Assembly: GCA_000004695.1 (NCBI GenBank)
Contig: CM000152.2
Location: 608,001 to 672,000 of the forward strand
Length of the DNA: 64,000 bases
From: Dictyostelium discoideum
Taxonomy: Eukaryota
Direction: 5' to 3'
Shown: positions 1-64,000 of the stretch, in pieces
Numbering within the stretch: the first letter of the stretch is position 1
Layout of the letters: every line of letters begins with the position of its first letter
Made by a program: the position numbers and the translations under genes
The notes under the pieces: model-generated
Seen by the model: only the letters and a program-made list of their open reading frames with translations
Databases searched by the model: none
What the model was told of the DNA's origin: nothing

Positions 1-249
1 GGATTATTTAATTATTTAGGTAGAAAAGTTGTTGATGATTTTGATGAAAAAGAAATTATTGAAGCTTTCCAAGTATTTGATAAAGATGGTAAAGGTATGA
101 TCGGTGCTTCTGATCTTAGACATATTTTAACAAATTTAGGTGAAAGATTACCAGAAGAACAAGTAGAAGAAATGTTAAGACAGGCAGTCGGTAGTGGTGA
201 TGGTGCAATCAACTATGAACCATTTGTAAGAAATATGTTAAAGAAATAA
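1..249 (+). CDS. C-terminal fragment (window-truncated at the 5' end) of an EF-hand calcium-binding protein resembling a myosin essential light chain or calmodulin
   Basis: Frame 1 translates ...[68 protein letters not shown] with TAA at 247-249. It contains two EF-hand loops ([20 protein letters not shown]) and resembles the C-terminal half of metazoan MYL6-type light chains. Confidence 0.6.
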
Positions 250-265
250 AAGAATCCAAAAAAAA

Positions 266-297
<32 letters not shown>

Positions 298-499
298 TTG
301 TATAATATAAATAAAATCTTGTCTTTATTTGAAAAATTTTTTGATGGTTTTTTTTTTTTTTTTATTTGAAACAAAACTTTTTTTTTTTTTTGAAAAAAAA
401 ATAACCAACCAACTTTTCAAACAATTTATGATAAGAGATAATTTCAAAAAAAGAAAAAAAAAAATAAAATAAATAACAATAAAACAAAAATAGATTACC

Positions 500-535
<36 letters not shown>

Positions 536-613
536 AATACAGATTATTTTATTAAATTATATGTATGAGGAGATTTATTACTATTTATAAATATTGAATT
601 CGTTCCTCGGGAG

Positions 614-645
<32 letters not shown>

Positions 646-652
646 AAATTAT

Positions 653-1063
653 TTAGATTTTGGTACATTTTTCATAGAAACATGAATCTTTGACTTCAGA
701 GGCATCGGTACCTTGGATTTCAACTTGGATACCAACACAGGCTTTACGTAAAGAGTCTTTTGATGAGGTGGCCATCATTTTCTTTTTAATGTTGGCGGTA
801 TCTGGGCACCAGGCAACAAAACAGATTTTGCTCTTTTGGGCACCTTCTTCTTTGTATTGATAGTCGAGGACAACGTATCTACATTCGTTTTCTGGGAGAC
901 ATTTGGTGAATTCATCGAATGAACAACCAGCTGGTAAGGTGGAGTCAACAATGATTTCTTTTGAATCGTCAGAGATTCTGTAGATGATACCACCATATTT
1001 ACGACCTAACTTTAAATCGTTGAAGGTTGAAACGCAGTTTGGAGCTAAAGCAATACCTGAAGA
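653..1063 (-). CDS. Cofilin (actin depolymerizing factor), exon 2 carrying the whole coding body
   Basis: The reverse strand reads SSGIALAPNCVSTFNDLKLGRKYGGIIYRISDDSKEIIVDSTLPAGCSFDEFTKCLPENECRYVVLDYQYKEEGAQKSKICFVAWCPDTANIKKKMMATSSKDSLRKACVGIQVEIQGTDASEVKDSCFYEKCTKI*. This is essentially the known Dictyostelium cofilin sequence. The exon is preceded by the acceptor ...tttatag|TCT, so the ATG lies in a tiny upstream exon. Confidence 0.85.
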   Translation of the reverse strand, partial: SSGIALAPNCVSTFNDLKLGRKYGGIIYRISDDSKEIIVDSTLPAGCSFDEFTKCLPENECRYVVLDYQYKEEGAQKSKICFVAWCPDTANIKKKMMATSSKDSLRKACVGIQVEIQGTDASEVKDSCFYEKCTKI

Positions 1064-1121
1064 CTATAAATAGTTTTTTTTAAAAATATAATAATAAAAA
1101 AAAAATTTATTATTAATATTA

Positions 1122-1182
<61 letters not shown>

Positions 1183-1431
1183 CCAATTATTTGTATAAAC
1201 CAAAATAGATTTTTTATTTTATTTTTCGTTTTTTTATTATTGTTATCCATGACTGTGGTATTATAAAAATAAAAAATATTATAAAGTGTTTGATCAAAAA
1301 TTTATATTATTTTTTATATTGGTACCACACAATTAAATTAAAATTTTAATTTATTATTATTATTAATTATTATTATTATTTTTATTATTATTTTTATTAT
1401 TTATTATTTATTTTTAAATAATTCTCATTAC

Positions 1432-1434
1432 CAT
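1432..1434 (-). CDS. Candidate ATG-only first exon of cofilin
   Basis: The reverse strand shows ATG|gtaatgagaat at 1434..1425, the first ATG+GTAA donor upstream of the exon-2 acceptor. This would imply an intron of about 368 nt. An alternative ATG nearer the acceptor cannot be excluded. Confidence 0.3.
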
Positions 1435-1519
1435 TTTTTATATATAGTTTTTTATTTAGTTGAGTAAGTTGAATAGAATAAAAAAAAAAAAATGAAAAAT
1501 AAATATCACAAAAAAATTT

Positions 1520-1550
<31 letters not shown>

Positions 1551-2479
1551 TTAAAAAAAATTAAAATTTTTTTTTTTTTTTGGCTCACCCATATCGAGTT
1601 TGTGTGCATTTTTATCATAATAAACCCACTTTTTTTTTTTTCGCCATTTTTTTTTTTTTTAAATTTTTATTTTTTTTTATTTTTTATTTTTTTTTTTTGT
1701 GGTTCTGTTGTGTATTTAAAAAATAAAAAAAGTAAAAACAACCAAATTTTAAAAAATGAGTTTGAGTTTGGTTTTGTTTAATTTGGGTTTTGGTTAAATA
1801 TGGGTGTAATTTTTCCAAATCTTCGATAATGAGATTAACCATTCAATTGTTTAGATTTCTAATTTTTTTACATTAAAATTATAATAATTTTATATTTTTT
1901 TTCGTTTTTTTAAATTTTTTAATTTTTTTTTTATTTTAATTATTTAAATATTAAAAGAAAATATAAATAAATAGATAGATAGATAATTTTCATTGAATTT
2001 TGTAGTAATTTAAAAAATTACAATAAAAAAAAAAAAAAGAAACGGGAAATTGTGAATATTATTATTATTATTAATATTATTCTTTTATAATAATATTTTA
2101 AATTTAATTTTTAATTGTTTTAAAGATAATAAATAATAATATTATAAATTAAATTATTTTAAAATATTTCGTATTTTTAAAATATAATAAAGAAATTAAA
2201 AAAACAAAAAAATAGGTAATAATAAAAAAATATATTTTTTTTTTTTTTTTTATTAATTTTTTTTTTTTATTTTATTTTTTTTTCTAATCGTAACAATTTA
2301 AAGTGTGACAAAAGAAAGAGATTTAAACTGAAATTTTATCAATCTTAAAAAATTAAAATCACACACACACACACATATATATCAAACATTTAGATATATG
2401 AATATATTTTTTTTTTAATAATAATAATGTTTATTTAAGAAATTTTAAAATAATTATTTTTATAAATATTATAAAGTTA

Positions 2480-2981
2480 TTATTTTAATAAAATTTTATC
2501 AACAATTTTTTCATAAGCAATTACATTTGGATCATTTGATCTTTGTTCAATGAATGGTGAATTAATATCAACATATCTTGAACATTGTAATGACCATAAA
2601 TAATTACCACCCAATATTAATTTCATTGATCTTGTTAATAATTTTAAATCATCTCTTTGTTCAATTGGACATTCTAAAAGTAAAATTCTTTCATCTTCAC
2701 AAATTTGATTCATAATTTCATCATTAAATTTTAAAATTACTTTATAAACATTATCAAATGAACCAACTTGATTTTGTAAAAAATGTAAAGGGTTAGTTAA
2801 ATGATTATTATTTCTAATTTCTTTTGCATAGGAAGCACAATCATTCATTGTAGCCATTTGGTATCCACCATTAGTTGCAAATCTATCAAATCTTGGATTA
2901 ATCCAAATTTTTGGATCAATCTTTGAATTTGGATATAAAAGCATTGCAACTGAAAGTGAAACATATGTACCAGAATTAGTT
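2480..2981 (-). CDS. Terpene synthase paralog A, exon 3 (C-terminal, carrying the NSE/DTE motif)
   Basis: Reads ITNSGTYVSLSVAMLLYPNSKIDPKIWINPRFDRFATNGGYQMATMNDCASYAKE...KILLK*. The NDxxSxxxE (NDCASYAKE) metal-binding motif is present. The acceptor is tttaaaag|A at 2983-2982. Confidence 0.75.
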
Positions 2982-3111
2982 CTTTTAAAAAAATTATAAC
3001 TATCATAATTATTTAAATTCTTTTTTTTTTTTTATTTATATTAATATTATTTAAAAATTAAAAATCAAATAAGTTTAAAAAAAAAAAAGAAAAAGAAAGA
3101 ATTAAAAATAC

Positions 3112-3448
3112 ATTACATCAGCTCTATTAAATGGATTAATTGAATTAATCCAATCAATAATAAATTTTAAAAATTGATTAAAGAATTCAATTTTTTCACC
3201 AACAAATTGTTTGGTTGTTTCTCTAAAATATAAAACATATTTTTCAATGTTTGAAATATTATTAGAATCATAAAAATTTCCATCCATAAAAATATGTTCC
3301 AATTTTTTAATTAATTCTCTAGAGTCATCTGGATTTGTTAATTTACTCTCTAAAAAATCATCAACTACAAAACAAACTGTAAGATATCTTGATGCAACCA
3401 AAAGTTGTTCATAGTTACATAAAGGATATAAATAAATTGTACTGGAAA
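3112..3448 (-). CDS. Terpene synthase paralog A, exon 2 (DDxxD motif)
   Basis: Reads ISSTIYLYPLCNYEQLLVASRYLTVCFVVDDFLESK...WINSINPFNRADV. The Asp-rich DDxxD/E motif is VVDDFLE. The acceptor is taatttag|TTTCCAG and the donor is GTA AT|gtattt. Confidence 0.75.
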
Positions 3449-3449
3449 C

Positions 3450-3509
<60 letters not shown>

Positions 3510-3604
3510 TAATTATAATTTTAAAAAATAAATAAATAAAATAATAATAATAATAATAGTAATATTAATATTAATAATAATAATATAGTTTTAAATTTAT
3601 TTAC

Positions 3605-3752
3605 TTGTTCCATAATAATATTCAAGTGTTTTTTTATTTTCTTCAAATAATTTAAAATCAACAACTTCTTTATAACAAGTGTATATACACTTATCATTTG
3701 CAGGTGGTTCAATCCAATCTTCTGGGAATTTGAAATCATGAAGAGAATACAT
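3605..3752 (-). CDS. Terpene synthase paralog A, exon 1
   Basis: Starts at ATG 3752..3750 and reads MYSLHDFKFPEDWIEPPANDKCIYTCYKEVVDFKLFEENKKTLEYYYGT. The donor is ACA A|gtaaat. Intron 1 is 156 nt. Confidence 0.7.
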
Positions 3753-3821
3753 TTTTTATTTATTTATATTATAGAATGGGAAATATTTTTTGAAGTTTTG
3801 TTTATTAAATATGAAAATTAT

Positions 3822-3858
<37 letters not shown>

Positions 3859-4466
3859 TAATAAAAGAAGTAAAATAAAAAATAATAATAATAATAATAA
3901 TAATTAAAATAATAATAATAAAATAATAATAATACAATAAAATCAAATAAAAGTAAAAAAGGTTTTAATGATAAATGTATATACAAAAGATTGCAGATAA
4001 ACCACTTTAAAAACATTTGGTCCAGTTTAGACTTTTAAAATTTTTTATTAATTTAAATTAAATATAAGGTCGACCTTTTTTTATTTTATTTTAAATTTAT
4101 TTTTTGTTTATTTTTTTCATTTTTGTAACACCCCATTTATAGTTTTTTATAATTAATTAACCTTTAAAAATAAAATACAATATTAAATGATAATAAATTA
4201 TTGAAGAATAATAATAATAATAATTTTTTTTCTTGTTGGAGTTATTTTATTGGATTTTATCCATATATATTATTTTAAACTTTTCAATAATTATTCATTA
4301 ATAATAAATACTAATTCTCTGCGCTGTAAATTTTTTAAAAAAAAAAGGATTATGACAACACTTTTATATTTTTTTATTTTTTTTTTTTATTTTTTTTATT
4401 ATTTTTTTTAATCTCAAAATAAAAATTAAAAATTATTTTTTTTATCTAAAAATAAAATATAAATTT

Positions 4467-4967
4467 TTATAATTTAATAATTTTATCAACAATATTTTCA
4501 TAAGCAATTACATCAGGATTAATTGATCTTTGTTCAATAAATGGTGAATCAATATCATTAAATCTAGTACATTTCAATGACCAAGAATAATTACCACCCA
4601 ATATTAATTTCATTGATCTTGTTAAATATTTTAAATCATCTTTCTGATCATCTGGACACTCTTTTAAAAGTAATTCTTCATCTTTACAAATTTCATTAAC
4701 AATTTTGTTATTAAAATTTAAAATTAATTTATAAACTTGATCAAATGAACCAATTTCTTTTTGTAAAAAATATAATGGATTTGTTAAATGACAATTACTT
4801 CTAACTTCTTTTGCATAAGATGCACAATCATTAAATGCTGACATTTGATACGCACCATTACAAACAAATCTTTCAAATCTTGGATTCATCCAAATATTAG
4901 TATCAACTTTTGTATTTGGATTTAAAAGCATAGCCATTGAAAGAGTTACATATGTTCCAGAATTAAC
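4467..4967 (-). CDS. Terpene synthase paralog B, exon 3
   Basis: Reads VNSGTYVTLSMAMLLNPNTKVDTNIWMNPRFERFVCNGAYQMSAFNDCASYAKE...KIIKL*. The NDxxSxxxE motif is present. The acceptor is aaaaag|GTT. Confidence 0.75.
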   Translation of the reverse strand, partial: VNSGTYVTLSMAMLLNPNTKVDTNIWMNPRFERFVCNGAYQMSAFNDCASYAKEVRSNCHLTNPLYFLQKEIGSFDQVYKLILNFNNKIVNEICKDEELLLKECPDDQKDDLKYLTRSMKLILGGNYSWSLKCTRFNDIDSPFIEQRSINPDVIAYENIVDKIIKL

Positions 4968-5105
4968 CTTTTTAAAAAAATTATAACTATCATAATTATT
5001 TAAATTCTTTATTTTTAATATAAAAAAAATAATGTTAATAATAATAAGTAATAATAAATAAGAATAAAAATAATAATAATAAAAATTTTATAAATTTATA
5101 ATTAC

Positions 5106-5437
5106 AATTGCCTTATTAAATGGATTAATTGAATTTATCCATTCAACAAAAAATTTAATAAATTGATTAAAAATGTTAATTTTATCACCAACAAATTGTC
5201 TTGCTTTACCTCTAAAAAACATTGTATATTTTTCAATATTTGAAATATTAGATTGGTCAAGATATTCACCATCAATTAAAATATTTTCAATCTTTTTTGA
5301 CATTAAATTTGAAGTTTCTGAATCAACTAAATTACTTTCCAAAAAGTCATCAATAAGATATCCAACTGTAAGAAATCTACATGCAATTACAAGTTGTTCA
5401 TAATTACATAATGGATAGAAGTTTATGGTACTTGAAA
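5106..5437 (-). CDS. Terpene synthase paralog B, exon 2
   Basis: Reads LSSTINFYPLCNYEQLVIACRFLTVGYLIDDFLESN...WINSINPFNKAI with the DDxxD motif LIDDFLE. The acceptor is tacaatag|TTTCAAG and the donor is GCA ATT|gtaatt. Confidence 0.75.
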
Positions 5438-5528
5438 CTATTGTAAAATAAATAAAATATTAATTTATATATATAAAATTTATATATCAATTAAATATTA
5501 AATTTATTTTAAAAAAATAAATAATTAC

Positions 5529-5676
5529 GTGTTCCATAATAATATTGAAAAGTTTGTTTATTTTCGTCTAATAATTTATAATTGATAACTTCTTTATAAC
5601 AATCATAAATACATTTATCATCTGCTGTTGGTTCAATCCAATCGCTTGGGTATTTAAAATCATAAATTGAATACAT
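5529..5676 (-). CDS. Terpene synthase paralog B, exon 1
   Basis: Starts at ATG 5676..5674 and reads MYSIYDFKYPSDWIEPTADDKCIYDCYKEVINYKLLDENKQTFQYYYGT. The donor is ACA C|gtaatt. The exon is 148 nt, the same length and phase as exon 1 of paralog A. Confidence 0.7.
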
Positions 5677-6553
5677 TCCTAATAAAATATTTTATTTTCC
5701 ATTAATTATTATAAATTATATAATTCTTTTTTTTTTTTTTTTTGTATAAACAATCCCTATAAAAATAATAGGAAAAAAAAATTAGATATTGAAAGTTCAC
5801 CATGTATATAAATAGTTTTTTTTTAAAAAAAAAATTATTTATTTTTAAAATTATTAATAATTTTTTAATTACAATATTGGAGGAAAATTTGATTGGATTT
5901 TAAAATTATTTTTTAATATTCTCAAAATTAATGTTGAAAAGTAGTTGGAGAAACTATGGATGGTTGAAAGCCTATGATAATTCTTTTTTTTTTTTGATAA
6001 AAAATAAAAATTGGTTTGCTAATTTTTTATTTTTTTATCTTTTTTTTTATTTTTTTTTTTTTATTTTTTGCATATAAAATTATAAAATAAATATTAATTT
6101 AAAAAATATTAATTAAAAATTTTTAATGCAAATGAACTATTTAAAAATGAAAAGAAAAAATAATTACCTTTTTATATGATTATTTGGTTATCAAGTAAAA
6201 ATTTAAATATTAAAAGATTTTTTTTTTTTTTTTTTATTAATAGATAGAAGGTGGGAAAAAATAAAGAAAAAAAAAACTTAACCTATTAAGAATCTGTCTT
6301 AATTTTAATTATAAAACCTTTTTTATAATTTTAATTAAAAAATAAATAAATGGGAATTAATTTTATCCCGAAAAAAAAAAAAAAAAAATATTATTATTAC
6401 CAGATTCTTTAGATCTTTTTTTTTATTAATTATTTACTTGGAAAAAAAAAGAGTTGTAATTCCTTTTAAAATTACCTATTGTTATTTTATTTTTATTTTT
6501 ATTTTTATTTTTATTTACAAGAATATTTATTTTATATATATATATATATATCT

Positions 6554-7009
6554 CTAATTTGACATTACAATACATAATGAGATTGCATTTACAATTGATT
6601 GAGAAGCATGTAATGGAACGAAATGGTCAGTTGAATTATTAACTATTTGAACACTATTTGAAGAGTAATGAGTCATATCGAATTGAATATCAATCCAATC
6701 AGGTGCACAATCTTGAGAAGCTGTTAAAACCACCAATGATTTATTACCCAAATATTGACTATTTCCAAAGAGATTATTTTGATTTATTAGTATATCATTC
6801 AATTGATTAATTGAATCAAATATAATTGATAATTCATTCTTTGATGCATCAATACTATTAAAAGATTGATAAATTAAATCTGTTGAATACTTTAAAGTAT
6901 CACTTAATTCAATTGTTGATGATCCTAAATACCCACTTGATAATGGAAAAAATGGTGTTAAAATTCTAGTAATACCACTTGGTAAAATATATTTTAAAAC
7001 TTTAAAACT
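6554..7009 (-). CDS. Alpha/beta-hydrolase-fold protein (lipase/esterase-like), exon 2
   Basis: Continues in frame from the acceptor aaaaaaag|AGT and reads SFKVLKYILPSGITRILTPFFPLSSGYLGSSTIELSDTLKYSTDLIYQSFNSIDASKNELSIIFDSINQLNDILINQNNLFGNSQYLGNKSLVVLTASQDCAPDWIDIQFDMTHYSSNSVQIVNNSTDHFVPLHASQSIVNAISLCIVMSN*. Confidence 0.6.
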   Translation of the reverse strand, partial: SFKVLKYILPSGITRILTPFFPLSSGYLGSSTIELSDTLKYSTDLIYQSFNSIDASKNELSIIFDSINQLNDILINQNNLFGNSQYLGNKSLVVLTASQDCAPDWIDIQFDMTHYSSNSVQIVNNSTDHFVPLHASQSIVNAISLCIVMSN

Positions 7010-7104
7010 CTTTTTTTATAAAAAAAAAAAAAAAAAATTAGAAAAAATTATAAATAAATATAAAATTATAAATAGATATATAAATTTATATAAATAGTGC
7101 ATAC

Positions 7105-7842
7105 ATTAATACCTTGATTAATAAGGTTAATTAAAAAATTATCAGTTAAATCAGTTAAACCCATTGAATCAATTAATAAGACACCATCAACCATTGATGG
7201 GAATTGTGATGCGAATAATTGTGACAATATACCACCATAACTCCAACCAACTAAAATTAAATGATCATTTATACCAATTAATTCTAAATATTGTTTTAAA
7301 TCATTAGCAGCTTCAATAGCATCAACACCTTTATTTCTATTACTTTTATATTTTAAATCACTCCAACCATATCCATATCTATCATATACACAATATTGTT
7401 TAATTTTATTCATTGGACTATTACTACTATTATTTATTTGTTGTTGTTGTAAATTTTCTAAAACGTTACCCCAAATAGTTGAATAAAATGGTGTACCAGC
7501 TTCAAATAGTATTGTTTTTTCAGCATCACCACCACCACCACTACCAGCATATTCAAAACATCTAATATGTAATGATGTTTCATTTATAGTTGGTCTAAAA
7601 CTTTTACCACCAAATTCACCAGAAAAAGTTTTATTTGGGTCTAAAAATATATCTGATTGTTGAATTAATAAAATTATATCTATTATTGATATTAATGATA
7701 ATGTAAAGAATAAATATGAAAAGTATCTCTTTTTATTAGTTTTACCAATAAAATAAAAAAATAATGATACTACCACTAAACAATATAATGTTGATGGTAA
7801 ATATCTATATTCTATTTTAATAAAATCACTTAAACAATTCAT
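7105..7842 (-). CDS. Alpha/beta-hydrolase-fold protein, exon 1
   Basis: Starts at ATG 7842. The N-terminus has two hydrophobic segments (LYCLVVVSLFFYF, LFFTLSLISIIDIILLI). A GxSxG nucleophile elbow is present at HLILVGWSYGGILSQLFASQFPSMVDGVLLIDSMG. The donor is AAT|gtatgcac and the intron is 95 nt. Confidence 0.65.
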
Positions 7843-7957
7843 TTTTTTTTTTTTTTTTTTAAAAAAATCTAATTTATTATTAATGCTTAAAAAGAAAAAA
7901 AAAGAAAGGAGAAAAAAAAGAGAGGAGAAAAAAAAGAGAGGATAAAAAAAGGTGTGG

Positions 7958-7991
<34 letters not shown>

Positions 7992-8132
7992 CATTTTTTT
8001 TTATTTTTATTTTTATTTTTAATTTAAGAACATTTAATTTTATTTTTATTAATTTTTATTTATTTTTAACACAGATATATATATATGGATCTTTTTTTAA
8101 AATTAAATTAAATTAAATGTTTGTTTATTTAA

Positions 8133-8593
8133 TTATTTTTGAATTTGATAACGACGTTGTGGTTTATTAACTGAATCAGAAATTAACATTGCATCTCTAA
8201 TTTCAGGAATATCATGAATTCTAATTATATTTGCACCCCACATTGAACCAATACAACAACAAGCTATTGTACCCCATAATCTTCTTTCACTCTTTGGAGA
8301 TGGTGGTGGTAAGGATTTATCCTTTTCAGCATTTGCAATTGTATTTGCGATAAAACCTTTTCTTGAAGGACCAATTAATACTGGAAATCCTAAACCCATC
8401 AATTCTTTACCTCTTTGTAAAATTTCAATTGATTGTTCATAAGTTTTATAAAATCCTAAACCTGGATCCAAAATAATTTGCCATCTAAATAAACCTAACT
8501 TTGTACAAGTTTCAATTCTTTCTTTAAAAAATGAATTTAATGTTGTAATAACACTTTGGACTTGATAAATCAATTTTTTGTTTAATTTTTGAT
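8133..8593 (-). CDS. Trifunctional folate-synthesis protein FolB-FolK-FolP (DHNA / HPPK / DHPS), exon 2 carrying the DHPS C-terminus
   Basis: Reads DQKLNKKLIYQVQSVITTLNSFFKERIETCTKLGLFRWQIILDPGLGFYKTYEQSIEILQRGKELMGLGFPVLIGPSRKGF...RRYQIQK*. This is the conserved C-terminal half of dihydropteroate synthase. It is reached only by splicing out 8594-8699. Confidence 0.75.
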
Positions 8594-8614
8594 CTATTAT
8601 CGTTATCATTATCA

Positions 8615-8693
<79 letters not shown>

Positions 8694-8699
8694 CTTCAC
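8594..8699 (-). other. Intron of the FolB-FolK-FolP gene composed almost entirely of (AAT)n
   Basis: The donor is AAT G|gtgaagat (GT at 8699-8698) and the acceptor is gataatag|AT (AG at 8595-8594). The 106 nt between them is not a multiple of 3. Removing it is the only way to join the DHPS N-terminal and C-terminal halves, which lie in different frames. Confidence 0.6.
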
Positions 8700-10179
8700 C
8701 ATTTGTATTTATACTACTATTACTATTACTATCATTACTATTATTTAAATATTGTTCATTTTGTTTTTGTTGTAAATATTGAGTTGTTGGTTGTGAATGA
8801 TTTAATATAATTGGTACTCTAAATTCTTTTGCAATTAAAAGTATTTGTGGATCAGTCATACCACCACTAACATCATTGATGATATTACAACCTGCTAATA
8901 TTGCTTCCTTTGCAACTTGATGATGAAGTGTATCAATTGAAAGTGGAATATCATTACCCAATACTTCTCTAATCTTTTTAATGGTTGGCACAACACGATT
9001 GATCTCTTCTTCTATTGAAATTTGTTGAGCACCTGGATAAGTTGATTGACCACCAATATCGATGATATCAGCACCTTGTTCAATTAAGGCAGTAGCTTGT
9101 TGAATTGATTTCTCAAGAGTATTAAATTTACCACCATCAACAAAACTATCTGGAGTAACATTTAAAATACCCATTATAAATGTTTTATCATTCCAATTAT
9201 AATTTAAATTTCCAATTCTAATAACTTTTTCAATTATATTATTACATGTTGTTGTTGCAGTTGGTGGTGGTGGTATGTTATGAATGTTACCACCATTTGG
9301 TAAATTTAATTTCATTCTGTTTGTTGTTATATGTAATGTTGGATGAATGAAATTTGGAGCAATGTCAGAGAGTGGAAGTAATACGAAATCTCTTTCCCAC
9401 ATTAATGGATGTGGTATTTCTAAATCATCGGTTTTGATGATTAAACCATTATAATAGATGATATCGATATCGATTACACGTGGACCATTTCTAAATGTTT
9501 CAACTCTACCCATATCATTTTCAATTTGTTTAATGAATTTCAATAGATCGTGTGGTTTTAAATCTGTACTAACTTTACAAGCACAATTATAGAATGAATC
9601 TTGTTCTCTATAATATTGTGGTGAACTTTCATACATGAATGAAGTTGATTGTATAAAACATTGTTTTTCTAATCTTTTAAAACTATTTAAAATATTTTGA
9701 AATTTATCACCTAGATTTGAACCAAATGCTAAATAAACTATATTATTACCAGCATTACTATTATTACTATTCTTATTATTATTAATTAATTTTGAAGGTA
9801 TTTCAACAAATGAATTTGATTTAAAATAATCTAAAGTTCTTTCAATTTGAACACCTGGCCATTTAGCTAATTTAATTGCACCTGGTTTTTGTACCAAAAC
9901 TTTAACACGTTCAATACCAAATCCTAAACAACAAATTTTTGCCACACCAGTTGCTAATGCTTCTAATGTATAATGATGTGATGATTCTGAATAGGAACAA
10001 ATTGATTTCGATAAGGAACTATAAGAAACTGTATCAATTACATTATCTGATGATCCACATTTTGATAAATCTTTATATGCTGTAACTGAAATTATAATAT
10101 TTTGTTTAATTATTCTTTCACCTGGATTAACACCAATAACTGCTTGAATTAAAAGATCTTTTATTATAATTTTATCCAT
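8700..10179 (-). CDS. Trifunctional FolB-FolK-FolP protein, exon 1
   Basis: Starts at ATG 10179. The N-terminus MDKIIIKDLLIQAVIGVNPGERI is a dihydroneopterin aldolase signature. The middle segment ...FRNGPRVIDIDIIYYNGLIIKTDDLEIPHPLMWERDFVLLPLSDIAP is HPPK. The segment TFIMGILNVTPDSFVDGGKF...ADIIDIGGQSTYPGAQ...NDVSGG is the DHPS pterin-binding region. The donor is AAT G|gtgaagat. Confidence 0.8.
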
Positions 10180-10890
10180 TTTTTTTATTTTTTATTTTTT
10201 ATTTTTTATTTTTTATTTTTTTTTATTTTTTATTTTTTATTTTTCTTAGTTTTATTCAAAATTAAAAAAAAATCAATGGCAAATATCAAATATTTTTTAT
10301 TTATTTAATTATTTAATTATTTATTTGTTTAATTTTTTATTAGTTTAGTTATTTATTTGTTTTAATTTTTTATTTATTTATTTATTTTTGAAATTCTGTT
10401 AGTGTGGTGTGAGTTTGTGAATTCGAATTTAGTGTATTTTTTTTTTTTTTTAATTATTAAAAAGTTTTTTTTTTTTTATTTTATTTTTTATTTTTTTTAA
10501 TTTTTTTAATTTTTTTTGACTCATTGAAATTAAAAAAAAATCCATATATAGAACGATGGGGTTACACAATTTTGTGAAGGTCTTTTTTTTATAAAATAAT
10601 TGAAAAATCCCAATAAAAATAAAAATATATTTTCATATGAAAAATGTCTAAAAAAAAAAAAAGAATGGCAGAACATTCGTTTTGTTTTTTTTTTTTTTTT
10701 TATTTCTATTTATATATTATTTCAACAAATCTTTTTTTTTTTTATTTTTATTTTTATTTTTTTTTTTTTTTGGGAAGATATTTTTTTTTTTTTATATATA
10801 TTATTATTTTTATTATTATTATTATTATTGTTTATATTTTTTTATTTTACCATGAGTGAAATTATTGACCATAATAAAATTTTTTTTTTT

Positions 10891-11856
10891 TTAAAATTCA
10901 TCCTCTTCATCATGATCGACTGGTATATTATCTAAAAATGAGAGATCGGCAGTTGGAGAAGTTTTAGTTGGTGATACAGTATTAATAATTGGAGTTGGTT
11001 CTAAAACTAAATCATGATCAACTGGACTTGGATCAATGAGTGGTGGTGCAGTTATATTAATATCTTGTTGTTGTTGTTGTTGTTTTTGTGGAGAAGCAAT
11101 TGAATCATTCTTTCTAATTGGTGATGGTGATGAAAGTGGTGATGCAACTTTTTGAGTAGTATTTGTATTTGTAGTGGTTGTAGTAGTGGTGGTGGTTGAA
11201 GTAAAATCTAGATCATCTAAAAGTGATGCTGTATTATTATTATTTGTATTATTTGTATTATTATTTGTATTGGTTGTTGTTGTTGTTATATCAGAAATAC
11301 CAGAATGTAAACTAAAATGTTGTAATTGTGATAAAACTTTATCATAATCTTGTTGAGAAACAGATTCAATCTCTTCTAAAAGGTTTCTTTGTTTCTTTGA
11401 TAATGATTGTGCAGTAGCATTTTTTAAATAATCAAAAGATGATTTTGGTTGAGATCTTAATGATTCGAAATATTTCTCTGCTTTAATTGATAAATCATAT
11501 TGTGGGAATAAATTTGGGAAATCGATTGGATTTGAAAGTGCATCGGATGCTTTTGAGCTTGTACTCTTTAAACTCTCTTTCCATTTCTCAACCATATCAG
11601 GTACCATCGATGGTAAATAGGTACGTGCCATAAAGGCTGCCTCTGAGTAATCACCACTTGCACATAATGTATTCAAACAATTCAATAATGAATTTGGTAA
11701 TAAAAGATTACAAATAAAACTAATATTAGTTTGACCTTTTTCTTCTGACAATTTTGCCAACATTTTCATACCCTCAATATCACCTGTAGAAGTATATAAT
11801 AACAATAATCCTGGTAAATCTTCTGCTTTCTTTAAACAATTTTCTGCTAATTTAAT
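10891..11856 (-). CDS. Coatomer beta-prime subunit (COPB2 ortholog), exon 6 (C-terminal)
   Basis: Reads [97 protein letters not shown]...DHDEEDEF*. It is collinear with human COPB2 (...LLLLATASGN...AAFLARTYLPSQVSRVVKLWRENLSK) and has an acidic C-terminal tail. Confidence 0.85.
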
Positions 11857-11961
11857 CTATTTTTTTAAAAAAAAAAAAAAATACAAATAAAATTAATATT
11901 ATTATTTATAAAAAAACACCATATTATATATATATATATGTATTTTTATATATATATTTAC

Positions 11962-12273
11962 TTCACCAATTGATAAAGCTAAGTCACCTAAATGTTTAAA
12001 TTTAGTTTCAGAATCAGATTTTAAGGCGATTTCATGAGCAACATCAAGATTTTCTAATTGAATTGCTAATTCGAATCTATGATCAAGATCAGTTGAAACC
12101 TCTAATGCTTTCTCTTTATAACCTTGAGATTCCAAAAAGTGTGCAATACTATTTCTTTGATCTTGTGGTATCTTTGGTAAAATTCTTTCTGCACCTTCTA
12201 AATCACCTCTTAAAATTGATGTTTGATAGCTAATAACTGAAATATGTAATTTATATGAAACAATATTTAAATT
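11962..12273 (-). CDS. Coatomer beta-prime, exon 5
   Basis: Reads [104 protein letters not shown], which matches human ELNIVSYSLLVSVLEYQTAV...[34 protein letters not shown]. The 5' boundary has a 1-nt reading uncertainty at the 12240/12241 line boundary. Confidence 0.7.
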
Positions 12274-12383
12274 CTATTTTAAATGATAAGAAGAAAGAAA
12301 AAAAAAAAAGTATTAGTGATGGTATTTTTTTTTTTTTTTTTCAATAAATTTCCATTCTTTTTTTTTTTTTTTTTAAACTTTAC

Positions 12384-12716
12384 CTTATCAGATAAATATA
12401 AACGACCACTTTGTGGTAAATATTTAAGTAAATACATATGTTTCTCTAAATGTGAAATTGTAACAACTTCAGTACCAACACAATAGTTTAATTTACTACT
12501 TCTATTTATATAGATGAAACAATCACCAACCCAAAGACCAGTACCAATGGTATCTTCAATTTCATGTACAACATCAAAAGCATTCTCAATACCTAATTCA
12601 CCAATTGGTTGACCACTTTCAATATATTTTTGAACTGTATCTTTATAATATCTAAGAATGAATGTTGATTTATCTGTGACAATTGCTAAATAATCACCAT
12701 TTTCTGACCAAAAGAT
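12384..12716 (-). CDS. Coatomer beta-prime, exon 4
   Basis: Reads [111 protein letters not shown]. Splice sites are attaaag|ATC and GAT AAG|gtaaag. Confidence 0.8.
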
Positions 12717-12794
12717 CTTTAATCATTAAAATTAAAATTAATGTTAGTAATAATAATAAAAAATAAATAAATAAATATAATAAATAATACAAAC

Positions 12795-14060
12795 ATTTTT
12801 TGGTGAAGTTTTTTCAATTCTACGAATAATATCAGCAGAATCCCAACTATAGAAACAAAGTGTATCATTTGATTTTACACCAAGTAAAGAACCACCAAAG
12901 ATACCTTCAGCAGAGAAAGATGGTTTAAAACTATGAGTTTCTTTAAAGTTTTTAAAGATTTTAATACGAGATGTAGATTCACGTACAGCGTATTGACCTG
13001 AATCTTCTGCCCAAACAAATTCCAATGCATTACCAAATGATTTATTTCTCCAAGCTAGCGCGGTGTAAATGATGAATTCACCATCACCACAGACACTAAC
13101 GAATCTACCATTGGAGTTGTGTTGTAAACTTTGAGGGAACACTTCGCAATTGCCAAGATCTTTGGATTGGAGTGACAACTTTTCACCATCTTGTACCTCT
13201 TGCTCCAATGTGGAGGAGATGTTTGAGATTCTAATCTCATTGTGTTTTGCGTAGATTACCTTACCACCTTGGTCCATTGAAACGGGTGGTTTGTTCTTAC
13301 CAATCTTCAACACCACTGTACCGTCATCGTAGCCCAACCCAATGAAGTTGGAGCCACGTAAAAAGTTCATTGACCAAACGAAACCCATGCCATAGTTGAG
13401 TGTCCTCTCCAAACGGTAGGTGCTGGAGTGCCAGAGCTTCACGGTGCCATCTTCACTGCCGCTGAGGATCAAGGGGAGCTCGGGGTGGTAGCACACCACC
13501 GAGACGTTGTTTGAGTGGCCCTCCAATGTCTGGACGCAAGTCTTTGATTGGTAATCCCAAATTTTCACTAGCTTATCGTCGGCACCGCTTATCAAGTATG
13601 GCTTTTCACCGCCAGAGAAATACTCGACACTGTTGATACCCTTTTCGTGTCCCTCCAATGTAAAGTGAGGATGTGGTGAGTTTATACTCCACACTTTCAC
13701 AGTTTTATCCAATGATGCGGTTGCAAATTGATTGGTATCCTTTGGATTCCATGCAATCGACATGACGTAATGTGAATGTCCTTCAAAGACTTGAGTGTTA
13801 CTCCATCCCTTTTCATAATCCCATAACTTTATAAACATATCATCCGATGATGATAATATATATGGTAATGTTGGATGAACTATAATACATCTAATATAAT
13901 CGGCATGTGCTTCAAATGATTTTATCTTTTCCATTGTATTATAATTATAAACTCTAATATATGTATCATCACTACCTGTAACTATCCATTGTTTCTTTGC
14001 AATGAATCTTGCTGTTCTAACTGGATTATTTGGTGAAACTTCAAATGATTTTACCATATT
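12795..14060 (-). CDS. Coatomer beta-prime, exon 3 (WD40 propeller)
   Basis: Reads [86 protein letters not shown]...[10 protein letters not shown]. The donor is AAA AAT|gtttgt. Confidence 0.85.
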
Positions 14061-14244
14061 CTTTAATATTTTACATAATCAATCATCATCATCATCATCA
14101 TCATCATCATTTTTTTCAAAAAAAAAAAAAAAAAAAAAAAAAAAGAGTTTTGTGTGACATTATTATGATAATATTAGTATAAATAATTTATTTAAAACAT
14201 TATTGTTATTGTTATTATTGATTATACTATATGTAAATACATAC

Positions 14245-14361
14245 TTGAGTTTCATAATTCCAAATATAAACATTACCATCATATAAACTTGCTAAAATCC
14301 ATGGTTCTGTTGGGTGAATATCAACAGATTTAACTCTATCTGATCTTGTTGATAATTTTTT
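14245..14361 (-). CDS. Coatomer beta-prime, exon 2
   Basis: Reads [39 protein letters not shown], which matches human [39 protein letters not shown]. Splice sites are tatatag|AAA and CAA|gtatgt. Confidence 0.8.
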
Positions 14362-14587
14362 CTATATATTAATTATTATTATTATTGTTATTGTTTTTTT
14401 ATAATTGTTATTTTATAGTTTAGAATTATTTTTATATTGATAAGAGAATATTAAATACAGTAAAAAATTAAAAAAAGAGTTAGGAGTGTGAGTTAAATTT
14501 TTATTTTTTATATTTTTTATTATTTTTTTTTTTTCAATTATTAATATCTTAAAGAATATAATAATAAAAATAATAATTAAATAATAC

Positions 14588-14611
14588 CTTAATATCTAAA
14601 CGTAAAGGCAT
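14588..14611 (-). CDS. Coatomer beta-prime, exon 1 (24 nt)
   Basis: Reads ATG CCT TTA CGT TTA GAT ATT AAG|gtattat = MPLRLDIK, identical to the human COPB2 N-terminus. The intron is about 226 nt. Confidence 0.7.
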
Positions 14612-14908
14612 TTTTTTATTTTTTTATATATTTTAAATATATATTGATAAAAAATATATATTAATAATTGAAAAAAAAAAAAAAAAATGATTTTTTTATA
14701 AAAAAAAAAAAAAAAATAAAAAATAAAAAAAAAAAAAATTTTGAAAATTTAAAAAAATGATGTTGAAGTTTCATTTTTGGCCACGTATAAAAAAAAAAAT
14801 AAACAAATTACACCTTAATTTTTATTTTTTAATAAAAAAATTGGTTATGTCTTTTGTGTAAAATAAATAAATATATACATACTAGGTGTTCAATGCATTG
14901 TTGTTAAA

Positions 14909-14949
<41 letters not shown>

Positions 14950-15185
14950 ACTCAATATTGAGGGAAAAAAAAAAAGAAATTAAAAAAATAAAAAGTAAAA
15001 ATAACAAAAAAAAAAAATTATTTTTTAGATATATTTATATATACAGATTTTTTTATTTAATTAATAATTTACAAATGTGTTTTTTTTTTTTTTTTTTTTT
15101 TTTTTTTTCTTTGGAAATCTTGGCAATGACTTTTTAACTTTTTGGGTTGGCACTTGTTTTAAAAATTGTTTTTTTGGTTTTTTTT

Positions 15186-15368
15186 TTATTTGGAAATCTT
15201 TGTGGAAGTCTTGGTGGAATATTTGCCCTTGGAGAGGATTCTTTTGGATTTTGAAAACATTGGTAATGACTTTTTAACTTTTTGGGTTAGTACTTGTTTT
15301 AAATCAAACATTTGAACTCTAGTTCTTTTTGATAATTGGATTGCTCTTCTTGTTACAATTTTAACCAT
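15186..15368 (-). CDS. Small basic ORF of unknown identity (60 aa), copy 1 of a divergent pair
   Basis: Starts at ATG 15368 and reads MVKIVTRRAIQLSKRTRVQMFDLKQVLTQKVKKSLPMFSKSKRILSKGKYSTKTSTKISK*. Its N-terminal 36 aa are conserved with the ORF at 15866-16015 through conservative substitutions. Confidence 0.4.
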   Translation of the reverse strand: MVKIVTRRAIQLSKRTRVQMFDLKQVLTQKVKKSLPMFSKSKRILSKGKYSTKTSTKISK

Positions 15369-15865
15369 TTTTTTTTTATTTTTTAAAACCTTTTTATTTA
15401 TTTATTTTGATTTATTTGCTTTTATTTAATTATTTTTTGATTTGTTTAAAAAATTACAAAATTTTGGTTGGTATTTATTTTAGAAAAAAAATAAATGAAA
15501 AAAAAAAAATTATAAAAAAAAAAATAAAAAAAATTATTTGTGGATTGACTTTTACAAGAAATCTTTTTTTTTTTGTTAAAAAATTTTTTTATTTTTTGCT
15601 TAAATTAAAAAAAAAAAAACAAGAGAAAAAAAAAAGATAAGAATGATCAAGAGTTCTTTTTTTTATTTTAAGCAAAAAATATTATTTTCTTGTAAAAATA
15701 AAAATAAAAATAAAAATAAAATTTTGTCATCCTCAATTTAAACCTTTTTTTTTTTTTTTTATTTTTTTTATTTTTTTTTTTTAAGATTTTTATGAATAAA
15801 TTTATAAATTAGTTTTTAATAAAGAAATACATTAAAGAAAAAAAAATAATAATAAAGAAAATAAA

Positions 15866-16015
15866 ATGGTTAAAATAACAACTAGAAGATCAATCAAATT
15901 ATCAAAAAGAAATAGAGTTCAATTATTTGATTTAAAGCAAATTCTTGTACAAAGAGTCAAAAAATCTCCTCAATTATCCATAAAAAAAAAAATTACAAAA
16001 ATCAAACATAAATAA
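15866..16015 (+). CDS. Small basic ORF of unknown identity (49 aa), copy 2 of the divergent pair
   Basis: Reads ATG GTT AAA ATA ACA ACT AGA AGA TCA ATC AAA TTA TCA AAA AGA AAT AGA GTT CAA TTA TTT GAT TTA AAG CAA ATT CTT GTA CAA AGA GTC AAA AAA TCT CCT... = MVKITTRRSIKLSKRNRVQLFDLKQILVQRVKKSPQLSIKKKITKIKHK*. It was not listed in the ORF track, probably because it is shorter than 60 aa. Confidence 0.35.
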   Translation: MVKITTRRSIKLSKRNRVQLFDLKQILVQRVKKSPQLSIKKKITKIKHK

Positions 16016-16576
16016 AAGTACCTGAAAGTTGTGAAAATAAAAAAAAAAAAAATTGGCTGTTTATGAAACTACTCAAAATGGACCAAAAGGAGTATTGATC
16101 AACAAAAAAAAAAACTTTATGATAGATAACCTTGCGGGTAGTTTAACGTCACCCCCACCACTGCATCGAAAACTAATAAATTTTTAATTAATTATATTCA
16201 AATTTTATTCTACAAATCCAAATTTTTTTTTCTTTTTTTTTTTTTCTTTTTTTTATTTTTTTTTATTTAAACAATTTTTTTTATTTTTAAAGAATATTTT
16301 TTTTTTTTTTTTTTATTGTTTGCACTTTTTCAGATTTTTTTTACTTTTTTTTTATTTTTTGTATGCTTTTTATAGATTTTTTTTTTTAGATATTTTTATT
16401 TAATTTTTGAATGATTTTTTTACTTTTTTTTTACTTTTTTTTTTATTTTTTTTTTTTAAAAAAAAAAAAGGTTACCTTTAATGTCCACCATACACCTCAA
16501 AATAAGTAAAATAAATTTTTAATGCCTAAAAAAAGCCACCACAACCCATAATAAATAAAAATATAATTTTTTATTA

Positions 16577-16629
<53 letters not shown>

Positions 16630-17079
16630 TATTTAAAAAGAATTTGATTACTTTTTTTTTTATTATTCTCCAAAAACAGATTTTTTTAATTTTTTTTTTT
16701 TTTGAGATTTTCACTCCGATTTCAAAGCATTATTTGAATTGAACTGTTAGGGTGATGAATTTTTCCCAGCACACACAGAAAAATTATTTTCTAATGGAAT
16801 AGTATTACGGCAAGCCGACAGACACTATATTGTTCCACAATGATTAATCAAAAAATCGAAAAAATTTTATTTTTAAATTAACATAATTTTTTTTTTTTTT
16901 CTTTTTTTTTTATTTTCTTTTTTTTTTTTTTTTTAATGTATAATATTATTTTAATTTTTTAAAATTTTTTTTTTTTTTTTTGGAAATTTGTTCTATAAAT
17001 AATTTGTATTTTTATTTGTCATTATAAAAATTAAGAGTTTTACTTTACTCTTAAATAAATAAATTTGGTTAATTCTCTA

Positions 17080-17127
<48 letters not shown>

Positions 17128-17260
17128 TTTAATATAAAAGATAAATAATAATAATAATAAAAAATAATTTAAAATTAATTTTTATAAAATATAAAATAGT
17201 AATTAATAATAAAAAAAAAAAAAAAAAAAAGTAAAATAGTTTTAAAAAAAAAAAAAAAAA

Positions 17261-17533
17261 ATGAAAAAATTAAATTATTTGTTGATTGTTTCATTTATTT
17301 TCATTTTAAATCTTTTGATTTCAAAATCACAAGTTTTAATTGATGTTACAGCAAAATGTGAATTAATCGATTCTTTATCACCATGTAAAGATAATTTAAA
17401 TTACACTCACATTTATTTACCTACAGGGTATACACAAGCAGCAATTTCTGCCCAAATTACACCATTATTCCAACAAGCTTCAATATTACCCACAGATTGT
17501 CAATCAAATTTAAAAAATCTTCTTTGCATTTCA
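17261..17533 (+). CDS. Frizzled/smoothened-like (Fsl) 7TM receptor, exon 1 (signal peptide plus start of the Fz cysteine-rich domain)
   Basis: MKKLNYLLIVSFIFILNLLISKSQV is a signal peptide. The segment CELIDSLSPCKDNLNYTHIYLPTGYTQ...DCQSNLKNLLCIS has the Frizzled CRD cysteine pattern. The donor is TCA|gtatgt. Confidence 0.7.
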
Positions 17534-17628
17534 GTATGTAATTTTTTTTTTTTTCTCATTTAATTAAACACACACATATAATATAATATTTAATTTTAAT
17601 AATTTTTTTTTTTTTTTTTAAAAATTAG

Positions 17629-17710
17629 TCATATATGGAATGTAATGAAAATATTCCCAATATTTCTCCATCTTTCCCTTTACCATCATATCCATGCAAT
17701 AAATATTGTG
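17629..17710 (+). CDS. Fsl receptor, exon 2
   Basis: Acceptor aaaattag|TCA. Reads SYMECNENIPNISPSFPLPSYPCNKYC. Donor TGT G|gtaagt. Confidence 0.65.
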
Positions 17711-17802
17711 GTAAGTTTTTAATATACCTAAAAATTAAAATAATTTGTATTATTAATTTTTTTTTTTTCTTTTTTTTAATTTTTTGATTTTTGATTTAAT
17801 AG

Positions 17803-18360
17803 AAAAAGTAAAAGATGTTTGTTCAGCATATATGGCAATACTTGGTCCATATGTTAATTGTTCAGCTGTACAAAATGGAAATGAATTCTTCCCACATACA
17901 GGTACAGATTATGATTTGACAGCATATGGAGGCAGTGCAAATGAAGAGATTCAATGCTCTGGTCCAAATTTAGCATCAAATTCCACATCTGCACCAATAA
18001 AATTCTGTCCATCACCATTAATTTGGGTTGATTCAGATACAATTAATAATAAAAGAGCTTACCAAGAAACAACACCAAATTGTGTTTTACCATGTCCAAC
18101 TAATGTATACACTGAAAAGGAATACAAAACTAAATTTTATTCAGAGGCAATTTTATTCAGTTTTTCAACAGCATGTTCATTTTATTTAATTTTTACATTT
18201 GGTGTTTTTCCAAATAAATATACAAATCGTAATTGGATTATTGTTTATCTTGGTATAACAGCTATATGTTTAGCAATAAGTTATGCAGTTCAAGAAGCTA
18301 GATATGGCGGTGGTGATTGGAGATGTACTTCTGATCCTGGTAGATATAAAAGTAGTGAGG
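17803..18360 (+). CDS. Fsl receptor, exon 3
   Basis: Reads EKVKDVCSAYMAILGPYVNCS...WIIVYLGITAICLAISYAVQEARYGGGDWRCTSDPGRYKSSE, followed by the donor G|gtatgt. The 3' coordinate is taken from the ORF-track stop position. My hand reading near 18300 is off by 1. Confidence 0.65.
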
Positions 18361-18454
18361 GTATGTAGATATATATATATATCTTAAAAAAAAAAAAAAA
18401 AAAAAAAAATCCAATTATTAATTTAAATTACATTAAAAAAAAAAAAAAAAAAAG

Positions 18455-18559
18455 ATGGAACTTGTATTTTAGGTGGATTTTTCTTTCAAATTGGTGGTTT
18501 AGGTACTATTCTTTTCCTTTCATTATATAGTTTTGATATGTTTTTAACAATGAATATGA
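18455..18559 (+). CDS. Fsl receptor, exon 4
   Basis: Reads [35 protein letters not shown]. The donor is ATG A|gtatgt. Confidence 0.6.
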
Positions 18560-18645
18560 GTATGTACATTTTACACTTTAATTTTTATTTTTTTTATATT
18601 AAAAAAAAACAAACTCTAACAATTAATAATTAATATTTTCTTTAG

Positions 18646-18804
18646 TGACAAATAAATACTTTATTCAAACATCAGTTGGAATGTGGGCATTGATTATTTT
18701 TTATGCATTATTGCCAATTAAACATTATGAATCTTCAATTGCATCAGCTGGTTGTTGGTTATCAAATGAAGATAATATGTTTTGGCAATATTTTTGTTTT
18801 TATG
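18646..18804 (+). CDS. Fsl receptor, exon 5
   Basis: Acceptor ctttag|TG. Reads [53 protein letters not shown]. Donor TAT G|gtatgt. Confidence 0.65.
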
Positions 18805-18892
18805 GTATGTTTTTACTATTTTTTATTTTAAAATTTTATTTCATCCTCCTACCTCCACTTTTATTAATCATTTTTTTCTTTTAAAATTGCAG

Positions 18893-19011
18893 TTCCATCT
18901 TATGTTGCAACCTTTTTTTTGGGAGTTTTCATTATAACCTCAATTTATAAAGTATTCAAAATGACTGTAATGTTTAAGTCAATTAAAGATAAAAGAATTT
19001 TATTATTAAAT
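18893..19011 (+). CDS. Fsl receptor, exon 6
   Basis: Acceptor attgcag|TT. Reads [40 protein letters not shown]. Donor AAT|gtaagt. Confidence 0.65.
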
Positions 19012-19133
19012 GTAAGTGGAAAAAAAAAAAAAAAAAAAAATTAAGAATTATTTATTATTAATTATTATTATTAATTATTATTAATTATTATTATTATTGT
19101 TATTACACAATTACAAAAATTAATATTAAATAG

Positions 19134-19925
<792 letters not shown>

Positions 19926-20600
19926 TTTTAAAATTTTTTATTTTATTTTTTATTATTCGATTAATAAATAAATCGATACAACATCAAATCGAAATTCAAA
20001 TCTAATTCAAATCTAATTCAAATCTAAATCCGATTCAATTTATTATTAAATTAAAAAATTAAAATAAAATTTAAAATAAAAGAATAGAAAAAAAAACATA
20101 TGGTTTTTTTTTCTTTTTTTTTTTTTGTTAGAAAGTAAATTTTGGTTTTTTTTTTTTGTTTTTTTTTATTTATTTACAAGTTTTTGTTATTAATTTATTT
20201 ATTTTATTTTTATTTTTATTTTATTTTTATTTTTAAAATTTAATATTATAATGACTTCATATTTATTATAATATTTATCTTTTTTATAAAAATTAATAAC
20301 GGTTTTTTTATTTATTTTATTTCCATTAATCAAAAACAATAATCGATTAGTAAAATTTTGAGGTTGAAAATTTAGCCAATTTTTTTTTTTTTTTTTAAAC
20401 AAAAAAATGAATTTTAAATCCTCTTTTTGTGAAGGGTTACAATACCAAAATTAAAAATAATTTTAATTTTATTTTTAATTTTTTTTTTTTAACGACAAAA
20501 AAAATTTTTTTTTTTTTTTTTTAAATTAAAAAAAAAAAAAAAATAAAAATTTGCTAAGTTAATTTATTTTTTAAATTGTAAATAAAACTAAAATAATAAA

Positions 20601-24830
<4,230 letters not shown>

Positions 24831-24970
24831 GAAAAAAAAAAAAAAAAAATAAAAATTATTATTATTATATGTATAAAGAAAAAATAATTTATTTGTTTTG
24901 TTTTGTTTTGTTTTTTTTTTTTAAAAAATTTATTTATTTATATATCTAGATAATTAACTTTTTTTTTGAA

Positions 24971-27900
24971 TTAATTTTTAAGGAAATAAATTTCAGCATC
25001 ATTATCTTTAACAATTGAGACAATTTCAGTTGCAAATGAATTTGATGGTGAAGTAGTTTCAGAGAATTGAAGATTGAATAAAATGGTTTCTTTAATGTAA
25101 TCGTTATTATTTTCAATGGCAGTTTTTAATTCAGCTTCTTTAGTATGATAAAACATTGATACTGGATCATCAAAGGTGAGACCACTCTTCTTTCTAAGTC
25201 TTTGAACACGATTGATTAATTCACGAGCCAAACCTTTTTCATAGAGTGCACTATCGACAGTAAGATCTAAAACTGTTAAGATTTCTTCATTACCTGAAGG
25301 TTCAGAGTTTGTAGTTTCACCATTATATTTACGGATGATTTTAAGATCTTCAGAGGTGAGTTCATGACCAAGAATATCGATGGTTTGAGTTTTTTGGAAT
25401 TCACGAAGTTGTTCATTGGTGAGTTTAGAGATTAATGGTGAGATCTTCTTAAAGTCATTCTTTAAACGGGCACCTAAACGTTTGTTATCGGCTTCAGCAG
25501 TGACAACAACGAATGAACCTTCATCACTTGTGAGAACGATATTTTGGATATTTAATTCCTCGAGGATATAAGATTTGAGTGATTCTAAATCGGCGAGATA
25601 TTGTTGATTCTCAGTGATGACCATAAATTCTTTGAGTGGGAATTTAATTGGTTTGGTACGACGATCTCTAGCGGCACGACCCAATTCGATGACAACTTGC
25701 ATACGTGAAATGGCTTCTTCAATTCTAGTGTTGAAAGCTTCTTGAATTGGTTCAGGGAACATAACATAGTGAACTGAATCCATTTGTTTCTCCTTTGGTA
25801 ATGCTTTCTTAAGATTTTGGTACATGTACTCTGTAAAGAATGGAGTGAATGGACCCATAGCAATACAAATGGTCATTAAAACCTCATAGAGGATATTGAG
25901 AGCGGCAAGACAATCGGCATCACCATTTGAACCCTTTAAACGCTTACGATTTAAACGAACGAACCAATTGGTAAGATCTTCAATGAAACGAACCAATTTT
26001 GGTACGACAGTGTATAAACGATAGGCGGCCATTTCTGCACGTACAAATGCAATGAGTGATTGGCAAGAGGCAAGAATCCATTTGTCCATAACATTTTCAG
26101 AGGCAAGAGCAACCTTAATATCTGGTTGGAAAGTGGTGTTGGTAGCTTTTTCAAAACGAAGACAATTTTGAACAAAGAAACGATAGGCGTTAAACCATGG
26201 TAAGAAAACATCTTTGATCATATCTTGAACACCTTTCTCTTGGAATTTCAAAGTTTCAGCTCTAACAACTGGTGAATTGATAAGGTAGAGACGAAGAGAA
26301 TCAGCACCAACCTTTGATACGACTTCCATTGGATCTGGATAATTCTTTAATCTCTTTGACATTTTCTTACCATCAGCAGCTAAAACCAAACCATTAACAA
26401 TGAGATTTTGGAAAGGTGGTTTATCAAAGAGAGCAGTTGATAAAACCAATAGTGTATAGAACCAACCTCTAGTTTGATCAAGACCTTCGGCGATAAAGTG
26501 AGCTGGGAAGATCTTTTCAAATTTATCCTTATTTTCAAATGGATAATGTTGTTGAGCGTATGGCATAGAACCAGATTCAAACCAACAATCGAAAACATCT
26601 TCAATACGACGGAGTGTACCTTTACCTTTTTGTGATGGAATTGTAATATGATCGATTGATTCACGATGAAGATCAGTTACACGAACACCAGAGAGACGTT
26701 CTAATTCGTCGATACTGCCAATGACAACAACTTCTTCACCATCTTCACTAATCCATAATGGGATTGGGGTACCCCAATAACGATTTCTACTGACAGCCCA
26801 ATCTGTTGCATTCTTTAACCAATTTGCAAATCTTTTCTCTTTGACAAAATCTGGTACCCAATAGGTTTTATCATTGTTTGCTAATAATTTATCACGAATT
26901 GATTCGACTCTAACGAACCAACTACCGACTGCTTTGTAGATCAATGGTGTATCTGAACGCCAACAATATGGATAACTATGGACAAGATTTGCACTATTTA
27001 CCATACGACCTTTATTTTTGAGATAAATGCTAATTTGTTTGGTGGTTTCAGCGTCTTTTACCATCATACCAGCGAAATCGGTTACATCACTTGTGAAACA
27101 ACCATTGGCATCGACAGAGTTAAGAATTGGACGTTTGAATTGATCTCTAGAGATGACACCATTGGCAATACAAACATTGAAATCGTCCTCACCATAGGCT
27201 GGTGCAGTATGAACGATACCGGTACCAGAATCATCGGTAACGAAATCACCACCAATAACAACGAAACCACCCATATTGGCATCACTTGCAAAGTATGGGA
27301 ACATTGGTACATACTTTTTACCAATTAAATCTGTGCCTTTCATTGTTTCTAAAACTGTATATTCCTTATCTGATTTGTAGAGGATTGAAGTACGATTTTT
27401 ACCAAGGATAAAGATTTGATTACGTTTGATATCATTGATCTTTATGTATTCCATCTTTGGATTCACAGTCAATGCTAAATTGGATGGAAGGGTCCATGGG
27501 GTGGTGGTCCATGCCAAGATTGAAACTTTCTCATCATCAAGAGTTTGGAATGAAACAACACATGCTGGATCACTTACATCCTTGTAGTTTGATGATGCTT
27601 CAAAGTTTGATAATGGTGTTGTGCAGCCAATTGAGTATGGCATAACTTTGAAACCTTGGTACACCAAATCCTTCTTAAAGAGTTCTTGGAAAACCCACCA
27701 AACACTCTCCATAAATGGTGTGTCCATAGTTTTGTAATTGTTTTTCATATCGATCCAACGACCCATACGATTGACTACGATCTCCCACTCATGTGAATAT
27801 TTCATAACGATTGAACGACAATGTTGATTATATGTTGGAATACCCATCTTTAATACATCCTCCTTGGTTCTAACGCCATGAAGTTTATCAATTTCAAACT

Positions 27901-28164
27901 CAATTGGTAAACCATGACAATCCCATCCAAAACGTCTTTCAACATGATGTCCAGTTTGATGAGCATAACGTGTGATTGTATCTTTAATTGTACCTGCTAA
28001 AATATGTCCATAATGTGGTAAACCTGTTGCAAATGGTGGTCCATCATAAAATGAATACTCTGGTTTACCTTCACTCATTTTTACTGAGGTTTCAAATGCT
28101 TTAATATCATCCCAATATTTTAAAATTTTTGATTCTTCTCCTGCAAAATCAATTTTTTGTGGAA
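24971..28164 (-). CDS. Isoleucyl-tRNA synthetase (cytoplasmic type), exon 2
   Basis: The class-I HIGH motif (PHYGH) and the KMSKS motif (KMSKRLKN) are both present. The ORF extends upstream of the ORF-track Met: VPQKIDFAGEESKILKYWDDIKAFETSVKMSEGKPEYSFYDGPPFATGLPHYGH matches human IARS1 (VPENINFPAEEEKILEFW...FTFYDGPPFATGLPHYGH). The acceptor is aaattttag|TT. Confidence 0.85.
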
Positions 28165-28349
28165 CTAAAATTTATTTAAAAAAAAAAAATTATTAATATG
28201 AATTTCTATTTTTATATTTTTTTTTTTTATTATTTTTTTTTTTTTTAATTTTTTTTTTTTTTTTTTTTTTAATAAGGGGGTATTTAAATTCAGATTTTAG
28301 AAAAAAAAAAAAAAAAGAAAAAAATCTTTTAGGATATTTTTTTTCTTAC

Positions 28350-28359
28350 CTTCTTCCAT
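28350..28359 (-). CDS. Isoleucyl-tRNA synthetase, exon 1 (10 nt)
   Basis: Reads ATG GAA GAA G|gtaagaaaaaaaa. Phase 1: G+TT gives Val, so the protein starts MEEVPQKIDF.... The intron is about 185 nt. Confidence 0.55.
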
Positions 28360-28656
28360 TTTATATAATTATATTTATTGTTTCTTAACAACAATTAAAC
28401 GTTTTTTTTAACGATTGTTGCTTTTTAAGAAAATTAAAATTGTAAAAAAAAAAAAAAAAAATTAAAAATAAAAAAAAATAAAAAAAAAAATGAAAAAAAA
28501 AAAAAAATGAAAAAATAAAAAAAAAAATAAAAAAAAAAAATGAAAATTTTATGAAATTCATTTCTTATACTTTTAACAAAAAGAAATAATAGAGAAAAAG
28601 GGAAAAACTTTTTTTTAATAAAAAAATAAAATAAAAATAAAAATTTAATCCCTGTT
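28360..28656. promoter_or_regulatory. Shared divergent promoter region between IleRS (-) and the TatD-family gene (+)
   Basis: This 297-bp interval is AT-rich, carries poly(T)/poly(A) tracts, and is flanked by two start codons pointing in opposite directions. Confidence 0.4.
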
Positions 28657-29763
28657 ATGATTAAAAGCGTTAAGTTATTAAAAACCATCTCAAAAACAAG
28701 TTTTATTTGTAATAATAATAAATTTATAGGAAATTATAATAATAATAATTTTATAAGAAAAATGAGTACCACAAATACAAATACTGCAAATAGTAGTAAT
28801 AATAATAATAATAATAATAATAATCAAAAACAAAAACAACAACAAAAACCAAAAAATAATGATAAAGGATGTTGTGATCCAAGTGTTAATCAACCAAAAT
28901 CTAAACAAAAACCAATTGATAATAGTAAAGCAAAATTGAATACACCAAAAGTTGTTGATATGGCGGAGGATGCAAAATATGTTGATTCACATGTACATGT
29001 TGACCAACTTTTAATAAGATTAAATAAATCATTAACAGATTTCCCACAATTTAAACAAGACAACTTTCCAAAACAATTTGAAAAATTAATTCAAGTTTGT
29101 TGTGATCCAGTATCGATAGAATATGCAGATTTCTTAATTGAAAACAATGAGTGTATCTATGGTGCCTATGGCGTCCACCCTCACAATGCCAAGGAATATA
29201 ATGACCAAATTGAGCAAAAACTAATAGACAGGATGAAATCAAATCCAAAAGTTGTGGCATGGGGCGAGATGGGGTTAGACTATTTTTACAATAAATCTTC
29301 AAATGACGAGCAAATCAATGCCTTCTCACGTCAATTGAAGCAGGCTGTCAAGTTGGGTAAACCATTGGTAATCCATAGTCGTGAGGCTGAGGAGGACACA
29401 TTGCGTCTCTTGAAGGAGTTGGTACCTGTTGATTATAAAATTCATATCCATTGTTTCACGTCCAATAGTGATTTCGCAAAACAATTACTTGACCATTTCC
29501 CAAATCTTTGTATTGGGTTCACTGGTTGCATCACTTTTAGAAACTCTCAATCAATCAGAGATAGCGTTGAAGCCGTGCCAATCGAACGTATCCTTTTGGA
29601 AACTGATGGTCCATATATGACACCTGAACCATTCCGTGGTCAAATTGCTCATTCTGGGCACATTCCAATGGTTGCAAATGCAATCTCTCAAATTAAAAAT
29701 ATACCCCTAGATCAAGTTTTAAAACAATGTAGAGAAAATACTACTAAAATTTATGGAATTTAA
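28657..29763 (+). CDS. TatD-family metal-dependent deoxyribonuclease
   Basis: Conserved TatD blocks are present: VDSHVHVDQL, YGVHPHNAKEY, WGEMGLDYFYN, VIHSREAEEDTL, IHCFTSNSDFAKQ, LLETDGPYMTPEPFRG. The basic N-terminal extension MIKSVKLLKTISKTSF is a possible organellar presequence. Confidence 0.8.
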   Translation: MIKSVKLLKTISKTSFICNNNKFIGNYNNNNFIRKMSTTNTNTANSSNNNNNNNNNQKQKQQQKPKNNDKGCCDPSVNQPKSKQKPIDNSKAKLNTPKVVDMAEDAKYVDSHVHVDQLLIRLNKSLTDFPQFKQDNFPKQFEKLIQVCCDPVSIEYADFLIENNECIYGAYGVHPHNAKEYNDQIEQKLIDRMKSNPKVVAWGEMGLDYFYNKSSNDEQINAFSRQLKQAVKLGKPLVIHSREAEEDTLRLLKELVPVDYKIHIHCFTSNSDFAKQLLDHFPNLCIGFTGCITFRNSQSIRDSVEAVPIERILLETDGPYMTPEPFRGQIAHSGHIPMVANAISQIKNIPLDQVLKQCRENTTKIYGI

Positions 29764-30456
29764 AAATAAAATAAAATCAAATAAATAAAAAAAAAAAAAA
29801 AAATAAAAAAAAAAAATAAATCAAACTAAACACAACAAATTCAAATGTTGTAAAAATGTTTATTATTTTTTGGGTTTTGCTACCAAAATAAAATTTTTAG
29901 TTTTTTAATCATTTTTACCACATTTGGGTTTGTTGTGTTCAATTTGGAATATTCAAAGAAAGATTTTTTTTTTTTTTTTTTTTTGGAATTTGAGGGTGTG
30001 GTGGGAAAAAAGATATTTTAAAACCGAGGAAGAAAAAAAAAAAAAAAAAAAAAAAATCTTTTTTGATTTTCCAATGCAAGATTTAAAAATAAAATTAAAT
30101 TATTTTTTTATTTATTTATTTTTTTTATAATCATTTTAAAAATAAATTTTTTAAAATAAAAAAAAAAATAAAAATTTATAAAGTGGTAATGAAAATTCTA
30201 TTGATAAATCGGATATTTTTTTAAAAATTTTATTTATTTTAATATTTGTGAAAGCCTCTTTAAATTTATTTAGTTTTTTTTATTTTTTTTTTATTTTTTT
30301 ATTTTTTTTTTTTTTGTCAGTTGGGATTTTTATTTAAATAATGAATATTGTTTAGAAAATTCAAAATATCATATTTTAAGATTCGGACAAAAAAAAAAAA
30401 AAAATTAAAAAAATAAAAAAAAATAAAAAAAATAAAATAAAATAAAATAAAAATTA

Positions 30457-30495
<39 letters not shown>

Positions 30496-30584
30496 GGGCA
30501 ATAAATCCTTTTTTTTTTTTTTTAATTTTTTTTTTTTATTTTTCATTATTTTTTTAATCATACAAATACAATATATCAAATAAA

Positions 30585-30677
30585 ATGAGATTATTATTAG
30601 CCCTCTTTTTCGTTCTTGCTTTAGTTTCCCCATCTTTCACCCAAGTTTGGTCAAATTGTGGTACTGCTGCCGATAAA
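30585..30677 (+). CDS. ML-domain (MD-2-related lipid recognition, Npc2-like) secreted protein, exon 1
   Basis: MRLLLALFFVLALVSPSFTQVWSNCGTAADK contains a signal peptide. The donor is AAA|gtatgt. Confidence 0.65.
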
Positions 30678-30854
30678 GTATGTAAAATTAATATTTTTTT
30701 CACTCCCTCAATTTTTACACACCCATCTCTAAAATTCGAGTGGTCTAAAAAAATAAAAAAAATTAAAAATAAACAATTCAAAATAAATTAGCTAACTTGA
30801 TTTTTTGGACAAATTATTAACTTCTTTTTTTATTTTTTATTTTTTATTTACTAG

Positions 30855-30914
30855 TTCCAAATTACCAATGTAGTATTAGACCCACCAACACCAGTTAAAG
30901 GACAAGATATCACA
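30855..30914 (+). CDS. ML-domain protein, exon 2
   Basis: Acceptor tttactag|TTC. Reads FQITNVVLDPPTPVKGQDIT. Donor ACA|gtaagt. Confidence 0.6.
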
Positions 30915-30917
30915 GTA

Positions 30918-30973
<56 letters not shown>

Positions 30974-31049
30974 CATTCGTTTGTAAATTTCTTTTTTTAA
31001 AACCCTTTTTTTCTAATTTTTATTTTTATTTATTTTTTATTTTTTATAG

Positions 31050-31322
31050 ATCAGTGCATCAGGTATTCTCGATGAAACCGTCACTGGTGGAAATGTTGCC
31101 GTTAAAGTCAAATATGGTTTCATTACACTTATCAATGAAAATGTTTCTATTTGCAGTTCTCAAGACCCATTAGCATGCCCAATTGCTGCTGGTGATTACC
31201 AAAAGAATATGACCGAAATGATTCCATCTGATGCTCCATCAGGTAAATACACTGGTAACGTTGTTATCACCGATCAAAACAATGCTGAAATCGCCTGTAT
31301 TGATGTTGATATTAACTTGTAA
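31050..31322 (+). CDS. ML-domain protein, exon 3
   Basis: Acceptor ttttatag|ATC. Reads ISASGILDETVTGGNVAVKVKYGFITLINENVSICSSQDPLACPIAAGDYQKNMTEMIPSDAPSGKYTGNVVITDQNNAEIACIDVDINL*. The spacing of Cys and Gly is typical of the ML/E1 domain. Confidence 0.65.
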   Translation: MSASGILDETVTGGNVAVKVKYGFITLINENVSICSSQDPLACPIAAGDYQKNMTEMIPSDAPSGKYTGNVVITDQNNAEIACIDVDINL

Positions 31323-31450
31323 ACGAATAAAATAAAATAAAATAAAATAAAAACACACCATCGATAAATTATTTATAAATTAAACACACCATTATACACA
31401 CACACACATATGTGTGTGTATATATTTTTTTATTTATTTCCAAAAATTAA

Positions 31451-32653
31451 TTAATCAGTACATTTAGTTTGTGGTATTTGGGTTGAATTTGGGAAATGAC
31501 GTGGTTGATTGAATAGTTGTTGACCAGTTTCAAATGTAATATATGTAATTGAGGTGACTTTATTCTTAATTGGATTATGAGTTAACTCGATTACTCTTGC
31601 ACCTCTTTCCCAAGTTCCATAACCACCATAACCACTATGTCTACCATAACACATTTTAATATTATCAAATATTGAACAGAAATCGTTTCCATGATTATGA
31701 CCCACCGATATCATTCTAATTCTACCAATTTCAACAAACTTTTTAAAAAGTCCCTCATTAGTTTTTTGACATGCGATTGAGTCATTATTAAATCCAAAGC
31801 AAACTCCGTAATTCCATACTAGCATATATTCTTGTAATGGTATATGAAAGAAGGCACCTTCCCATAATGGTAGTTTATCATTTTCATATTTTAATGTTTC
31901 ATTTTCGTACCATTGAATTTGCTCCTTTGTAATGAATGTATTGCATTGATAGCCATTTCCAAATTCTCTGTTTCTTTGGTTTTTACAATCATTTTCACCA
32001 TCGCCAGAGTCAAATAGCCATAATGTCGATAATATTCTGTCATTTTCATTTCCATAGATATTTAAATTGTAATTTGATACACCAGGTATTGAGATTGGAC
32101 CAAGTTTAGAAAGAGAGCCTAGTTTAATGTCTAATGAGATTAAGTCATATCTTGTACCATTATCATTTGAAGATAGGTCATCATGATTTCCAAATGTGAT
32201 TGCCCATGGTATATTTCTAGTTTTTGCCACATTGATTGCATTCTCCCAATATTTTGACACATTGCCATTAATATTATTACCAGTAATTAAATCACCTGTA
32301 AATAATATTAAATCAACATTTCCTTCTTTATCAATTATTTTATTCATCACAGCAGTACTATTTATATCTTGTTCTTTACCCCATGCCTCATTTTCACCTT
32401 CTCCAAAATGTAAATCTGTAAATTGAATAATTTTAAATTTATTATTTTTATTAAATCTTAATTTATTTTTATTTTCATTATTATCTTTATCAATATTAAT
32501 TTTGATTGTTATATGATTATTATTATTATTATTATTATTATTATTTTTTATTATTGATAAACTATCGGTAATTTGAACAAATAAATTTAAAAAAATCATT
32601 ACTGTTATTAGAGAAATTATTTTAATTATTTTGACATTTTGGGAATATTTCAT
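31451..32653 (-). CDS. Calcineurin-like metallophosphoesterase (Dcr2/purple-acid-phosphatase-like), single exon
   Basis: An N-terminal signal/TM segment is followed by phosphoesterase metal-ligand motifs: GDLITGNN, ITFGNHDD and VGHNHGNDF. Confidence 0.75.
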   Translation of the reverse strand: MKYSQNVKIIKIISLITVMIFLNLFVQITDSLSIIKNNNNNNNNNNHITIKINIDKDNNENKNKLRFNKNNKFKIIQFTDLHFGEGENEAWGKEQDINSTAVMNKIIDKEGNVDLILFTGDLITGNNINGNVSKYWENAINVAKTRNIPWAITFGNHDDLSSNDNGTRYDLISLDIKLGSLSKLGPISIPGVSNYNLNIYGNENDRILSTLWLFDSGDGENDCKNQRNREFGNGYQCNTFITKEQIQWYENETLKYENDKLPLWEGAFFHIPLQEYMLVWNYGVCFGFNNDSIACQKTNEGLFKKFVEIGRIRMISVGHNHGNDFCSIFDNIKMCYGRHSGYGGYGTWERGARVIELTHNPIKNKVTSITYITFETGQQLFNQPRHFPNSTQIPQTKCTD

Positions 32654-34011
32654 TTTTTTTTTTTTTGGTTTTTTTTTATTTGTTTTTTTTTATTTATTTG
32701 TTTTTTTTTATTTGTATATTGTGGTATCAATAGTTTGTAAATTGAATTTAAAAAATAAATAAAAGAAAAAAGTAAATACTTTCTTTATATTAAAAAAAAA
32801 AAAATTAAAGGGTGTGGGATTTAATTTAATTTTATTTTAATTTTTTATTTTTTTTTTTTTTATTATTTTTTTATTTTTATTTTTTTTTTTAATTCCAAAA
32901 AGACACATGAGTTCCAATTTCACATACTCCTCACTCTCTCACCCTTTTATTTTTTTTCTTTTGTTAAATTCACAACGTTTCGCTTTATTAACAAACCTAT
33001 TGCTCTTCCATATCATCATTTTGTAATTTTTTTTTCCTTAAAAATTACAACCTCATTTAATTAAATAATCTTTTTTCCAAATACATAAAAAAAAAAAAAA
33101 TAATAAAAAATAAAAAATAAAATAATAATAATAAAAATAAAGAAAAATTATCTTACAAATTACTATAAATAAATAGAATTTTTAAAATACGACTTATAAT
33201 TTCTAACAGAATACATTTTATTTTTATTTTATTTTATTTTTTTTTTTTTAAAAAAAAATATTATTTCCTCTCCACATACATTTTTTTATTATATTTTTAT
33301 TTATAATTTTAAATCAAAAATGGGTTTAAATTTATATATTGATTGTATAATATAATAATAATAATAATAATAAAAATAGAAATCACCTTTCAAAATTAGA
33401 GTTTAATTTTATCTTTTTATTTGGAAACTGATTTCTTTTAATTATTTTGTGCATGTGGGCATTCATTCCACCTTCTCCTAATTTATAATATTTTATTATA
33501 TTATTATTTTATTATTTTTTTGTATCAACTTTTTGAAGCACTCTTTTTCTTTTAAAATTTTTTTTTCTCCCAATTGGTTAATTGTTTACTATTTATTACT
33601 AATTTTAATATTTATTTTTGTTATTGTAAAAATCGATTTCATCTTGCGATCGCTATTTTTTATATTAATTAAAAAAAAAAAAAAAAAAATTATCATTATT
33701 ATTATTATTGGTGGTATGTGTTGTGGTAAAAAAAATTTTTATTTTTATTTTATTTATTTTATAATTTATTATAAAAATAATTCTAACAGTTTGTTTTTTT
33801 TTTATTAAAATTTTAATTATAACTTTCTCTATAGTAAAGAAAAGAAGTATTTAACAAATCTTTCAAAATTATTATTATTATTATTTATTTTATCTTTGGT
33901 AATCAGTCAGAATTCAATTTACTAATTTTATTAAAAGATTGATTTAATGGATTCGTATATTATTGTTGTTTAAACAAATTAAAACACCCCCTCCTTAACT
34001 CAAAATATAAT

Positions 34012-34042
<31 letters not shown>

Positions 34043-34962
34043 TAAAAATAAAGGTTTAATTCCAAAAGAAAAAAATTGAAAAAAAAAAAAAAAAAAAAAA
34101 AAAAATTATTGTTATTTTAAATAGAAATAGAGTAAAATAATGACAAATAATATTATTTATTTCAATTTCAAAATCATATCCAACCTCCAATTACTCTCTT
34201 CCTTTTTTTGTATCTATAATGATAATATTTTGTTTTGATATTAAATTGTTTAATTTGATTAATAAATAAATGTCTAAATTGTAACTTTCCTTTAAACACA
34301 TTTGTGTGAGTGGGTGTGTGAAAATGGGGGCCTTTTCTTTTTTTTTTTTTTTTTTTTAAAATTATAGATGACCTTTATAAAATCTAAAAAACCAAATTTA
34401 GGATACCCGATTGATATGATGCATTAGATTTTTATTATTAAAATAAATAAACTCTAAATAAAGAAAAATATATATATATGTATATATATATTAGTATATA
34501 AAAAAATAAACACATATAAAAACACTATTCCTACATATAAATTTTTTTTTTTTATATTTATTTATACACACACACTCAGATACTTTTTTTTTTTTTTTTT
34601 TATATTTTTTTATTTTTTTATTTTTTTTTTTAGTATAAATAAATACATATAATTATTTTTTTTTTAACCCCCAATTTGATTATTATACTTTTTTTATTTA
34701 ATCTACGGAATATTAAATAAATATTTTGTTTTTTTTATACTTGCATTTTTTCTTAAAACTTACTTTAATCTTTAAAATTATTATGATACTTTAATATTAT
34801 TGGGTATTTAATTCAATTTAATTTTATTTTTTTTATTTTAAAGGTTCTAAAAGATTACAAAGAAATAATTGGAATTTCTTTAAAATTAAAAAAATAATAG
34901 TAAAATTACGATTTACAATTCAATTAAATCAAATAAAATTGGATCAGTAGTAAAAATAAATT

Positions 34963-34998
34963 CTCACACATACTCTCTCTCTCTCTCTCTCCCTCTCT
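34963..34998. repeat. (CT)n dinucleotide microsatellite
   Basis: tctctctctctctctctccctctcta. Confidence 0.8.
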
Positions 34999-35313
34999 AA
35001 GTCAAATTCAAAATGGAATTTAAAATATTATTATTATTATTATATAAAATTTTAATAGATGGTACTTTACTTGAGGCAGTTTTTAATATTTATTATTTAT
35101 TTTTAAATTAAATATTTTTTTATAAAAAAAATCCTTATTTATCTATTACCGTCCTCTCTTTCATTTATTATTTCCCACTCTTTAACCAATTTTATTCATA
35201 AAATTTAAAAAATATTGGTATTTTTACATTTTTTTTTTTTTTTTTATCTTTAATGAAATATTAAAGTGATATTGAGTGTTTTCTTTTTATGTATATATTT
35301 ATATGTGTGTTGT

Positions 35314-35345
<32 letters not shown>

Positions 35346-35663
35346 TTTAATAAATAAATACGAGTGTTTAAACCTAAATAATATCAAAAAGTTTAATTTA
35401 ATGCGTTTAAAATAAAAACTACCACTATTTTAAAATATTATATAGACCATTACTACTACAATAATATTAATAAATATCACTACAAATCAATCAAAAAAAA
35501 AAAAAAAAAAAAAAAAAATAAAATAAAATTAAAAATAAAATAAAATAAAATAATTTAATAAAAAAAAAAAAAACAAAACAACCAGATAATATTATATCCA
35601 TTTTTTATTTCTTTTTATTATTATTATTATTTTTAATAAAAAAAAAGTAAAAAAACAAATAAT

Positions 35664-35702
<39 letters not shown>

Positions 35703-35984
35703 AAAAAAATACAAATATATATTTATTCAATTATTAATAAAAATATCATTACAAGTAAACTATTACTATATTTTTATAAAAATCAATATATATATATAAA
35801 TTAATTTAACGTGTATATAAAAATTTTAATTAGTGTGTGATTGTGTGTGTGCGATATTAAAGGATTATTAATAATAATAATAAAAAAAAATAGGAAATTA
35901 ATAAAAAATAAAAAAATAAAAAAAAAAAAAATAATTAATTAATGTATAAAAAAAAGTTATCTAGATTTTATAAAAATTAAAATA

Positions 35985-36104
<120 letters not shown>

Positions 36105-36151
36105 GAATTAAAATAAAAAAAAAAAAAATATATTTATTTATTTATTAAAAA

Positions 36152-36193
<42 letters not shown>

Positions 36194-36202
36194 TTAAAAA
36201 TA

Positions 36203-37126
36203 ATGAAAATTAAAAATAAAACAACAAAATGTTTTACAATAATACCTCCTTCTTTAACAACTTCAACAACAAAAAATATAAAATTAAGGAATTATAATTT
36301 AAATAATATTTATATTTTTTTAATTATAATTTTAATAAATTTAATAATGATTGAGCCAATAAAAAGTATGGAAAATCAAATTAATTTAACACCATTGGCA
36401 AGTATGCCAGTTCAACCATATTATATATTTCAACAAACTATAAATCATTTATCGTATGATACAATTGGCACATTTGAACAAAGATTTAGTGTCAATAAAA
36501 AGTTTGTACCGATTAATGGTAAACCCAAAGCTGTATTTTTTTTAGTAAGTGGTGAAGGACCTTTGAGTTCAGAGATTGTCAATCATAATCCATTCGTACA
36601 GATTGCCAATGAGACCCAAGCATTAATCGTTGCCTTAGAGTTACGTTACTATGGTGAAAGTATGCCATTCCTAAATATGAATAATAGTAATATGGCCTAC
36701 TTGACAACTGATCAAATATTAGAAGATTTGGCAACTTTTCAAGTATTCTTTACAAACAAGTATCAATTGAATGACATAAAATGGATAATAATGGGTTGTT
36801 CATATGCGGGTACTATCTCTGCTTGGTATCGTTTAAAGTATCCTCATCTGGTGACTGCCGCCATCGCTTCTTCGTCTCCATTTCGTGCGGAATTACGTTT
36901 CACAGAGTATGATGTCAAAGTTAGACAAAATTTAGGTGCTCCGTGTAGTAAGGCCTTTAAAAACCTATTCTCCTACATCGAGCATCTAATGATTAAAAAT
37001 AATAGTTATGTTAAATCAAAATTCACTTGTGAAAGACAATTAGATGATCGTATGTTCCTATATCTCTTATCTGAAGCTTTAACCTATTCTGTCCAATATG
37101 ATGCAAGATTTAAAATTATATCTGGT
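36203..37126 (+). CDS. Peptidase S28 family serine carboxypeptidase (prolylcarboxypeptidase / DPP7-like), exon 1
   Basis: A hydrophobic N-terminus is followed by YYIFQQTINHLSYDTIGTFEQRF...FLVSGEGP...LELRYYGESMPF...IIMGCSYAGTISAWYRLKYPHLV. GCSYAG is the S28 nucleophile elbow. The donor is GGT|gtatga. Confidence 0.75.
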
Positions 37127-37232
37127 GTATGATTAATTATTTAATTATTTAATTAATTAAAAAAAATATATATAATATTTTATTAATTTACTTTTTTTTT
37201 TTTATTTTTTATATTTTTAATATATTTTATAG

Positions 37233-37689
37233 TTTTGTCCAAAATTTGTAAAATTAACCAATAGTTCAGAAGCATTATTAGATATGTTTTCATCCTATGT
37301 AAAGAATATGTTTTTATTTCAAAATGTCTCATGTGATGCTTATAATTTATACGAGTTTGCAAGTAATGAAATTGACTATTCTGGTACACGTTCTTGGACA
37401 TGGCAATTATGTAGAGAGTATGGTTGGTTTATGGTACCATCAGGACCAGACTCTTTTAAACCACAATCATTGGGTGAATGTTGGTGGCAAAATGATGTTT
37501 GTAAAACATTATATGGTAGAGCAATGAGACCAACCGTTGATCGTATTAATATGGTCTATGGTTCAACAAATTTTAAATATATAAGTAATGTTTTATTCAC
37601 AAATTGTGGTAATGATCCTTGGAGTACCCTTTCAATTGATCCATCTGTTTCCTTACCATTTTCACAACAAATTCATATACCTGGTGAAT
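37233..37689 (+). CDS. S28 peptidase, exon 2
   Basis: Acceptor ttttatag|TTT. Reads FCPKFVKLTNSSEALLDMFSSYVKNMFLFQNVSCDAYNLYEFASNEIDYSGTRSWTWQLCREYGWF...NCGNDPWSTLSI...IHIPGE. The donor is GAA T|gtaatt. The alternative donor CCT G|gtgaat at 37683 cannot be excluded. Confidence 0.6.
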
Positions 37690-37779
37690 GTAATTATAAT
37701 ATTTATTATTTATTATTATTTATATATTTAAATTTATTTTAATTTTTATTAATTTTATTTATTAATTTTATTTTTATAG

Positions 37780-38299
37780 CTCATTGTGCAAATTGGTTAT
37801 CTGAACAACCAAGTGACTCAATAGAGTTAAAGAATGCAAGAGCATTGGCAAATTCATTCCTAAGACAATTTATAAGACCAGATTGTGATGAAAATGATTG
37901 TAGTACAAAGAATGGGTTATGTATTGCCAAAAAGTTAACTGATTTACAAGCTACATCCGTTTGTATTTCAAATGGGAAAATTCAAATTTCAAATCAATTA
38001 AAAAATCAATTAAATATAATGAAAGAGAATGGTACTACTAGCACAACAACAACATCAAATAATGGTAATCCTTCAACTACAAGTAATTCAAATAATAATA
38101 GTATAAATAACGAAAATAATTTATCATCACATGCCGGTAATAGTATGGATGTCGATGAGGATGACCAAAGAGAAGTTTGCTCCAGTAATGGTTCAATGTC
38201 TTCTTCTTCACCATCTAAAAATTCATTATATTTTACAAATACTCTTGCATTAACAACTACTTTATCATTTATTTCAATATTATCGACTCTAATTTTAAT

Positions 38300-38306
<7 letters not shown>
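37780..38306 (+). CDS. S28 peptidase, exon 3
   Basis: Reads SHCANWLSEQPSDSIELKNARALANSFLRQFI... with the catalytic His in a GxxHC context. A Ser/Thr/Asn-rich linker is followed by the hydrophobic C-terminus LALTTTLSFISILSTLILIL*. Confidence 0.65.
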
Positions 38307-38347
<41 letters not shown>

Positions 38348-39252
38348 AAAAAAAAAAAAAAAAAAATGATTAAAGAAAGAAAAAAAAAAAAAAAACATCA
38401 ATAAGTTTTATGTATAGTATTTATACAATTATTTATGGTGTTTATTTATTTTTTTGGTATGAAAAAAAAAAACTGATTAAAATTTATGGAAAAAAAAAAA
38501 AAATAAAAAAAAAAAAAAATAAAAAAAAGGTATTCTTTTTTTTTTTTTTTTATCTTTTTTTTTTTTTGTATTTCTTTTTTAAAAAAAATAAAAAAAATAA
38601 AAAATATTTAAAAAATTTAAAAAGAAAATAAACAATCTTTTTACCAATTGTTCATATATATGTGTTTAAAAGTATTTTATTTAAATTAAAATTAACATAA
38701 AAAAAAAAAAAGACTTAATCGCCAATATATTATTTTTTAACAATATTAAAAAAAGATATTCAATAATAATATATTTTGAAGTATTGTTTTGTAGTAATAA
38801 TCTTGTGATTTTAATTTTGTCACAATTGTTTTATTTCCAAAAAAATTTTAATTTTAACCAGTTTTTTCATTTAATAAAAGTCAAATGAAGTTCAAAATTT
38901 CCAGAATAATTAATTATTACTCAAAATCTCAAAATAAAATAAATAAATAAATATAAAAACAAAAAAAAAAAAAAAAAAAAAAAAAAATCAGATATTTTTT
39001 TTGGGAATACCACTGGTAACCTCGAAAAAAAAAAAAAAAAAAATTTTTTGATTTGTTGGAATAAAAATAAAATTAAAAATAAAAAAAAAAAAAATAAAAA
39101 AAAATACTAATTAAAAAAAAAAACAAATAAATCAAACAATAACTTCCTTTTATATAATTTTCAAATGTTAACATCATAATTGTTGATGGACACAGTAAAC
39201 CACTTAAAATTATTTGTTTTTTTTTGTTTTTTTTTTTATTTAATTTTTTAAT

Positions 39253-39296
<44 letters not shown>

Positions 39297-39785
39297 ATTT
39301 TTTTTTATTTTTTTTTTTATTTTTTTTTTTTTTCAGAAATTAATTTTTTTTTTTTTTTCACACAAAGGGTTGACACACCACATTTAATTGTAGATAGAAG
39401 AAGAAAAAAAAAAAAAAAAAAAAATCTTAGATAAACAATTATAATTTATATATAGGAAATTTATGTTTATATATTATAATAAAAAAAATAAATATCAATT
39501 ATAAATAACTAAAATAATATAAAATAATAATAATATTGCCACAGAATCTCATTTGGTCCCTAATAAATTCAATTTGGTCTAAAAGTATAAAAATACAAAA
39601 TTTTTTTTTTTTTTTTTAAAATAAAAAAAAAAAAAAAAATAAAAAAAAATAAAAAATATAAAATTGTAAAAATTATACAATTCTTTCTTTTTTTATTATC
39701 CTTAAAGGGTGATAATATAACAATTTAATAATATAATAATAATAATTATAATAAAAATAAGAAATAATAAATAATAAAAAATTTT

Positions 39786-39816
<31 letters not shown>

Positions 39817-39937
39817 GTTCTTTTAAAAAAATAAAAATAAAAAAAAAAATTCAGCAGTTCAAATCAATCGTGTATAATAAAATAAAATAATAATAATAAA
39901 TAATAAATAATAATAATAATAAATAGAAAACTTAAGA

Positions 39938-40079
39938 ATGAATGGAAATAAAAAGATTATAAATCAAATCATTAGGAATGTTGTTCAACAAAACAGTATA
40001 CCCGATGGTACAATGCCAAGTGCAGAGGCATCTTTTGCACTAAATAAATATTTGGATGATCCAAATACTGTAGATTTAG
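39938..40079 (+). CDS. Large unknown protein (about 1150 aa, 5 exons), exon 1
   Basis: Reads MNGNKKIINQIIRNVVQQNSIPDGTMPSAEASFALNKYLDDPNTVDL. The donor is TTA G|gtatgt. Confidence 0.5.
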
Positions 40080-40246
40080 GTATGTTTATACAATTACTAA
40101 TAATAATCATTTATTCTCTATATTATAAATTATTATATATTAATATATTGAATTAATTTTTTCAACTCTAAAATTTTAACACCACACATACATACACACA
40201 TACACACACACACACCACATATAATTAGTTTATATAAATTTAATAG

Positions 40247-40559
40247 AAAGAATTAGAAATGAAAGATCAAATTATGAACAGGTGTTATCAAGAATATTAA
40301 AATTAATAAAGAATAATATAGCAATACATCCACCTTCATGTCAGATATTACTAGATTTGGATAGTTTTTTCTTATTACTTTCGCCTACTTGTGGTTTATT
40401 GGTTCAAAAAACAATTACATATATAAGAGCACTCATTGCTAACCAAGTTAAACAAAACCCAAGTTATGATCACATAAAGAAAACTTTGGTTTTAAATAAT
40501 AATAATATAAATAATAATAGTTTAAATAATAGTCATGGTATTGAGCATAGGTATTTTTT
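40247..40559 (+). CDS. Large unknown protein, exon 2
   Basis: The acceptor taatag|AA restores the GAA codon. Reads ERIRNERSNYEQVLSRILKLIKNNIAIHPPSCQILLDLDSFFLLLSPTCGLLVQKTITYIRALIANQVKQNPSYDHIKK...GIEH. The donor is CAT AG|gtattt. Confidence 0.5.
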
Positions 40560-40641
40560 ATATTTATAAAATCTTCAAAAAAAAAAAAAAAAAATATTTT
40601 ACTTATATATTTTTAAAAATTTTATTTTTATTTATTAAAAG

Positions 40642-40964
40642 CAGTGGTCATAAAAAAACAAATAGTGGAAGTATTGGATTTTTAAGGTATAGAAGTCATT
40701 CAGCGTCAAATTCACAGGTTACCAATAGAGATGATTTTTCATTTCAACGTTCATCATTAGATCTAAGTAATATGTTAGCAACATCAATATCATCAACTAC
40801 ATCATCCAATTCATCCTCATCATCATCATCACCAGTTTCACAAAATGAATCACCTTTAAAAAATACCCTTTTAAGTAATAGTCAAAATAATAATCAAAAT
40901 CATATTAATAATCAAAATCAAAATCAAAATCAAAATCATTTATCTCCGACTTTATCGTCACATC

Positions 40965-41015
<51 letters not shown>

Positions 41016-41183
41016 GTAATAGCAATAGTAATAGTAATAATAATAATAATAATAACAATAACAATAATAATAGTAATATATCTGCGTCCATTAATAGTAA
41101 TAATAGTAATAATGAAACATTAGTATCATCTGTAATATCATCAAAAAATAATAATCATGTATCAAATATAAATAGCAATAGTA

Positions 41184-41234
<51 letters not shown>

Positions 41235-41459
41235 TTGAACAACAACAAAATTCTATATTAACTGGGTCAAATTTAAGTATTGTTGGACATCAGAATAATA
41301 ATGGATTAAGTAATAGTTCAAATCAGCTTGGAGGATCAAATAGTAATATATTAAAAGAAAGTACAAGTTCAGTTTCAAGTAGTGGTTCACCTAACTTTTT
41401 AGTTGATGGCTTTATAAGAGATTTAATGTCTATTAAAGCTTCTTCAAAATCTCAAATTA
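40642..41459 (+). CDS. Large unknown protein, exon 3 (Ser/Asn-rich)
   Basis: Acceptor ttaaaag|C (or cag|T at 40645). Reads SSGHKKTNSGSIGFLRYRSHSASNSQVTNRDDFSFQRSSLDLSN, followed by poly-N/S tracts, then ...SKSQI. The donor is A|gtatgt. Confidence 0.5.
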
Positions 41460-41539
41460 GTATGTAGTTTAATTTATTAATTCATTTATATTTTAAAATA
41501 TACCTAACATTTTTTTTTCTTTTAATAATAATTTTCTAG

Positions 41540-43107
41540 AAGCACAAAGTTTATTAACATATTCACCATTTGGTGGACTAAATAGTCAAAATGAGAATAG
41601 TCCAAAAGCAGTTAATAAGGATATATTTAAATGTCCAGATGATTCACAAAATCATTCAAGAATAAATATAGTTAGAGAATCTAAAAAGAAAGCGGAAAAG
41701 AAAGATCAAACCATTTATACATTTCGAAGAAGAAAACCAGCATTATTTCAATATAAATACTATAAGGATCAAGAGCCATTGAAAATCACTGAACAAGAGA
41801 TAACTCAAGTGGTTAGAGTTATCATTAATCCTGCAACACCACAAGATAGATCAATTGCAACCAAAATATTTATAAAGATCATTTTGGATATTTATTGTCG
41901 TGACGGTTTAGTCGTTCAAAGTTCAGAGAAATTGATTTCAAATTACTTTCATCAATTCATTTCAAGTGTAAATAGAGATACTCGTGCTCATACTTTTAAT
42001 ATTTTATTCAATTTATCAATTCATATTAATCTATATTCAGAATTAAGATTAGAAGATCATCAACAACAACAACAACACCACCACCACCACTCAAATAGTC
42101 AACAACATAATAATAATTTATCAATGATACAAGAATTACACGAGTCAATATTTAGAATAGTAATTGAAATGATTCAATATTTAGTTGATAATAAAGAAAA
42201 AGATGAAAGAACTTGGTCAGAATCATTAAGTTGTGTATTGTTTTTTATAACAGAAGAAGGTGTAGTTCTAAAGGATAAATTGTTCCAATTGAATTCTCAA
42301 ATGATTGCAGCTTTCTTATCAAATATTCAAGATCTAATGAGTGATAGCGTTAGAAGAGTATTAATTAGAATGTTGGCTACTTTTCTTTACAAAGACCCAA
42401 TGGGTAATCATATAAACAATCAAAATAATCTATTGTTTTTAAATGAAGAAGAATTTAATGCAGTTGGTGGTATTCAATTCATACTACAGTTATATACTAC
42501 CGTTAGATCAAGCGAAGCAAAGAATAACCTATTTGTAATTATATTTGATTATGTCCTTCATACAGCTTTAAAGACTCAAACCATTGTTGAAGCTCAAATT
42601 GTAAATGAATCACCATTGCTATTAGAACTCTTTAGAAGATCTGATGCCTCTCATTATTTCACTCAAATTTTCAAATGTATACCAGAACATGGTTTTATTT
42701 CAAAGTTTTTTCTCTACACTTCTGAAGAGGCTAAACATGATTCCTCCTATAGTTACGAAGATTTAATCATAAAGTTCACAATGAAACTTGAAGAATTTGC
42801 AACTCGTTATCAAAGTGTTGATTCAAATTTCGAAAGATTAATAATCGATTGTCAAGAGATACCAGAGAAATATCAACAAATTCTCACTGATTCCTTATCA
42901 AATGAAGATGATGAACAATCATTATTCAACGCTGAAAATTGGTTATTCTTACTCTTAAAGAGAGTTTTAATTGATAAAGATGAAAATTATTCACATTTTA
43001 ATTTCTCCATTAATATTTACTTTCAATTGGCTTCAAATTTAAGTACAAGATTAAGAAGAATTTATATTTCAATAACTGAAAGATTATTATTATTATCAAA
43101 ATTTAGA
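41540..43107 (+). CDS. Large unknown protein, exon 4
   Basis: Acceptor ttttctag|AA. Reads AQSLLTYSPFGGLNSQ...KITEQEITQVVRVIINPATPQDRSIATKIFIKIILDIYCRDGLVVQSSEKL...HQQQQQHHHHH...LSKFR. The donor is AGA|gtaagt. Confidence 0.55.
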
Positions 43108-43110
43108 GTA

Positions 43111-43153
<43 letters not shown>

Positions 43154-43199
43154 AAATTAAAAAGTATTAATTAAATATTTTATTATATATCAACTATAG

Positions 43200-43814
43200 T
43201 TGTCAATAAATGAAACTAAAACAAGTGAAATATTTGATATGTTTAATGAAAGATTTACAAGATTAATTTCTCAAGGTGAAAAATCAGAAAACAATCTTAT
43301 GTATATAGTTGATATTTTATTTGATATGATTTACAAGAGAGCAGGTACAGGTTTATTAAGATCGAAAGAGTCGGTACCAGATACAAATTATTCATTGTTT
43401 TTAACGAATCAATTCGTGGTATCCCTATCACTTTTGAAATTATTTAATATCAATATCATTCAGTATCTATTCAACAATATTCAACACAGTGAAAATACTA
43501 AAGAGCAAAGACTATTCTTGTTACACATTCTAATTCAACGTTGTAAAGATAGTGAAGATTTATTAAAAGTTGGTGGTATTGGATTTTTTAAGAATCTATT
43601 ATCGGATCTTTCAACTCCAATCGCTTACCATTCAAGTTACTTTTTATTGACCCAATTGGAAAATGATTCACCCGAACAATATCGTTCTATCTTGACTCGT
43701 TTACTTCAAAAAGCAAGAGATAACAATAATGAAAATTTACTTTCAAATCCATTTTTCCAAGTTCAAGGTATTGTTGAAATGTCACTTCAACAACCAATTC
43801 AAAATAAAAATTAA
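43200..43814 (+). CDS. Large unknown protein, exon 5
   Basis: Acceptor ctatag|TTG, phase 0. Reads LSINETKTSEIFDMFNERFTRLISQGEKSENNLMYIVDILFDMIYKRAGTG...QNKN*. Confidence 0.55.
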   Translation: MSINETKTSEIFDMFNERFTRLISQGEKSENNLMYIVDILFDMIYKRAGTGLLRSKESVPDTNYSLFLTNQFVVSLSLLKLFNINIIQYLFNNIQHSENTKEQRLFLLHILIQRCKDSEDLLKVGGIGFFKNLLSDLSTPIAYHSSYFLLTQLENDSPEQYRSILTRLLQKARDNNNENLLSNPFFQVQGIVEMSLQQPIQNKN

Positions 43815-43889
43815 ATAATAATTAAAAAATAAATAAATAAAAAAAAAAAAAATAAAAAAATTTAAGCAAACAAATAAAAAAAAAAAAAA

Positions 43890-43953
43890 CCTATGATAAT
43901 AGTAAAAAATATCTATATTAATTAATATAGATATTTTTTACTATTATCATAGG
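43890..43953. repeat. Perfect 64-bp palindrome (inverted repeat with no spacer)
   Basis: cctatgataatagtaaaaaatatctatattaat|taatatagatattttttactattatcatagg is exactly equal to its own reverse complement. Its right arm is KR-domain-like coding sequence of the PKS remnant. Confidence 0.8.
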
Positions 43954-46900
43954 TAATGATAATTTATATAGATTATATGCTCCAACAACTTTTGGATCAT
44001 ATGTTCTATCTAAATGATTCTTATCAATATCTAATATTGGTGAATCAATATTCATAAATTGTTGCCAAATGAATAATTGATGCAACTGGTTCAACATTTT
44101 TATTATTATTGTAGAATGTATTGATTGAATTATTTAAATCATCATAGTTTGAATTTCTATTTTGGTTTATTAGTTTTTTAACTTCCCATTTACAACTTGA
44201 TTTTGAAATTATTATAATATCTTTTAAATGTTTTGGTGCATGATTAATAATCCATTTTGTAATAATTGGTGAAATACTAGTTTGACCAGTAATTAATAAA
44301 GTTGATGGTAATGAATTAATTTCATAATTTGTTTTGATAATGGTCTTATTAATTGTAGAGTTTGAAATAAATTGATCAAAGTTTTGGAAATCAACAACAA
44401 TTTTACCAATGTGTTTTCTATCATTAACATAATAAATTGCTTTTTTTGTTTTTTCGACATAAAATTCTGAAATTGGGATCATTTCTAATTTACTATTGCC
44501 AATATCTCTAAATTATTCTGATAAAATATTAGTAATTCTTGGATTATGTTTACAAACTCTTTCAATATCTATTGTATTATAACCAACATTAAATTTGAAA
44601 TTATTTAAATCAACATTATCATTATCAATTAATTGAGTCATTGATAAACATGAAATTCTTCCAATTTCACTCAATGCATCAAAATTATATTTCAAAAATT
44701 CAACTGATAAAGTATCTAAAATCAAATCAACACCCTTTCCATTAATTTCTTTAATTCTATCACTAAACCTTTTTGATAGTGAACTTGTTTCAGTTGAAAG
44801 TATTTTTGTAATAATATCACCATAATTTTCTAATAGATATTGTTTCTTTTCTTTTGATCCACCAATTGTTACAAAAACATTACCACAATGTTCTTTAGAT
44901 TTTAATAATTTCAATGCAGCCAAACCAACACCGCCACATGCCGAATGGATTAATACTGATTCATCCTTTTCCAATCTACCTAAATGATATAGTGAATAAT
45001 ATGAACTCATATATACCATTGGAATTGATGCTGGTTCAACAAATGATATATTGGTTGGTTTATGAACGAACTAAACGAATGTGGAATTAAACTGGCTACT
45101 TGCTCGTTTAATTTAAATTTGGTAACTTTAGAACCAACTTTTGTTATGATACCAGAACATTCCAAACCTAAAGGTGGATTATAGATATTTCTTTTTGCAA
45201 AAATTTCTTGTGGTAATAATGCTCTCGTTGTTAAATCAGTTCTAAAATAAAATTCAACTTTGTATTTATTTTTTGAACTTGGGAATAAATTTGTTTGTAA
45301 TTTATATCTATTTCCTTCAGTGATAAAAACTGGTAATTTTTTAAATTATGAATTAATATATCTTTTCGTTTGAAAATGTTCGATATATTATCAATGTATC
45401 CACTTCCTGGGAATAAAACTTTTCCTTTAACTCTATGATCATTTAAAAATTTATACATTTTATTTGATGTATCAATTATTGAATGATAAGTTTCGACACC
45501 ATTTATTGATTTTCTACCTTAAATATCAACTGATGGACCTTCTAAAATTTTCTTTTTACTTTTTAATGGATATGACCAATGGATTTCATCATCCCATTGA
45601 TATCTTGGTAGCGATGATGTTGAATCCTTATAGAATTTATCATTTAGTTCTTTTTGATTAAATTGACTTTCAAAATTTAAATTTAAACCAAATCTATTCA
45701 ACGACATGATTGTTGAATTAAAAGAATCAATTTGAGAAGACATCTTCTTATTTAAACTTGTCAAAATTAATGGTTTCAAATTTTTATCTGATGGGATTGA
45801 TTTTTTAATATAATATGCTAATGTTGGAGTTGGTGCTATCTCAATAATAACTGGGTTTTTAAATGATGAATCTTGTTGGTTATCTAAATATTCAAATATT
45901 GATTTAATTGCCTTATTGAATTGTACAGGATTTCTAATATAATTATAAATGTAATCAACATTCATTTGTGATTTTTCAGTTAATTGATCACCATAATGAG
46001 TTGAGAATAATACCTTCATTGGTTTATTTGCATATTTCATATTTATTAAATCTGGGTTATAGAAACCATCTTTAATAATTTCTTGTTTTGATGAATGGAA
46101 TGCAGTGAGTGAACTTAATAATGAAGAGAATATATTATTATTTTGTAAAATAGTTGACAATGATTTTAATTCATTTTCATCACCTGAAACTACGATTGAA
46201 TCTTCAGAATTAAAACATGAAATTTCTAAATTCGGATAACTATTTGAATATTTATTGATTCCTTTTCTCTTAAACCAATTGATAACATTCTACCCATCCT
46301 ACAGTTTTATTTTGAAGCATTGCTCTATAGTAAGAAATGGTGCATGCAGTTTCCAAATCAATAATATTTGAGCAATATGCGGCTGCAACTTCACCAAAGG
46401 AATGACCTAAAATAATTGATGGTTCAATACCCCAACTTTAATATAATTCAACTATTGAAATTTGTAAAAAAAAGAGATATGATTGTGCATTTATTGGTTA
46501 TTAATTTCAATACTATTTGCTGATAATGAATTAACATGTTGGAATACAGAATATTTAAAATGATTTGGTAACATTTTATCAACTTTTATTAATGTGTTTC
46601 TATATAATTCATTATTTTCATATAATTCATTATGCATACCAATATATTGAGGTCCTGCAAAAACAAATATGATTGATGTTTGTTTAACTGGTTTTGAAAT
46701 CTGAAATTGTTGATGGAGATAAAGTTATTGATTTTTCAATTTCATTTAAATCATTCCAATTATTTACCGATACAATATTACGAGCACCAGAAAATATTGT
46801 TTTTGATAAACAATGCTTTTTAACAAAATCTTTAAATTTCATTTTTCCAGAACATGAACCAATATTTTCTTTAATTGTATTTAAATATCTATCTAAAGAA

Positions 46901-47339
46901 TTTATTGAATTTGATGAAAATGGGATTAAATAATTTCTTTCACATTTTCACTTTTTATCTTTTTCAATAAATCTTGGAGGTTCTTCTAAAATTAAATGAA
47001 CATATGATCCAGACATACCAAAATTATTAATTCCAATTGCAACTGGTATTTTTAAATTGTTTGGAAAATCTTCTAATTCTGTTTGAACTTTTAAATTCCA
47101 TTCATCAATTTTAATTTTTGGATTGATTCTTTCAAAATGAATGTTTGGAATGAATTTTTTATATTTTAAACTTAAACAAACTTTAATAAATGAACCAACA
47201 CCACTTGCTGCTTCCATATGGCCAATGTTGGTTTTAACTGAACCAATTCTTAATGGATTTGATTTTGAATGATGATCTTTAAAAACCATTGAAACAGATT
47301 CTACCTCGGTTGGATCACCAGTTGGAGTACCATAATCCT
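43922..47339 (-). pseudogene. Polyketide synthase pseudogene remnant, truncated at both ends and interrupted by frameshifts (KS C-term, AT, DH, ER, KR N-term)
   Basis: In the 5'→3' direction on the minus strand the fragments are as follows. KS: DYGTPTGDPTEVESVSMVFKDHH...GSVKTNIGHMEAASG. AT: SWGIEPSIILGHSFGEVAAAYCS and ...IRNPVQFNKAIKSI...VIIEIAPTPTLAYYIKK. DH: LNDHRVKGKVLFPGSGYID. ER: FVEPASIPMVYMSSYYSLYHLGRLEKDESVLIHSACGGVGLAALKLL. KR: LLITGQTSISPIITKWIIN...DPKVVGAYNLYKLSLPMI. These pieces lie in different frames separated by stops, for example 1-nt frameshifts near 45050 and 44045. Each domain is shorter than in intact Dictyostelium PKS genes. No upstream KS exon or downstream ACP is present. 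Confidence 0.65.
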
Positions 47340-47827
47340 ATAATAAATTTTAATTTTAATAATATATATTTTATTAATTTTTAAATCATCTAAAAAAAAA
47401 AGAAAAAAAAAAAATTGTTGAAAAAAAAAAAAAAAAAAAGATAAAAATAACCCCACCACCACTTTATTAAAATATGAATATTTTTTTGTGGGATTTGAAA
47501 CCACAAATCGTAAAATTACATATATTTTTTATTTGGTTTGACACATGGTGTCTAAAATGAATTCAAATGAAAATATTATTTTAAATAAGAAAATATCATT
47601 AAATTTTAAAAAAATACTAAAATTTAATTGGTTTTTTTTTCAATATAAATTTGTTTTTTATTTTATTTTATTAAAATTAATTAATATTACAACAATGTGT
47701 ATAATCTATTGTTTTTTCAGACATTTGTCGTTACGTAATTTTTTTTTTTTTTTTATTTATTGTATTTTATTTTATTTTATTTAATTTTATTTTATTTTAT
47801 TTTATTTTATTTATTTTAGAGTTTTTC

Positions 47828-47858
<31 letters not shown>

Positions 47859-47950
47859 TAAAGTTTTAGTATTGAATTGTTACAAGAAATAATTTCTATC
47901 AAATAAAAAGAAATTTTAATTAATAACTTTTTATTTTAAAATTATTATTA

Positions 47951-48498
47951 TTAAGGAGAAGAATCGGCTCGATCTTTTAGAATTAAATTTAATAAAGAAT
48001 ATGAAGATGTTAAAGTTTTTCTATTTTTTCTCTTTTTATAAATAACAACCAAGGCTATAACTATTATTAAAATACCAGCTGGAGTTCCTATTGACAATGA
48101 AAGTATTAATGCTAAATGGTTTGGTCTATTATATTTTCCTCTGTCATCATAAAATGTTGGCTTGATTGGGAAAAATGAAAAATCATATTCATATCTCTGA
48201 TTTTCAATTGATTGTTCAATATATTCATTATTCAATTCTTTATTTATAGCATAATTATTATTATTAGGTATGATTTGATCTAATTGGAAATTAAAATTAA
48301 AAGTAAATGATTTAATTTCATGAGGTTTAATTTGAATAGTTTCAATTGTTTTGTTGTTTTCACCTTTATTCTCACCATCAATAATATTATTTGTTCCATT
48401 ATTTGAGAAAATAATTGATGATGGTTTTTCATTTATAAATGAATATTCTGATTCACCACATTTGACTGGGAATTTTTTATTTATTCTTGTTGAATATT
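47951..48498 (-). CDS. GH38 alpha-mannosidase copy 1, exon 4 (C-terminal, with TM anchor)
   Basis: Acceptor taattag|AA. Reads KYSTRINKKFPVKCGESEYSFINEKPSSIIF...NNEYIEQSIENQRYEYDFSFFPIKPTFYDDRGKYNRPNHLALILSLSIGTPAGILIIVIALVVIYKKRKNRK...*. Near-identical to exon 4 of copy 2. Confidence 0.75.
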
Positions 48499-48587
48499 CT
48501 AATTATTATTTTATTTTATTTTTTTTTAAAAAAAAAGTTAGTAAAAATTCTAATAAATAGAAAATAATAATTTTATAATGTACATAC

Positions 48588-51181
48588 TATCAATTAAATT
48601 ATTTTTTGTTAATTTTAAAAAAGATAAACCAGTTTCAATAAAGTTTGATATTTCTAATTCGTTAAATAATGTTGATTTATCGGTATCAGTAGTAGATTGA
48701 GTATTTGAATCAACTTCATGAATATTGAATAATCTTAAACCGACTGTATTGTTTTTTAATGTTAATAATGATTGTAAATGAATATTTGAAGGTAATTGAT
48801 TTGATAATGGTGAATATTTTAATAAATAACCAGTTTGATTATTGTGTTTTTTGACAAACATAATTGGTTGATTTGTAATATGTAAACTTATTCTTTTTTC
48901 ATTTTGTAATTGATTATTAACCAAATCCATATTAAAGTATAATTTAGCATCACTTCTTCCAATATCTTTACTTGGCCAATTTACTCCTTTCCAATCATCA
49001 GTATCCATAGTTCTATGAATCATAATTTCCATTTCGCCATCTGATGGTGATGTTGCGCCAACTGATCTATCTACATAAACTGTATATTGATGATTATTAT
49101 TTTCTGAGGTTTCTTTTAATTTTATATAACCTAAAACTGGGTAATAATTTTGATTGACAGTTCTATCATGATTGTAAATTCTTTTTCTAGATTCTAAACC
49201 ATTATCAGTATAAAATATATCATCATTTTCAAGATCTTTTACTTTATAATTGATTGTTGTTTCTCTATTCATATCACCGTTAATTGAATAACCAGTTTCA
49301 ATGTAATTCTCTGTGATTAATGATTTGCTATTACTATTATCGATTTCATTGTTTTTATAAATTCTTTGAACTACAATCGATGTTACATTGCAACCATCAT
49401 CTACACCATATAACATTGTTAATTGAGATACTAATGGGCCATCGTGGTAGATGAATTTATCAGGGTTCTCTAAGAATCCGTGTTTTTTACCACCTTTAAC
49501 ATTGAAAATGTATGGACCACTCTTTTTAGTTGAATATTGATGGAATGTTTGTTCGATTGTTTTAATTTCATTTGAATTTTTATCAGTTATTTTACTTATT
49601 AAACCATTTGATTCGAATTCTACTTTGAATCTATTATTATTAAAATTAATTTCATTTCCTTTTTTCAATAGTTTTGGTTTTGATAAAATGGTATTTGGTT
49701 TTGAATCTTCATTACTAGAAATACTTAGATAATAAGTATTTAAACCTAATGGTGGTAAATTAATAATTGCAAATACAATATAATTATTTTCAATTGATTG
49801 ACAATTTGAATCATCTTGAATTGGTATTATTTGAATTTGAATTGTTTTATTTGATATAGCTTCAACCAATTGAATTGATTCTAATAATTGATTATCATTT
49901 TTATTAACTTTTATTCTAAATGAAACATGTTGGTTAACTTCCCAACCTAATGTATTGTGGAATACTAATGAATATTGATTATTTATTTCATTTGATAAAT
50001 CTATTACATTTTCAAAATTGAATGGTTCATTTGTACTGTCTGTATTTTCATTATTATTATTATCTTTATTTAATAAATATTCTAAAGAATTTGAAATGAT
50101 ATTATAATTTGAAATTCTTGATTTTTGTAATCTTTGGAAATTATCATTTAAAACAAATGATCTTGAAGTACCTGTAACAATATCATGATGTTGAACCAAT
50201 GCTATTGTATTTCTATTTTCATTTAATTGATTTGATAACGTTTGTAAATTATTAATATCGATTTGATTATTTGAATTTTCGCCAATTGCTAAAGTGTATA
50301 ATATATCTGATGATTTTTGTAAAAGACTTGATTCTCTAATCAATCTTTTTAACAATGGTCTTGTTGTATAATATCCTGTCCAATATTCTAAATCACCAGT
50401 TGAATATGGAAAGAAATCTTTATTATATAATGATAATGTTGATGAAAAACCTGTCTTTAAATTCTCCTCTACAGTTTTACCAAGTTTATTCATAAATTCG
50501 TCCTCTAAAGCAATGAAATATTCATCTATTGTTGCATATTTAATTTCTTTTATATTATACTTTTCTTTATTATCTTGAATAACTTTTAACCATTCTTTTG
50601 AAACTGAAAATTCATTTTTTGCATTTGAATATCTGAAATCATCACCCAATGGAATCATTAGTATGCTTGATTCTCTGGTATTTGATAAATCTTTAATATA
50701 TTTAGTGAATCCTTTAACACGCTCTTCTAATGAAAAATCTTTCTTTGGGTCAATATGCTTTGGATAATCATAATGAACATTTAATGTGGAAACTAACATT
50801 TGTGATTGTTCTCCTAATGATTCTGAACCTTTCCATATGAATTCCATTTCTTTGGCTGATTTCATATAAGATTTAACATCATCTGAAACACGATTAATAA
50901 TTAATCCTTTTATACCCATACTTGAAAAAATGGTTGGTGTTGATGATGAATATCCAAATGGATCGATTTGCCATGCATATTCTATTGTATAGTTAAGTGT
51001 ATCTTTTAACCATTGATGGCCTTGTGTCATTTGTGTTATAACATCATCAATTGTTGCTGTTGCTTCATCATTTTGTACCCATCCACCACTAATAAATGAT
51101 AGTTGTTTATTATTTATTAAATTTCTAACAATTTCTCTTTGATTTTCATTTCGGTCATTCCACCACCTACTAAAAAATCCA
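48588..51181 (-). CDS. GH38 alpha-mannosidase copy 1, exon 3 (catalytic core)
   Basis: Acceptor cacag|T. Reads IGFFSRWWNDRNENQREIVRNLINNKQLSFISGGWVQNDEATATIDDVITQMTQGHQWLKDTLNYTIEYAWQIDPFGYSS.... These are the GH38 core motifs. The donor is GAT A|gtatgtacat. Confidence 0.85.
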
Positions 51182-51320
51182 CTGTGAGTGTGTAAAATAT
51201 AAAAAAAAGGAATAAAAAAAAAAATGGAAAAATAAAAAAAAGAAAAAGGGTGGTTAGTGGGAATAAATAAAAAAAAAATAATAATAATAATAAAGAAGTT
51301 GGAAAATATAAAAACCATAC

Positions 51321-51412
51321 ATTTCTACCCAATTAAATTTCTTTTCTTTATCTAAATTTAATTCATTCACAATACCTGATAAAATATATTGAACAACATG
51401 ATTATAATACCA
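51321..51412 (-). CDS. GH38 alpha-mannosidase copy 1, exon 2
   Basis: Acceptor aaatacag|TGG. Reads WYYNHVVQYILSGIVNELNLDKEKKFNWVE. The donor is AT|gtatgg. Together with the next exon this rebuilds the conserved ...VEIAFFSRWW block. Confidence 0.75.
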
Positions 51413-51489
51413 CTGTATTTAAAATAATTGTTAGAAAAGAAAATAAAAAAATGACTAATAATTAAAACTAAAAAAAACTCAATACAAAC

Positions 51490-51738
51490 GTCATAATCTT
51501 GTAACCAACCACTATCACAATGAGAATGGGGTATTAAAAATATAGATAATTTTTCATCTTTTAAATCTCCATTTAATTGGAATATCTTTTTTAAACTTTG
51601 AGAATTATTATTATAATTTACTATTTCAAAATTTTCATTATAAATATTGATAATAAAAGTTGATAACAAAATCCATACTCCAATAACAAATATAATTTTA
51701 ATTAATTTGGTTTTATTCATTTCTTTTATTTTTAACAT
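51490..51738 (-). CDS. GH38 alpha-mannosidase copy 1, exon 1
   Basis: Starts at ATG 51738. The second ATG at 51720 aligns with the start of copy 2. It encodes a signal/TM segment and then ...SIFLIPHSHCDSGWLQDYD, the GH38 HxxPHSHxDxGW motif. The donor is GAC|gtttgt. Confidence 0.75.
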
Positions 51739-52401
51739 TTATTTTTGGATTTCAAAATAAAAAAAAATCATTGACATAAAAAACACCAAGAAAAAAAAAA
51801 AGTATTAAAAAATATAATATAAAAAAAAAAATTACACGAAAATAAAAAAAAAACAACACCAAAATAAAAAAAAATTTAATTTTTTGGAAAATATCGTCAT
51901 ATAGCAAAAAAAAAAAAATTGTGATGTTTCAAAAAGTAAAAAAACGTCATAAAAAAAACAAAATTCCTAAAAATTCAGACTATCAGACAAAAGTAAGTGA
52001 ATTGATTTCCTACCTTTTGAGGTTTTTATGTTTTAGATTGGGTGAGGAAATATTCGTAGAGAATTTAATTGTAAAAAAAAAAAAAATTTTAAATTAAAAA
52101 TAATAAAAATAAAATTAAAAAAAAAAAAACCTTAATATCCACAGGAAAATATCTTGGACTTTCAAGAAATTTTTTTTTTTACAACCTTTTTTTTCATTTT
52201 TTAAAAAACTCAATATTTTGGATGGTTTACAACCGCTGGAATATATGAAGATAAAAAATATTTTTTGTTTTTTTTTTTTTTTATTTTTATTTTTAGCTTA
52301 TTTTACATTTTTTTATTTTATTTTATTTTATTTTTTGATTTTTATTTTTATTTTGATTGTTTTTTTATTTTTTTATTTTTATTTTTAAATTATTATTATT
52401 T

Positions 52402-52964
52402 TTAAGGAGAATAATCAGTTTGGTCTTCTTGTTGAATTAAATTTGATGAAGAATTTGAAGATGTTAAAGTTTTTCTATTTTTTCTCTTTTTATAAGTAAC
52501 AACCAAGGCTATAACTATTATTAAAATACCAGCTGGAATTCCTATTGACAATGAAAGTATTAATGCTAAATGGTTTGGTCTATTATATTTTCCTCTGTCA
52601 TCATAAAATGTTGGCTTGATTGGGAAAAATGAAAAATCATATTCATATCTCTGATTTTCAATTGATTGTTCAATATATTCATTATTCAATTCTTTATTTA
52701 TAGCATACTTATTATTATTATTATTATTATTAGGTATGATTTGATCTAATTGGAAATTAAAATTAAAAGTAAATGATTTAATTTCATGAGGTTTAATTTG
52801 AATAGTTTCAATTGTTTTGTTGTTTTCACCTTTATTCTCACCATCAATAATATTATTTGTTCCATTATTTGAGAAAATAATTGATGATGGTTTTTCATTT
52901 ATAAATGAATATTCTGATTCACCACATTTGATTGGAAATTTTTTATTTATTCTTGTTGAAAATT
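52402..52964 (-). CDS. GH38 alpha-mannosidase copy 2, exon 4
   Basis: Acceptor aattag|AA. Reads KFSTRINKKFPIKCGESEYSFINEKPSSIIF...TM segment...TYKKRKNRKTLTSSNSSSNLIQQEDQTDYSP*. The cytoplasmic tail differs from copy 1. Confidence 0.75.
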
Positions 52965-53047
52965 CTAATTATTATTTTATTAATTTTTTTTAAAAAAAAA
53001 AAAAAGTTAGTTAAATTCTAAATATATATATATAATATTGTACATAC

Positions 53048-54587
53048 TATCAATTAAATTATTTTTTGTTAATTTTAAAAAAGATAAACCAGTTTCAATA
53101 AAGTTTGATATTTCTAATTCGTTAAATAATGTTGATTTATCGGTATCAGTAGTAGATTGAGTATTTGAATCAACTTCATGAATATTGAATAATCTTAAAC
53201 CGACTGTATTGTTTTTTAATGTTAATAATGATTGTAAATGAATATTTGAAGGTAATTGATTTGATAATGGTGAATATTTTAATAAATAACCAGTTTGATT
53301 ATTGTGTTTTTTGACAAACATAATTGGTTGATTTGTAATATGTAAACTTATTCTTTTTTCATTTTGTAATTGATTATTAACCAAATCCATATTAAAGTAT
53401 AATTTAGCATCACTTCTTCCAATGTCTTTACTTGGCCAATTTACTCCTTTCCAATCATCAGTATCCATAGTTCTATGAATCATAATTTCCATTTCGCCAT
53501 CTGATGGTGATGTTGCGCCAACTGACCTATCTACATAAACTGTATATTGATGATTATTATTTTCTGAGGTTTCTTTTAATTTTATATAACCTAAAACTGG
53601 GTAATAATTTTGATTGACGCTTCTATCATGATTGTAAATTCTTTTTCTAGATTCTAAACCATTATCAGTATAAAATATATCATCATTTTCAAGATCTTTT
53701 ACTTTATAATTGATTGTTGTTTCTCTATTCATATCACCGTTAATTGAATAACCAGTTTCAATGTAATTCTCTGTGATTAATGATTTGCTATTACTATTAT
53801 TGATTTCATTATTATTTTTATAAATTCTTTGAACTACAATCGATGTTACATTACAATAATCATCTACACCATATAACATTGTTAATTGAGATACTAATGG
53901 GCCATCGTGGTAGATGAATTTATCAGGGTTCTCTAAGAATCCGTGTTTTTTACCACCTTTAACATTGAAAATGTATGGACCACTCTTTTTAGTTGAATAT
54001 TGATGGAATGTTTGTTCGATTGTTTTAATTTCATTTGAATTTTTATCAGTTATTTTACTTATTAAACCATTTGATTCGAATTCTACTTTGAATCTATTAT
54101 TATTAAAATTAATTTCATTTCCTTTTTTCAATAATTTTGGTTTTGATAAATAGGTGAAATTTGATTTTGAATCTTCGCTATTAGCAATACTTAAATAATA
54201 AGTATTTAAACCTAATGGTGGTAAATTAATAATTGCAAATACAATATAATTATTTTCAATTGATTGACAATTTGAATCATCTTGAATTGGTATTATTTGA
54301 ATTTGAATTGTTTTATTTGATATAGCTTCAACCAATTGAATTGATTCTAATAATTGATTATCATTTTTATTAACTTTTATTCTAAATGAAACATGTTGGT
54401 TAACTTCCCAACCTAATGTATTGTGGAATACTAATGAATATTGATTATTTGATTCATTTGATAAATCTATTGCATTTTCAAAATTGAATGGTTCACTTTT
54501 ATTTACAGTATTATTATTATTATTACTACTACCACTACCACTACTACTGCTACTACCTGTTGTACTAATACTATTTGTATTTTTAAG

Positions 54588-54642
<55 letters not shown>

Positions 54643-55818
54643 TTATTATTATTATTATTTGTTTTGTTATTACTTTTATTTAATAAATATTCTAAAGAAT
54701 TTGAAATGATATTATAATTTGAAATTCTTGATTTTTGTAATCTTTGGAAATTATCATTTAAAACAAATGATCTTGAAGTACCTGTAACAATATCATGATG
54801 TTGAACCAATGCTATTGTATTTCTATTTTCATTTAATTGATTTGATAACGTTTGTAAATTATTAATATCGATTTGATTATTTGAATTTTCGCCAATTGCT
54901 AAAGTGTATAATATATCTGATGATTTTTGTAAAAGACTTGATTCTCTAATCAATCTTTTTAACAATGGTCTTGTTGTATAATATCCTGTCCAATATTCTA
55001 AATTACCAGTTGAATATGGAAAGAAATCTTTATTATATAATGACAATGCTGATACCTCATCATCACCATCACTAAAAGTTTCAGTGTAAACATTTTGTTT
55101 TCTACTTTTACCAAATTTATTATTTCTCAAGAAACTATCCTCCAAAGCAATGAAATATTCATCTAAAGTTGCATATTTAATTTCTTTGATATTGTAATAT
55201 TCTTTATTATCTTGTAAAGCTTTTACCCACTCTTTTGAAACTGAAAATTCAGTTTTTGCATTTGAATATCTGAAATCATCACCTAATGGAATCATTAGTA
55301 TGTTTGACTCTCTAGTTTTTGATAAATCATTGAGATATTTAGTGAATCCTTTGATACGATCATTTAATGAAAAATCTTTCTTTGGGTCAATATGTTTTGG
55401 ATAATCATAATGGATATTTAATGTGGAAACTAACATTTGTGATTGTTCTCCTAATGATTCTGAACCTTTCCATATGAATTCCATTTCTTTGACTGATTTC
55501 ATATAAGATTTAACATCATTTGAAACACGATTAATAACTAATCCTTTTATACCCATACTTGAAAAAATGGTTGGTGTTGATGATGAATATCCAAATGGAT
55601 CGATTTGCCATGCATACTCTACTGTATAGTTAAGTGTATCTTTTAACCATTGATGGCCTTGTGTCATTTGTGTTATAACATCATCAATTGTTGCTGTTGC
55701 TTCATCATTTTGTACCCATCCACCACTAATAAATGATAATTGTTTATTATTTATTAAATTTCTAACAATTTCTTTTTGAATTTCATTTTGGTCATTCCAC
55801 CACCTACTAAAAAATCCA
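53048..55818 (-). CDS. GH38 alpha-mannosidase copy 2, exon 3
   Basis: The same acceptor and donor as in copy 1. The frame is open from GFFSRWWNDQNEIQKEIVRNLINNKQLSFISGGWVQNDEATATIDDVITQMTQGHQW.... It is 177 nt longer than exon 3 of copy 1 because of an Asn/Ser-rich insertion around 54500-54700. Confidence 0.85.
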
Positions 55819-55940
55819 CTGTGTGTGAAATATAAAATAAAAAAATGAAAAAAAAAAAAAAAAAAATGAAAAAGGTGGTTAGTGGGAAAATGAAAAAAAA
55901 AAAAAAAAAAAAAAAGTAAAAATATTTAATGAAACGTTAC

Positions 55941-56032
55941 ATTTCTACCCAATTAAATTTCTTTTCTTTATCTAAATTTAATTCATTAACAACACCAGAT
56001 AAAATATATTGAACAATATTATAATAATATCC
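55941..56032 (-). CDS. GH38 alpha-mannosidase copy 2, exon 2
   Basis: Acceptor ttttgatag|GGA. Reads GYYYNIVQYILSGVVNELNLDKEKKFNWVE. Donor AT|gtaacg. Confidence 0.7.
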
Positions 56033-56116
56033 CTATCAAAAAAAAAAAAAAAAAATATGTTAAAAAATTTTAAAAAAAAGAAATAATTTATTAAAATTTA
56101 TATATTTAATACAAAC

Positions 56117-56359
56117 ATCATAATCTTGTAACCAACCACCATCGCAATGAGAATGAGGTATTAAAAATACAGATAATTTTTTGTCATCCCCGTTTTCTTT
56201 GTTATTAATTTGATTTATTGTTTTTAAACTTCGTTTTTCGAATTTATTGATTCCAAAAGTTGATTTATAATCGTAATTATTGTATATTATTAAAAAAGTG
56301 AATACCAAAATCCAAATACCAAAAACCCATATAATTTTAACAAATTTACTACTTTCCAT
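56117..56359 (-). CDS. GH38 alpha-mannosidase copy 2, exon 1
   Basis: Starts at ATG 56359 and reads MESSKFVKIIWVFGIWILVFTFLIIYNNYDYKSTFGINKFEKRSLKTINQINNKENGDDKKLSVFLIPHSHCDGGWLQDYD. The donor is GAT|gtttgt. Confidence 0.75.
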
Positions 56360-56444
56360 TTTTTTAAAATATCATTATTAATAAAGTTATTATATTATAA
56401 AAGAAGGTTTTATTTTTTTATTTTTTATTTTTTATTTTTTATTT

Positions 56445-56475
<31 letters not shown>

Positions 56476-56783
56476 ACATATATTAAAAATAAAAACACAA
56501 TTTTTTTGGGAAGGGAAAAGAAAAAATATAAAAAAAAAACAAAAATTAACAATAGTGACTATAAAATTAAAATTAATTAAAAAAAATAATAAAAAAAATT
56601 TACAAAACACATTTTTAAAACACTTTACTAAAAAGGTATTAATTGGGGTGTGGTAAATTTAAAAATTTCTTTAAAATTACTTAATATTTTTAAAAATTTT
56701 TATTTTTTTTATTTTTTTATTTTATTTTAAATGTTCCGATCTTATATAAAAAAAGGAAAAATAAAATAAAAAATAAAAAAAGG

Positions 56784-56819
<36 letters not shown>

Positions 56820-57504
56820 ATTTTTTTTTTTTTTTTTTTTTTTTTAAACAATGACTTGGTTTTATTTATTTTTATTATTATTATTTCAGTATATAAAAAT
56901 ACACAAAATGATATAAATTATATAAAAAATGAATGTAAACATTTTGTTTTTTTAATTTTTTTTTTAATCAAAATTTTATTTTTAATTCATTTTTGTAATT
57001 GTTTTTTTTTTTTCAAAGTGGGGAAATATAAAAAAATAGCTGAATTGGTATATTTTTTTTTATAAAAACCATTTTAAATAAAATCAAATAATTTGGTTGT
57101 TTTTTTTTTTTTTTCCTATATAAGAAATAGTATGGGAAGATTTTCTGAGAAACCACCACCAATAAAGATGAAGATGGTGAAGATGATTATTATTTTGGTG
57201 GTGATAATAGTAAAAATAGTGATGATAATGATAATGATGATGATAATGATATTATTTAATAATCAATTTAAATCTAATAAATAATATTTAAATTTATTTA
57301 TTTTCACCACAAATAAATCAAGACAATTTTTTTTTTTTTTTTATAAAAAATAATAGTGACCTAAAAATAATGAAAAAAAATCTATAAATATATATTTTTA
57401 TTTTATTAAACCTTTTTTTTATTTTATTTTTAATTTTTTGTTTTTTAATTTTTTTTATTTAAAAATGATATTATCTTCTTTTAAAATGCCAAGGTGCATA
57501 GATA

Positions 57505-57655
57505 AATCTTTCCTTCTCTGGCATTTGATTAGTATTGATTCATTTTATTACTTTAGAAATAAAATTTTAATATGATGGTGATCAACCTTTCTTTATGATA
57601 TAGTGCATAGATTAATCTTTCCTTTCTCTATCATTTGATTGGTATTGATTCATAT
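57505..57655. repeat. Two copies of a roughly 50-bp direct repeat spaced about 100 bp apart
   Basis: gtgcatagataaatctttccttctctggcatttgattagtattgattcat (about 57505-57555) matches gtgcatagattaatctttcctttctctatcatttgattggtattgattcat (about 57604-57655) at about 90% identity. Confidence 0.6.
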
Positions 57656-57913
57656 ATTATTATTATTATTATTATCTAGATTAAAATTGAATGTAAACCA
57701 TTTTATTTGGAAAAAAACTAATTTATTAATTGACTTTTAACACAAAAAATAAAAAAATTTTTCACATTTTTTTACGCCTTAAAAAATTAAAAAAAAAAAA
57801 AAAAATTAATAAAAATTCAGATATTTATTTTTGAAAACAAATATTAAAATGAAAGTGTGTATTTTTTTTTTTTTTTTTTTTTTTATTGAACATTTAACCA
57901 TTCTATAAATAAA

Positions 57914-58005
57914 ATGACAAAAAAATCAGAAAAAATAAACAAAGAAAGTAATATTTCAAAAACAATAATTACAAATGCCCAAATTGATCAAAAAATGAGA
58001 AATGA
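57914..58005 (+). CDS. Possible upstream exon 1 of the piggyBac-derived gene
   Basis: ATG 57914 reads MTKKSEKINKESNISKTIITNAQIDQKMRN and ends at the donor GA|gtatgtt. This is phase-compatible with an exon at 58129-58256 (acceptor aaaaaag|G, reading EAEKLFWIFNNKVRPINYSEIVENTTPRKSSINREKIESENN), whose only phase-compatible donor is the weak G|gtcagg, joining ag|AC ATG at 58348. Confidence 0.25.
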
Positions 58006-58347
58006 GTATGTTAATTTGTGATCTTTTTTGTTTTTTAAAATTTATAATTATTAAATTTATTTTTCATTAAATAACATTTTCAATTTTTTATATAATTTGT
58101 TGTATTATTTTTTATTTTTTTAAAAAAGGGAAGCTGAAAAATTATTTTGGATTTTTAATAATAAAGTTAGACCAATTAATTATAGCGAAATTGTTGAAAA
58201 CACTACACCAAGAAAATCATCAATAAATAGAGAAAAGATTGAAAGTGAAAATAATGGTCAGGTTTATAATGAATTATTTTTTTTTAAATTGTTATTAAAT
58301 GAAGATTTATCAAAATTTTTAATTTCATTAATTAATACAAATCTTAG

Positions 58348-59855
58348 ACATGAGAGGGAGAAAAAAATTAGATAAAGGGAAGGATATTTCAAGATTAAAT
58401 GATTTAACCGATATTACATTCTGGAAATTTATAACTGATTATTTAAAAAATATTTATTCAAATAAAAACAATGATAAGATACCACCTGAATTAATTAATT
58501 TAAAAATGATGGATCACAATAGATATTCAGCAGTACATAATGTTTTGGATATGAAAAGTCATAGATTTGAAGAATATTGTGAAATATTTATGAACAGTGC
58601 ATTGAAATATATTAATATTGGTAACGTTCTCAATTGTGATGAAACAATATACGCATATTATGGGAAAGATGCTATTAAAGATCATATATTGATTAATAAT
58701 GATAGCAAACCCCATTCAGTCGGAATTGAAGCATATAGTCTAACAACCAAATTGAATATTAGTAATTGTCCATATGTAATTAGTTATGGTCCAAGAACAC
58801 CAGAAAACTGTCAATCTCCTTTCAATTCATTAAAAACCCTTTTGGATAATTTACATTCAAAATATAATTGGGAGGATCCAAGGAATAACTTAATCGTATG
58901 TTGCGATAGTGCCTTTGCATTAGTAAATAATAAAGAATGTTTAGATGAATTGAAATGTCGTATTTTATCCTCAACAAGGAAGAGTGGCGTGACTGTTCCT
59001 CAAGAAATTAAAATATTCGTCAAACCTTTATTAACCATACATAAAACATTCCTTTTTTATGATGAAAGCACAGGACTATTGTACGAGTATACCAAAAATA
59101 CCGCTGGTCATATCAATTGCATTGCAACAAATCTATATTCAAGATATTCAAACCCATATGTGGAAATTAATAATAATCTAAATATAGAACAATTTGCAAC
59201 TATTGGAAATTTATTTCGTTTTTCAAAAAAAGAATTAGAACTAATTTTTGTTGGTGAGACACTGCATGGGACAACATTGGAAATATTAAATGGCAAATAT
59301 AAAACTAACTTTGTAAAACCACCATGTGGTCCTTTTTGGAACGAACAAATGTTGAAGAAATTATCAGCTGAACACATAGCTCAAATATATAATGATAAAT
59401 ACAAAAAAGAAAACAACAATCTTAACAAAAACGACAAAATTAAAAAAATATTAGAACCATTGGATAGCACTCAAGATGGTGGGATATATGATAAAAACAA
59501 AAATTATTCCAAGAAGGAACTACAAGATTTAAAAATAAAAGTTATTGGTACTCATCAGAATCGTTCCCAAATGATTCATGATCAATATATTTTCTGGTAC
59601 AACCTTGTAGACATCACAGACAAACGTTACTATGCTACAATTAGAGGTAGCTCTTCCCACTCGTATACTAAATTATTTATATTAGGTGGTTTGTTTGATT
59701 TAATACTAAATTCATATTCTCTGCACCGTGAATATCATGAAATGGAATTAGAATGTAAAAATCCAGAAAATCAACCTCCGGAAATAATTCAAACAATAAA
59801 TAAATTTGTTGAATCCCTCATTTTTCAATTTCATGAATTAAAAGAATTACAATAA
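58348..59855 (+). CDS. piggyBac-transposase-derived protein (DDE_Tnp_1_7-like domain), main exon
   Basis: ATG at 58350. NCDETIYAYYGKDAIKDHILINNDSKPHSVGIE aligns with piggyBac IDEQLLGFRGRCPFRMYIPNKPSKYGIK (first catalytic Asp conserved). YVISYGPRT aligns with YMINGMPYLGRGT. NLIVCCDSAFAL aligns with NITCDNWFTSIPL (third Asp conserved). SSTRKSGVTVPQEIK aligns with GTVRSNKREIPEVLK. Where the second catalytic Asp (MMCDSG) is expected, the sequence is AYSLTT. Confidence 0.6.
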
Positions 59856-60484
59856 ATCAATTTACAATCAATAAAACTGTTTTAATTATTTTTTTTATTT
59901 TTTTTTTATTTTTTTTATTTTTTTTTTTGAAATTTTTTTTTTTTTTTAATATTAAAAAATGTGAAAATTTTTTTTATTTTTTGTGTTAAAAGTCAGTAAT
60001 AAAAAAAAAAATTATTAAAGTTAGATTTAAATTTTAATTTATTTTTTATTATTTATTTTTTATTATTTGTTTTTTTTTTATTAACTTTACCATTTTTTAT
60101 TTTATTTTAAACAAACAATTGACTTTTTATCTAATTCTTTTTAATTGTTAGAGTTAGATTTACTTTTTTTTTTTCTATTTGTTATTTATTTTTTTTTTTT
60201 ACATTTGCTTGAATGATAATTTTTTTTTTTACTCTATTTATACTTGATCATTTTTTAAATTTTAAATTATTTGAAAATAAATAAAAGAAATTTTTTTTTT
60301 TTTAAACTTTAAAAAAAAGAATGGTATTACATTCATTTTTATTTTTTTTCCATTTTTTAAATTATTTTTTTTTTCAATTTCTCACAATTTTAAAAAAAAA
60401 ATAAAAAATAAAAATAAAAAAATAAAAAAATTTATTTAACAACAAATAAAAAGAATTAATTCTAACAAAGAAATTATTTATGCG

Positions 60485-60520
<36 letters not shown>

Positions 60521-60575
60521 ATTTGTAAACTTATTATTTTCATTAATTTTATTTTATTTTATTTTCACTTTAGTT

Positions 60576-62363
60576 TTATTTTTTACTTTTACCAAAAAAT
60601 CTTGAGGAAGATTTTTTTTCATCTTTTTTCTTGGATTTATTATCTTCATCGATTAAGTTATTATCCAATTCGATGATAGTTTTAGTAGGGATTGAATTAT
60701 TACCTTGAAGATGATTATAGGATAAAGAGATAGTTGAGGAGGATCTAATTGGAGATGATTGGAAAGATAAAGAAGCAGTATGAGAACGACGTGGTTTCAA
60801 AGGGAATAACTCTTTCAAAGAGTCAATTCTATCTTGAATTTGTTGATGTAAAACCTGATGAAGTATTTTCTCTTCTGGATCGAAAATTTCGAGATCTGAT
60901 TGATTAAAGTATAACTGTTTCCAAACCTTGAATCTCTTTATGGAGCAATCAGGAAAGATGACATCACGCTCCTTTATGCCGGTTGGCTGATAGAGAGGGT
61001 TGATGTACTCTTTTAGATTGCCGTCCATCTCTGCCCAAAGACTGATGGTTTTGCCATAGATATGGTTTTGCACTCTCTCTTTCTCTGTGTTGAATAAAAA
61101 GTTACCATATTTGCCACTGTAGGAATGATAAAGTATAGTTTTCAAAAAGTTTGCATTAAATTCGAATTTGCTTGGAAATTGATGAATGATTTGGTAGCAT
61201 GCCTCAATGAATTGGTAGAGTATGGGTGATTGCTCACTCTCGTCTTTACCATGAACTTGACCACAACGTTGAGCGAATTTATGACCGAAACTAAGCCACT
61301 CCTTTTCAATTAGGATTTGAAAGCCTCTAATGGTTCTAAAGTATGGGTCTAGCAAAAGTTCAGCCAATGAGACCAATTGTGATGTTCTATCCCATCCATC
61401 ACTACAATGTACCAATACATTGTGATGTTGTAAATGAATTAGTTTTGCCAATCTAGTTGCACCTTGAATCACCAATTTAATATGACCAAACCAACCACTA
61501 GATTCCAATTGATTGAACCAGCCATCTTCCTTATCAATGGATGATACTGCTGCATCTTTAATCTTCCAAAGGGAATGTCTCATTGAATGAATATTTGCAA
61601 TATTTAAAAACTCTAATGTACAACCTGGATAATTATTTAATATCTCCCATCCTGCACCTTTTGCACGATTACCAACTGCATTTGCATATGGTCTACAATC
61701 TAATATATACAATGTTCTATCTGAACTATTATTTTCTTTATTACTACCACTACCGCTACCTCCGCTACCTCCACTACTACCACTACCAGCAGTACTTGTC
61801 ATACGAATTGAATTTAATAAATTTTCATCCTCAGTTGAACGATTACCACCAATGCCAACCATTGGCTGACTACAACGAGTGATTGAGCATTTATTAGACC
61901 AATGTCTATAGGAGAGTACTGGTATTCTACCTTTACTACGAAATTGTGCAACACTTTTCAATTGTTCATCAGTGATTGATTCTGGAACACCCATTAATCC
62001 TGGATAACTATCACAAATGAAATAGTTATAATTTGCATCTGATACTCTCCAATCTGGTGATGGTACACCCATACGTGCATATTCATCACGTGCACTATAC
62101 AATGTCCATCCTAATCCAACCAACTCCAATCTAGTATACTCTTGTCTAAGATTATAACAAAACAATGTTGTTGGACTTGTACTTTGATATTGTTCAATAC
62201 ATCCTCTAACATCTTTTAAACTTGAATTACTCTTATCAAATGAAATACTATGAATTCTATAATCCTTACAAATGAAATTTAATCTATATGAAAATTCACC
62301 ACCACCTTGTTTCTTTTTACCATTTTTAGTTAATTTTGAAATAGTATGTAATGAAAAATGTTT
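60576..62363 (-). CDS. Myotubularin-family phosphoinositide 3-phosphatase, exon 3 (phosphatase domain)
   Basis: Acceptor aaaaaag|AAA. Reads KHFSLHTISKLTKNGKKKQGGGEFSYRLNFICKDYRIHSISFDK...LFCYNLRQEYTRLE...RIPVLSYRHW...VLVHCSDGWDRTSQLVSLAELLLDPYFRTIRGFQILIEKEWLSFGHKF. The CX5R active site is HCSDGWDRT. Confidence 0.85.
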   Translation of the reverse strand, partial: KHFSLHTISKLTKNGKKKQGGGEFSYRLNFICKDYRIHSISFDKSNSSLKDVRGCIEQYQSTSPTTLFCYNLRQEYTRLELVGLGWTLYSARDEYARMGVPSPDWRVSDANYNYFICDSYPGLMGVPESITDEQLKSVAQFRSKGRIPVLSYRHWSNKCSITRCSQPMVGIGGNRSTEDENLLNSIRMTSTAGSGSSGGSGGSGSGSNKENNSSDRTLYILDCRPYANAVGNRAKGAGWEILNNYPGCTLEFLNIANIHSMRHSLWKIKDAAVSSIDKEDGWFNQLESSGWFGHIKLVIQGATRLAKLIHLQHHNVLVHCSDGWDRTSQLVSLAELLLDPYFRTIRGFQILIEKEWLSFGHKFAQRCGQVHGKDESEQSPILYQFIEACYQIIHQFPSKFEFNANFLKTILYHSYSGKYGNFLFNTEKERVQNHIYGKTISLWAEMDGNLKEYINPLYQPTGIKERDVIFPDCSIKRFKVWKQLYFNQSDLEIFDPEEKILHQVLHQQIQDRIDSLKELFPLKPRRSHTASLSFQSSPIRSSSTISLSYNHLQGNNSIPTKTIIELDNNLIDEDNKSKKKDEKKSSSRFFGKSKK

Positions 62364-62451
62364 CTTTTTTAAAAAAAAAAAATTAAAAAAAAAAAAATTT
62401 AAATTAATATTATATATATATAAATATATATATTATAAAGTATATACTTAC

Positions 62452-62960
62452 CACATATGGTTCATTCTTTGTTGTATAACCATAAAAAATAATTTGAAAG
62501 TTTGTTAAATATAATGAACCTTTTATAAATTCATCTTCAATTTCACTAAATTGATGATTATTCATATTGTTATTATTTATTGCTGTATTTTTTCTATTGT
62601 TATTATTATTTGATGGTTGTGTTGGAGTTGAAGTTGTCGTTGTTGTTGTTGTCGTTGTTGTTGATGATGAACCATTTTGTTGAATTCTTGAATTATCAAC
62701 TAAATGATAATTACAAGATTCAACTTTTAATAATAATTTCTCACCATCTGATAATTGAACATGATCAGGTAATTGAATGGTTCTAAATGTGTTTACTTGA
62801 TTTCTTATATTTCTAATCATTTCACCATAAAGTAATACTGTATTCACAGAGGTTTCAAAAATTAATTTCTTTTTAACTATTAATATCTTTGCTTTAATAT
62901 TATCTAAACATTTATGAATAAGTTGGTGCATTGATTCAATACTTTTAACTGATCTTTCAT
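62452..62960 (-). CDS. Myotubularin-family phosphatase, exon 2 (GRAM/PH-like domain)
   Basis: The acceptor aataaaaag|AT restores AAT. Reads ERSVKSIESMHQLIHKCLDNIKAKILIVKKKLIFETSVNTVLLYGEMIRNIRNQVNTFRTIQLPDHVQLSDGEKLLLKVESCNYHL...FIKGSLYLTNFQIIFYGYTTKNEPYV. The donor is GTG|gtaagt. Confidence 0.75.
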
Positions 62961-63089
62961 CTTTTTATTATTATTAAAAAAAAAAATATATATATTACAA
63001 TTAGTATTTTTTAAAATAATGACATTTTTGATTTGTGTGTGTGTGTGCGTGTGATTGTAATATGGTGTGGGTGGTTTTTTTTTACATAC

Positions 63090-63801
63090 TTTTTTTACGA
63101 TTTGTTTTTGAATGAATAATATTAATTAATTCAGATTCTAAATTTGAATTAACACTTTCTTTACCATTTGAAAGATTTGATAAATTTATTGTGGCACCAC
63201 CACCACTAACTGATAAAGATGAAGAGGATGCTGATTGACGTAATGATTTTTGATTTTGATCATTAGAGTTTGATAATGATGGTGATGATTGTTGTTGTTG
63301 TGTTGGTAAACTTGGTAAATTTAAAGCAGCACCAAGAGAACCAGTTGATGTATTGGCTGTGATTGCACTACCACCATTAGCATTATTGTTATTTGATAAA
63401 TCTAAACTACTATTATTTGCACTATTATTACCACTACCACTGCCATTTGAACTATTATCAGTTGAATTATTGATATCCTCTAAAATCTTTTCAATTTCAA
63501 TTAAAGTTTCAGAGATTTTCATAATATCTTTAAATGATTGTGATACTTGTTTCTCCCTTTTCATTTCTGATATTTTAAAAATGATTGTATCAATAGTTTT
63601 ACTACTGATATCTTTTAATTTCTCCATTTTCTCATCGGGTCCCAATCCAGACAAATTTGAACTACTTCTTGGTTTATTACTTGGTGATAATAATTGTGAT
63701 AAAGAACCTTGAGTTTGAAGTGATTGTGTTGGTGGTAACCTAGATGATGTTGATGTTGATGTTGAGGTTGATGTTGTTGTTGCTGTTGTATTATTACTCA
63801 T
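63090..63801 (-). CDS. Myotubularin-family phosphatase, exon 1 (Ser/Thr/Asn-rich low-complexity N-terminus)
   Basis: Starts at ATG 63801 and reads MSNNTTATTTSTSTSTSTSSRLPPTQSLQ...ESELINIIHSKTNRKK. The donor is A|gtatgtaaaaaaaaacc (phase 1), joining exon 2 in frame. Confidence 0.65.
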
Positions 63802-63961
63802 TTTTTTATTTTGGATTTTTTAATTTTGGATTTTTTTATTTTTTTTAATTTACATAAAAGTACAAATGTTGATATATATATATTTTATAAAATTTTATTT
63901 TTATTTTTACTTTTAGAATGGATAAAAATATAAGTTCTAAAAGAATAAAAAAATAAAAGAT

Positions 63962-64000
<39 letters not shown>

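Follow-up and report, generated by a model that had tools for sequence, protein, structure and literature searches.

DdTPS7 and DdTPS9, a tandem pair of microbial-type terpene synthase genes in Dictyostelium discoideum

Gene structure and neighbourhood

Positions 2480-5676 on the minus strand of the 64,000-nt stretch of Dictyostelium discoideum AX4 DNA analyzed here (the window) almost certainly correspond to DdTPS7 and DdTPS9, head-to-tail paralogues that encode single-domain, microbial-type class I terpene synthases. DdTPS7 is the upstream gene on this strand (5676-4467) and DdTPS9 the downstream gene (3752-2480). An exact-sequence look-up found the spliced upstream product to be identical at every residue to XP_642261.1/Q54YE1 (TPS7_DICDI, DDB_G0278647), and the spliced downstream product to be likewise identical at every residue to XP_642260.1/Q54YE2 (TPS9_DICDI, DDB_G0278279). 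Since the spliced translations equal the database proteins residue for residue, the gene models used here are the accepted ones. The pair is thus already known, with both genes named and biochemically studied before, and there is nothing new in it. The first description of social-amoeba terpene synthases reportedly named, cloned and assayed both genes. The features of the locus are as follows.

5529..5676, minus strand: DdTPS7 exon 1, 148 nt, ATG at 5676 (splicing and translation)
5438..5528, minus strand: DdTPS7 intron 1, 91 nt, GT..AG, phase 1, 4% G+C
5106..5437, minus strand: DdTPS7 exon 2, 332 nt, with the Asp-rich DDFLE (residues 79-83) at 5337-5351
5007..5105, minus strand: DdTPS7 intron 2, 99 nt, GT..AG, phase 0
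4467..5006, minus strand: DdTPS7 exon 3, 540 nt, stop codon included
4968-4973, minus strand: K172-K173 in DdTPS7 exon 3
4806-4832, minus strand: NSE triad NDCASYAKE (residues 219-227) in DdTPS7 exon 3
4560-4565, minus strand: R308-F309, the altered RY pair, in DdTPS7 exon 3
3753..4466, minus strand: spacer from the DdTPS7 stop to the DdTPS9 ATG, 714 nt, 11.6% G+C
3605..3752, minus strand: DdTPS9 exon 1, 148 nt, ATG at 3752 (splicing and translation)
3449..3604, minus strand: DdTPS9 intron 1, 156 nt, GT..AG, phase 1
3117..3448, minus strand: DdTPS9 exon 2, 332 nt, with DDFLE (residues 79-83) at 3348-3362
3020..3116, minus strand: DdTPS9 intron 2, 97 nt, GT..AG, phase 0
2480..3019, minus strand: DdTPS9 exon 3, 540 nt, stop codon included
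2981-2986, minus strand: K172-R173 in DdTPS9 exon 3
2819-2845, minus strand: NDCASYAKE (residues 219-227) in DdTPS9 exon 3
2573-2578, minus strand: R308-Y309 pair in DdTPS9 exon 3
656-1063: neighbouring cofilin gene
7066-7842: neighbouring alpha/beta-hydrolase gene
8524-10179: neighbouring FolB-HPPK-DHPS gene

Both genes share exons of 148, 332 and 540 nt that yield 339 residues, and all four introns are bounded by GT..AG, are 91-156 nt long and have a G+C content of 3-8%, with 23% in the coding sequence. In DdTPS9 intron 1 there is a homopolymer run 48 nt long (3456-3503), as well as a (TAA)n array. The DdTPS7 3' end presumably lies within the spacer, and so, as we infer, does the DdTPS9 promoter.

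A reading of the raw sequence alone had delimited both genes to the base, from the downstream stop at 2480 to the upstream ATG at 5676, and had given the correct enzyme class; its three exons per gene, with 148-nt first exons, are borne out by splicing and translation. One splice detail had to be corrected. Specifically, this sequence-only reading assigned a phase 2 intron-2 donor to one paralogue (A) and a phase 0 donor to the other, with a resulting one-residue indel, which is at odds with its own statement that the exon phases are identical. The first two exons sum to 480 nt in both genes, so intron 2 is in phase 0 in each, and both proteins are 339 aa long and align without a gap. A phase-2 donor for paralogue A was rejected, since the reading frame stays open with none of the GTs in that phase, and the database protein results from the phase-0 GT at 3116. 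The gene models are based on sequence and database annotation, which leaves some room for exon joining other than that modelled, such as this phase-2 donor with its indel, but we consider it extremely unlikely given that the GTs at 3116 and 5105 give exons of 148/332/540 nt and gap-free 339-aa proteins, that the modelled proteins match their RefSeq and UniProt entries without any difference, and that the exon 2/3 junction is gap-free in all 10 clade members bar one, a 323-aa automatic model.

In regards to the surroundings, other species maintain the same succession of genes (hydrolase, TPS7-type, TPS9-type, cofilin), and fused TPS9-cofilin gene models appear in recent automatic annotations. 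Inspection of the locus neighbours revealed no P450 gene directly beside TPS7/TPS9, unlike the DdTPS8-CYP521A1 cluster; DdTPS2, 3 and 8 adjoin P450 genes, and TPS-CYP clusters have been named for these alone (PMC6524965). Neither Rfam nor tRNA scanning gave a match anywhere in the window.

Family, motifs and predicted fold

Pfam analysis identified PF19086 as the sole terpene-synthase family matched, and as the sole Pfam family with an E value below 0.1. TPS9 scored 32.7 bits, above the gathering score of 23.7, and TPS7 scored 20.8 bits, just below it. The plant-type families PF03936 and PF01397 gave no match with either protein at E <= 1, and a length of 339 aa cannot accommodate a beta-alpha two-domain architecture. 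Of the two families put forward by the sequence-only reading, PF19086 was therefore recovered, in full only for TPS9, and PF03936 was not; its assignment of the pair as tandem microbial-type class I terpene synthases of an amoebozoan agrees with the database names, Terpene synthase 9 and Terpene synthase 7.

The motifs that led to that assignment are all present. The Asp-rich DDxx(D/E) motif is DDFLE at residues 79-83 of both proteins, found as the predicted VVDDFLE and LIDDFLE, and the NSE triad is the likewise predicted NDCASYAKE at residues 219-227 of both, with 140 residues separating D79 from the triad. Among 41 relatives D79, N219 and D220 are invariant, and D80 is retained in 39/41, S223 in 40/41, E227 in 38/41 and R308 in 38/41. 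The diphosphate-sensor arginine has been defined as lying ~46 residues before the NSE triad (PMC5082573). R173 of TPS9 stands at precisely this distance (46 residues) ahead of N219, and TPS7 has K172-K173 in this region and no Arg. In the RxxNxG sensor column, 34 of the 41 relatives have Arg, and all 7 members of the TPS7/TPS9 clade that were aligned have K172. Near the C-terminus TPS9 has the pair R308-Y309, and TPS7 and its orthologues have R308-F309; a bacterial caryophyllene synthase with RF in place of RY is active (PMC5082573).

An AlphaFold model of TPS9 built with the 41 relatives as input had a pLDDT of 92 and a pTM of 0.92; an earlier structure prediction from 7 close sequences (pLDDT 46.5) was dropped. 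Over its whole length TPS9 is predicted to adopt a single all-helical alpha-domain terpenoid synthase fold. The 50 Foldseek matches listed for this model are all single-domain class I terpene synthases, fungal and bacterial, with query-normalised TM scores of 0.69-0.79 over ~305-355 alignment columns. TPS7 is 67% identical, without gaps, to the modelled TPS9. At the sequence level, phmmer searches of PDB chains with a single sequence gave E values of at least 0.08 at best, so a clade profile was needed for significance. This profile aligned residues 33-310 with Antrodia cinnamomea Cop4 (AcCop4, 8gr5) at E 1.3e-4, with both metal-binding motifs (Asp-rich and NSE) and the GNxxWS..RY segment in register, and it also matched aristolochene and pentalenene synthases.

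An alpha-helical fold and an Asp-rich motif are also common to prenyltransferases, and the proteins could on this ground be isoprenyl diphosphate synthases or other members of the terpenoid-synthase fold that are not cyclases. Prenyltransferases have two DDxxD motifs. TPS7 and TPS9 have instead a single Asp-rich motif and an NSE triad, their only Pfam family below E 0.1 is PF19086, every one of the 50 fold matches listed is a terpene cyclase or synthase, and cyclised products are published in PMC10088877, where DdTPS9 (Q54YE2) is listed with the motif GNYLWSLQCSRY and the product beta-barbatene. We therefore regard a non-cyclase function as having practically negligible probability.

The assignment as terpene synthases is in line with what has been reported for these enzymes. 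All nine DdTPS tested are described as active, and the sesquiterpenes made by DdTPS7 and by DdTPS9 have both been found in the volatile bouquet (PMC6524965). Published work also gives linalool as a further DdTPS9 product in vitro, and expression of all nine DdTPS genes during multicellular development. These reports (PMC6524965; PMC10088877) agree with the suggestion in the sequence-only reading that neighbouring paralogues might produce different volatiles. Taking the conserved motifs together with what is established for class I enzymes, three Mg2+ would be held between the Asp-rich motif (D79, D80, E83) and the NSE triad (N219, S223, E227) on opposite helices, and these ions would bind the diphosphate of farnesyl diphosphate. 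The diphosphate would be hydrogen-bonded by the basic K172/R173 and R308 as well as by Y309 (F309 in TPS7), and ionisation would then give an allylic cation that may cyclise within the hydrophobic helical pocket.

Duplication and divergence of the pair

TPS7 and TPS9 are identical at 226 of 339 residues (66.7%) with no gaps, within the 65-70% that had been estimated from the raw sequence, and similarity between the two genes begins at the ATG. A tandem duplication in the D. discoideum species complex gave rise to the pair; our searches found no D. purpureum protein in the TPS7/TPS9 subclade. D. citrinum and D. dimigraforme each have both TPS7-type and TPS9-type orthologues, and TPS7-type orthologues also occur in other D. 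discoideum strains. Judged from this distribution, the duplication took place before D. discoideum, D. citrinum and D. dimigraforme separated, as the proposed older duplication followed by divergence had anticipated. Copy number in the array differs between species, with three copies and a fragment in D. dimigraforme, and one 'cf. discoideum' strain has another TPS7 copy at a distance of 10 kb.

Substitution rates between orthologues gave dN/dS values of 0.13-0.33, with 0.16 for TPS7 and its D. dimigraforme orthologue, and a value of 0.44 between the paralogues. Purifying selection has thus maintained both copies. At 0.46, the paralogue dS does not exceed some of the orthologue values (0.39-0.60). 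Gene conversion was considered as a reading of this dS but not adopted, as the protein tree splits the two clades cleanly; synonymous sites in coding sequence of 23% G+C are probably constrained or saturated.

These data also bear on whether DdTPS7 could be a decaying or catalytically dead paralogue, with DdTPS9 alone a working enzyme. The Pfam score of TPS7 below the gathering score would fit such a loss, as would its Lys-Lys at the diphosphate-sensor Arg of its relatives and its RF for RY. Against this, its 339 codons form an unbroken reading frame, its splice sites are canonical, all metal-binding residues are present, and orthologues persist in D. citrinum and D. dimigraforme as well as in other D. 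discoideum strains, with the dN/dS of 0.16 noted above for the D. dimigraforme orthologue. Further, the RF variant is active in the bacterial caryophyllene synthase, the DdTPS7 sesquiterpene is reported from the volatile bouquet (PMC6524965), and turnover of FPP into a sesquiterpene by recombinant DdTPS7 is already described in the literature. A dead DdTPS7 is thus very unlikely, and two working enzymes remain our reading of the locus.

As a discovery the pair carries little weight. Several comparative points are without mention in the literature as cited here, namely the Lys in the sensor column of the clade, the RF of the TPS7 branch, the copy-number variation of the array and the fused TPS9-cofilin models. 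We offer only tentatively, as a doubtful rather than a favoured view, that the TPS7/TPS9 subclade is of recent origin and restricted to the D. discoideum species complex, that two of its diphosphate-contacting positions have changed, and that its array copy number varies between close species. The two positions meant are Lys for the sensor Arg at column 172 (7/7 clade members aligned) and RF for RY in the TPS7 branch. Should these substitutions affect how the diphosphate is handled and which product results, the locus would amount to a compact natural experiment on the origin of a new volatile.

Comparison with known terpene synthases

A word-indexed protein search, even with a profile, recovered six clade clusters only. 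Since it stopped at the clade, other dictyostelid terpene synthases came within reach only through an exhaustive profile search, which gave DdTPS3, DpTPS10, DpTPS2, DdTPS1 and DlTPS1 as the closest proteins outside the clade. These five share family, motifs and a similar length with TPS7 and TPS9, but identity is only 27-30%. They differ further in having Arg at the column where the TPS7/TPS9 clade has Lys172, and in their Asp-rich motif, which is mostly DDxxD as opposed to mostly DDxxE in the clade.

Beyond the dictyostelids, the best match by both profile and fold is to fungal class I sesquiterpene synthases, namely Antrodia cinnamomea Cop4 (8gr5/8gr7) and aristolochene synthases (1dgp, 2e4o). 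Their TM scores against the TPS9 model are 0.73-0.77, but they belong to another kingdom, their identity is only ~16-17%, and AcCop4 has Arg-Arg at the position of the TPS7 Lys-Lys. Bacterial class I sesquiterpene synthases (pentalenene synthase, the N-terminal domain of geosmin synthase, T-muurolol synthase and 1-epi-cubenol synthase) are similar in being single alpha-domain proteins with TM scores of 0.71-0.79. They have the motif set and spacing of TPS7/TPS9, with 140 residues from DD to NSE, and Arg173 of TPS9, 46 residues before the NSE triad, has the bacterial spacing. They differ in an identity of 12-16% and in genes that are without introns. Finally, comparison with DdTPS7 and DdTPS9 in the databases revealed no difference, and the genes of the window are those very genes.

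Gene models and identity of the tandem pair

We read window 2200-6000 on the minus strand and spliced the exons by hand, which gave two gene models arranged head-to-tail, both with exons of 148, 332 and 540 nt:

5676-5529, 5437-5106, 5006-4467, minus strand: exons of the upstream gene, DdTPS7
3752-3605, 3448-3117, 3019-2480, minus strand: exons of the downstream gene, DdTPS9

The four introns, of 91-156 nt and 3-8% G+C, all have GT-AG boundaries. The G+C content is 23% in the coding sequence and 11.6% in the 714-nt intergenic spacer. The encoded proteins, each of 339 residues, are identical at 226/339 positions (66.7%) in a gap-free alignment, and their coding DNA is 79.1% identical; this similarity begins at the ATG, with the flanks giving only short low-complexity matches. 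The sequence-only reading correctly placed the gene limits, the three exons per gene and the 148-nt first exons, its estimate of 65-70% protein identity holds, and it rightly interpreted both products as terpene synthases carrying Asp-rich and NSE motifs. Its sole wrong detail was a difference in intron-2 phase accompanied by a one-residue indel. The first two exons of either gene sum to 480 nt (148 + 332), which places intron 2 in phase 0, and therefore there is no such indel. In intron 1 of DdTPS9, positions 3456-3503 form a perfect 48-nt homopolymer, poly(A) on the plus strand and poly(T) in gene sense, and a (TAA)n array occupies 3507-3585. Such low-complexity intron sequence is typical of Dictyostelium.

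Exact-sequence look-up identified the two proteins as D. discoideum AX4 'Terpene synthase 9' (TPS9_DICDI, Q54YE2, XP_642260.1, DDB_G0278279) and 'Terpene synthase 7' (TPS7_DICDI, Q54YE1, XP_642261.1, DDB_G0278647). These exact matches indicate that our gene models agree with the accepted ones. The tandem pair is real, but both genes were previously named and characterized and are not novel. All nine DdTPS genes are expressed in multicellular development, every DdTPS enzyme tested is active, and the volatile bouquet contains sesquiterpene products of both DdTPS7 and DdTPS9, with linalool as an additional DdTPS9 product in vitro (PMC6524965). Beta-barbatene is also listed for DdTPS9 (Q54YE2) together with the motif GNYLWSLQCSRY (PMC10088877), and this motif is present in the downstream gene.

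Genomic neighbours and duplication history

The pair is flanked by the following genes:

656-1063, minus strand: cofilin-1A (cofA, DDB_G0277833), downstream of TPS9, ~1.4 kb away
7066-7842 and 6554-6802, minus strand: alpha/beta-hydrolase gene (PF00561), directly upstream of DdTPS7
8524-10179, within 8133-10179, minus strand: trifunctional folate-pathway gene with FolB, HPPK and pterin-binding DHPS domains, beyond the hydrolase

A long Asn/Asp-rich low-complexity stretch breaks the reading frame of the FolB-HPPK-DHPS gene as listed, and this gene is probably split by an intron. Among the neighbours in the window no P450 gene adjoins the TPS7/TPS9 pair; the published TPS-CYP clusters involve only DdTPS8, 2 and 3 (PMC6524965). 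In several other D. discoideum strains, automatic annotation has produced 461-residue 'hypothetical proteins' (P0009, P0012, P0015) in which TPS9 residues 1-325 are joined to cofilin residues 2-137. Cofilins and terpene synthases share one 90%-identity cluster because of these chimeric models, and this mixed cluster is an annotation artefact.

Relatives keep the order hydrolase, TPS7-type, TPS9-type, cofilin and differ in copy number. The array of D. dimigraforme (JBTAPM010000037.1, 7765-14130), where the hydrolase is likewise upstream of the TPS7-type gene, has three intact copies and a TPS7-like fragment (coordinates of extract L001):

7765-9017: TPS7-type
10001-11413: first TPS9-type
11804-12008: short TPS7-like fragment, between both TPS9-types
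12754-14130: second TPS9-type

One D. cf. discoideum strain (JBTAPI010000089.1; extract L002, 1-13088) has a second TPS7-type copy at 10001-11173, ~10 kb from the first, which ends at 151. The DNA between the two copies holds four unannotated ORFs and is possibly an insertion. The second copy is represented by a 323-residue model from which 13 residues are missing where exons 2 and 3 meet.

In a neighbour-joining tree, the TPS7-type and TPS9-type proteins form separate clades. Both clades have members from D. discoideum, D. citrinum and D. dimigraforme, and the two D. purpureum proteins included lie outside the TPS7/9 clade (DdTPS7 and DdTPS9 with their orthologues and close copies). In a 50%-identity library this entire clade forms one cluster, after which matches fall from 692 to about 200 bits. 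The tree and the single cluster indicate that the duplication predates D. discoideum, D. citrinum and D. dimigraforme and postdates the D. purpureum split. The dN/dS ratio is 0.13-0.33 for orthologues and 0.44 for TPS7 versus TPS9, and both genes are under purifying selection.

Active-site residues and departures from canonical motifs

In an alignment of 41 relatives, seven of them TPS7/9 clade members, D79, N219 and D220 are invariant, while D80 is conserved in 39, S223 in 40, and E227 and R308 in 38 each. D79 and N219 are 140 residues apart, which is the canonical spacing. These positions correspond to the residues by which type I cyclases bind metal and diphosphate, according to a published definition (PMC5082573).

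There are several departures from the canonical motifs. The RxxNxG column has Arg, the diphosphate sensor, in 34 of the 41 sequences and Lys172 in all seven TPS7/9 clade members of this alignment. AX4 TPS9 has Lys172-Arg173 (window 2981-2986, minus strand), with Arg173 exactly 46 residues before the NSE triad, and TPS7 has Lys172-Lys173 (window 4968-4973, minus strand). RF replaces RY in TPS7 and its orthologues, a variant also found in an active bacterial caryophyllene synthase (PMC5082573). Finally, nearly all clade members have DDxxE whereas most relatives have DDxxD. In view of the activity reported in the literature and of the dN/dS values, these departures are no argument against function.

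From what is known of class I enzymes and from the conserved residues, three Mg2+ that bind the substrate diphosphate would be held between two facing helices, one contributing D79, D80 and E83 and the other N219, S223 and E227. The diphosphate would also be hydrogen-bonded by basic residues 172/173, R308 and Y309. Ionisation would then yield a carbocation that is cyclised within a hydrophobic pocket.

Family membership and fold

Of the two Pfam families that the sequence-only reading had put forward for an HMM search, PF19086 (Terpene_syn_C_2) matches both proteins (TPS9 32.7 bits, TPS7 20.8 bits; gathering score 23.7), and the plant-type family PF03936 has no match to either in the Pfam scan. 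When 1.84 billion representatives were searched exhaustively with a profile, 53 proteins reached E <= 0.001, and those looked up by name (DdTPS3, DpTPS10, DpTPS2, DdTPS1 and DlTPS1) are dictyostelid terpene synthases.

We modelled TPS9 with AlphaFold on the 41-relative alignment (pLDDT 92, pTM 0.92). Along its full length the model superposes on single-domain sesquiterpene synthases from fungi and bacteria, at query-normalised TM scores of 0.69-0.79. Its fold matches include AcCop4, pentalenene synthase, the N-terminal domain of geosmin synthase, Agrocybe linalool synthase, T-muurolol synthase and 1-epi-cubenol synthase. Run against solved structures, a profile of 10 TPS7/9 clade members matched class I sesquiterpene synthases: pentalenene synthase, the Penicillium and Aspergillus aristolochene synthases, and AcCop4 (8gr5), the last at E 1.3e-4 over residues 33-310. 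Three features of the clade are in register with AcCop4 when the two are aligned, namely the Asp-rich motif, the NSE triad and the GNxxWS...RY segment.

Follow-up and report, generated by a model that had tools for sequence, protein, structure and literature searches.

The DNA analysed here (the window) is a stretch of 64,000 nucleotides from chromosome 3 of Dictyostelium discoideum AX4, in which two small open reading frames (ORFs) are arranged head to head. Both lie where a previous sequence-only reading had placed them, the first at 15186..15368 on the minus strand and the second at 15866..16015 on the plus strand, and both are in the list of ORFs drawn up for the window. The minus ORF (60 aa) is identical in sequence to XP_642265.1 (Q54YD7), which bears out the dictyostelid source supposed in the earlier reading, and is already carried in the annotation as DDB_G0278287, a hypothetical protein (D. 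discoideum AX4). The plus ORF (49 aa) is a paralogue of DDB_G0278287 whose exact sequence does not occur in a collection of 15 billion proteins, and it is therefore apparently unannotated. The products are small and basic: that of DDB_G0278287 has a mass of 7.0 kDa and a pI of 11.9, with 18 lysines and arginines to one acidic residue, and that of the plus ORF has a mass of 5.9 kDa and a pI of 12.0. In both ORFs the stop codon TAA sits within an AATAAA sequence. DDB_G0278287 and Q54YD7 are not mentioned in the full-text literature searched, and the DDB_G0278287 identifier is not in the RNA-seq and proteome supplementary tables searched, which are incomplete, so that this is an absence of data only.

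The divergent spacer between the ORFs (15369..15865), described earlier as about 500 bp of AT-rich DNA, is 497 bp long with a GC content of roughly 12%. On the coding strand of each ORF, an oligo-T run (at about 15484-15535 on the minus side and 15745-15783 on the plus side) precedes an A-rich leader and the start context AAAATGG, which is common to both. The same order of oligo-T run, A-rich leader and ATG is seen in the long lectin-domain paralogue described below. We take this to be the typical layout of Dictyostelium promoters, and both promoters are presumed from the sequence to lie within the spacer. Further out, each small ORF is upstream of a larger gene on its own strand. The minus-strand gene for coatomer beta' (exon 1 at 14611..14588) starts within 575 bp of DDB_G0278287, and a frizzled-like ORF on the plus strand starts at 17261, 1245 bp beyond the plus ORF. 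There is a resemblance to the coatomer beta' N-terminus centred on QLSKRT-RVQMFDL of the minus ORF; an origin from that N-terminus was considered and rejected, as the Smith-Waterman scores of 19-22 are matched by 50-78% of shuffles. Look-ups by exact product in other strains and species did not extend to the locus: the isoleucyl-tRNA synthetase (IleRS) returned only Logan contigs of about 3.3 kb, and the 1409-aa neighbour returned none. Exact-product look-ups bearing on expression of the small ORFs returned no gene call.

The two products align by BLASTP with 28 of 39 residues identical (E = 2e-17). The ungapped segment that they share runs from the ATG to codon 34, with 26 of 34 residues identical (76%), so that the shared N-terminus reported previously is real, with a length of 34 rather than 36 residues. 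We refer to this segment as the module. In the minus copy it occupies 15267..15368 on the minus strand (MVKIVTRRAIQLSKRTRVQMFDLKQVLTQKVKKS; dN/dS, family alignment, codon usage, AlphaFold2) and in the plus copy 15866..15967 on the plus strand (MVKITTRRSIKLSKRNRVQLFDLKQILVQRVKKS; BLASTP, dN/dS, family alignment, codon usage). At the DNA level the copies are 80% identical over their first 102 nt, 78% over 150 nt and 74% over the 149-nt arms of an inverted repeat at 15268-15416 and 15818-15966. The module is the only portion of the two copies that is still alike. Upstream of the two ATGs, identity over 100, 48 and 20 nt is 0.49-0.60, compared with 0.44-0.61 for shuffled sequences, and the tails beyond codon 36 align no better than shuffles (1864 of 2000 score equally). 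In the minus copy, codons 35-60 (15189..15266 on the minus strand) form an unconserved tail rich in lysine, serine and threonine. The similarity of the pair exceeds what chance and composition produce.

A profile of the two ORFs was used in an hmmsearch of 1.84 billion (1.84e9) representative proteins. Two kinds of longer protein were recovered, each matching from residue 1: a 320-aa lectin-type protein (39.9 bits, E = 1.7e-5, in a single stretch) and a 147-aa type from D. purpureum (35.9 bits, E = 6.8e-4). Reciprocal tblastn with long family members matched both ORFs of the window (E = 1e-7 to 3e-4). The N-terminal module occurs in three gene types. Besides the short ORFs, it is found in KAM9957567.1 of D. 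discoideum (320 aa), where it is joined to an L-type-lectin-like domain, and in XP_003282936.1 of D. purpureum (147 aa), which has three near-identical paralogues. The lectin type occurs in strains of D. discoideum, and orthologues of it are present in D. cf. discoideum, D. citrinum and D. dimigraforme; in these three further species the module is kept while the Gln-rich linker is variable. Its gene is one uninterrupted genomic ORF in a single exon, and its match to Pfam PF18483 (E = 6.4e-9, 36.4 bits) falls under the curated cut-off of 78.3 bits. The D. purpureum 147-aa protein has an apparent second copy of the module near its C-terminus (30 of 5000 in a shuffle test).

Across the family the module comprises about 27-34 residues with the pattern MV[KR]I.TR....L.KR.R[VI]Q[LM][FC][DN]L..[VIL]L, followed by a (K/Q/R)(K/R)VKK(S/T) cluster, and M1, V2, I4, T6, R7, L12, K14, R15, R17, Q19, L23 and L27 are invariant in both window ORFs and six other members. 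In all members of the family its first residue is encoded by the start codon, and in a DNA alignment of four gene types the likeness begins at the ATG. The plus copy is the nearer to the family consensus: it has 78% identity (over 27 aa) with the lectin-domain paralogue of D. discoideum and 67% with the D. purpureum protein. The window genes share with the long Dictyostelium members a module that begins at Met1, the invariant residues and a basic Lys/Ser stretch after it, but end after 49-60 residues with no further domain, while lectin-type members have a seven-residue insertion (YSPLPRI) within the module, the Gln-rich linker and a beta-sandwich domain of roughly 200 aa.

Neither window ORF has a Pfam match at E <= 10, including to the L-type lectin domain PF18483, and no match was found among PDB sequences at the same threshold. 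The credible relatives among the 1.84 billion proteins are all from Dictyostelium, which bears out the earlier suggestion that the peptide belongs to no known family and may be an orphan; on the sequences searched, the family is restricted to group-4 Dictyostelium. A 978-aa protein (E = 1.4e-14) was rejected as a member: it is a translated tandem repeat of 14 units scoring only -2 to 7 bits each, so that its match is a summed artefact. Protein searches found only one AX4 protein that bears the module, and no orthologue of a long paralogue was found for AX4 in the protein collection. Word-index protein searches, with the 60-aa ORF and with a four-sequence profile, returned only the entry of that ORF and missed the 320-aa and 147-aa proteins. 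As for orphan small-protein genes, the window genes are small and of low complexity, with no homologues beyond one genus and no Pfam or PDB match. Unlike single-species orphans, they are conserved from D. discoideum to D. purpureum and are represented in more than one gene architecture; this speaks against an ORF of recent de novo origin.

The sequence-only reading had claimed purifying selection on a real peptide, and this is supported by the comparison of the two copies: over the 34 codons that the within-pair test covers, dN/dS is 0.215 (Fisher p = 0.0015), far from the value of 1 that had been set against the claim, and the module recurs from Met1 across genes and species. There are 9.5 synonymous differences on 21.5 sites and 10.5 non-synonymous differences on 80.5 sites, distributed over codon positions 1, 2 and 3 as 6, 4 and 10. 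When random mutation was simulated, 21% of sequences remained free of stop codons and 0.12% retained as many identical residues as the real pair (p = 0.0012). Between the plus copy and other family members dN/dS is 0.23-0.65, and among the D. purpureum paralogues it is about 0.19, with zero changes in the first 28 codons. The ratio for the minus copy and the lectin paralogue is 0.97, over 27 codons with few sites. The minus copy also has M20 where all other members have leucine and A9 where most have serine, and it may be drifting. In each module the proposed frame has the best codon-usage score (0.64 bits/codon for the minus and 0.35 for the plus copy), although these values are lower than those of typical coding windows (1.30 +/- 0.37 bits/codon). 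In the minus tail the score shows no frame preference, and in the plus tail it is similar to that of intergenic DNA.

Part of the minus ORF has a second copy nearby. Codons 23-40 of DDB_G0278287 (15250-15303) have a stray duplicate at 15110..15163 on the minus strand, identified by blastn, pairwise alignment and three-frame translation, in which 48 of 54 positions are identical without gaps at a distance of 140 bp. The direct repeat noted earlier is thus real but 54 rather than 40 bp in length. The flanks of the two repeats are dissimilar, which rejects a 140-bp tandem unit and makes the repeat an isolated segment. A second occurrence of the encoded motif beyond the stop codon had also been pointed out; it is not internal to the ORF or its protein, as it lies in the 3' flank and can be read only in another frame, without an ATG. 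The only ORF listed over it is a GTG-started one of 30 aa, and inspection by eye for splice sites that could join it to DDB_G0278287 found only non-canonical or trivially repeat-equivalent ones. Counted from the alignment, the copy differs from its source by two synonymous and four non-synonymous changes. It fits the definition of a processed or partial pseudogene, being out of frame and without ATG, and most likely represents what is left, without coding function, of a local duplication.

An AlphaFold2 model of low confidence, based on an eight-sequence alignment, has its sole helix at residues 17-33, with a pLDDT of about 70 there and 58 overall, and a disordered minus tail. A helix of this kind alone fits a short module made for interaction better than it does a folded domain. 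The residues K14-R15-x-R17, invariant in all eight aligned members, fit the classical monopartite nuclear localisation signal (NLS) K-[KR]-x-[KR] as a pattern match only.

The arrangement of one intact module on each strand is open to several explanations. The ORFs might be non-functional relics in decay, left by partial duplication of the beginning of a longer family gene (lectin-domain or 147-aa type). This would account for a match that reaches no further than the first 35-55 residues in the long paralogues and for tails that are of low complexity, unconserved and without frame preference in codon usage. The dead 54-bp fragment adjoining the minus ORF, the ratio of 0.97 between the minus copy and the lectin paralogue over 27 codons, and the apparent lack of annotation for the plus ORF are in line with it as well. 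Decay is nevertheless unlikely, given that the module has kept 80% identity in DNA and 76% in residues, with an excess of synonymous change, while flanks and tails have been randomised. In neutral simulations 79% of sequences gain a stop codon and 99.9% lose more residue identity, whereas here both ORFs are intact, with no frameshift or internal stop and a dN/dS of 0.215 rather than near 1, and the ATG, its context and the stop within AATAAA have been kept in both copies. Downstream there is no trace of the lectin domain or the 147-aa body: tblastn of the long paralogues against both flanks gave only noise (best E = 0.53). The same tblastn result bears on the idea, which we regard as very unlikely, that each ORF is only the first exon of a longer spliced gene that has escaped recognition. 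Extra domains in the long members lend this idea some appeal, as do GC-richer islands at 16053-16190, 16470-16550 and 16700-16850 downstream of the plus ORF; for the minus copy, any downstream exons would lie to the left of 15186. However, no GT donor is found near the end of the conservation, and the sole GT past the stop of the plus ORF follows an in-frame TAA. In both ORFs the stop codon overlaps an AATAAA, the long paralogue has a single exon, and the coatomer beta' gene starts within 575 bp of the minus copy.

The pair might also be a relic of mobile DNA in which the inverted repeat marks the termini of a small DNA transposon or MITE (e.g. PIF/Harbinger-related) and the ORFs are incidental. 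Its 149-nt arms are separated by 401 nt. In D. purpureum the homologous ORF lies in a dispersed repeat (about 0.8-5.5 kb, in at least four contigs, with 88-99% DNA identity), and at one locus DDE_Tnp_4 (Harbinger-type) transposase remnants are head to head with it about 500 bp away, the same geometry as that of the window pair. The association with DDE_Tnp_4 holds for only one of the four D. purpureum copies, though, and the remnant lies beyond the repeat unit that the four have in common, which itself ends without terminal inverted repeats. The transposase pieces have no match in the 64-kb window by tblastn at E <= 1. Unlike PIF/Harbinger accessory ORFs, the window pair has no transposase, terminal inverted repeats or Myb/SANT-like domain, and its ORFs read outward from the arms, whose likeness is limited to the ORF module and follows codon positions, with an excess at the third. 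The window contains no further copies, and with a single AX4 protein bearing the module, D. discoideum does not have it as a high-copy element, all of which makes a transposon origin highly improbable. Just as hard to credit is that the conserved 100 bp act as nucleic acid, be it as a shared element near the promoters or in the leaders, as an RNA motif or as uORFs regulating the flanking genes. Each copy does precede a larger gene of its own strand, coatomer beta' or the frizzled-like gene, but the start codons of these genes are 575 bp and 1245 bp away, and the intervening DNA contains AATAAA signals and long homopolymer runs. At other loci and in other species the sequence stands at the head of unrelated coding regions, always from the ATG, and the synonymous excess is not expected of a DNA or RNA element. 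The Rfam 15 covariance models gave no relevant match at E <= 1 in 13500-17500, and a tRNA search found none within the window.

We therefore consider it probable that these are two genuine, divergent, small protein-coding genes, short paralogues in a Dictyostelium-restricted family defined by its N-terminal module. They may go back to an inverted duplication, long ago, of the 5' part of a gene, after which divergence spared only the selected module; the 54-bp copy in the 3' flank would be a younger slip copy. The products, of 6-7 kDa with a pI of about 12, would begin with an extended stretch, form one amphipathic helix at residues 17-33 and end in a disordered Lys/Ser tail. Since the KRxR and KVKK-type clusters resemble classical NLSs, the module is taken as a predicted targeting or partner-binding element, the partner being a protein or a nucleic acid. 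The short forms, with the module but no effector domain, would occupy the partner of the lectin-domain paralogue and so could be microProtein-like competitors or modulators, as far as sequence motifs can indicate. We infer, then, a basic interaction or targeting module that perhaps competes with the long paralogue; as no AX4 version of the latter turned up in the protein collection, the proposed competition partner may be missing in that strain.

MicroProteins are truncated paralogues that keep only the interaction module of a larger protein, examples being the plant LITTLE ZIPPER proteins relative to HD-ZIPIII and the animal Id proteins relative to bHLH. Like them, the window genes encode very short proteins that correspond to one module of a larger paralogue, and they were apparently born by partial gene duplication and then kept under selection. 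They differ in that their module, a basic peptide at the N-terminus with a single predicted helix, is not a known dimerisation domain. The importance of the finding is modest and leaves current understanding unchallenged. A hypothetical protein and an apparently unannotated ORF of 49 codons become a defined family, predicted from sequence, with evidence of selection, and a likely missing gene is added to the AX4 annotation. The pair offers a compact and tractable case of a truncated, microProtein-like paralogue in a genetically easy organism, as well as a handle on the N-terminal region of a lectin-like protein family.

A bolder proposal, for which we see only a slim chance, is that the module is a portable, lineage-specific address or interaction peptide that has been copied repeatedly, with stand-alone forms that would titrate its partner in the manner of microProteins. 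The copying in this proposal is onto a lectin-like domain, into the multi-copy 147-aa protein, and as stand-alone mini-genes. Within the module, R17-x-x-L20-x-x-L23 with the Lys-rich tail after it fits what we take to be the destruction-box pattern of the APC/C, and with this putative D-box the products could be short-lived APC/C substrates or pseudo-substrates.

Two short open reading frames face away from each other within a 2.65-kb intergenic region of Dictyostelium discoideum AX4 chromosome 3, one encoding 60 amino acids on the minus strand (15368..15186) and one encoding 49 on the plus strand (15866..16015). The evidence supports their identification as short paralogous genes of a previously undescribed, Dictyostelium-restricted family with a selected N-terminal module. 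The minus ORF matches exactly the hypothetical protein DDB_G0278287 (XP_642265.1, UniProt Q54YD7), which is consistent with the gene numbering of its neighbour fol1 (DDB_G0278283). The plus ORF protein is absent from a collection of 15 billion proteins, so that one member of the pair is annotated as hypothetical and the other is apparently unannotated. Their start codons point apart across a 497-bp spacer of ~12% GC. Both ORFs start in the context AAAATGG, preceded by an oligo-T run on the coding strand and then an A-rich leader, and both stop at a TAA embedded in AATAAA. The predicted products are of 5.9 and 7.0 kDa with a pI of about 12, carrying 17-18 lysines and arginines against one acidic residue.

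The pair is flanked by a frizzled-like gene on the plus strand, starting at 17261, and by the coatomer beta' gene on the minus strand (10891-14611), of which only the 5' part was reconstructed. The latter has by appearance an ordinary gene structure, with a tiny exon 1 (14611..14588, encoding MPLRLDIK), exon 2 at 14361..14245, exon 3 from 14060 to 12795 and at least two further introns downstream. The module was also considered as a copy of the coatomer beta' N-terminus, to which its likeness is at chance level.

BLASTP aligns the two ORF products with 28/39 identities (E = 2e-17), and a repeat search finds the pair as an inverted repeat with 74% complementary arms (15268-15416 and 15818-15966). 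The related N-terminus and divergent orientation proposed in the sequence-only reading are thus real, although the ungapped common part is 34 codons rather than the 36 residues given there, with 26 of 34 residues and 82 of 102 bases identical. Likeness is no greater than in shuffles for the 100, 48 and 20 nt upstream of the two ATGs and for the tails past codon 36, and therefore detectable homology runs only from the ATG to about codon 34. The differences between the modules fall 6/4/10 by codon position. By the Nei-Gojobori method there are 9.5 synonymous differences over 21.5 sites and 10.5 non-synonymous over 80.5 (dN/dS = 0.215, Fisher p = 0.0015, 34 codons), which supports the purifying selection on the peptide that had been proposed. 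When the same 20 differences are placed at random over the 34 codons, 21% of simulations are stop-free and 0.12% retain 26 or more identical residues. Codon-usage log-likelihoods, trained on the window's own genes and intergenic DNA, peak in the proposed frame for both modules, at 0.64 and 0.35 bits per codon (against 1.30 +/- 0.37 in coding and -1.39 +/- 0.42 in intergenic windows), and those of the tails lack frame specificity. A search for signs of transcription or translation found none: exact-product look-ups gave no matches, and a full-text literature search by gene ID and UniProt ID did not find DDB_G0278287 or Q54YD7. The gene is also absent from the RNA-seq and proteome supplements searched, of which the table checked for nearby IDs covers only a subset of genes.

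No matches to the ORFs were found in Pfam, PDB sequences or Rfam. An exhaustive hmmsearch of 1.84 billion representative proteins, using a profile built from both ORFs, found three proteins besides the query. One, of 978 aa, is a translated tandem repeat in which each of 14 units scores only -2 to 7 bits, and this match is therefore a summed artefact. The second, from other D. discoideum assemblies, has 320 aa and matches in a single stretch at 39.9 bits. Its gene is one ORF without interruption (assembly GCA_054859385.1), has the same upstream layout as the pair, and encodes the module together with a linker rich in Gln and an L-type-lectin-like domain (PF18483, E 6.4e-9, under the curated cut-off). 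In the orthologues from D. cf. discoideum, D. citrinum and D. dimigraforme, the module is almost unchanged and the linker varies. No AX4 orthologue is present in the protein collection, and this paralogue is therefore either missing or unannotated in AX4. At its locus (8001-8963 and 9267-12923) the paralogue adjoins a gene of discoidin-like type (F5/8 type C plus H-type lectin); after the paralogue come five unrelated genes in tandem, encoding 112-138 aa and sharing the pattern '...FILSIKE..FYCKSLS...EIDYCEPD.SFSR'. The third match is a 147-aa D. purpureum protein (35.9 bits) with three more copies of >90% identity on other contigs; dN/dS among the copies is about 0.19, and their first 28 codons are without change. 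An apparent second module copy near its C-terminus is equalled in 30 of 5000 shuffles, and a possible further copy in its middle in 219 of 5000.

When the DNA of the four gene types is aligned, the similarity starts exactly at the ATG. Twelve positions are invariant in eight members (M1 V2 I4 T6 R7 L12 K14 R15 R17 Q19 L23 L27), and of the two ORFs it is the plus one, not the annotated minus one, that stands closer to the family consensus. What is conserved is a short peptide module at the N-terminus, which is under purifying selection and occurs alone or fused to other sequences. As relatives were found only in Dictyostelium, the earlier suggestion of an orphan family is supported; we see this as a modest result for annotation and evolution rather than as a system of a new kind.

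The D. purpureum 147-aa gene lies within a dispersed repeat of about 0.8-5.5 kb (L001, about 2100-8650; L003; L005; L004, 7765-8558). A unit of ~0.8 kb is common to all four contigs; in three of them the shared sequence exceeds 5 kb and takes in a 130-aa ORF as well as a block of internal tandem repeats. Two classes of right-hand flank occur, and L001 and L005 differ by a ~880-bp insertion. The repeat could be a mobile element or a segmental duplication. At L004, a Harbinger-type (DDE_Tnp_4) transposase is represented by two ORF pieces (6487-7494, minus strand), which stand head-to-head with the 147-aa ORF, ~500 bp away, and are joined with a peptidase M20 gene in the deposited gene model.

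The repeat around the homologue and its DDE_Tnp_4 neighbour at this one locus might indicate that the ORF pair is a transposon relic. We reject this, since the remnant is outside the common repeat unit, which has no terminal inverted repeats, no transposase-like sequence is found in the D. discoideum window, and the arm similarity at the pair follows codon position. Nor are the ORFs likely to be first exons of longer genes, as the long paralogue is intronless, no donor site is present where conservation ends, both stops overlap poly(A) signals, and nothing recognisable of the lectin or 147-aa bodies was found in the flanks.

The main rival to two selected genes is that the ORFs are decaying fragments. 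The tails look unconstrained, and the minus copy shows some drift (M20, A9); its dN/dS relative to the lectin paralogue, based on very few sites, is 0.97. A dead 54-bp fragment also lies beside the minus ORF, where the sequence-only reading had noted an internal 40-bp repeat. That repeat is real and reaches 54 bp (15110-15163 and 15250-15303, 48/54 identical, ungapped, 140 bp apart), but the copy at 15110-15163, duplicating codons 23-40, is 3' of the stop codon, in another frame and without an ATG, and so is not part of the protein. The flanks of the two copies have no similarity to each other, and we take the outer copy to be a stray, younger partial duplicate. A short motif spotted by eye, CCAAGAYTTCCA / CAAAGATTTCCA, recurs three times on the minus strand, at the 3' end of the minus ORF (15195-15218) and beside the 54-bp copy (15110-15122). 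It is read in different frames (KISK vs RFPK), and its recurrence, if real, would point to local duplication by slippage and not to constraint on the protein.

The module most likely serves as a targeting and/or partner-binding element, the partner being protein or nucleic acid. This is inferred from the invariant K14-R15-x-R17, which fits the classical monopartite nuclear-localisation pattern, and from the second basic cluster that follows. AlphaFold2 with an 8-sequence alignment gives a low-confidence model (pLDDT 58), in which an extended start precedes a single helix (residues 17-33) and a disordered tail follows. The stand-alone forms would occupy the partner of the long lectin-domain paralogue without bringing an effector domain, by the same logic as microProteins. 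A weaker lead is that R17-x-x-L20-x-x-L23 fits the APC/C destruction-box pattern, which M20 of the minus copy breaks.

Downstream of the plus ORF, three intergenic islands (16053-16190, 16470-16550 and 16700-16850) are GC-richer than their surroundings (26-36% vs about 10% GC). In the middle island lies the one full ACCCATAA of the window (16544, plus strand); it resembles DUSE, the upstream element of Dictyostelium non-coding RNA genes. The third has a box-C-like GTGATGA, and its plus-strand folding is somewhat stronger than that of shuffled sequence (z = -2.0, 9/200). The islands match nothing in Rfam at E <= 1 and do not resemble the family proteins. They may be small RNAs that lack annotation, or regulatory blocks.

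The IleRS gene of the window (24971-28078) is found on nine Logan contigs, of which the eight listed are of 3.3-3.4 kb, each carrying the IleRS ORF flanked by about 160 nt on its 5' side and 60-130 nt on its 3' side. By appearance they are either assembled transcripts or genomic contigs that end at homopolymer runs; the former would mean that the Logan collection includes RNA-seq assemblies of D. discoideum.

Follow-up and report, generated by a model that had tools for sequence, protein, structure and literature searches.

A perfect 66-bp palindrome at the truncated 3' end of a Dictyostelium discoideum PKS pseudogene, a probable scar of fold-back repair

Several processes are known to leave inverted symmetry in DNA. 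In quasi-palindrome (Ripley-type) mutagenesis, an imperfect inverted repeat is made perfect by the copying of one of its arms. P-nucleotide-like additions, which occur at V(D)J coding ends and in hAT excision footprints, create spacerless palindromes, usually of a few nucleotides, and the PATRRs are AT-rich fragile palindromes hundreds of bp long. In snap-back SD-MMEJ, a 3' end that has been resected folds at a short inverted repeat serving as primer; once extended, it unwinds and anneals by microhomology, so that its insert comes to lie within a new and longer inverted repeat (PMC5728401, PMC2943611). D. discoideum encodes both PolQ (DDB_G0277749) and DNA ligase III, which are alternative end-joining genes (PMC8529158). 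Here we describe a spacerless palindrome that interrupts the 3' end of a decayed type-I PKS gene of this amoeba, and we compare it with intact orthologues from two sister lineages. Positions are those of the window, the whole 64-kb stretch of DNA that was analysed, which exact protein matches (KAM9948837.1) assign to D. discoideum.

Extent and authenticity of the palindrome

Window positions 43889-43954 form a perfect spacerless palindrome of 66 bp, identical to its own reverse complement, with 33-nt arms that are complementary at 33 of 33 positions and with its centre between 43921 and 43922. A preliminary description of the locus had reported self-complementarity without a spacer for 43890-43953; this holds, and perfect pairing reaches 1 bp further on each side. 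The palindrome is 85% A+T, relative to 78% for the whole window, and is far beyond chance. Elsewhere in the 64 kb, perfect palindromes have arms of at most 12 nt, and the longest of them are homopolymer or dinucleotide (A/T, CA/TG) runs. Markov-1 simulations of the window (n = 30) gave maximum arms of 9-13 nt, and palindromes with arms of at least 33 nt are expected about 6e-12 times per window, or about 3e-9 times per 34-Mb genome. As single-stranded DNA, the palindrome folds into a hairpin of 31 pairs with an energy of -27 kcal/mol (z = -9 to -13 vs shuffles). No second copy of either arm was found elsewhere in the 64-kb window at up to 3 mismatches. An Rfam search with the palindrome returned nothing above threshold; its sub-threshold match to mir-754, at 28 bits against a gathering score of 84, reflects hairpin shape alone. 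A scan for bacterial-type promoters and terminators, a type of scan irrelevant to a eukaryotic host, gave nothing meaningful.

Palindromes can be created during assembly, and the preliminary description had raised this concern. The same 66 bp are present, letter for letter, in a 6.43-Mb contig (L002) of NCBI assembly GCA_054883475.1. Over 12.4 kb this contig differs from the window by 6 indels and by no substitutions, and it is therefore a separate assembly of the same laboratory lineage. L002 and the two 'cf. discoideum' assemblies described below (L003 and L004) are very probably among the Nanopore-plus-Illumina genomes of Holland et al. 2025 (PMC12745789), an attribution made from organism names and dates.

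Read data from a second genotype point the same way. A variant open reading frame, P0006, is present in 10 Logan contigs, and five Logan contigs from five runs (SRR26869256/57/68/66/47) were fetched and compared. They are mutually identical, and so represent one further genotype only, with 0.53% substitutions relative to the window. Four of the five stop at window position 43925, which, given a 33-nt arm, is the furthest that a k=31 unitig can reach from the right before its k-mers become common to the mirrored arm. The fifth (L001) reaches 43907, which lies 15 nt, or (k-1)/2, beyond the centre, where a k=31 path folds back on itself. Because this contig runs past the centre to 43907, reads of the 0.53%-diverged genotype include the central junction; in that genotype, reads support both the central 31-mer of the palindrome and its 33-nt arm length. 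Thus, an assembly artefact is refuted by the presence of the palindrome in an independent chromosome-scale assembly (L002) and by Logan contig ends that fit the breaks a real palindrome causes at k=31.

The PKS remnant, its neighbours and its intact orthologues

On the minus strand, positions 43955-47332 hold the pieces of a type-I PKS, recognized by Pfam matches: the C-terminus of KS, AT, the N-terminus of DH, ER and the N-terminal two thirds of KR, with KR matched no further than position 123 of the 180 in its profile. HMMER, run exhaustively and profile-free with the remnant's ER-KR product as query, found P0126, a protein of 2275 aa and 84% identity from 'Dictyostelium cf. discoideum'; its 2278-aa relative P0276 comes from a second 'cf. 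discoideum' assembly. The next-nearest relatives found were from Acytostelium (52% identical) and Tieghemostelium (47% identical). Neither the KR fragment nor the last exon of the convergent neighbouring gene had a match in word-indexed protein searches, and the same kind of search with P0004 returned only distant bacterial and fungal ER/KR proteins. Alignment to these distant proteins was ambiguous as to LPMIIV being a KR strand, a point that the orthologue found by HMMER settled.

Both sister contigs, L003 and L004, are syntenic with the window, with two GH38 mannosidase genes upstream, the PKS, a convergent gene and then a peptidase S28 gene. Each carries an intact KS-AT-DH-ER-KR-ACP synthase, at 10001-17008 in L003 and at 6001-13029 in L004. 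Substitution differences over 6-10 kb are 4.2% between the window and L004, 6.2% between the window and L003, and 6.2% between L003 and L004. Of the two sister contigs, L004 is therefore the nearer to D. discoideum, and they serve as successive outgroups.

Relative to L003, the PKS remnant is a multiply damaged pseudogene with at least six lesions, of which the 3' truncation is one. Exon 1 is gone; the KS domain has lost about 700 bp, with the junction near 47330 (47330-47332) at an ATGG microhomology; a 1756-bp deletion with AGA homology at its junction, 45226 (45225-45227), has removed the DH C-terminus and linker; KR carries a 36-nt in-frame deletion at about 44150; and a +4 insertion (ATTG) at 44045-44048 creates a TGA stop at 44045-44047. 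Only residues 320-1026 and 1605-2058 of P0126 have counterparts in the window. The ATGG and AGA junctions of two of these deletions are simple short-homology joins, and among the lesions an inverted templated insert is found at the 3' junction only. The last PKS-derived sequence is a frame-shifted KR tail (SPILDIDKNHLDRTYDPKVVGAYNLYKLS) at 43955-44043 on the minus strand; by tblastn, P0126 residues 2027-2058 match window 44043-43948 with 94% identity.

The neighbour that converges on the PKS is a multi-exon gene on the plus strand at 39938-43814, called as 1148 aa in the L002 annotation and with orthologues in L003 and L004. Its 3' end was untouched by the event, and its stop-codon region is conserved relative to L003 and L004. 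The 139-bp gap between the end of the pseudogene and the intact 3' end of this gene holds the palindrome, which lies 75 nt 3' of the stop codon; the A/T-rich intergenic DNA between the two (43815-43888) aligns with the T-run region of L003 and L004.

Some further features of the region were recorded. The two tandem GH38 alpha-mannosidase genes of the window, at 48240-51847 and 52376-55667, share about 96% DNA identity. The tandem pair is also found in L003 (1-3364 and 4006-7794), and the duplication, being common to a 'cf. discoideum' outgroup, therefore predates the decay of the PKS. In L002, the deposited annotation of 1-4964 merges a mannosidase gene and the KS/AT fragments into a single 1649-aa 'gene', which is probably a gene-model error caused by the pseudogene. 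Elsewhere in the window, GC-rich blocks at 12744-14057, 24971-28078 and 60576-62165 (GC 0.36-0.41 vs about 0.2 elsewhere) are housekeeping genes, encoding a coatomer-like WD40 protein, a class-I tRNA synthetase and a myotubularin phosphatase; they are conserved, and are not transposons, RNA genes or foreign DNA. No tRNA genes were found in the 64-kb window. Long coding repeats of the AAT/CAA type (poly-Asn/Gln), at 19700-19930, 21025-21230, 35970-36130 and 40870-41250, cross-match each other and L002 and L003; they are typical Dictyostelium low-complexity sequence and clutter BLAST output.

Breakpoint and polarity of the inverted copy

The intact orthologues locate the breakpoint precisely. 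P0126 reads ...GAYNLYKLSL-QLKWNLKQFLLFSSVASITG... and continues through the rest of KR and the ACP, whereas the window reads ...GAYNLYKLSL-PMIIVKNIYIN followed by a stop codon, in place of the KLSL-QLKWNLKQFLLFSS of P0126. In DNA, two colinear blastn blocks pair window 45225-43953 with L003 15014-16349 and window 43939-40876 with L003 17032-20143. Nothing in the window corresponds to L003 from 16350 to about 17031-17049 (682-700 bp), and the matching part of L004 is absent from it too. The alignments thus establish that about 0.7 kb was lost from the end of the PKS: the C-terminal part of KR, which includes the catalytic Tyr region, together with the ACP and the stop codon. At the KR breakpoint the outgroups read ...TCATTAC/AATTAAA (L003) and ...TCTTTAC/AATTAAA (L004), where the window reads ...TCATTAC/CTATGATAATAGT..., that is, TCATTAC/CTATG.

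The left arm of the palindrome (43889-43921) aligns as ancestral intergenic DNA of the PKS 3' flank, orthologous to L003 17049-17080 and L004 13067-13095. In PKS orientation it reads TTAATATAGATATTTTTTACTATTATCATAGGT. Relative to L003 (TTTATATAGATATTTTTTATTATTAT..AGT), 24 of 26 nt are identical, L004 is similar, and the alignment runs on through the shared T-run as far as the convergent gene, whose 3' end is conserved. Since the left arm is orthologous to outgroup intergenic DNA, it follows on this alignment that the left arm was the template and the right arm (43922-43952) the mirror copy: 31 nt of newly made inverted sequence, not counting the microhomology. The outer 14 nt of the right arm (CCTATGATAATAGT, minus strand) have no counterpart in L003 or L004, and its inner part resembles the upstream half-repeat of the outgroups, AAAAA(TG)ATATCT(T)TATT, only imperfectly.

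At 43953-43954 (minus strand), the dinucleotide AC is common to the KR breakpoint, TTAC, and to the end of the copied tract, so that by alignment the nascent end and the other break end overlap by 2 nt; the blastn block stops at 43953. A microhomology of 2 nt is weak evidence, because it is expected fairly often by chance in 78% A+T DNA. The window sequence results exactly when KR...TCATT is followed by the left arm in reverse complement, with the AC overlap, and then by the left arm itself and the T-run. At the centre of the palindrome (43918-43925) the sequence reads TTAATTAA, a self-complementary octamer that may have been the site of snap-back priming. L004 has TTAATTA just 5' of the conserved ATATAGATAT core; L003 is without TTAATTA.

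These alignments bear on several earlier claims. The preliminary description had placed the palindrome at the 3' breakpoint of the PKS remnant and had proposed a comparison with related strains and species; its position is exact when set against the intact orthologues, and the sister lineages do have an intact KR-ACP continuing at that point. It had also read the right arm as KR coding sequence and the left arm as the mirror copy, which reverses the polarity: homology to the orthologues ends at KLSL, or ...TCATTAC (43953), at the outer edge of the right arm, and it is the left arm that matches outgroup DNA past the PKS stop. The open frame across the right arm is a coincidence of 11 codons. 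Nor is the KR tail simply in frame with the upstream fragments, as had been stated, since the +4 insertion near 44045 shifts the frame.

In the outgroups, the region 3' of the PKS stop codon contains a weak imperfect inverted repeat, AAAAAATGATATCTTTAT paired with ATATAGATATTTTTT, which folds no better than shuffles (z = -0.7 and -1.2). A 20-nt indel (AGTAAACTTTTTAATTATTG; L004 13050-13069 vs L003 17048) lies between the half-repeats in one outgroup only, so lineages differ by indels in this intergenic quasi-palindrome. Because both successive outgroups have the intact gene and the weak quasi-palindrome, by parsimony these are the ancestral state, and the deletion and the perfect palindrome are derived in D. 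discoideum. In time, the event falls after the split from L004, at 4% divergence, and before that of the two D. discoideum genotypes, at 0.5%; no allele of intermediate state was found. At 0.5% divergence, about 0.3 substitutions are expected in 66 bp. There has been little time at the strain scale, so the perfect preservation of the palindrome needs no special explanation.

Fold-back repair, rival explanations and known systems

We consider it probable that the palindrome is the mutational scar of one fold-back event, rather than a functional element or residual coding sequence; the earlier suggestion of a fold-back or hairpin-type rearrangement that truncated the gene is the best explanation of a palindrome at this breakpoint. 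The ancestor would have had an intact type-I PKS (KS-AT-DH-ER-KR-ACP) and an A/T-rich 3' flank with the weak inverted repeat and a TTAATTA(A) mini-palindrome, reading ...TTAATTAATATAGATATTTTTTACTATTATCATAGG without a mirror arm. A break or a stalled fork between mid-KR and the intergenic stretch may have left a 3' single-stranded end. This end would have folded onto itself at the self-complementary TTAATTAA and been extended for about 30 nt on its own strand, thereby mirroring the intergenic ...TATAGATATTTTTTACTATTATCATAGGT. Through the 2-nt AC/GT microhomology, the 3' end so made (...GGT) could then have annealed to the KR end (...TCATTAC) and been ligated. The net outcome would be the loss of about 0.7 kb and the gain of a perfect spacerless 66-bp palindrome. 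We infer that deletion and copying were one event, as in snap-back SD-MMEJ of Pol-theta type, and likewise the priming site at TTAATTAA and the enzyme. Against snap-back repair, few reported inserts are as long as the 31-33 nt copied here, the 2-nt microhomology is weak, and L003 is without TTAATTA. Typical experimental snap-back inserts are shorter than this.

No double-strand break would be needed if replication had switched template twice, in FoSTeS/MMBIR-like fashion or as an extended quasi-palindrome correction. Replication would stall in KR at ...TTAC, switch through the AC microhomology to the complementary strand about 0.7 kb downstream, copy about 31 nt backwards to the TTAATTAA centre, and then switch back. 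The product has the same sequence as that of snap-back repair, so that sequence alone cannot separate the two. In addition, the weak imperfect inverted repeat of the outgroups is a classical quasi-palindrome substrate, and the inner right arm looks like a 'perfected' version of their upstream half-repeat. However, classical quasi-palindrome corrections alter few bases and do not come with a deletion of about 700 bp, two switches are required, and no sequence feature prefers this route over break repair; we therefore regard it as unlikely. Off-centre opening of a hairpin-capped end would give a spacerless palindrome too, and the sequence by itself does not tell it from break repair. It is also conceivable, but we think quite improbable, that the changes came in two steps, the full palindrome arising first, downstream of a still intact PKS and perhaps with a structural or terminator-like role, with a later break and a deletion ending exactly at its outer edge. 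Long palindromes are known fragile sites, which makes a breakpoint at a palindrome edge plausible, and there is no deletion-free allele among the D. discoideum alleles compared. Against such a sequence of events, both successive outgroups are without the outer arm and their hairpin is non-significant, and two events are invoked where one suffices. Moreover, the L004 stop codon directly adjoins the upstream half-repeat, so an outward extension of 15 nt would overwrite the last PKS codons.

A fold-back from the PKS side, with the right arm as residual KR coding sequence and the left arm as its mirror, could appeal to the 11 open codons in the frame of the KR tail and to a loose likeness of LPMIIV to the KR strand 'LDFFVLFSS'. 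It has next to no probability in our view and is refuted by the orthologues, which read KLSL-QLKWNLKQFLLFSS; DNA homology ends at TTAC, and the left arm is the orthologous one. Equally implausible are a mobile element of palindromic form (a MITE or foldback-type insertion) and an assembly artefact. Foldback elements do typically show perfect inverted symmetry, and chimeric clones or reads can create palindromes, but an artefact is at odds with the independent chromosome-scale assembly and with the reads of another genotype. As for a MITE or foldback transposon, which we rejected, there is no target-site duplication (the flanks are A14 vs TAATGA), no second copy in the window, and no match to the outer 14-mer ACTATTATCATAGG in L003 or L004, and resident intergenic DNA accounts, by orthology, for half of the palindrome. 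Finally, we give very little weight to the notion that the palindrome serves a function, whether transcribed as a perfect 33-bp hairpin (in 3'-end formation or as a Dicer substrate) or kept perfect by intra-palindrome conversion as a cruciform-forming fragile site or replication barrier; the analysis gave no sign of such a role.

The class of mutation to which fold-back repair belongs is already known. This case is long (31-33 nt) and tidy, and it is a clean natural example in that the outgroups show both what the ancestral sequence was and in which direction it was copied. On this reading, a model amoeba has lost a secondary-metabolite gene partly through fold-back templated repair. The same junction architecture has been attributed to Pol-theta-type end joining in animals and plants, which suggests that this pathway, for which Dictyostelium has the genes, has left scars in the evolution of its genome. 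A synthase lost from D. discoideum is retained by the 'cf. discoideum' isolates, and the species may differ in their polyketide chemistry on this account. The locus also holds a practical lesson: an open reading frame through such a structure is no proof of coding ancestry, and the assembled palindrome is genuine. As the locus is a decayed pseudogene, it opens no new question.

The present palindrome compares with described systems as follows. Like the scars of snap-back SD-MMEJ and Pol-theta repair (PMC5728401, PMC2943611), it combines a deletion with an insert that is reverse-complementary to sequence flanking the break, and it has a candidate self-complementary primer site at the start of the insert and a short microhomology at its end; it differs in its tract of 31-33 nt, in being perfectly spacerless and in being a fixed evolutionary event. 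With quasi-palindrome correction it shares the passage from an imperfect repeat, seen in the outgroups, to the perfect arms of the window, but here the copy runs about 15 nt past the old repeat and is coupled to a loss of about 0.7 kb. P-nucleotide-like additions likewise give a spacerless palindromic junction and are far shorter than the present case; the palindrome site shows no sign of a hairpin-forming transposase, of terminal inverted repeats or of a target-site duplication. PATRRs are AT-rich perfect palindromes as well, and the palindrome described here could similarly extrude a cruciform. In contrast to PATRRs, however, it is much shorter at 66 bp and shows no recurrent rearrangement, being identical in the two D. 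discoideum genotypes available.

Follow-up and report, generated by a model that had tools for sequence, protein, structure and literature searches.

Remnant of a fully reducing polyketide synthase gene, very probably a recently inactivated unitary pseudogene, downstream of manE in Dictyostelium discoideum

Introduction

The polyketide synthase (PKS) family is subject to lineage-specific expansion (PMC3188802), and five PKS pseudogenes have been reported in D. discoideum. Among proteins of solved structure, Pks16 is the best match both to the intact ortholog of the locus described here (E=0, 1858 bits) and to the AT-DH piece of the remnant (E 2e-44). Pks16 shares with the remnant's ancestor a dimeric, iterative type I, fully reducing architecture; however, it is a distant paralog, about 45% identical in the AT-DH segment (read off the alignment), and is functional, lies elsewhere in the genome and is longer (2603 aa), whereas no MT domain could be detected in the remnant's ortholog. 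The five reported pseudogenes, of which the remnant may or may not be one, are of the same kind and share its gene family and genome; with half of the gene deleted, decay of the remnant has gone much further than simple interruption by stop codons.

The window analysed here is a 64,000-nt stretch of D. discoideum chromosome 3. A preliminary description of it, made from the letters alone, had interpreted a 3.4-kb segment as a PKS pseudogene left by internal deletions, and a base-by-base comparison with an intact syntenic ortholog led to the same interpretation. Our comparison indicates that the segment very probably derives from a gene for an iterative type I fully reducing (FAS-like) PKS that was recently inactivated in place and no longer functions, which makes it a unitary pseudogene. 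It is an ordinary kind of feature, a recently dead gene.

Results

Location and content of the remnant

The remnant occupies 3384 bp on the minus strand (window 47337→43954), between the convergent manE (alpha-mannosidase E, DDB_G0278651) and a conserved gene encoding 1138 aa. manE lies directly upstream on the same strand as the remnant, with its stop codon at 47951. Translation of the minus strand recovered every motif quoted in the preliminary description, in the order KS-C, AT, DH, ER and KR; with the KS-AT linker included, the arrangement of the retained parts (KS C-terminus, linker, AT, DH N-terminus, ER, KR N-terminus) is canonical. The left edge had been placed at 43922, which is the centre of a palindrome; PKS homology ends at 43954. 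The expectation that the segment had shrunk to about half of an intact module was borne out by the 7008 bp of the intact ortholog gene. Pfam searches of the open reading frame pieces identified Ketoacyl-synt_C (6.9e-13), KAsynt_C_assoc (3.7e-10), Acyl_transf_1 (9.6e-05), PKS_DH_N (2e-05) and ADH_zinc_N (1.2e-07). About 50% of the ortholog codons are left, none of the domains is intact, and the longest open stretch spans 256 codons. The coordinates of all features are listed in Table 1.

Table 1. Features of the PKS remnant, disabling changes relative to the intact ortholog, and tblastn matches of P0145 to the window
Feature	Window position	Strand	Ortholog residues or domain	Basis or detail
Ancestral PKS upstream intergenic sequence, retained	47500..47950	minus		colinear anchors to L008; boundaries imprecise, AT-rich
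Ancestral intron 1 remnant	47338..47451	minus		acceptor AG at 47339-47338
First 8 nt of ancestral exon 2 (GATTATGG, from GTTTATGG), 5′ deletion junction	47330..47337	minus		junction comparison
KS C-terminal part and KS-AT linker	46866..47329	minus	aa ~321-386 and aa 389-475	Pfam, codon projection onto ortholog
Stop CAA→TGA	46950		aa 447, KS/linker part	
Frameshift +1	46695		AT	
AT domain, GHSFG retained	45779..46670	minus	aa 540-841	Pfam, codon projection
In-frame 6-bp deletion	46656		AT	
Frameshift -1	46499		AT	
Stop AAA→TAA	46440		aa 619, AT	
Frameshift -1	46294		AT	
Frameshift -4	46259		AT	
Stop TTA→TAA	45521		aa 927, AT-DH linker	
DH N-terminal part, HRVKGKVLFP retained	45228..45452	minus	aa 950-1026	
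Frameshift -4	45339		DH	
1757-bp deletion junction	45225..45227	minus		window 45227 = L007 13257; window 45225 = L007 15014
ER domain remnant, GGVG NADPH motif retained	44395..45224	minus	aa 1612-1899	
28-bp frameshifting deletion	45067		ER	
In-frame 3-bp deletion	44531		ER	
Stop CTA→TAA	44515		aa 1859, ER	
KR N-terminal two-thirds	43954..44302	minus	aa 1930-2057	
In-frame 36-bp deletion	44153		KR	
Frameshift +4	44049		KR	
Perfect 64-bp zero-spacer palindrome, 3′ deletion junction	43890..43953	none		repeat search
tblastn piece			aa 320-532	91% identity
tblastn piece			aa 532-987	
tblastn piece			aa 990-1027	
tblastn piece			aa 1601-1666	
tblastn piece			aa 1674-2026	87% identity
tblastn piece			aa 2027-2058	94% identity

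Intact orthologs at the same site

When a stitched 1129-aa conceptual protein was used as the query, the matches listed, ranked by shared short exact words, reached at most 39-45% identity and were all shorter than 2000 aa; they included neither the 2275-aa ortholog nor the short protein models identical to parts of the query, and the ortholog was recovered by an exhaustive search of representatives. Intact orthologs are present in two genomes assigned to Dictyostelium cf. discoideum, as ACTFIZ_006979 (KAM9982459.1, 2275 aa) and ACTFIY_005255 (KAM9989227.1, 2278 aa). The genes of P0145 (2275 aa) and P0291 are both flanked by the second mannosidase on one side and the conserved neighbour gene on the other, and the order in both genomes (L007 and L008) is that of the window, namely manD, manE, PKS, the 1138-aa gene and peptidase S28, with colinear flanks. 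The intact gene comprises three exons, and Pfam assigns KS_N, KS_C, AT, DH, ER, KR and ACP domains to P0145. No MT domain was detected in P0145 by Pfam or in its DH-ER interdomain region at E≤10. The preliminary description had listed MT, ACP and the KS N-terminus as missing; all three are absent, ACP and the KS N-terminus by deletion, and the absence of MT is ancestral and not a product of decay.

P0145 matched the window by tblastn far beyond chance (E=0), in pieces that fall in three different frames. Over 1115 comparable codons the remnant is 91% identical in amino acids to the intact orthologs, with about 92% identity at the DNA level, and its 256-aa AT-DH piece is 90% identical to P0145. 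DNA identity to L007 is 92.2% in the KS-DH segment, 91% in the flank, and 87.5% by BLAST or 91.3% excluding gaps in the ER-KR segment. No parent paralog was found in D. discoideum, and the D. cf. discoideum ortholog serves as the reference copy. The orthologs share with the remnant the slot, orientation, domain order, upstream sequence and intron-1 sequence; they differ from it in being complete, three-exon genes under purifying selection, whereas the remnant carries 11 point disablements and large deletions. The orthologous gene died in place, and the remnant is not the decayed extra copy of a paralog.

Non-coding sequence of the ancestral gene is also retained. Upstream anchors at window 47967, 47891, 47729, 47578 and 47558 correspond to L008 9109, 9199, 9310, 9472 and 9519. 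From window 47451 to 47330 the sequence aligns to L008 10311-10422 (79.5% identity, E 1.5e-24) and is near-identical over its final ~60 nt, up to TATTATAG; intron 1 of L008 spans 10313-10416. The intron acceptor that had been pointed out (ttattatag, followed by GATTATGG) is thus genuine, a relic of ancestral intron 1, and the upstream exon reported as missing has been deleted. Since no intron interrupts the ortholog at aa ~320, the acceptor had been considered a coincidental product of the deletion junction; this view was reversed because the sequence upstream of the acceptor aligns to intron 1 of the ortholog. A separate candidate, a tRNA or B-box origin for the motif GTGGTTTCAAATCCCAC at ~47500, was rejected: ARAGORN predicted no tRNA in the window, and the motif also occurs upstream of the intact gene in L008.

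Large deletions and disabling mutations

Exon 1 with the start codon is absent from the remnant, and the N-terminal 325 aa of P0145 had no tblastn match in the locus; the exact limits of the deletion that took exon 1 and the promoter are blurred by AT-rich low-complexity sequence. A further ~0.7 kb was lost from exon 2, after its first 8 nt, to KS codon ~320, with an ATGG microhomology at the fusion. In total, ortholog aa 1-319 are missing, and with them the whole of Pfam ketoacyl-synt N, the beginning of KS_C and the region of the KS active-site Cys. The second deletion, of 1757 bp, shifts the frame and removed ortholog aa ~1027-1611, that is, the C-terminal half of DH, an interdomain region of ~400 aa and the beginning of ER; its junction bears a 3-nt AGA microhomology and one extra G. 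At the 3′ end, ~0.7 kb comprising the KR C-terminus, ACP and the stop codon is gone. Relaxing tblastn to E<1 still gave no match in the vicinity of the locus to the KS N-terminus, the ACP or the interdomain segment. The 3-4-nt microhomologies at two of the deletion junctions suggest that these arose by microhomology-mediated repair or replication slippage.

In addition, the remnant contains seven small frameshifting indels and four stop codons created by substitution at conserved sense codons. Together with the frame-shifting deletion, these make the six or more frameshifts or stops counted in the preliminary description a conservative figure. In the KS part the second His motif (KTNIGH) is kept, and the His of HGTGT is lost through an H→Y replacement and a 6-bp slip deletion that leave YGT. 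The AT domain keeps GHSFG, yet it is cut by four frameshifts and one stop codon. In KR, the Gly of the NADPH loop has become Ser (TGQTGISP→TGQTSISP), and the region of the catalytic Ser and Tyr (SSVAS…Y, aa ~2066-2085) is deleted, as is the ACP with its phosphopantetheine-attachment Ser (DSL motif), within the missing ortholog aa 2059-2275. A functional reducing PKS was rejected as a description of the locus, since a continuous frame, a complete KS, an ACP and a complete KR are all absent.

A palindrome at the 3′ junction

The 3′ deletion ends in the palindrome. Flank alignment to two other D. discoideum isolates (L001 and L002) identifies one arm (43890-43921) as ancestral 3′ flank; the other (43922-43953) repeats it exactly in inverted form and takes the place of the ~0.7 kb missing relative to L007. 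All related loci (eight genomes) keep a short inverted repeat at this position. The 32-nt templated, inverted duplicate of the flank at this third junction suggests an origin by fold-back (snap-back) synthesis at the pre-existing short inverted repeat, and the palindrome may be a clean trace left in nature by fold-back repair in Dictyostelium. The sole Rfam match, a sub-threshold miRNA hairpin on the palindrome, was treated as a chance match.

Other lineages at the same site

In L001 and L002, which come from the ACTFIW/ACTFIR assemblies, the slot holds an ACP-only relic (aa 2230-2273, 89% identity), and D. citrinum (L003) likewise holds an ACP-only relic (aa 2148-2183 and 2224-2269). No PKS trace was found at the site in D. 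firmibasis and D. dimigraforme, where the intergenic gaps measure 165-200 bp. The ACP relics derive from the same ancestral gene as the remnant and occupy the same intergenic slot, but they retain the ACP that the window has lost, whereas everything kept in the window is lost there. This complementarity indicates that the large deletions are separate in each lineage, and the death of the gene in the AX2/AX4 lineage was most likely independent of that in the lineages with ACP relics. The isolates themselves are close to the window: the flanks in ACTFIW/ACTFIR show 98-99.7% nucleotide identity over ~1.56 kb of the neighbour gene, and their manE differs by a dS of 0.07-0.08 with dN/dS of about 0.15. 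The possibility that the remnant is an insertion specific to the window lineage, as the ~480 bp gaps in L001 and L002 might imply, was rejected because these gaps hold the ACP relic and an intact syntenic gene exists.

[quoted passage not shown] The AX2/AX4 lineage, the ACTFIW/ACTFIR lineage and D. citrinum may represent three candidate losses. Extending this, we tentatively consider a reading in which a PKS making one polyketide was lost at least three separate times, recurrently and possibly as an adaptation or in connection with ecology, instead of by random decay, with the palindrome as the footprint of fold-back repair. We regard this as possible but doubtful; if losses were recurrent, the pattern of presence and absence would let comparative metabolomics assign the polyketide product and its role.

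Time of inactivation

The time of death was estimated from 107 substitutions assigned by a three-taxon parsimony count. On the window branch 57 changes are nonsynonymous and 50 synonymous (omega 0.28), compared with 75 and 130 on the two intact branches together (omega 0.17 and 0.11); the difference is significant (Fisher p = 0.0055), and even the window branch departs strongly from neutrality (binomial p = 5e-10). The two intact copies, compared with each other, give a dN/dS of 0.12-0.17, as under purifying selection. Constraint was relaxed on the window branch, and the modest elevation is consistent with a recent death. We infer that roughly one sixth of the lineage's terminal branch was unconstrained, and the death of the gene was therefore recent.

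Alternative explanations

Two explanations would leave the gene alive. Splicing might remove the breaks and yield a shorter PKS or a stand-alone domain protein, and the genuine acceptor at 47339-47338 and the protein models that predictors built from the pieces (P0139, P0141, P0143, P0293, P0294) could be cited for this; but exon 3 of both intact orthologs continues without interruption through each of the breaks, which consist of 1-28-bp indels and four nonsense substitutions, the domains are all incomplete (the KS Cys region, the C-terminal half of DH, the KR Ser/Tyr region and the ACP are missing), and exon 1 with its ATG is deleted. A predicted intron joining manE to KS would measure ~700 nt and so be unusually long by Dictyostelium standards. 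We consider a spliced, live gene extremely improbable. The genome is AT-rich and full of homopolymers, errors of sequencing or assembly might likewise conceal an intact gene, and three of the small indels are indeed single A or T bases (46695, 46499, 46294). Homopolymer errors nevertheless cannot explain the three or four deletions of 0.6-1.8 kb, the indels measuring 4, 4, 4 and 28 bp or the four stops created by substitution; the same broken pieces recur in old UniParc protein models that were predicted independently (P0141, P0143, P0142, P0294), and GCA_054883475.1, a Nanopore and Illumina assembly (PMC12745789), matches the window with 100% identity over 16 kb. Errors of this sort deserve almost no credence. 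Spliced transcripts and homopolymer errors were the two routes by which the preliminary description had thought the pseudogene reading could fail, and neither accounts for the breaks.

The remnant might instead have been dead on arrival, as a partial DNA duplication or a 5′-truncated retrocopy of a PKS paralog that never functioned here. The 5′ truncation of the locus, the lack of a PKS at the site in D. firmibasis and D. dimigraforme and the known expansion of the family would all fit. A full-length, constrained gene nevertheless occupies exactly the same slot in two sister species, the ACP end is kept there in other isolates and D. citrinum, and the low omega of the window branch indicates constraint for most of its length; a retrocopy, moreover, would not retain upstream intergenic and intron-1 sequence at the orthologous location. 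An arrival in the dead state is accordingly very unlikely. Somewhat less remote, though still very unlikely, is co-option of the DNA as an extended 3′ UTR or terminator of manE, as a non-coding RNA or, through the palindrome, as a hairpin between the convergent genes. The position directly downstream of manE on the same strand and the short inverted repeat kept at the palindrome site in all eight genomes speak for it, but conservation of the remnant itself was not seen, closely related isolates have deleted it wholly while both flanking genes were left, and Rfam offers only the sub-threshold hairpin. Under the preferred reading, that of a gene recently dead in place, we infer that the remnant is now only spacer or 3′-flank DNA downstream of manE; residual transcription, for example by read-through from manE, is a possibility.

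Annotation and wider relevance

The locus provides a dated case of PKS gene death in a family of fast turnover. It also reveals a PKS that cryptic sister species possess and the laboratory strain lacks, which bears on the use of the D. discoideum PKS count of '40' as the repertoire of the species complex. For DNA repair in this organism the deletion junctions offer minor natural examples, two of microhomology and one of a templated inverted insertion. The main practical value lies in annotation hygiene, and models built from the pieces need a flag as pseudogene fragments. In the automated annotation of a 2025 D. discoideum assembly, manE and the KS/AT wreck are fused into a 1649-aa 'protein' (ACTFIT_010039) and two more 'proteins' are called from the ER and KR pieces; older UniParc models contain the same errors.

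An intact ortholog of the PKS remnant

Polyketide synthase (PKS)-like pieces extend on the minus strand of the window (G+C, 22%) from 47337 to 43954, in the 4.1 kb that separate a pair of convergent genes, the conserved neighbour gene and an alpha-mannosidase gene that falls in a protein cluster with D. discoideum AX4 Alpha-mannosidase E (manE; DDB_G0278651, MANE_DICDI). Three-frame translation recovered the motifs GSVKTNIGHMEAASG, GHSFGE, DHRVKGKVLFPGSGY, HSACGGVG, LLITGQTS and DPKVVGAYNLY, spread across all three frames in the canonical order KS-C, AT, DH, ER, KR, as the preliminary description had stated. ORF fragments matched the Pfam families Ketoacyl-synt_C (6.9e-13), KAsynt_C_assoc (3.7e-10), Acyl_transf_1, PKS_DH_N and ADH_zinc_N. 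Given these motifs, the Pfam matches and the placement between convergent genes, the initial observation is therefore real.

The matches listed in an initial homolog search all showed ≤45% identity and were <2000 aa, and already showed that the remnant is truncated at either end and has a large gap inside. An exhaustive representative search identified P0145 (ACTFIZ_006979, 2275 aa, 'Dictyostelium cf. discoideum'), which is 90% identical to the 256-aa open AT-DH piece; the next best match to this piece reached 44%. A second copy, P0291 (ACTFIY_005255, 2278 aa), is present in a different 'cf. discoideum' genome. Both genes lie between a tandem pair of mannosidase genes, next to the second of the pair, and the neighbour gene, which is followed by a peptidase-S28 gene. 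Because this gene order is identical to that of the window, they are orthologs of the remnant, not paralogs. The search for a parent copy thus allowed the deletions to be mapped, but yielded the syntenic ortholog P0145 and not the paralog that had been expected. The ortholog gene has three exons, exon 3 being unbroken between aa ~150 and the stop codon, and its Pfam domain set is complete (KS-AT-DH-ER-KR-ACP). No methyltransferase (MT) domain was detectable in P0145, with the DH-ER interdomain region searched to E≤10. The spacer that separates the start of the intact PKS from manE has an extra ~1.3 kb in ACTFIZ (~2.15 kb; L007 7847-10001) relative to ACTFIY (~0.88 kb; L008 9125-10001).

Damage relative to the ortholog

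Reverse-complemented window DNA was aligned with L007, the ACTFIZ locus, giving three colinear blocks (Table). The remnant lacks exon 1 and the start codon, although ancestral upstream intergenic sequence is kept in part. Of intron 1, the 3′ ~60-110 nt are kept together with the acceptor AG at 47339-47338, which accounts for the acceptor previously noticed without an upstream exon: exon 1 is deleted. Exon 2 survives in its first 8 nt, which are joined to KS codon ~320 at an ATGG microhomology; the 5′ deletion (~0.7 kb) took out the remainder of exon 2, intron 2 and the beginning of exon 3. An internal deletion of 1757 bp at 45227/45225, with an AGA microhomology at its junction, removed aa ~1027-1611, and a 3′ deletion of ~0.7 kb removed aa ~2059-2275 and the stop codon, corresponding to the KR C-terminus and ACP. 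These three deletions bear out the proposed origin of the pseudogene by internal deletion.

Features of the PKS remnant and its flanks (changes are relative to the ortholog; nonsense substitutions were counted where both orthologs have a sense codon)
Feature	Window position	Strand	Counterpart or change
Conserved neighbour gene (~1138 aa), left of remnant	end at 43814	plus
Alpha-mannosidase gene, right of remnant	end at 47951	minus
Block, KS-C to DH-N	47332→45227		L007 11137-13257; 92.2% identity
Block, ER to KR	45225→43953		L007 15014-16349; 87.5% identity (91.3% excluding gaps)
Block, 3′ flank and neighbour gene	43939→		L007 17032…; 91% identity
In-frame 6-bp deletion	~47325 (47330-47320)		GGTAC slip in direct repeat GGTACTGGTAC; KS HGTGT→YGT
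Nonsense	46950	minus	aa 447 CAA→TGA
Frameshift	46695	minus	+1
In-frame indel	46656	minus	6 bp
Frameshift	46499	minus	−1
Nonsense	46440	minus	aa 619 AAA→TAA
Frameshift	46294	minus	−1
Frameshift	46259	minus	−4
Nonsense	45521	minus	aa 927 TTA→TAA
Frameshift	45339	minus	−4
Frameshift	45067	minus	−28
In-frame indel	44531	minus	3 bp
Nonsense	44515	minus	aa 1859 CTA→TAA
In-frame indel	44153	minus	36 bp
Frameshift	44049	minus	+4

Where six or more frameshifts or stops had been noted, the alignment resolved 7 frameshifting indels and 4 nonsense substitutions; the 6-bp deletion in the KS is a textbook replication-slippage deletion. Only 1149 of the 2275 ortholog codons could be projected. The KS Cys region, the DH C-terminal half, the KR Ser/Tyr region and ACP are all missing from the remnant, and its KR NADPH-loop carries a Gly to Ser change. 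The reported absence of ACP and the KS N-terminus thus holds as loss of ACP and the KS Cys region, whereas MT is equally undetectable in the intact protein.

Authenticity of the breaks and alternative explanations

Enzymatic function cannot remain because not one domain is complete, and a live gene spliced across the breaks was rejected. Sequencing error was also rejected: window 40000-56000 (sixteen kilobases) is 100% identical to CM142509.1 of the Nanopore+Illumina assembly GCA_054883475.1 (D. discoideum, locus tags ACTFIT), the same clusters include older UniParc entries assembled from identical broken pieces, and homopolymer errors are ruled out by the kilobase-scale deletions, 4-28 bp indels and substitution stops. 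These entries, inferred to be early AX4 gene predictions, comprise P0141 (KS remnant joined by splicing to a mannosidase), P0143 (AT piece), and P0142 and P0294 (DH/ER/KR pieces).

A dead-on-arrival duplicate or retrocopy was likewise rejected. Over 1115 gap-free shared codons, dN/dS was 0.19 for window versus L007, 0.16 for window versus L008 (the ACTFIY locus) and 0.12 for L007 versus L008. By three-taxon parsimony, the window branch carries 57 nonsynonymous and 50 synonymous changes (omega 0.28), the L007 branch 51 and 74 (0.17), and the L008 branch 24 and 56 (0.11). The window branch thus has a significant nonsynonymous excess (Fisher p = 0.0055), yet it remains far from neutral (binomial p = 5e-10). 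Co-option of the remnant DNA as a 3′ UTR or non-coding RNA finds no support in these sequence comparisons, since the whole segment is gone from the genomes of close relatives, where both flanking genes stay closely conserved.

The evidence supports a unitary PKS pseudogene that died recently, has lost half of its length by deletion and has an identified intact ortholog, which sharpens the earlier interpretation of the remnant as a PKS pseudogene. About 40 PKS genes and five pseudogenes interrupted by stop codons have been reported in D. discoideum (PMC9618038), and the Dictyostelium PKS family shows lineage-specific turnover (PMC3188802), so the remnant is an ordinary case of a known kind; Pks16 is only a distant paralog.

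The same stretch is misannotated elsewhere. In GenBank, the ACTFIT annotation has a 1649-aa 'hypothetical protein' (ACTFIT_010039) that joins manE to the KS/AT pieces, and it presents the ER/KR pieces as 280-aa and 145-aa proteins. Older UniParc models make similar calls, one of them by splicing manE to the kept intron-1 acceptor. The models concerned (P0139, P0293, P0292, P0141, P0143, P0142 and P0294; L006 10001-17676, ~ window ~51720-44045) are pseudogene fragments wrongly annotated as proteins.

Probable independent losses in related genomes

The assemblies compared come from a study of AX2-214, wild D. discoideum isolates, two 'possible cryptic species', D. citrinum and D. dimigraforme (PMC12745789). 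Neighbour-gene distance to the window was 0.010-0.012 for the D. discoideum isolates ACTFIW and ACTFIR, 0.015 for ACTFIY, 0.029 for ACTFIZ, 0.064 for D. citrinum and D. dimigraforme, and 0.095 for D. firmibasis. In ACTFIW and ACTFIR (flank dS to the window, 0.05-0.08), just ~480 bp separate the flanking genes and hold an ACP relic (…KSYGIDSLLIVQLKNY…) corresponding to ortholog aa 2230-2273 at 89% identity. In D. citrinum (flank dS ~0.3), the surviving ACP-end relic is longer (aa 2148-2183 and 2224-2269). No PKS trace was found within the 165-200-bp gaps between the flanking genes in D. firmibasis and D. dimigraforme. The gene is thus intact in two 'cf. discoideum' lineages and cut down by differing, non-overlapping deletions in the window lineage, ACTFIW/ACTFIR and D. 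citrinum.

Assuming an omega of ~0.14 in the living gene and 1 once dead, the pseudogene share of the window branch is about one sixth, or ~0.012 substitutions per site. Flank divergence from ACTFIW/ACTFIR, counted per branch, exceeds this value, which therefore fits death after that split; hence we infer, with wide error, that inactivation was independent of those isolates.

Separately, a 732-aa gene model that lies upstream of an adh_short gene in D. citrinum (L003 482-3933, minus) may represent a further fragment derived from a PKS: it has an ACP_SdgA_C match and aligns weakly with P0145 aa 451-582 (L003 1205-810, 33% identity). Its counterparts in ACTFIR (L002) and L005 have no more than a faint Chlam_PMP match.

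A palindrome at the 3′ junction and other features

A perfect 64-bp zero-spacer palindrome (43890-43953) lies exactly at the 3′ deletion junction. One arm (43890-43921) is ancestral flank common to ACTFIW and ACTFIR; the other, its exact inverted copy, abuts the last KR codon. At this site between the convergent genes, a short inverted repeat (AAAAA..ATATC–loop–GATAT..TTTTT) is conserved in 8/8 genomes. The palindrome looks like a fold-back (snap-back) repair footprint, in which, on the simplest account, a break within the inverted-repeat loop would be followed by fold-back priming at a TAATTA/TTAA micro-palindrome, copying of the flank and joining of the end to the KR breakpoint.

Within the kept PKS upstream region, a tRNA B-box-like motif, GTGGTTTCAAATCCCAC, occurs at ~47505-47489, and L008 has a similar one, GTGGGTTCAATTCTCA, at ~9690, upstream of the intact PKS; ARAGORN found no tRNA gene in the window. 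Between manE and its tandem paralog (manD-like), a 387-bp tract (55053-54667 versus 50443-50057) is 98.7% identical, against only 89-96% in its surroundings, which suggests gene conversion.

Follow-up and report, generated by a model that had tools for sequence, protein, structure and literature searches.

Our analysis provides evidence for a recently active and previously unclassified transposon, apparently of the piggyBac superfamily and with an atypical target site, of which the window, i.e. the 64,000-nucleotide stretch of Dictyostelium discoideum DNA studied here, contains a frameshifted copy. Judged from its sequence, the interval 57730..59996 (2,267 bp from tip to tip of its terminal inverted repeats, TIRs, as delimited by blastn homology limits; all positions refer to the window and to the + strand unless noted) is very probably one copy of a 2.26-kb cut-and-paste piggyBac-superfamily DNA transposon that has moved in the recent past within the Dictyostelium discoideum species complex. 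The element consists of TIRs of about 45 nt, a single two-exon gene for a transposase of about 605 aa and a 3-bp TAA (TWA) target-site duplication. Its transposase appears to be SslA1, the “suppressor of smlA”, whose function is listed as unknown. The evidence comprises homology, a predicted fold, a conserved catalytic triad, the TIRs, the structure of the copies, an insertion polymorphism, the target trinucleotide and the frameshift.

The transposase gene starts with exon 1 (57914..58005; MTKKSEKINK...MRNE), which was identified by three-frame translation and splice sites, ends at a GTATGT donor at 58006 and agrees with the N-termini of the homologous proteins P0001, P0002 and P0008. The sole genuine intron (58006..58128), GT...AG and very AT-rich, was defined by splice sites and the reconstructed CDS. 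It is followed by exon 2 (58129..59855), the main transposase coding exon, which by comparison with intact copies carries a +1 frameshift in the window copy and is an unbroken ORF in P0008 (the product of the copy at locus L006), in AX4 SslA1 (P0007), in P0002 and in the copy at L005. The 501-aa ORF named in the preliminary description was borne out as an ATG-to-stop frame at 58350..59855; it is 100% identical to residues 75-575 of P0001 and represents the portion of exon 2 that follows the frameshift and begins at the first in-frame ATG. The same description had proposed two small upstream exons. One of them stands as the separate, ATG-starting exon 1, whereas the other is the part of the reading frame preceding the frameshift, continuous with the large ORF in intact copies. 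Scanning 56300-60600 for Rfam families and tRNAs gave no hits.

The frameshift was traced to an A7 homopolymer at 58361..58367 with a 1-nt insertion, the intact copies having A6 (window GAGAAAAAAATTAG versus L006 GAGAAAAAATTAG). Deleting one A from the window sequence yields a CDS identical to that of P0008 (605 aa). GenBank SslA1 (AAM34288.2) reads MRGRKK and represents the same A7 allele as the window, whereas an intact ORF is kept by L006, the 99.84%-identical duplicate locus, and by the AX4 reference genes. Since the insertion shifts the frame, the conserved start of the DNA-binding domain would be missing from any product of the window copy, which is thus predicted to be disabled. This also matters for annotation, as two public gene models span the frameshift with differing invented introns, running from a donor at 58245 or 58257 to an acceptor at 58347.

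The piggyBac ancestry had been called from the raw sequence, and our data indicate that the call was right. The PF13843 search suggested at the time gave no direct match (hmmscan), neither for the 501-aa ORF at E<=10 nor for the intact 605-aa P0008 at E<=1; queried directly against Pfam, PHROGs and PDB sequences, the ORF had no hits, and hhalign of an SslA-only profile against piggyBac as a single sequence was negative. In this respect SslA differs from piggyBac, its sequence being too diverged for direct PF13843 detection. Searching 1.84 billion proteins with the SslA-only profile recovered 46 relatives at E<=1e-3, the nearest from Synstelium polycarpum (1.8e-27) and Tieghemostelium lacteum (P0023, 3.9e-27), with P0025 at 1.2e-17; the nearest relatives in other dictyostelids are about 21% identical to SslA. 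PF13843 was matched by 17/40 relatives (best 7.9e-12), and both T. lacteum P0023 (27.1 bits) and P0025 (38.7 bits) pass the gathering cutoff of 22.4. The family profile found Trichoplusia ni piggyBac (6x67) at E=6.8e-8 in hmmsearch, and hhalign aligned the family with piggyBac over 223 columns (94.6% probability, E=7.2e-8). The block-wise correspondence with piggyBac described earlier was reproduced by this profile-profile alignment, which pairs NCDET with TIDEQ, SKPHSVGIE with NKPSKYGIK, AYSLTT with LMMC..DSG and CCDSAF with TCDNWF. AlphaFold2 modeling from five close copies only reached a pLDDT of 32. The predicted SslA1 structure has the overall piggyBac transposase fold, with an alpha-helical dimerisation/DNA-binding domain followed by an RNase-H-like catalytic domain that is interrupted by a beta-stranded insertion domain. 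The piggyBac assignment rests on intermediate sequences and on a structure prediction made from an alignment in which these sequences are contained.

All motifs quoted for the ORF in the preliminary description (NCDETIY, NNDSKPHSVGIE, IVCCDSAF, SSTRKSGV and AYSLTT) were found in it; the reading of the catalytic site built on them has to be revised. The catalytic triad of piggyBac is D268/D346/D447 (PMC7351741). The first Asp (GAT in NCDET, 58638..58640) corresponds to D268 according to hmmsearch against 6x67 and hhalign, and had been correctly described as retained. The second (GAT in CCDSAF, 58905..58907) corresponds to D346, since hhalign places NNLIVCCDSAF on CRNITCDNWF; the Asp of ITCDNWF, formerly taken for the third catalytic residue, is actually the second. 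The third (GAC in NLVDITD, 59610..59612) corresponds to D447, with the family profile fYsshYglvDridrefY aligned to YYNQTKGGVDTLDQM of piggyBac. The claim that the second catalytic Asp had been lost was derived from the Asp of the piggyBac motif MMCDSG, which is not part of the triad (PMC7351741); in the precise alignment an Asp occupies every catalytic position. Asp is kept at the first and second positions in 40/40 family members each and at the third in 30/30 members covering the region. In P0008 numbering the triad is D201/D290/D525, and from these alignments the DDD triad appears intact and the catalytic site is a predicted one. Two further features fit the alignment: the KPH of the (I)P.KPH.YG motif (58707..58715) is aligned to NKPSKYG of the piggyBac motif PNKPSKYG, K224/P225/H226 hardly varying across the 40 aligned family sequences, and an additional Asp (59619..59621), D/N in the family, corresponds in the family-profile alignment to piggyBac D450, whose role is described in PMC5381638.

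The gene had been described as free of terminal inverted repeats. In contrast, an inverted repeat of about 45 nt brackets it: the left TIR (TTGACTTTTAACACAAAAAATAAAAAAATTTTTCACATTTTTT...) at 57730..57774, found by locally aligning it with the reverse-complemented interval 59952-59997, and the right TIR (...GTGTTAAAAGTCAG) at 59952..59996 on the - strand, found by inverted-repeat alignment. The tips read 5'-(C/T)TGAC...GTCAG-3', and the termini of other copies conserve these repeats. An exact 27-nt core occurs twice in the 64 kb, both times at the element ends (0/100 shuffles). Directly outside the left terminus lies TAA (57727..57729), and the same trinucleotide follows the right terminus (59997..59999), as inferred from flank comparison and empty-site logic. 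Four copies with independent flanks (window/L006, L008, L010 and L011; background TAA frequency 0.047) carry TAA on either side, while L005 and L012 are flanked by TTA. A TTAA duplication was rejected: the left flank is often TTAA, the right flank never (0/8 independently flanked copies), and the empty site described below fits 3 bp. TAA was also rejected as a part of the TIR, being a direct and not an inverted repeat, and L005 and L012 have TTA. The target-site duplication therefore appears, from these flanks, to be the 3-bp TAA (TWA) and not TTAA. In the sole empty site one copy of the duplicated trinucleotide is mismatched (TTG/TTA); a duplication of 2 bp with one additional terminal base is a less probable reading.

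At least nine other copies were found, all in differing gene neighborhoods and with homology ending exactly at the inverted repeats. For L001-L005 and L008-L012 homology stops at the TIR tips and the neighboring genes all differ; projected onto the window, the blastn bounds are 57728-60013 for L004, 57731-59996 for L005 and 57722-60003 for L008-L011, with unrelated flanks. Three copies of one genome (L009, L010 and L011) show 0-3 mismatches to one another over ~2257 bp and have unrelated flanks. They share a premature stop, which indicates mobilisation in trans. An orthologous empty site documents a clean 2259-bp insertion in ACTFIY, the element being missing in three D. discoideum strains: the empty site ACATTAAAA contrasts with ...ACATTG[2259-bp element]TTAAAA... 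in ACTFIY, i.e. ACA-TTA-AAAA versus ACA-TTG-[element]-TTA-AAAA, with one trinucleotide before the insertion and flanking genes that are 94-98% identical. These data represent direct evidence of very recent movement within the SslA family. The within-species empty site concerns one locus, other than that of the window; the window locus itself was compared with D. purpureum only, in which the two genes flanking the window element (myotubularin and mannosidase) are adjacent, with a 480-bp spacer and no SslA-like sequence between them. The Harbinger gene at L003 was tried as the empty counterpart of the L005 insertion and proved unusable, being only 32% identical to the Harbinger gene there.

The identity of the transposase follows from clustering. 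The P0001 cluster includes AX4 “suppressor of smlA” (SSLA1_DICDI) and GenBank SslA1, and a paralog cluster includes SslA2. SslA1 was published as a “novel” protein regulating aggregate size or group size, and both the group-size phenotype of sslA1 and regulated SslA1 protein levels are attributed to Gao et al. 2007 (cited in PMC4931340). The latter source lists sslA1 among developmentally essential genes and as conserved only in D. discoideum (PMC4931340). The phenotype shows that SslA1 can influence host development and so fits some host function. As SslA1, counted among the D. discoideum-specific “multicellularity genes”, would be a transposase, both its group-size phenotype and its restriction to one lineage call for reinterpretation.

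The most serious alternative, already favored in the preliminary description, is that of a domesticated piggyBac-derived host gene: sslA1 would be immobile and kept for its role in counting-factor and group-size regulation, like vertebrate PGBD genes. We consider this quite improbable. The published phenotype and regulated protein levels speak for it, as do the small number of copies in laboratory strains of D. discoideum and the copy at L001, with an intact 594-aa ORF despite degenerate-looking termini. Purifying selection on the protein (dN/dS 0.14-0.21 between adequately diverged copies) has also to be counted here; it is, however, expected along the lineages of active transposases as well, and dN/dS therefore does not discriminate between a domesticated and an active gene. 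Domesticated PGBD1-5 and PiggyMac/Tpb2 have lost their TIRs and occupy fixed orthologous loci. SslA resembles these vertebrate and ciliate genes in that its protein is piggyBac-derived and a cellular or developmental phenotype has been reported for it. In contrast to them, the SslA element keeps TIRs and target-site duplications (both intact at the window locus), is strain-polymorphic and exists in near-identical copies at unrelated sites. Its catalytic triad is fully conserved, many copies are decaying, with several frameshifted including that of the window, and no ortholog is found at the syntenic D. purpureum position, in line with conservation in D. discoideum only (PMC4931340). The idea of a domesticated, non-autonomous PGBD-like gene is thus contradicted on all three points that had been set beforehand: the catalytic Asp positions are occupied, TIRs with a TAA duplication flank the gene, and several near-identical copies lie at unrelated loci, three of them differing by 0-3 nt of ~2257. 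The synteny check, with the D. purpureum flanking genes 480 bp apart and no SslA gene between them, likewise speaks against domestication.

A second scenario, in which a PIF/Harbinger transposase moves a non-autonomous TIR unit that carries the piggyBac-like ORF as a passenger, is very improbable. A 3-bp TWA duplication is a hallmark of PIF/Harbinger, whose elements encode a DDE_Tnp_4 transposase and a second, Myb-like protein. The SslA element shares this duplication, and DDE_Tnp_4 genes adjoin the copies at L003 and L005 (P0014, E=8e-19). They are, however, either external to the TIRs or broken up by the SslA element, no DDE_Tnp_4 or Myb-like gene occurs within it, and its only ORF is piggyBac-like. 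At L005 the element interrupts the Harbinger gene, cutting the domain at profile position 125/158, which indicates a nested insertion and not a partnership. Moreover, the two Harbinger genes are just 32% identical and are not surrounded by any SslA-type TIR, no annotated DDE_Tnp_4 gene was found near the other copies examined, and the ORF that the element itself carries retains an intact DDD site and is subject to purifying selection. That the copies are a gene family dispersed through segmental duplication or gene conversion, with a shared promoter/terminator palindrome as the inverted repeat, has next to no likelihood: the window locus and L006 do form a 12-kb segmental duplicate (99.84% identical) and show that large duplications occur at the locus, but in every other copy homology breaks off no more than a few bases from the TIR tips, the same trinucleotide stands at both ends, and what is missing from the empty site is precisely the unit from TIR to TIR together with one trinucleotide.

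For a piggyBac-superfamily transposon, the mechanism may be sketched by analogy with piggyBac. A transposase dimer would synapse the two TIRs, the DDD site would cut at the TIR tips, the element would integrate at TAA with a 3-nt stagger, and repair of the stagger would duplicate TAA; the catalytic chemistry of SslA is likewise taken over from this analogy. One of the copies presumably provides the active transposase, and the transposase may be linked to the group-size phenotype.

Compared with piggyBac (T. ni IFP2) and PBLE elements (PF13843; 6X67/6X68; piggyBat 9C0F), the SslA element shows the same layout of one ~600-aa transposase gene between TIRs in an element of ~2.3-2.5 kb, a DDD triad at equivalent positions together with the P.KP..YG and Y..VD..D...Y...N(A/S) motifs, and an A/T-only target containing TAA. 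It differs in duplicating the 3-bp TAA (TWA) instead of the 4-bp TTAA, in TIRs of ~45 nt with CTGAC/GTCAG tips (13 nt and CCC/GGG in piggyBac), and in having an intron. SslA also has ~150 residues between the strands of the insertion domain (ending at ~369) and the third Asp (D525), as opposed to ~14 in piggyBac (433 to D447), and is without the cysteine-rich domain (CRD) at the C-terminus, with one Cys in the last 90 residues versus seven in the piggyBac CRD. The SslA C-terminus is predicted to be helical, and the relatives are also without a Cys-rich tail. A piggyBac-fold enzyme with a TAA duplication and without CRD would represent a natural experiment on the determinants of piggyBac target specificity and stagger, which are relevant to the engineering of piggyBac tools. 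A more far-reaching scenario, which we find rather unlikely, would see in SslA elements a distinct piggyBac branch without cysteine-rich domain and with a 3-nt stagger at TAA/TWA that is still active in wild Dictyostelium, the level of its transposase being tied to counting-factor and glucose signaling and in turn altering aggregate size; a live transposon would then be wired into, or exploit, the unicellular-to-multicellular switch.

As correctly stated in the preliminary description, the classic Dictyostelium transposon families do not include piggyBac (PMC5633606; PMC5381638). The stated inventory of Dictyostelium DNA transposons comprises Tdd, DDT and Thug, and no known Dictyostelium DNA-transposon transposase resembles known transposases (PMC5633606). 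SslA would be the fourth such family and the first with a recognisable transposase superfamily; identity with one of the poorly characterised DDT-A/B/S or thug-T families is conceivable. Tdd-4/5 encode integrase-like transposases in 3.8-kb elements with 260-297-bp TIRs and 5-bp target-site duplications (PMC2836005). The SslA element, with a predicted piggyBac fold, a 3-bp duplication, ~45-nt TIRs and 2.27 kb, is unlike Tdd-4/Tdd-5 (Ginger2). Identity with thug-S (both have an intron and several copies) was rejected, as the small-RNA marker of thug-S is missing: its intron small RNA (miRNA D3; PMC4894637 Table 2) was found at <=3 mismatches in no copy of the element including the intron, and only outside the element, in L008. 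Like Tdd-4/5, DDT-A/B/S and thug-S/T, the SslA element is a TIR-bounded class II element of low copy number that tends to cluster with other elements. Thug-S is located near L008, and Harbinger genes are located near L003 and L005.

Our analysis identifies the feature at 57730-59996 (+) as a copy, disrupted by a frameshift, of an atypical transposon of the piggyBac superfamily that has been active recently; the transposase of this element is the protein published as SslA1. The preliminary description, which saw a domesticated piggyBac-derived gene lacking one catalytic Asp and terminal inverted repeats (TIRs), is thereby partly confirmed in its observation and partly supported in its interpretation. 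The window has the strongly AT-rich base composition typical of Dictyostelium, and a 501-aa ORF runs from ATG to stop at 58350..59855 (+); every motif quoted earlier is present in it. Searches with this ORF gave no match in Pfam (for the proposed PF13843 not even at E<=10), in PHROGs or among PDB sequences, and 5.8 billion proteins yielded just five clusters, every one from D. discoideum or D. cf. discoideum. Cluster membership identifies the gene product as SslA1, named “suppressor of smlA” (UniProt SSLA1_DICDI; AX4 XP_638582/XP_642279; GenBank AAM34288), with SslA2 as a paralog cluster. As relayed in PMC4931340, Gao et al. (2007, Eukaryot Cell 6:1538) describe a “novel protein” that acts in the regulation of group size by counting factor, and the table there gives the function of sslA1 as “Unknown” and its conservation as D. 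discoideum only.

SslA1 is piggyBac-like, as had been proposed. A profile built from SslA copies alone and searched against 1.84 billion representative proteins recovered 46 relatives at E<=1e-3, the nearest from the dictyostelids Synstelium polycarpum (1.8e-27) and Tieghemostelium lacteum (3.9e-27); the UniRef label of the latter already states a piggyBac-derived domain. PF13843 was matched by 17 of 40 relatives with no competing family, and two of the relatives (P0023, from T. lacteum, and P0025) each pass its gathering score individually. The family profile hits Trichoplusia ni piggyBac (6x67) at E=6.8e-8, and hhalign of family against piggyBac gives 94.6% probability over 223 columns. The SslA-only profile had no direct match to piggyBac, so the sequence link runs through intermediates. 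The predicted structure lends a second line of support: AlphaFold2 reached a pLDDT of 32 with five close sequences and of 88.9 (pTM 0.79) with the 40-sequence alignment.

The active site of piggyBac comprises D268, D346 and D447 (PMC7351741; PMC5381638), to which SslA aligns with NCDET (piggyBac TIDEQ), CCDSAF (TCDNWF) and NLVDITD (GGVDTLD), respectively. In the family alignment Asp occupies these positions in 40/40, 40/40 and 30/30 covering sequences, and the D450 equivalent is D or N. None of the catalytic residues has been lost. The earlier pairing of AYSLTT with MMCDSG is correct, but the loss of a catalytic residue deduced from it is not, since the MMCDSG Asp is not catalytic. Likewise, the Asp of CCDSAF formerly taken as D3 is D2, and the true D3 lies ~235 residues further on.

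The two small upstream exons suggested previously reduce to one. The 594-aa SslA copy P0002, the intact 605-aa P0008 and AX4 SslA1 (P0007) all read without interruption across the second intron of the P0001 model, the SslA1-cluster match to the ORF. P0008 is encoded in the same assembly as P0001 on a different contig, at locus L006, which is 99.84% identical to the window across 12 kb; there, six A residues stand where the window has seven (GAGAAAAAAATTAG, 58361-58367). The supposed second exon is therefore the same exon ahead of a +1 frameshift. Once a single A is deleted and exon 1 (57914-58005) is spliced to 58129-59855, the translation is exactly P0008, the one genuine GT-AG intron lying between these two exons. 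Existing models bridge the shift by different putative introns of non-consensus type, both with acceptor 58347: GenBank AAM34288.2 from a GTGAAA donor at 58245, NCBI ACTFIT_006355 from a GTCAGG donor at 58257. The reading MRGRKK in the GenBank SslA1 entry shows that the A7 allele was independently sequenced and is no assembly error. The segment removed by the shift aligns to the conserved start of the piggyBac DNA-binding domain, and the window copy is thus probably non-functional.

Contrary to the reported absence of TIRs, a ~45-nt inverted repeat (57730-57774 / 59952-59996) lies on either side of the gene; its 27-nt exact core occurs nowhere else in the 64 kb and in 0/100 shuffles. A search for paralogs, as had been suggested, found copies in 10 further gene neighbourhoods (L001-L005, L008-L012), where DNA homology to the window ends at or within the TIR tips, (C/T)TGACTTTTAACAC...GTGTTAAAAGTCAG. 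TAA (background frequency 0.047) flanks both ends of the window copy and L006, L008, L010 and L011; single ends show TAA in L003 and TTA in L005 and L012. TTAA is never found at the right flank. The flanks of L009, L010 and L011 are unrelated, while the elements themselves show 0-3 mismatches in ~2257 bp and share a premature stop; they were hence copied after inactivation, which implies that they were mobilised in trans. L005, 99.3% identical to these three, retains an intact large exon. Between copies dN/dS is 0.14-0.21 at dS 0.13-0.71, and frameshifting indels occur in L002, L003, L004 and the window copy; transposon families typically show such a coexistence of intact copies with decaying ones.

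An empty site demonstrates transposition. L009 adjoins an E2 ubiquitin-conjugating enzyme gene that is identical in several genomes; three D. discoideum assemblies carry the empty intergenic site ...AAACATTAAAAAA...ATTATTTCTTT, and D. cf. discoideum ACTFIY the filled one, ...AAACATTG[CTGAC-2259 bp-GTCAG]TTAAAAAAATTATTTCTTT, with flanking genes 98.5% and 94.5% identical between empty and filled loci. The inserted sequence is exactly the TIR-to-TIR unit, and the single TTA of the empty site (TAA in element orientation) has become two flanking copies, one with a base change. These TIRs, the near-identical copies at unrelated sites and this insertion refute domestication. The comparison also rules out TTAA as the duplicated target; a duplication of 2 bp with one additional base at the terminus is a less probable alternative to the 3-bp duplication. 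At the L009/L014 junction the imperfect duplication (TAA/CAA) belongs to a copy that is very young, with 0 mismatches to L010, and a random later mutation is unlikely. In piggyBac chemistry, donor-flank bases can travel on transposon ends; by analogy, the mismatch may reflect such bases. The element in the window lies between a myotubularin and an alpha-mannosidase gene; in D. purpureum 480 bp separate these two genes, and this interval holds no SslA-like sequence and thus no syntenic ortholog of the kind sought.

In contrast to canonical piggyBac, the SslA element has a 3-bp TAA instead of a TTAA duplication, longer TIRs with different tips, an intron, a spacing of ~150 residues from the insertion-domain strands to D3, and a transposase without the cysteine-rich C-terminal domain. 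For Dictyostelium, Tdd, DDT and Thug are the accepted families of DNA transposons (PMC5633606), and in a survey of piggyBac elements Entamoeba invadens is the sole amoebozoan listed (PMC5381638). Of the Dictyostelium elements, our comparison covered Tdd-4/5 and thug-S. Tdd-4/5 is unlike the SslA element in every structural respect, and no copy of the SslA element contains the thug-S intron small RNA, which is located only outside the element, in L008. There (~7263-7335), the published hairpin (miRNA D3) occurs with 1 mismatch 2.5 kb from the SslA element, an example of transposon clustering. PIF/Harbinger-type DDE_Tnp_4 transposase genes, with only 32% mutual identity, were seen in D. cf. discoideum L005 (8001-~8750) and L003 (9749-11045); Harbinger, too, is missing from the classical Dictyostelium transposon list. 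The L005 gene is broken by the SslA element, and both are fused in one 833-aa model (P0014).

Window positions 51906-63996 and L006, a locus in the same assembly (GCA_054883475.1) but on a different contig, represent a recent segmental duplication including the transposon, the duplicates differing at the ORF (one intact, one frameshifted). Only these two loci, and no other element copy, carry a ~110-bp tandem duplication (window 57465-57685) ~75 bp upstream of the transposon left end; its well-conserved ~52-nt core (57494-57546 and 57604-57656), GTGCATAGAT.AATCTTTCC.TTCTCT..CATTTGATT.GTATTGATTCAT, lies in a stretch with no Rfam or tRNA match. The most diverged copy, L001 (5800-8100, strain ACTFIW; 81% DNA identity), keeps an annotated 594-aa ORF; the family TIR is no longer clear at its termini, and this copy is possibly an older one that has become immobile. 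The left end of L004 is abutted by an extra inverted ~20-nt TIR tip (...TTTTTTGTGTTAAAAGTCAA next to TTGACTTTTAACACAAAAAA...), and the resulting perfect 40-nt palindrome (5796-5837) may have been left behind by aberrant transposition or by the processing of a hairpin.
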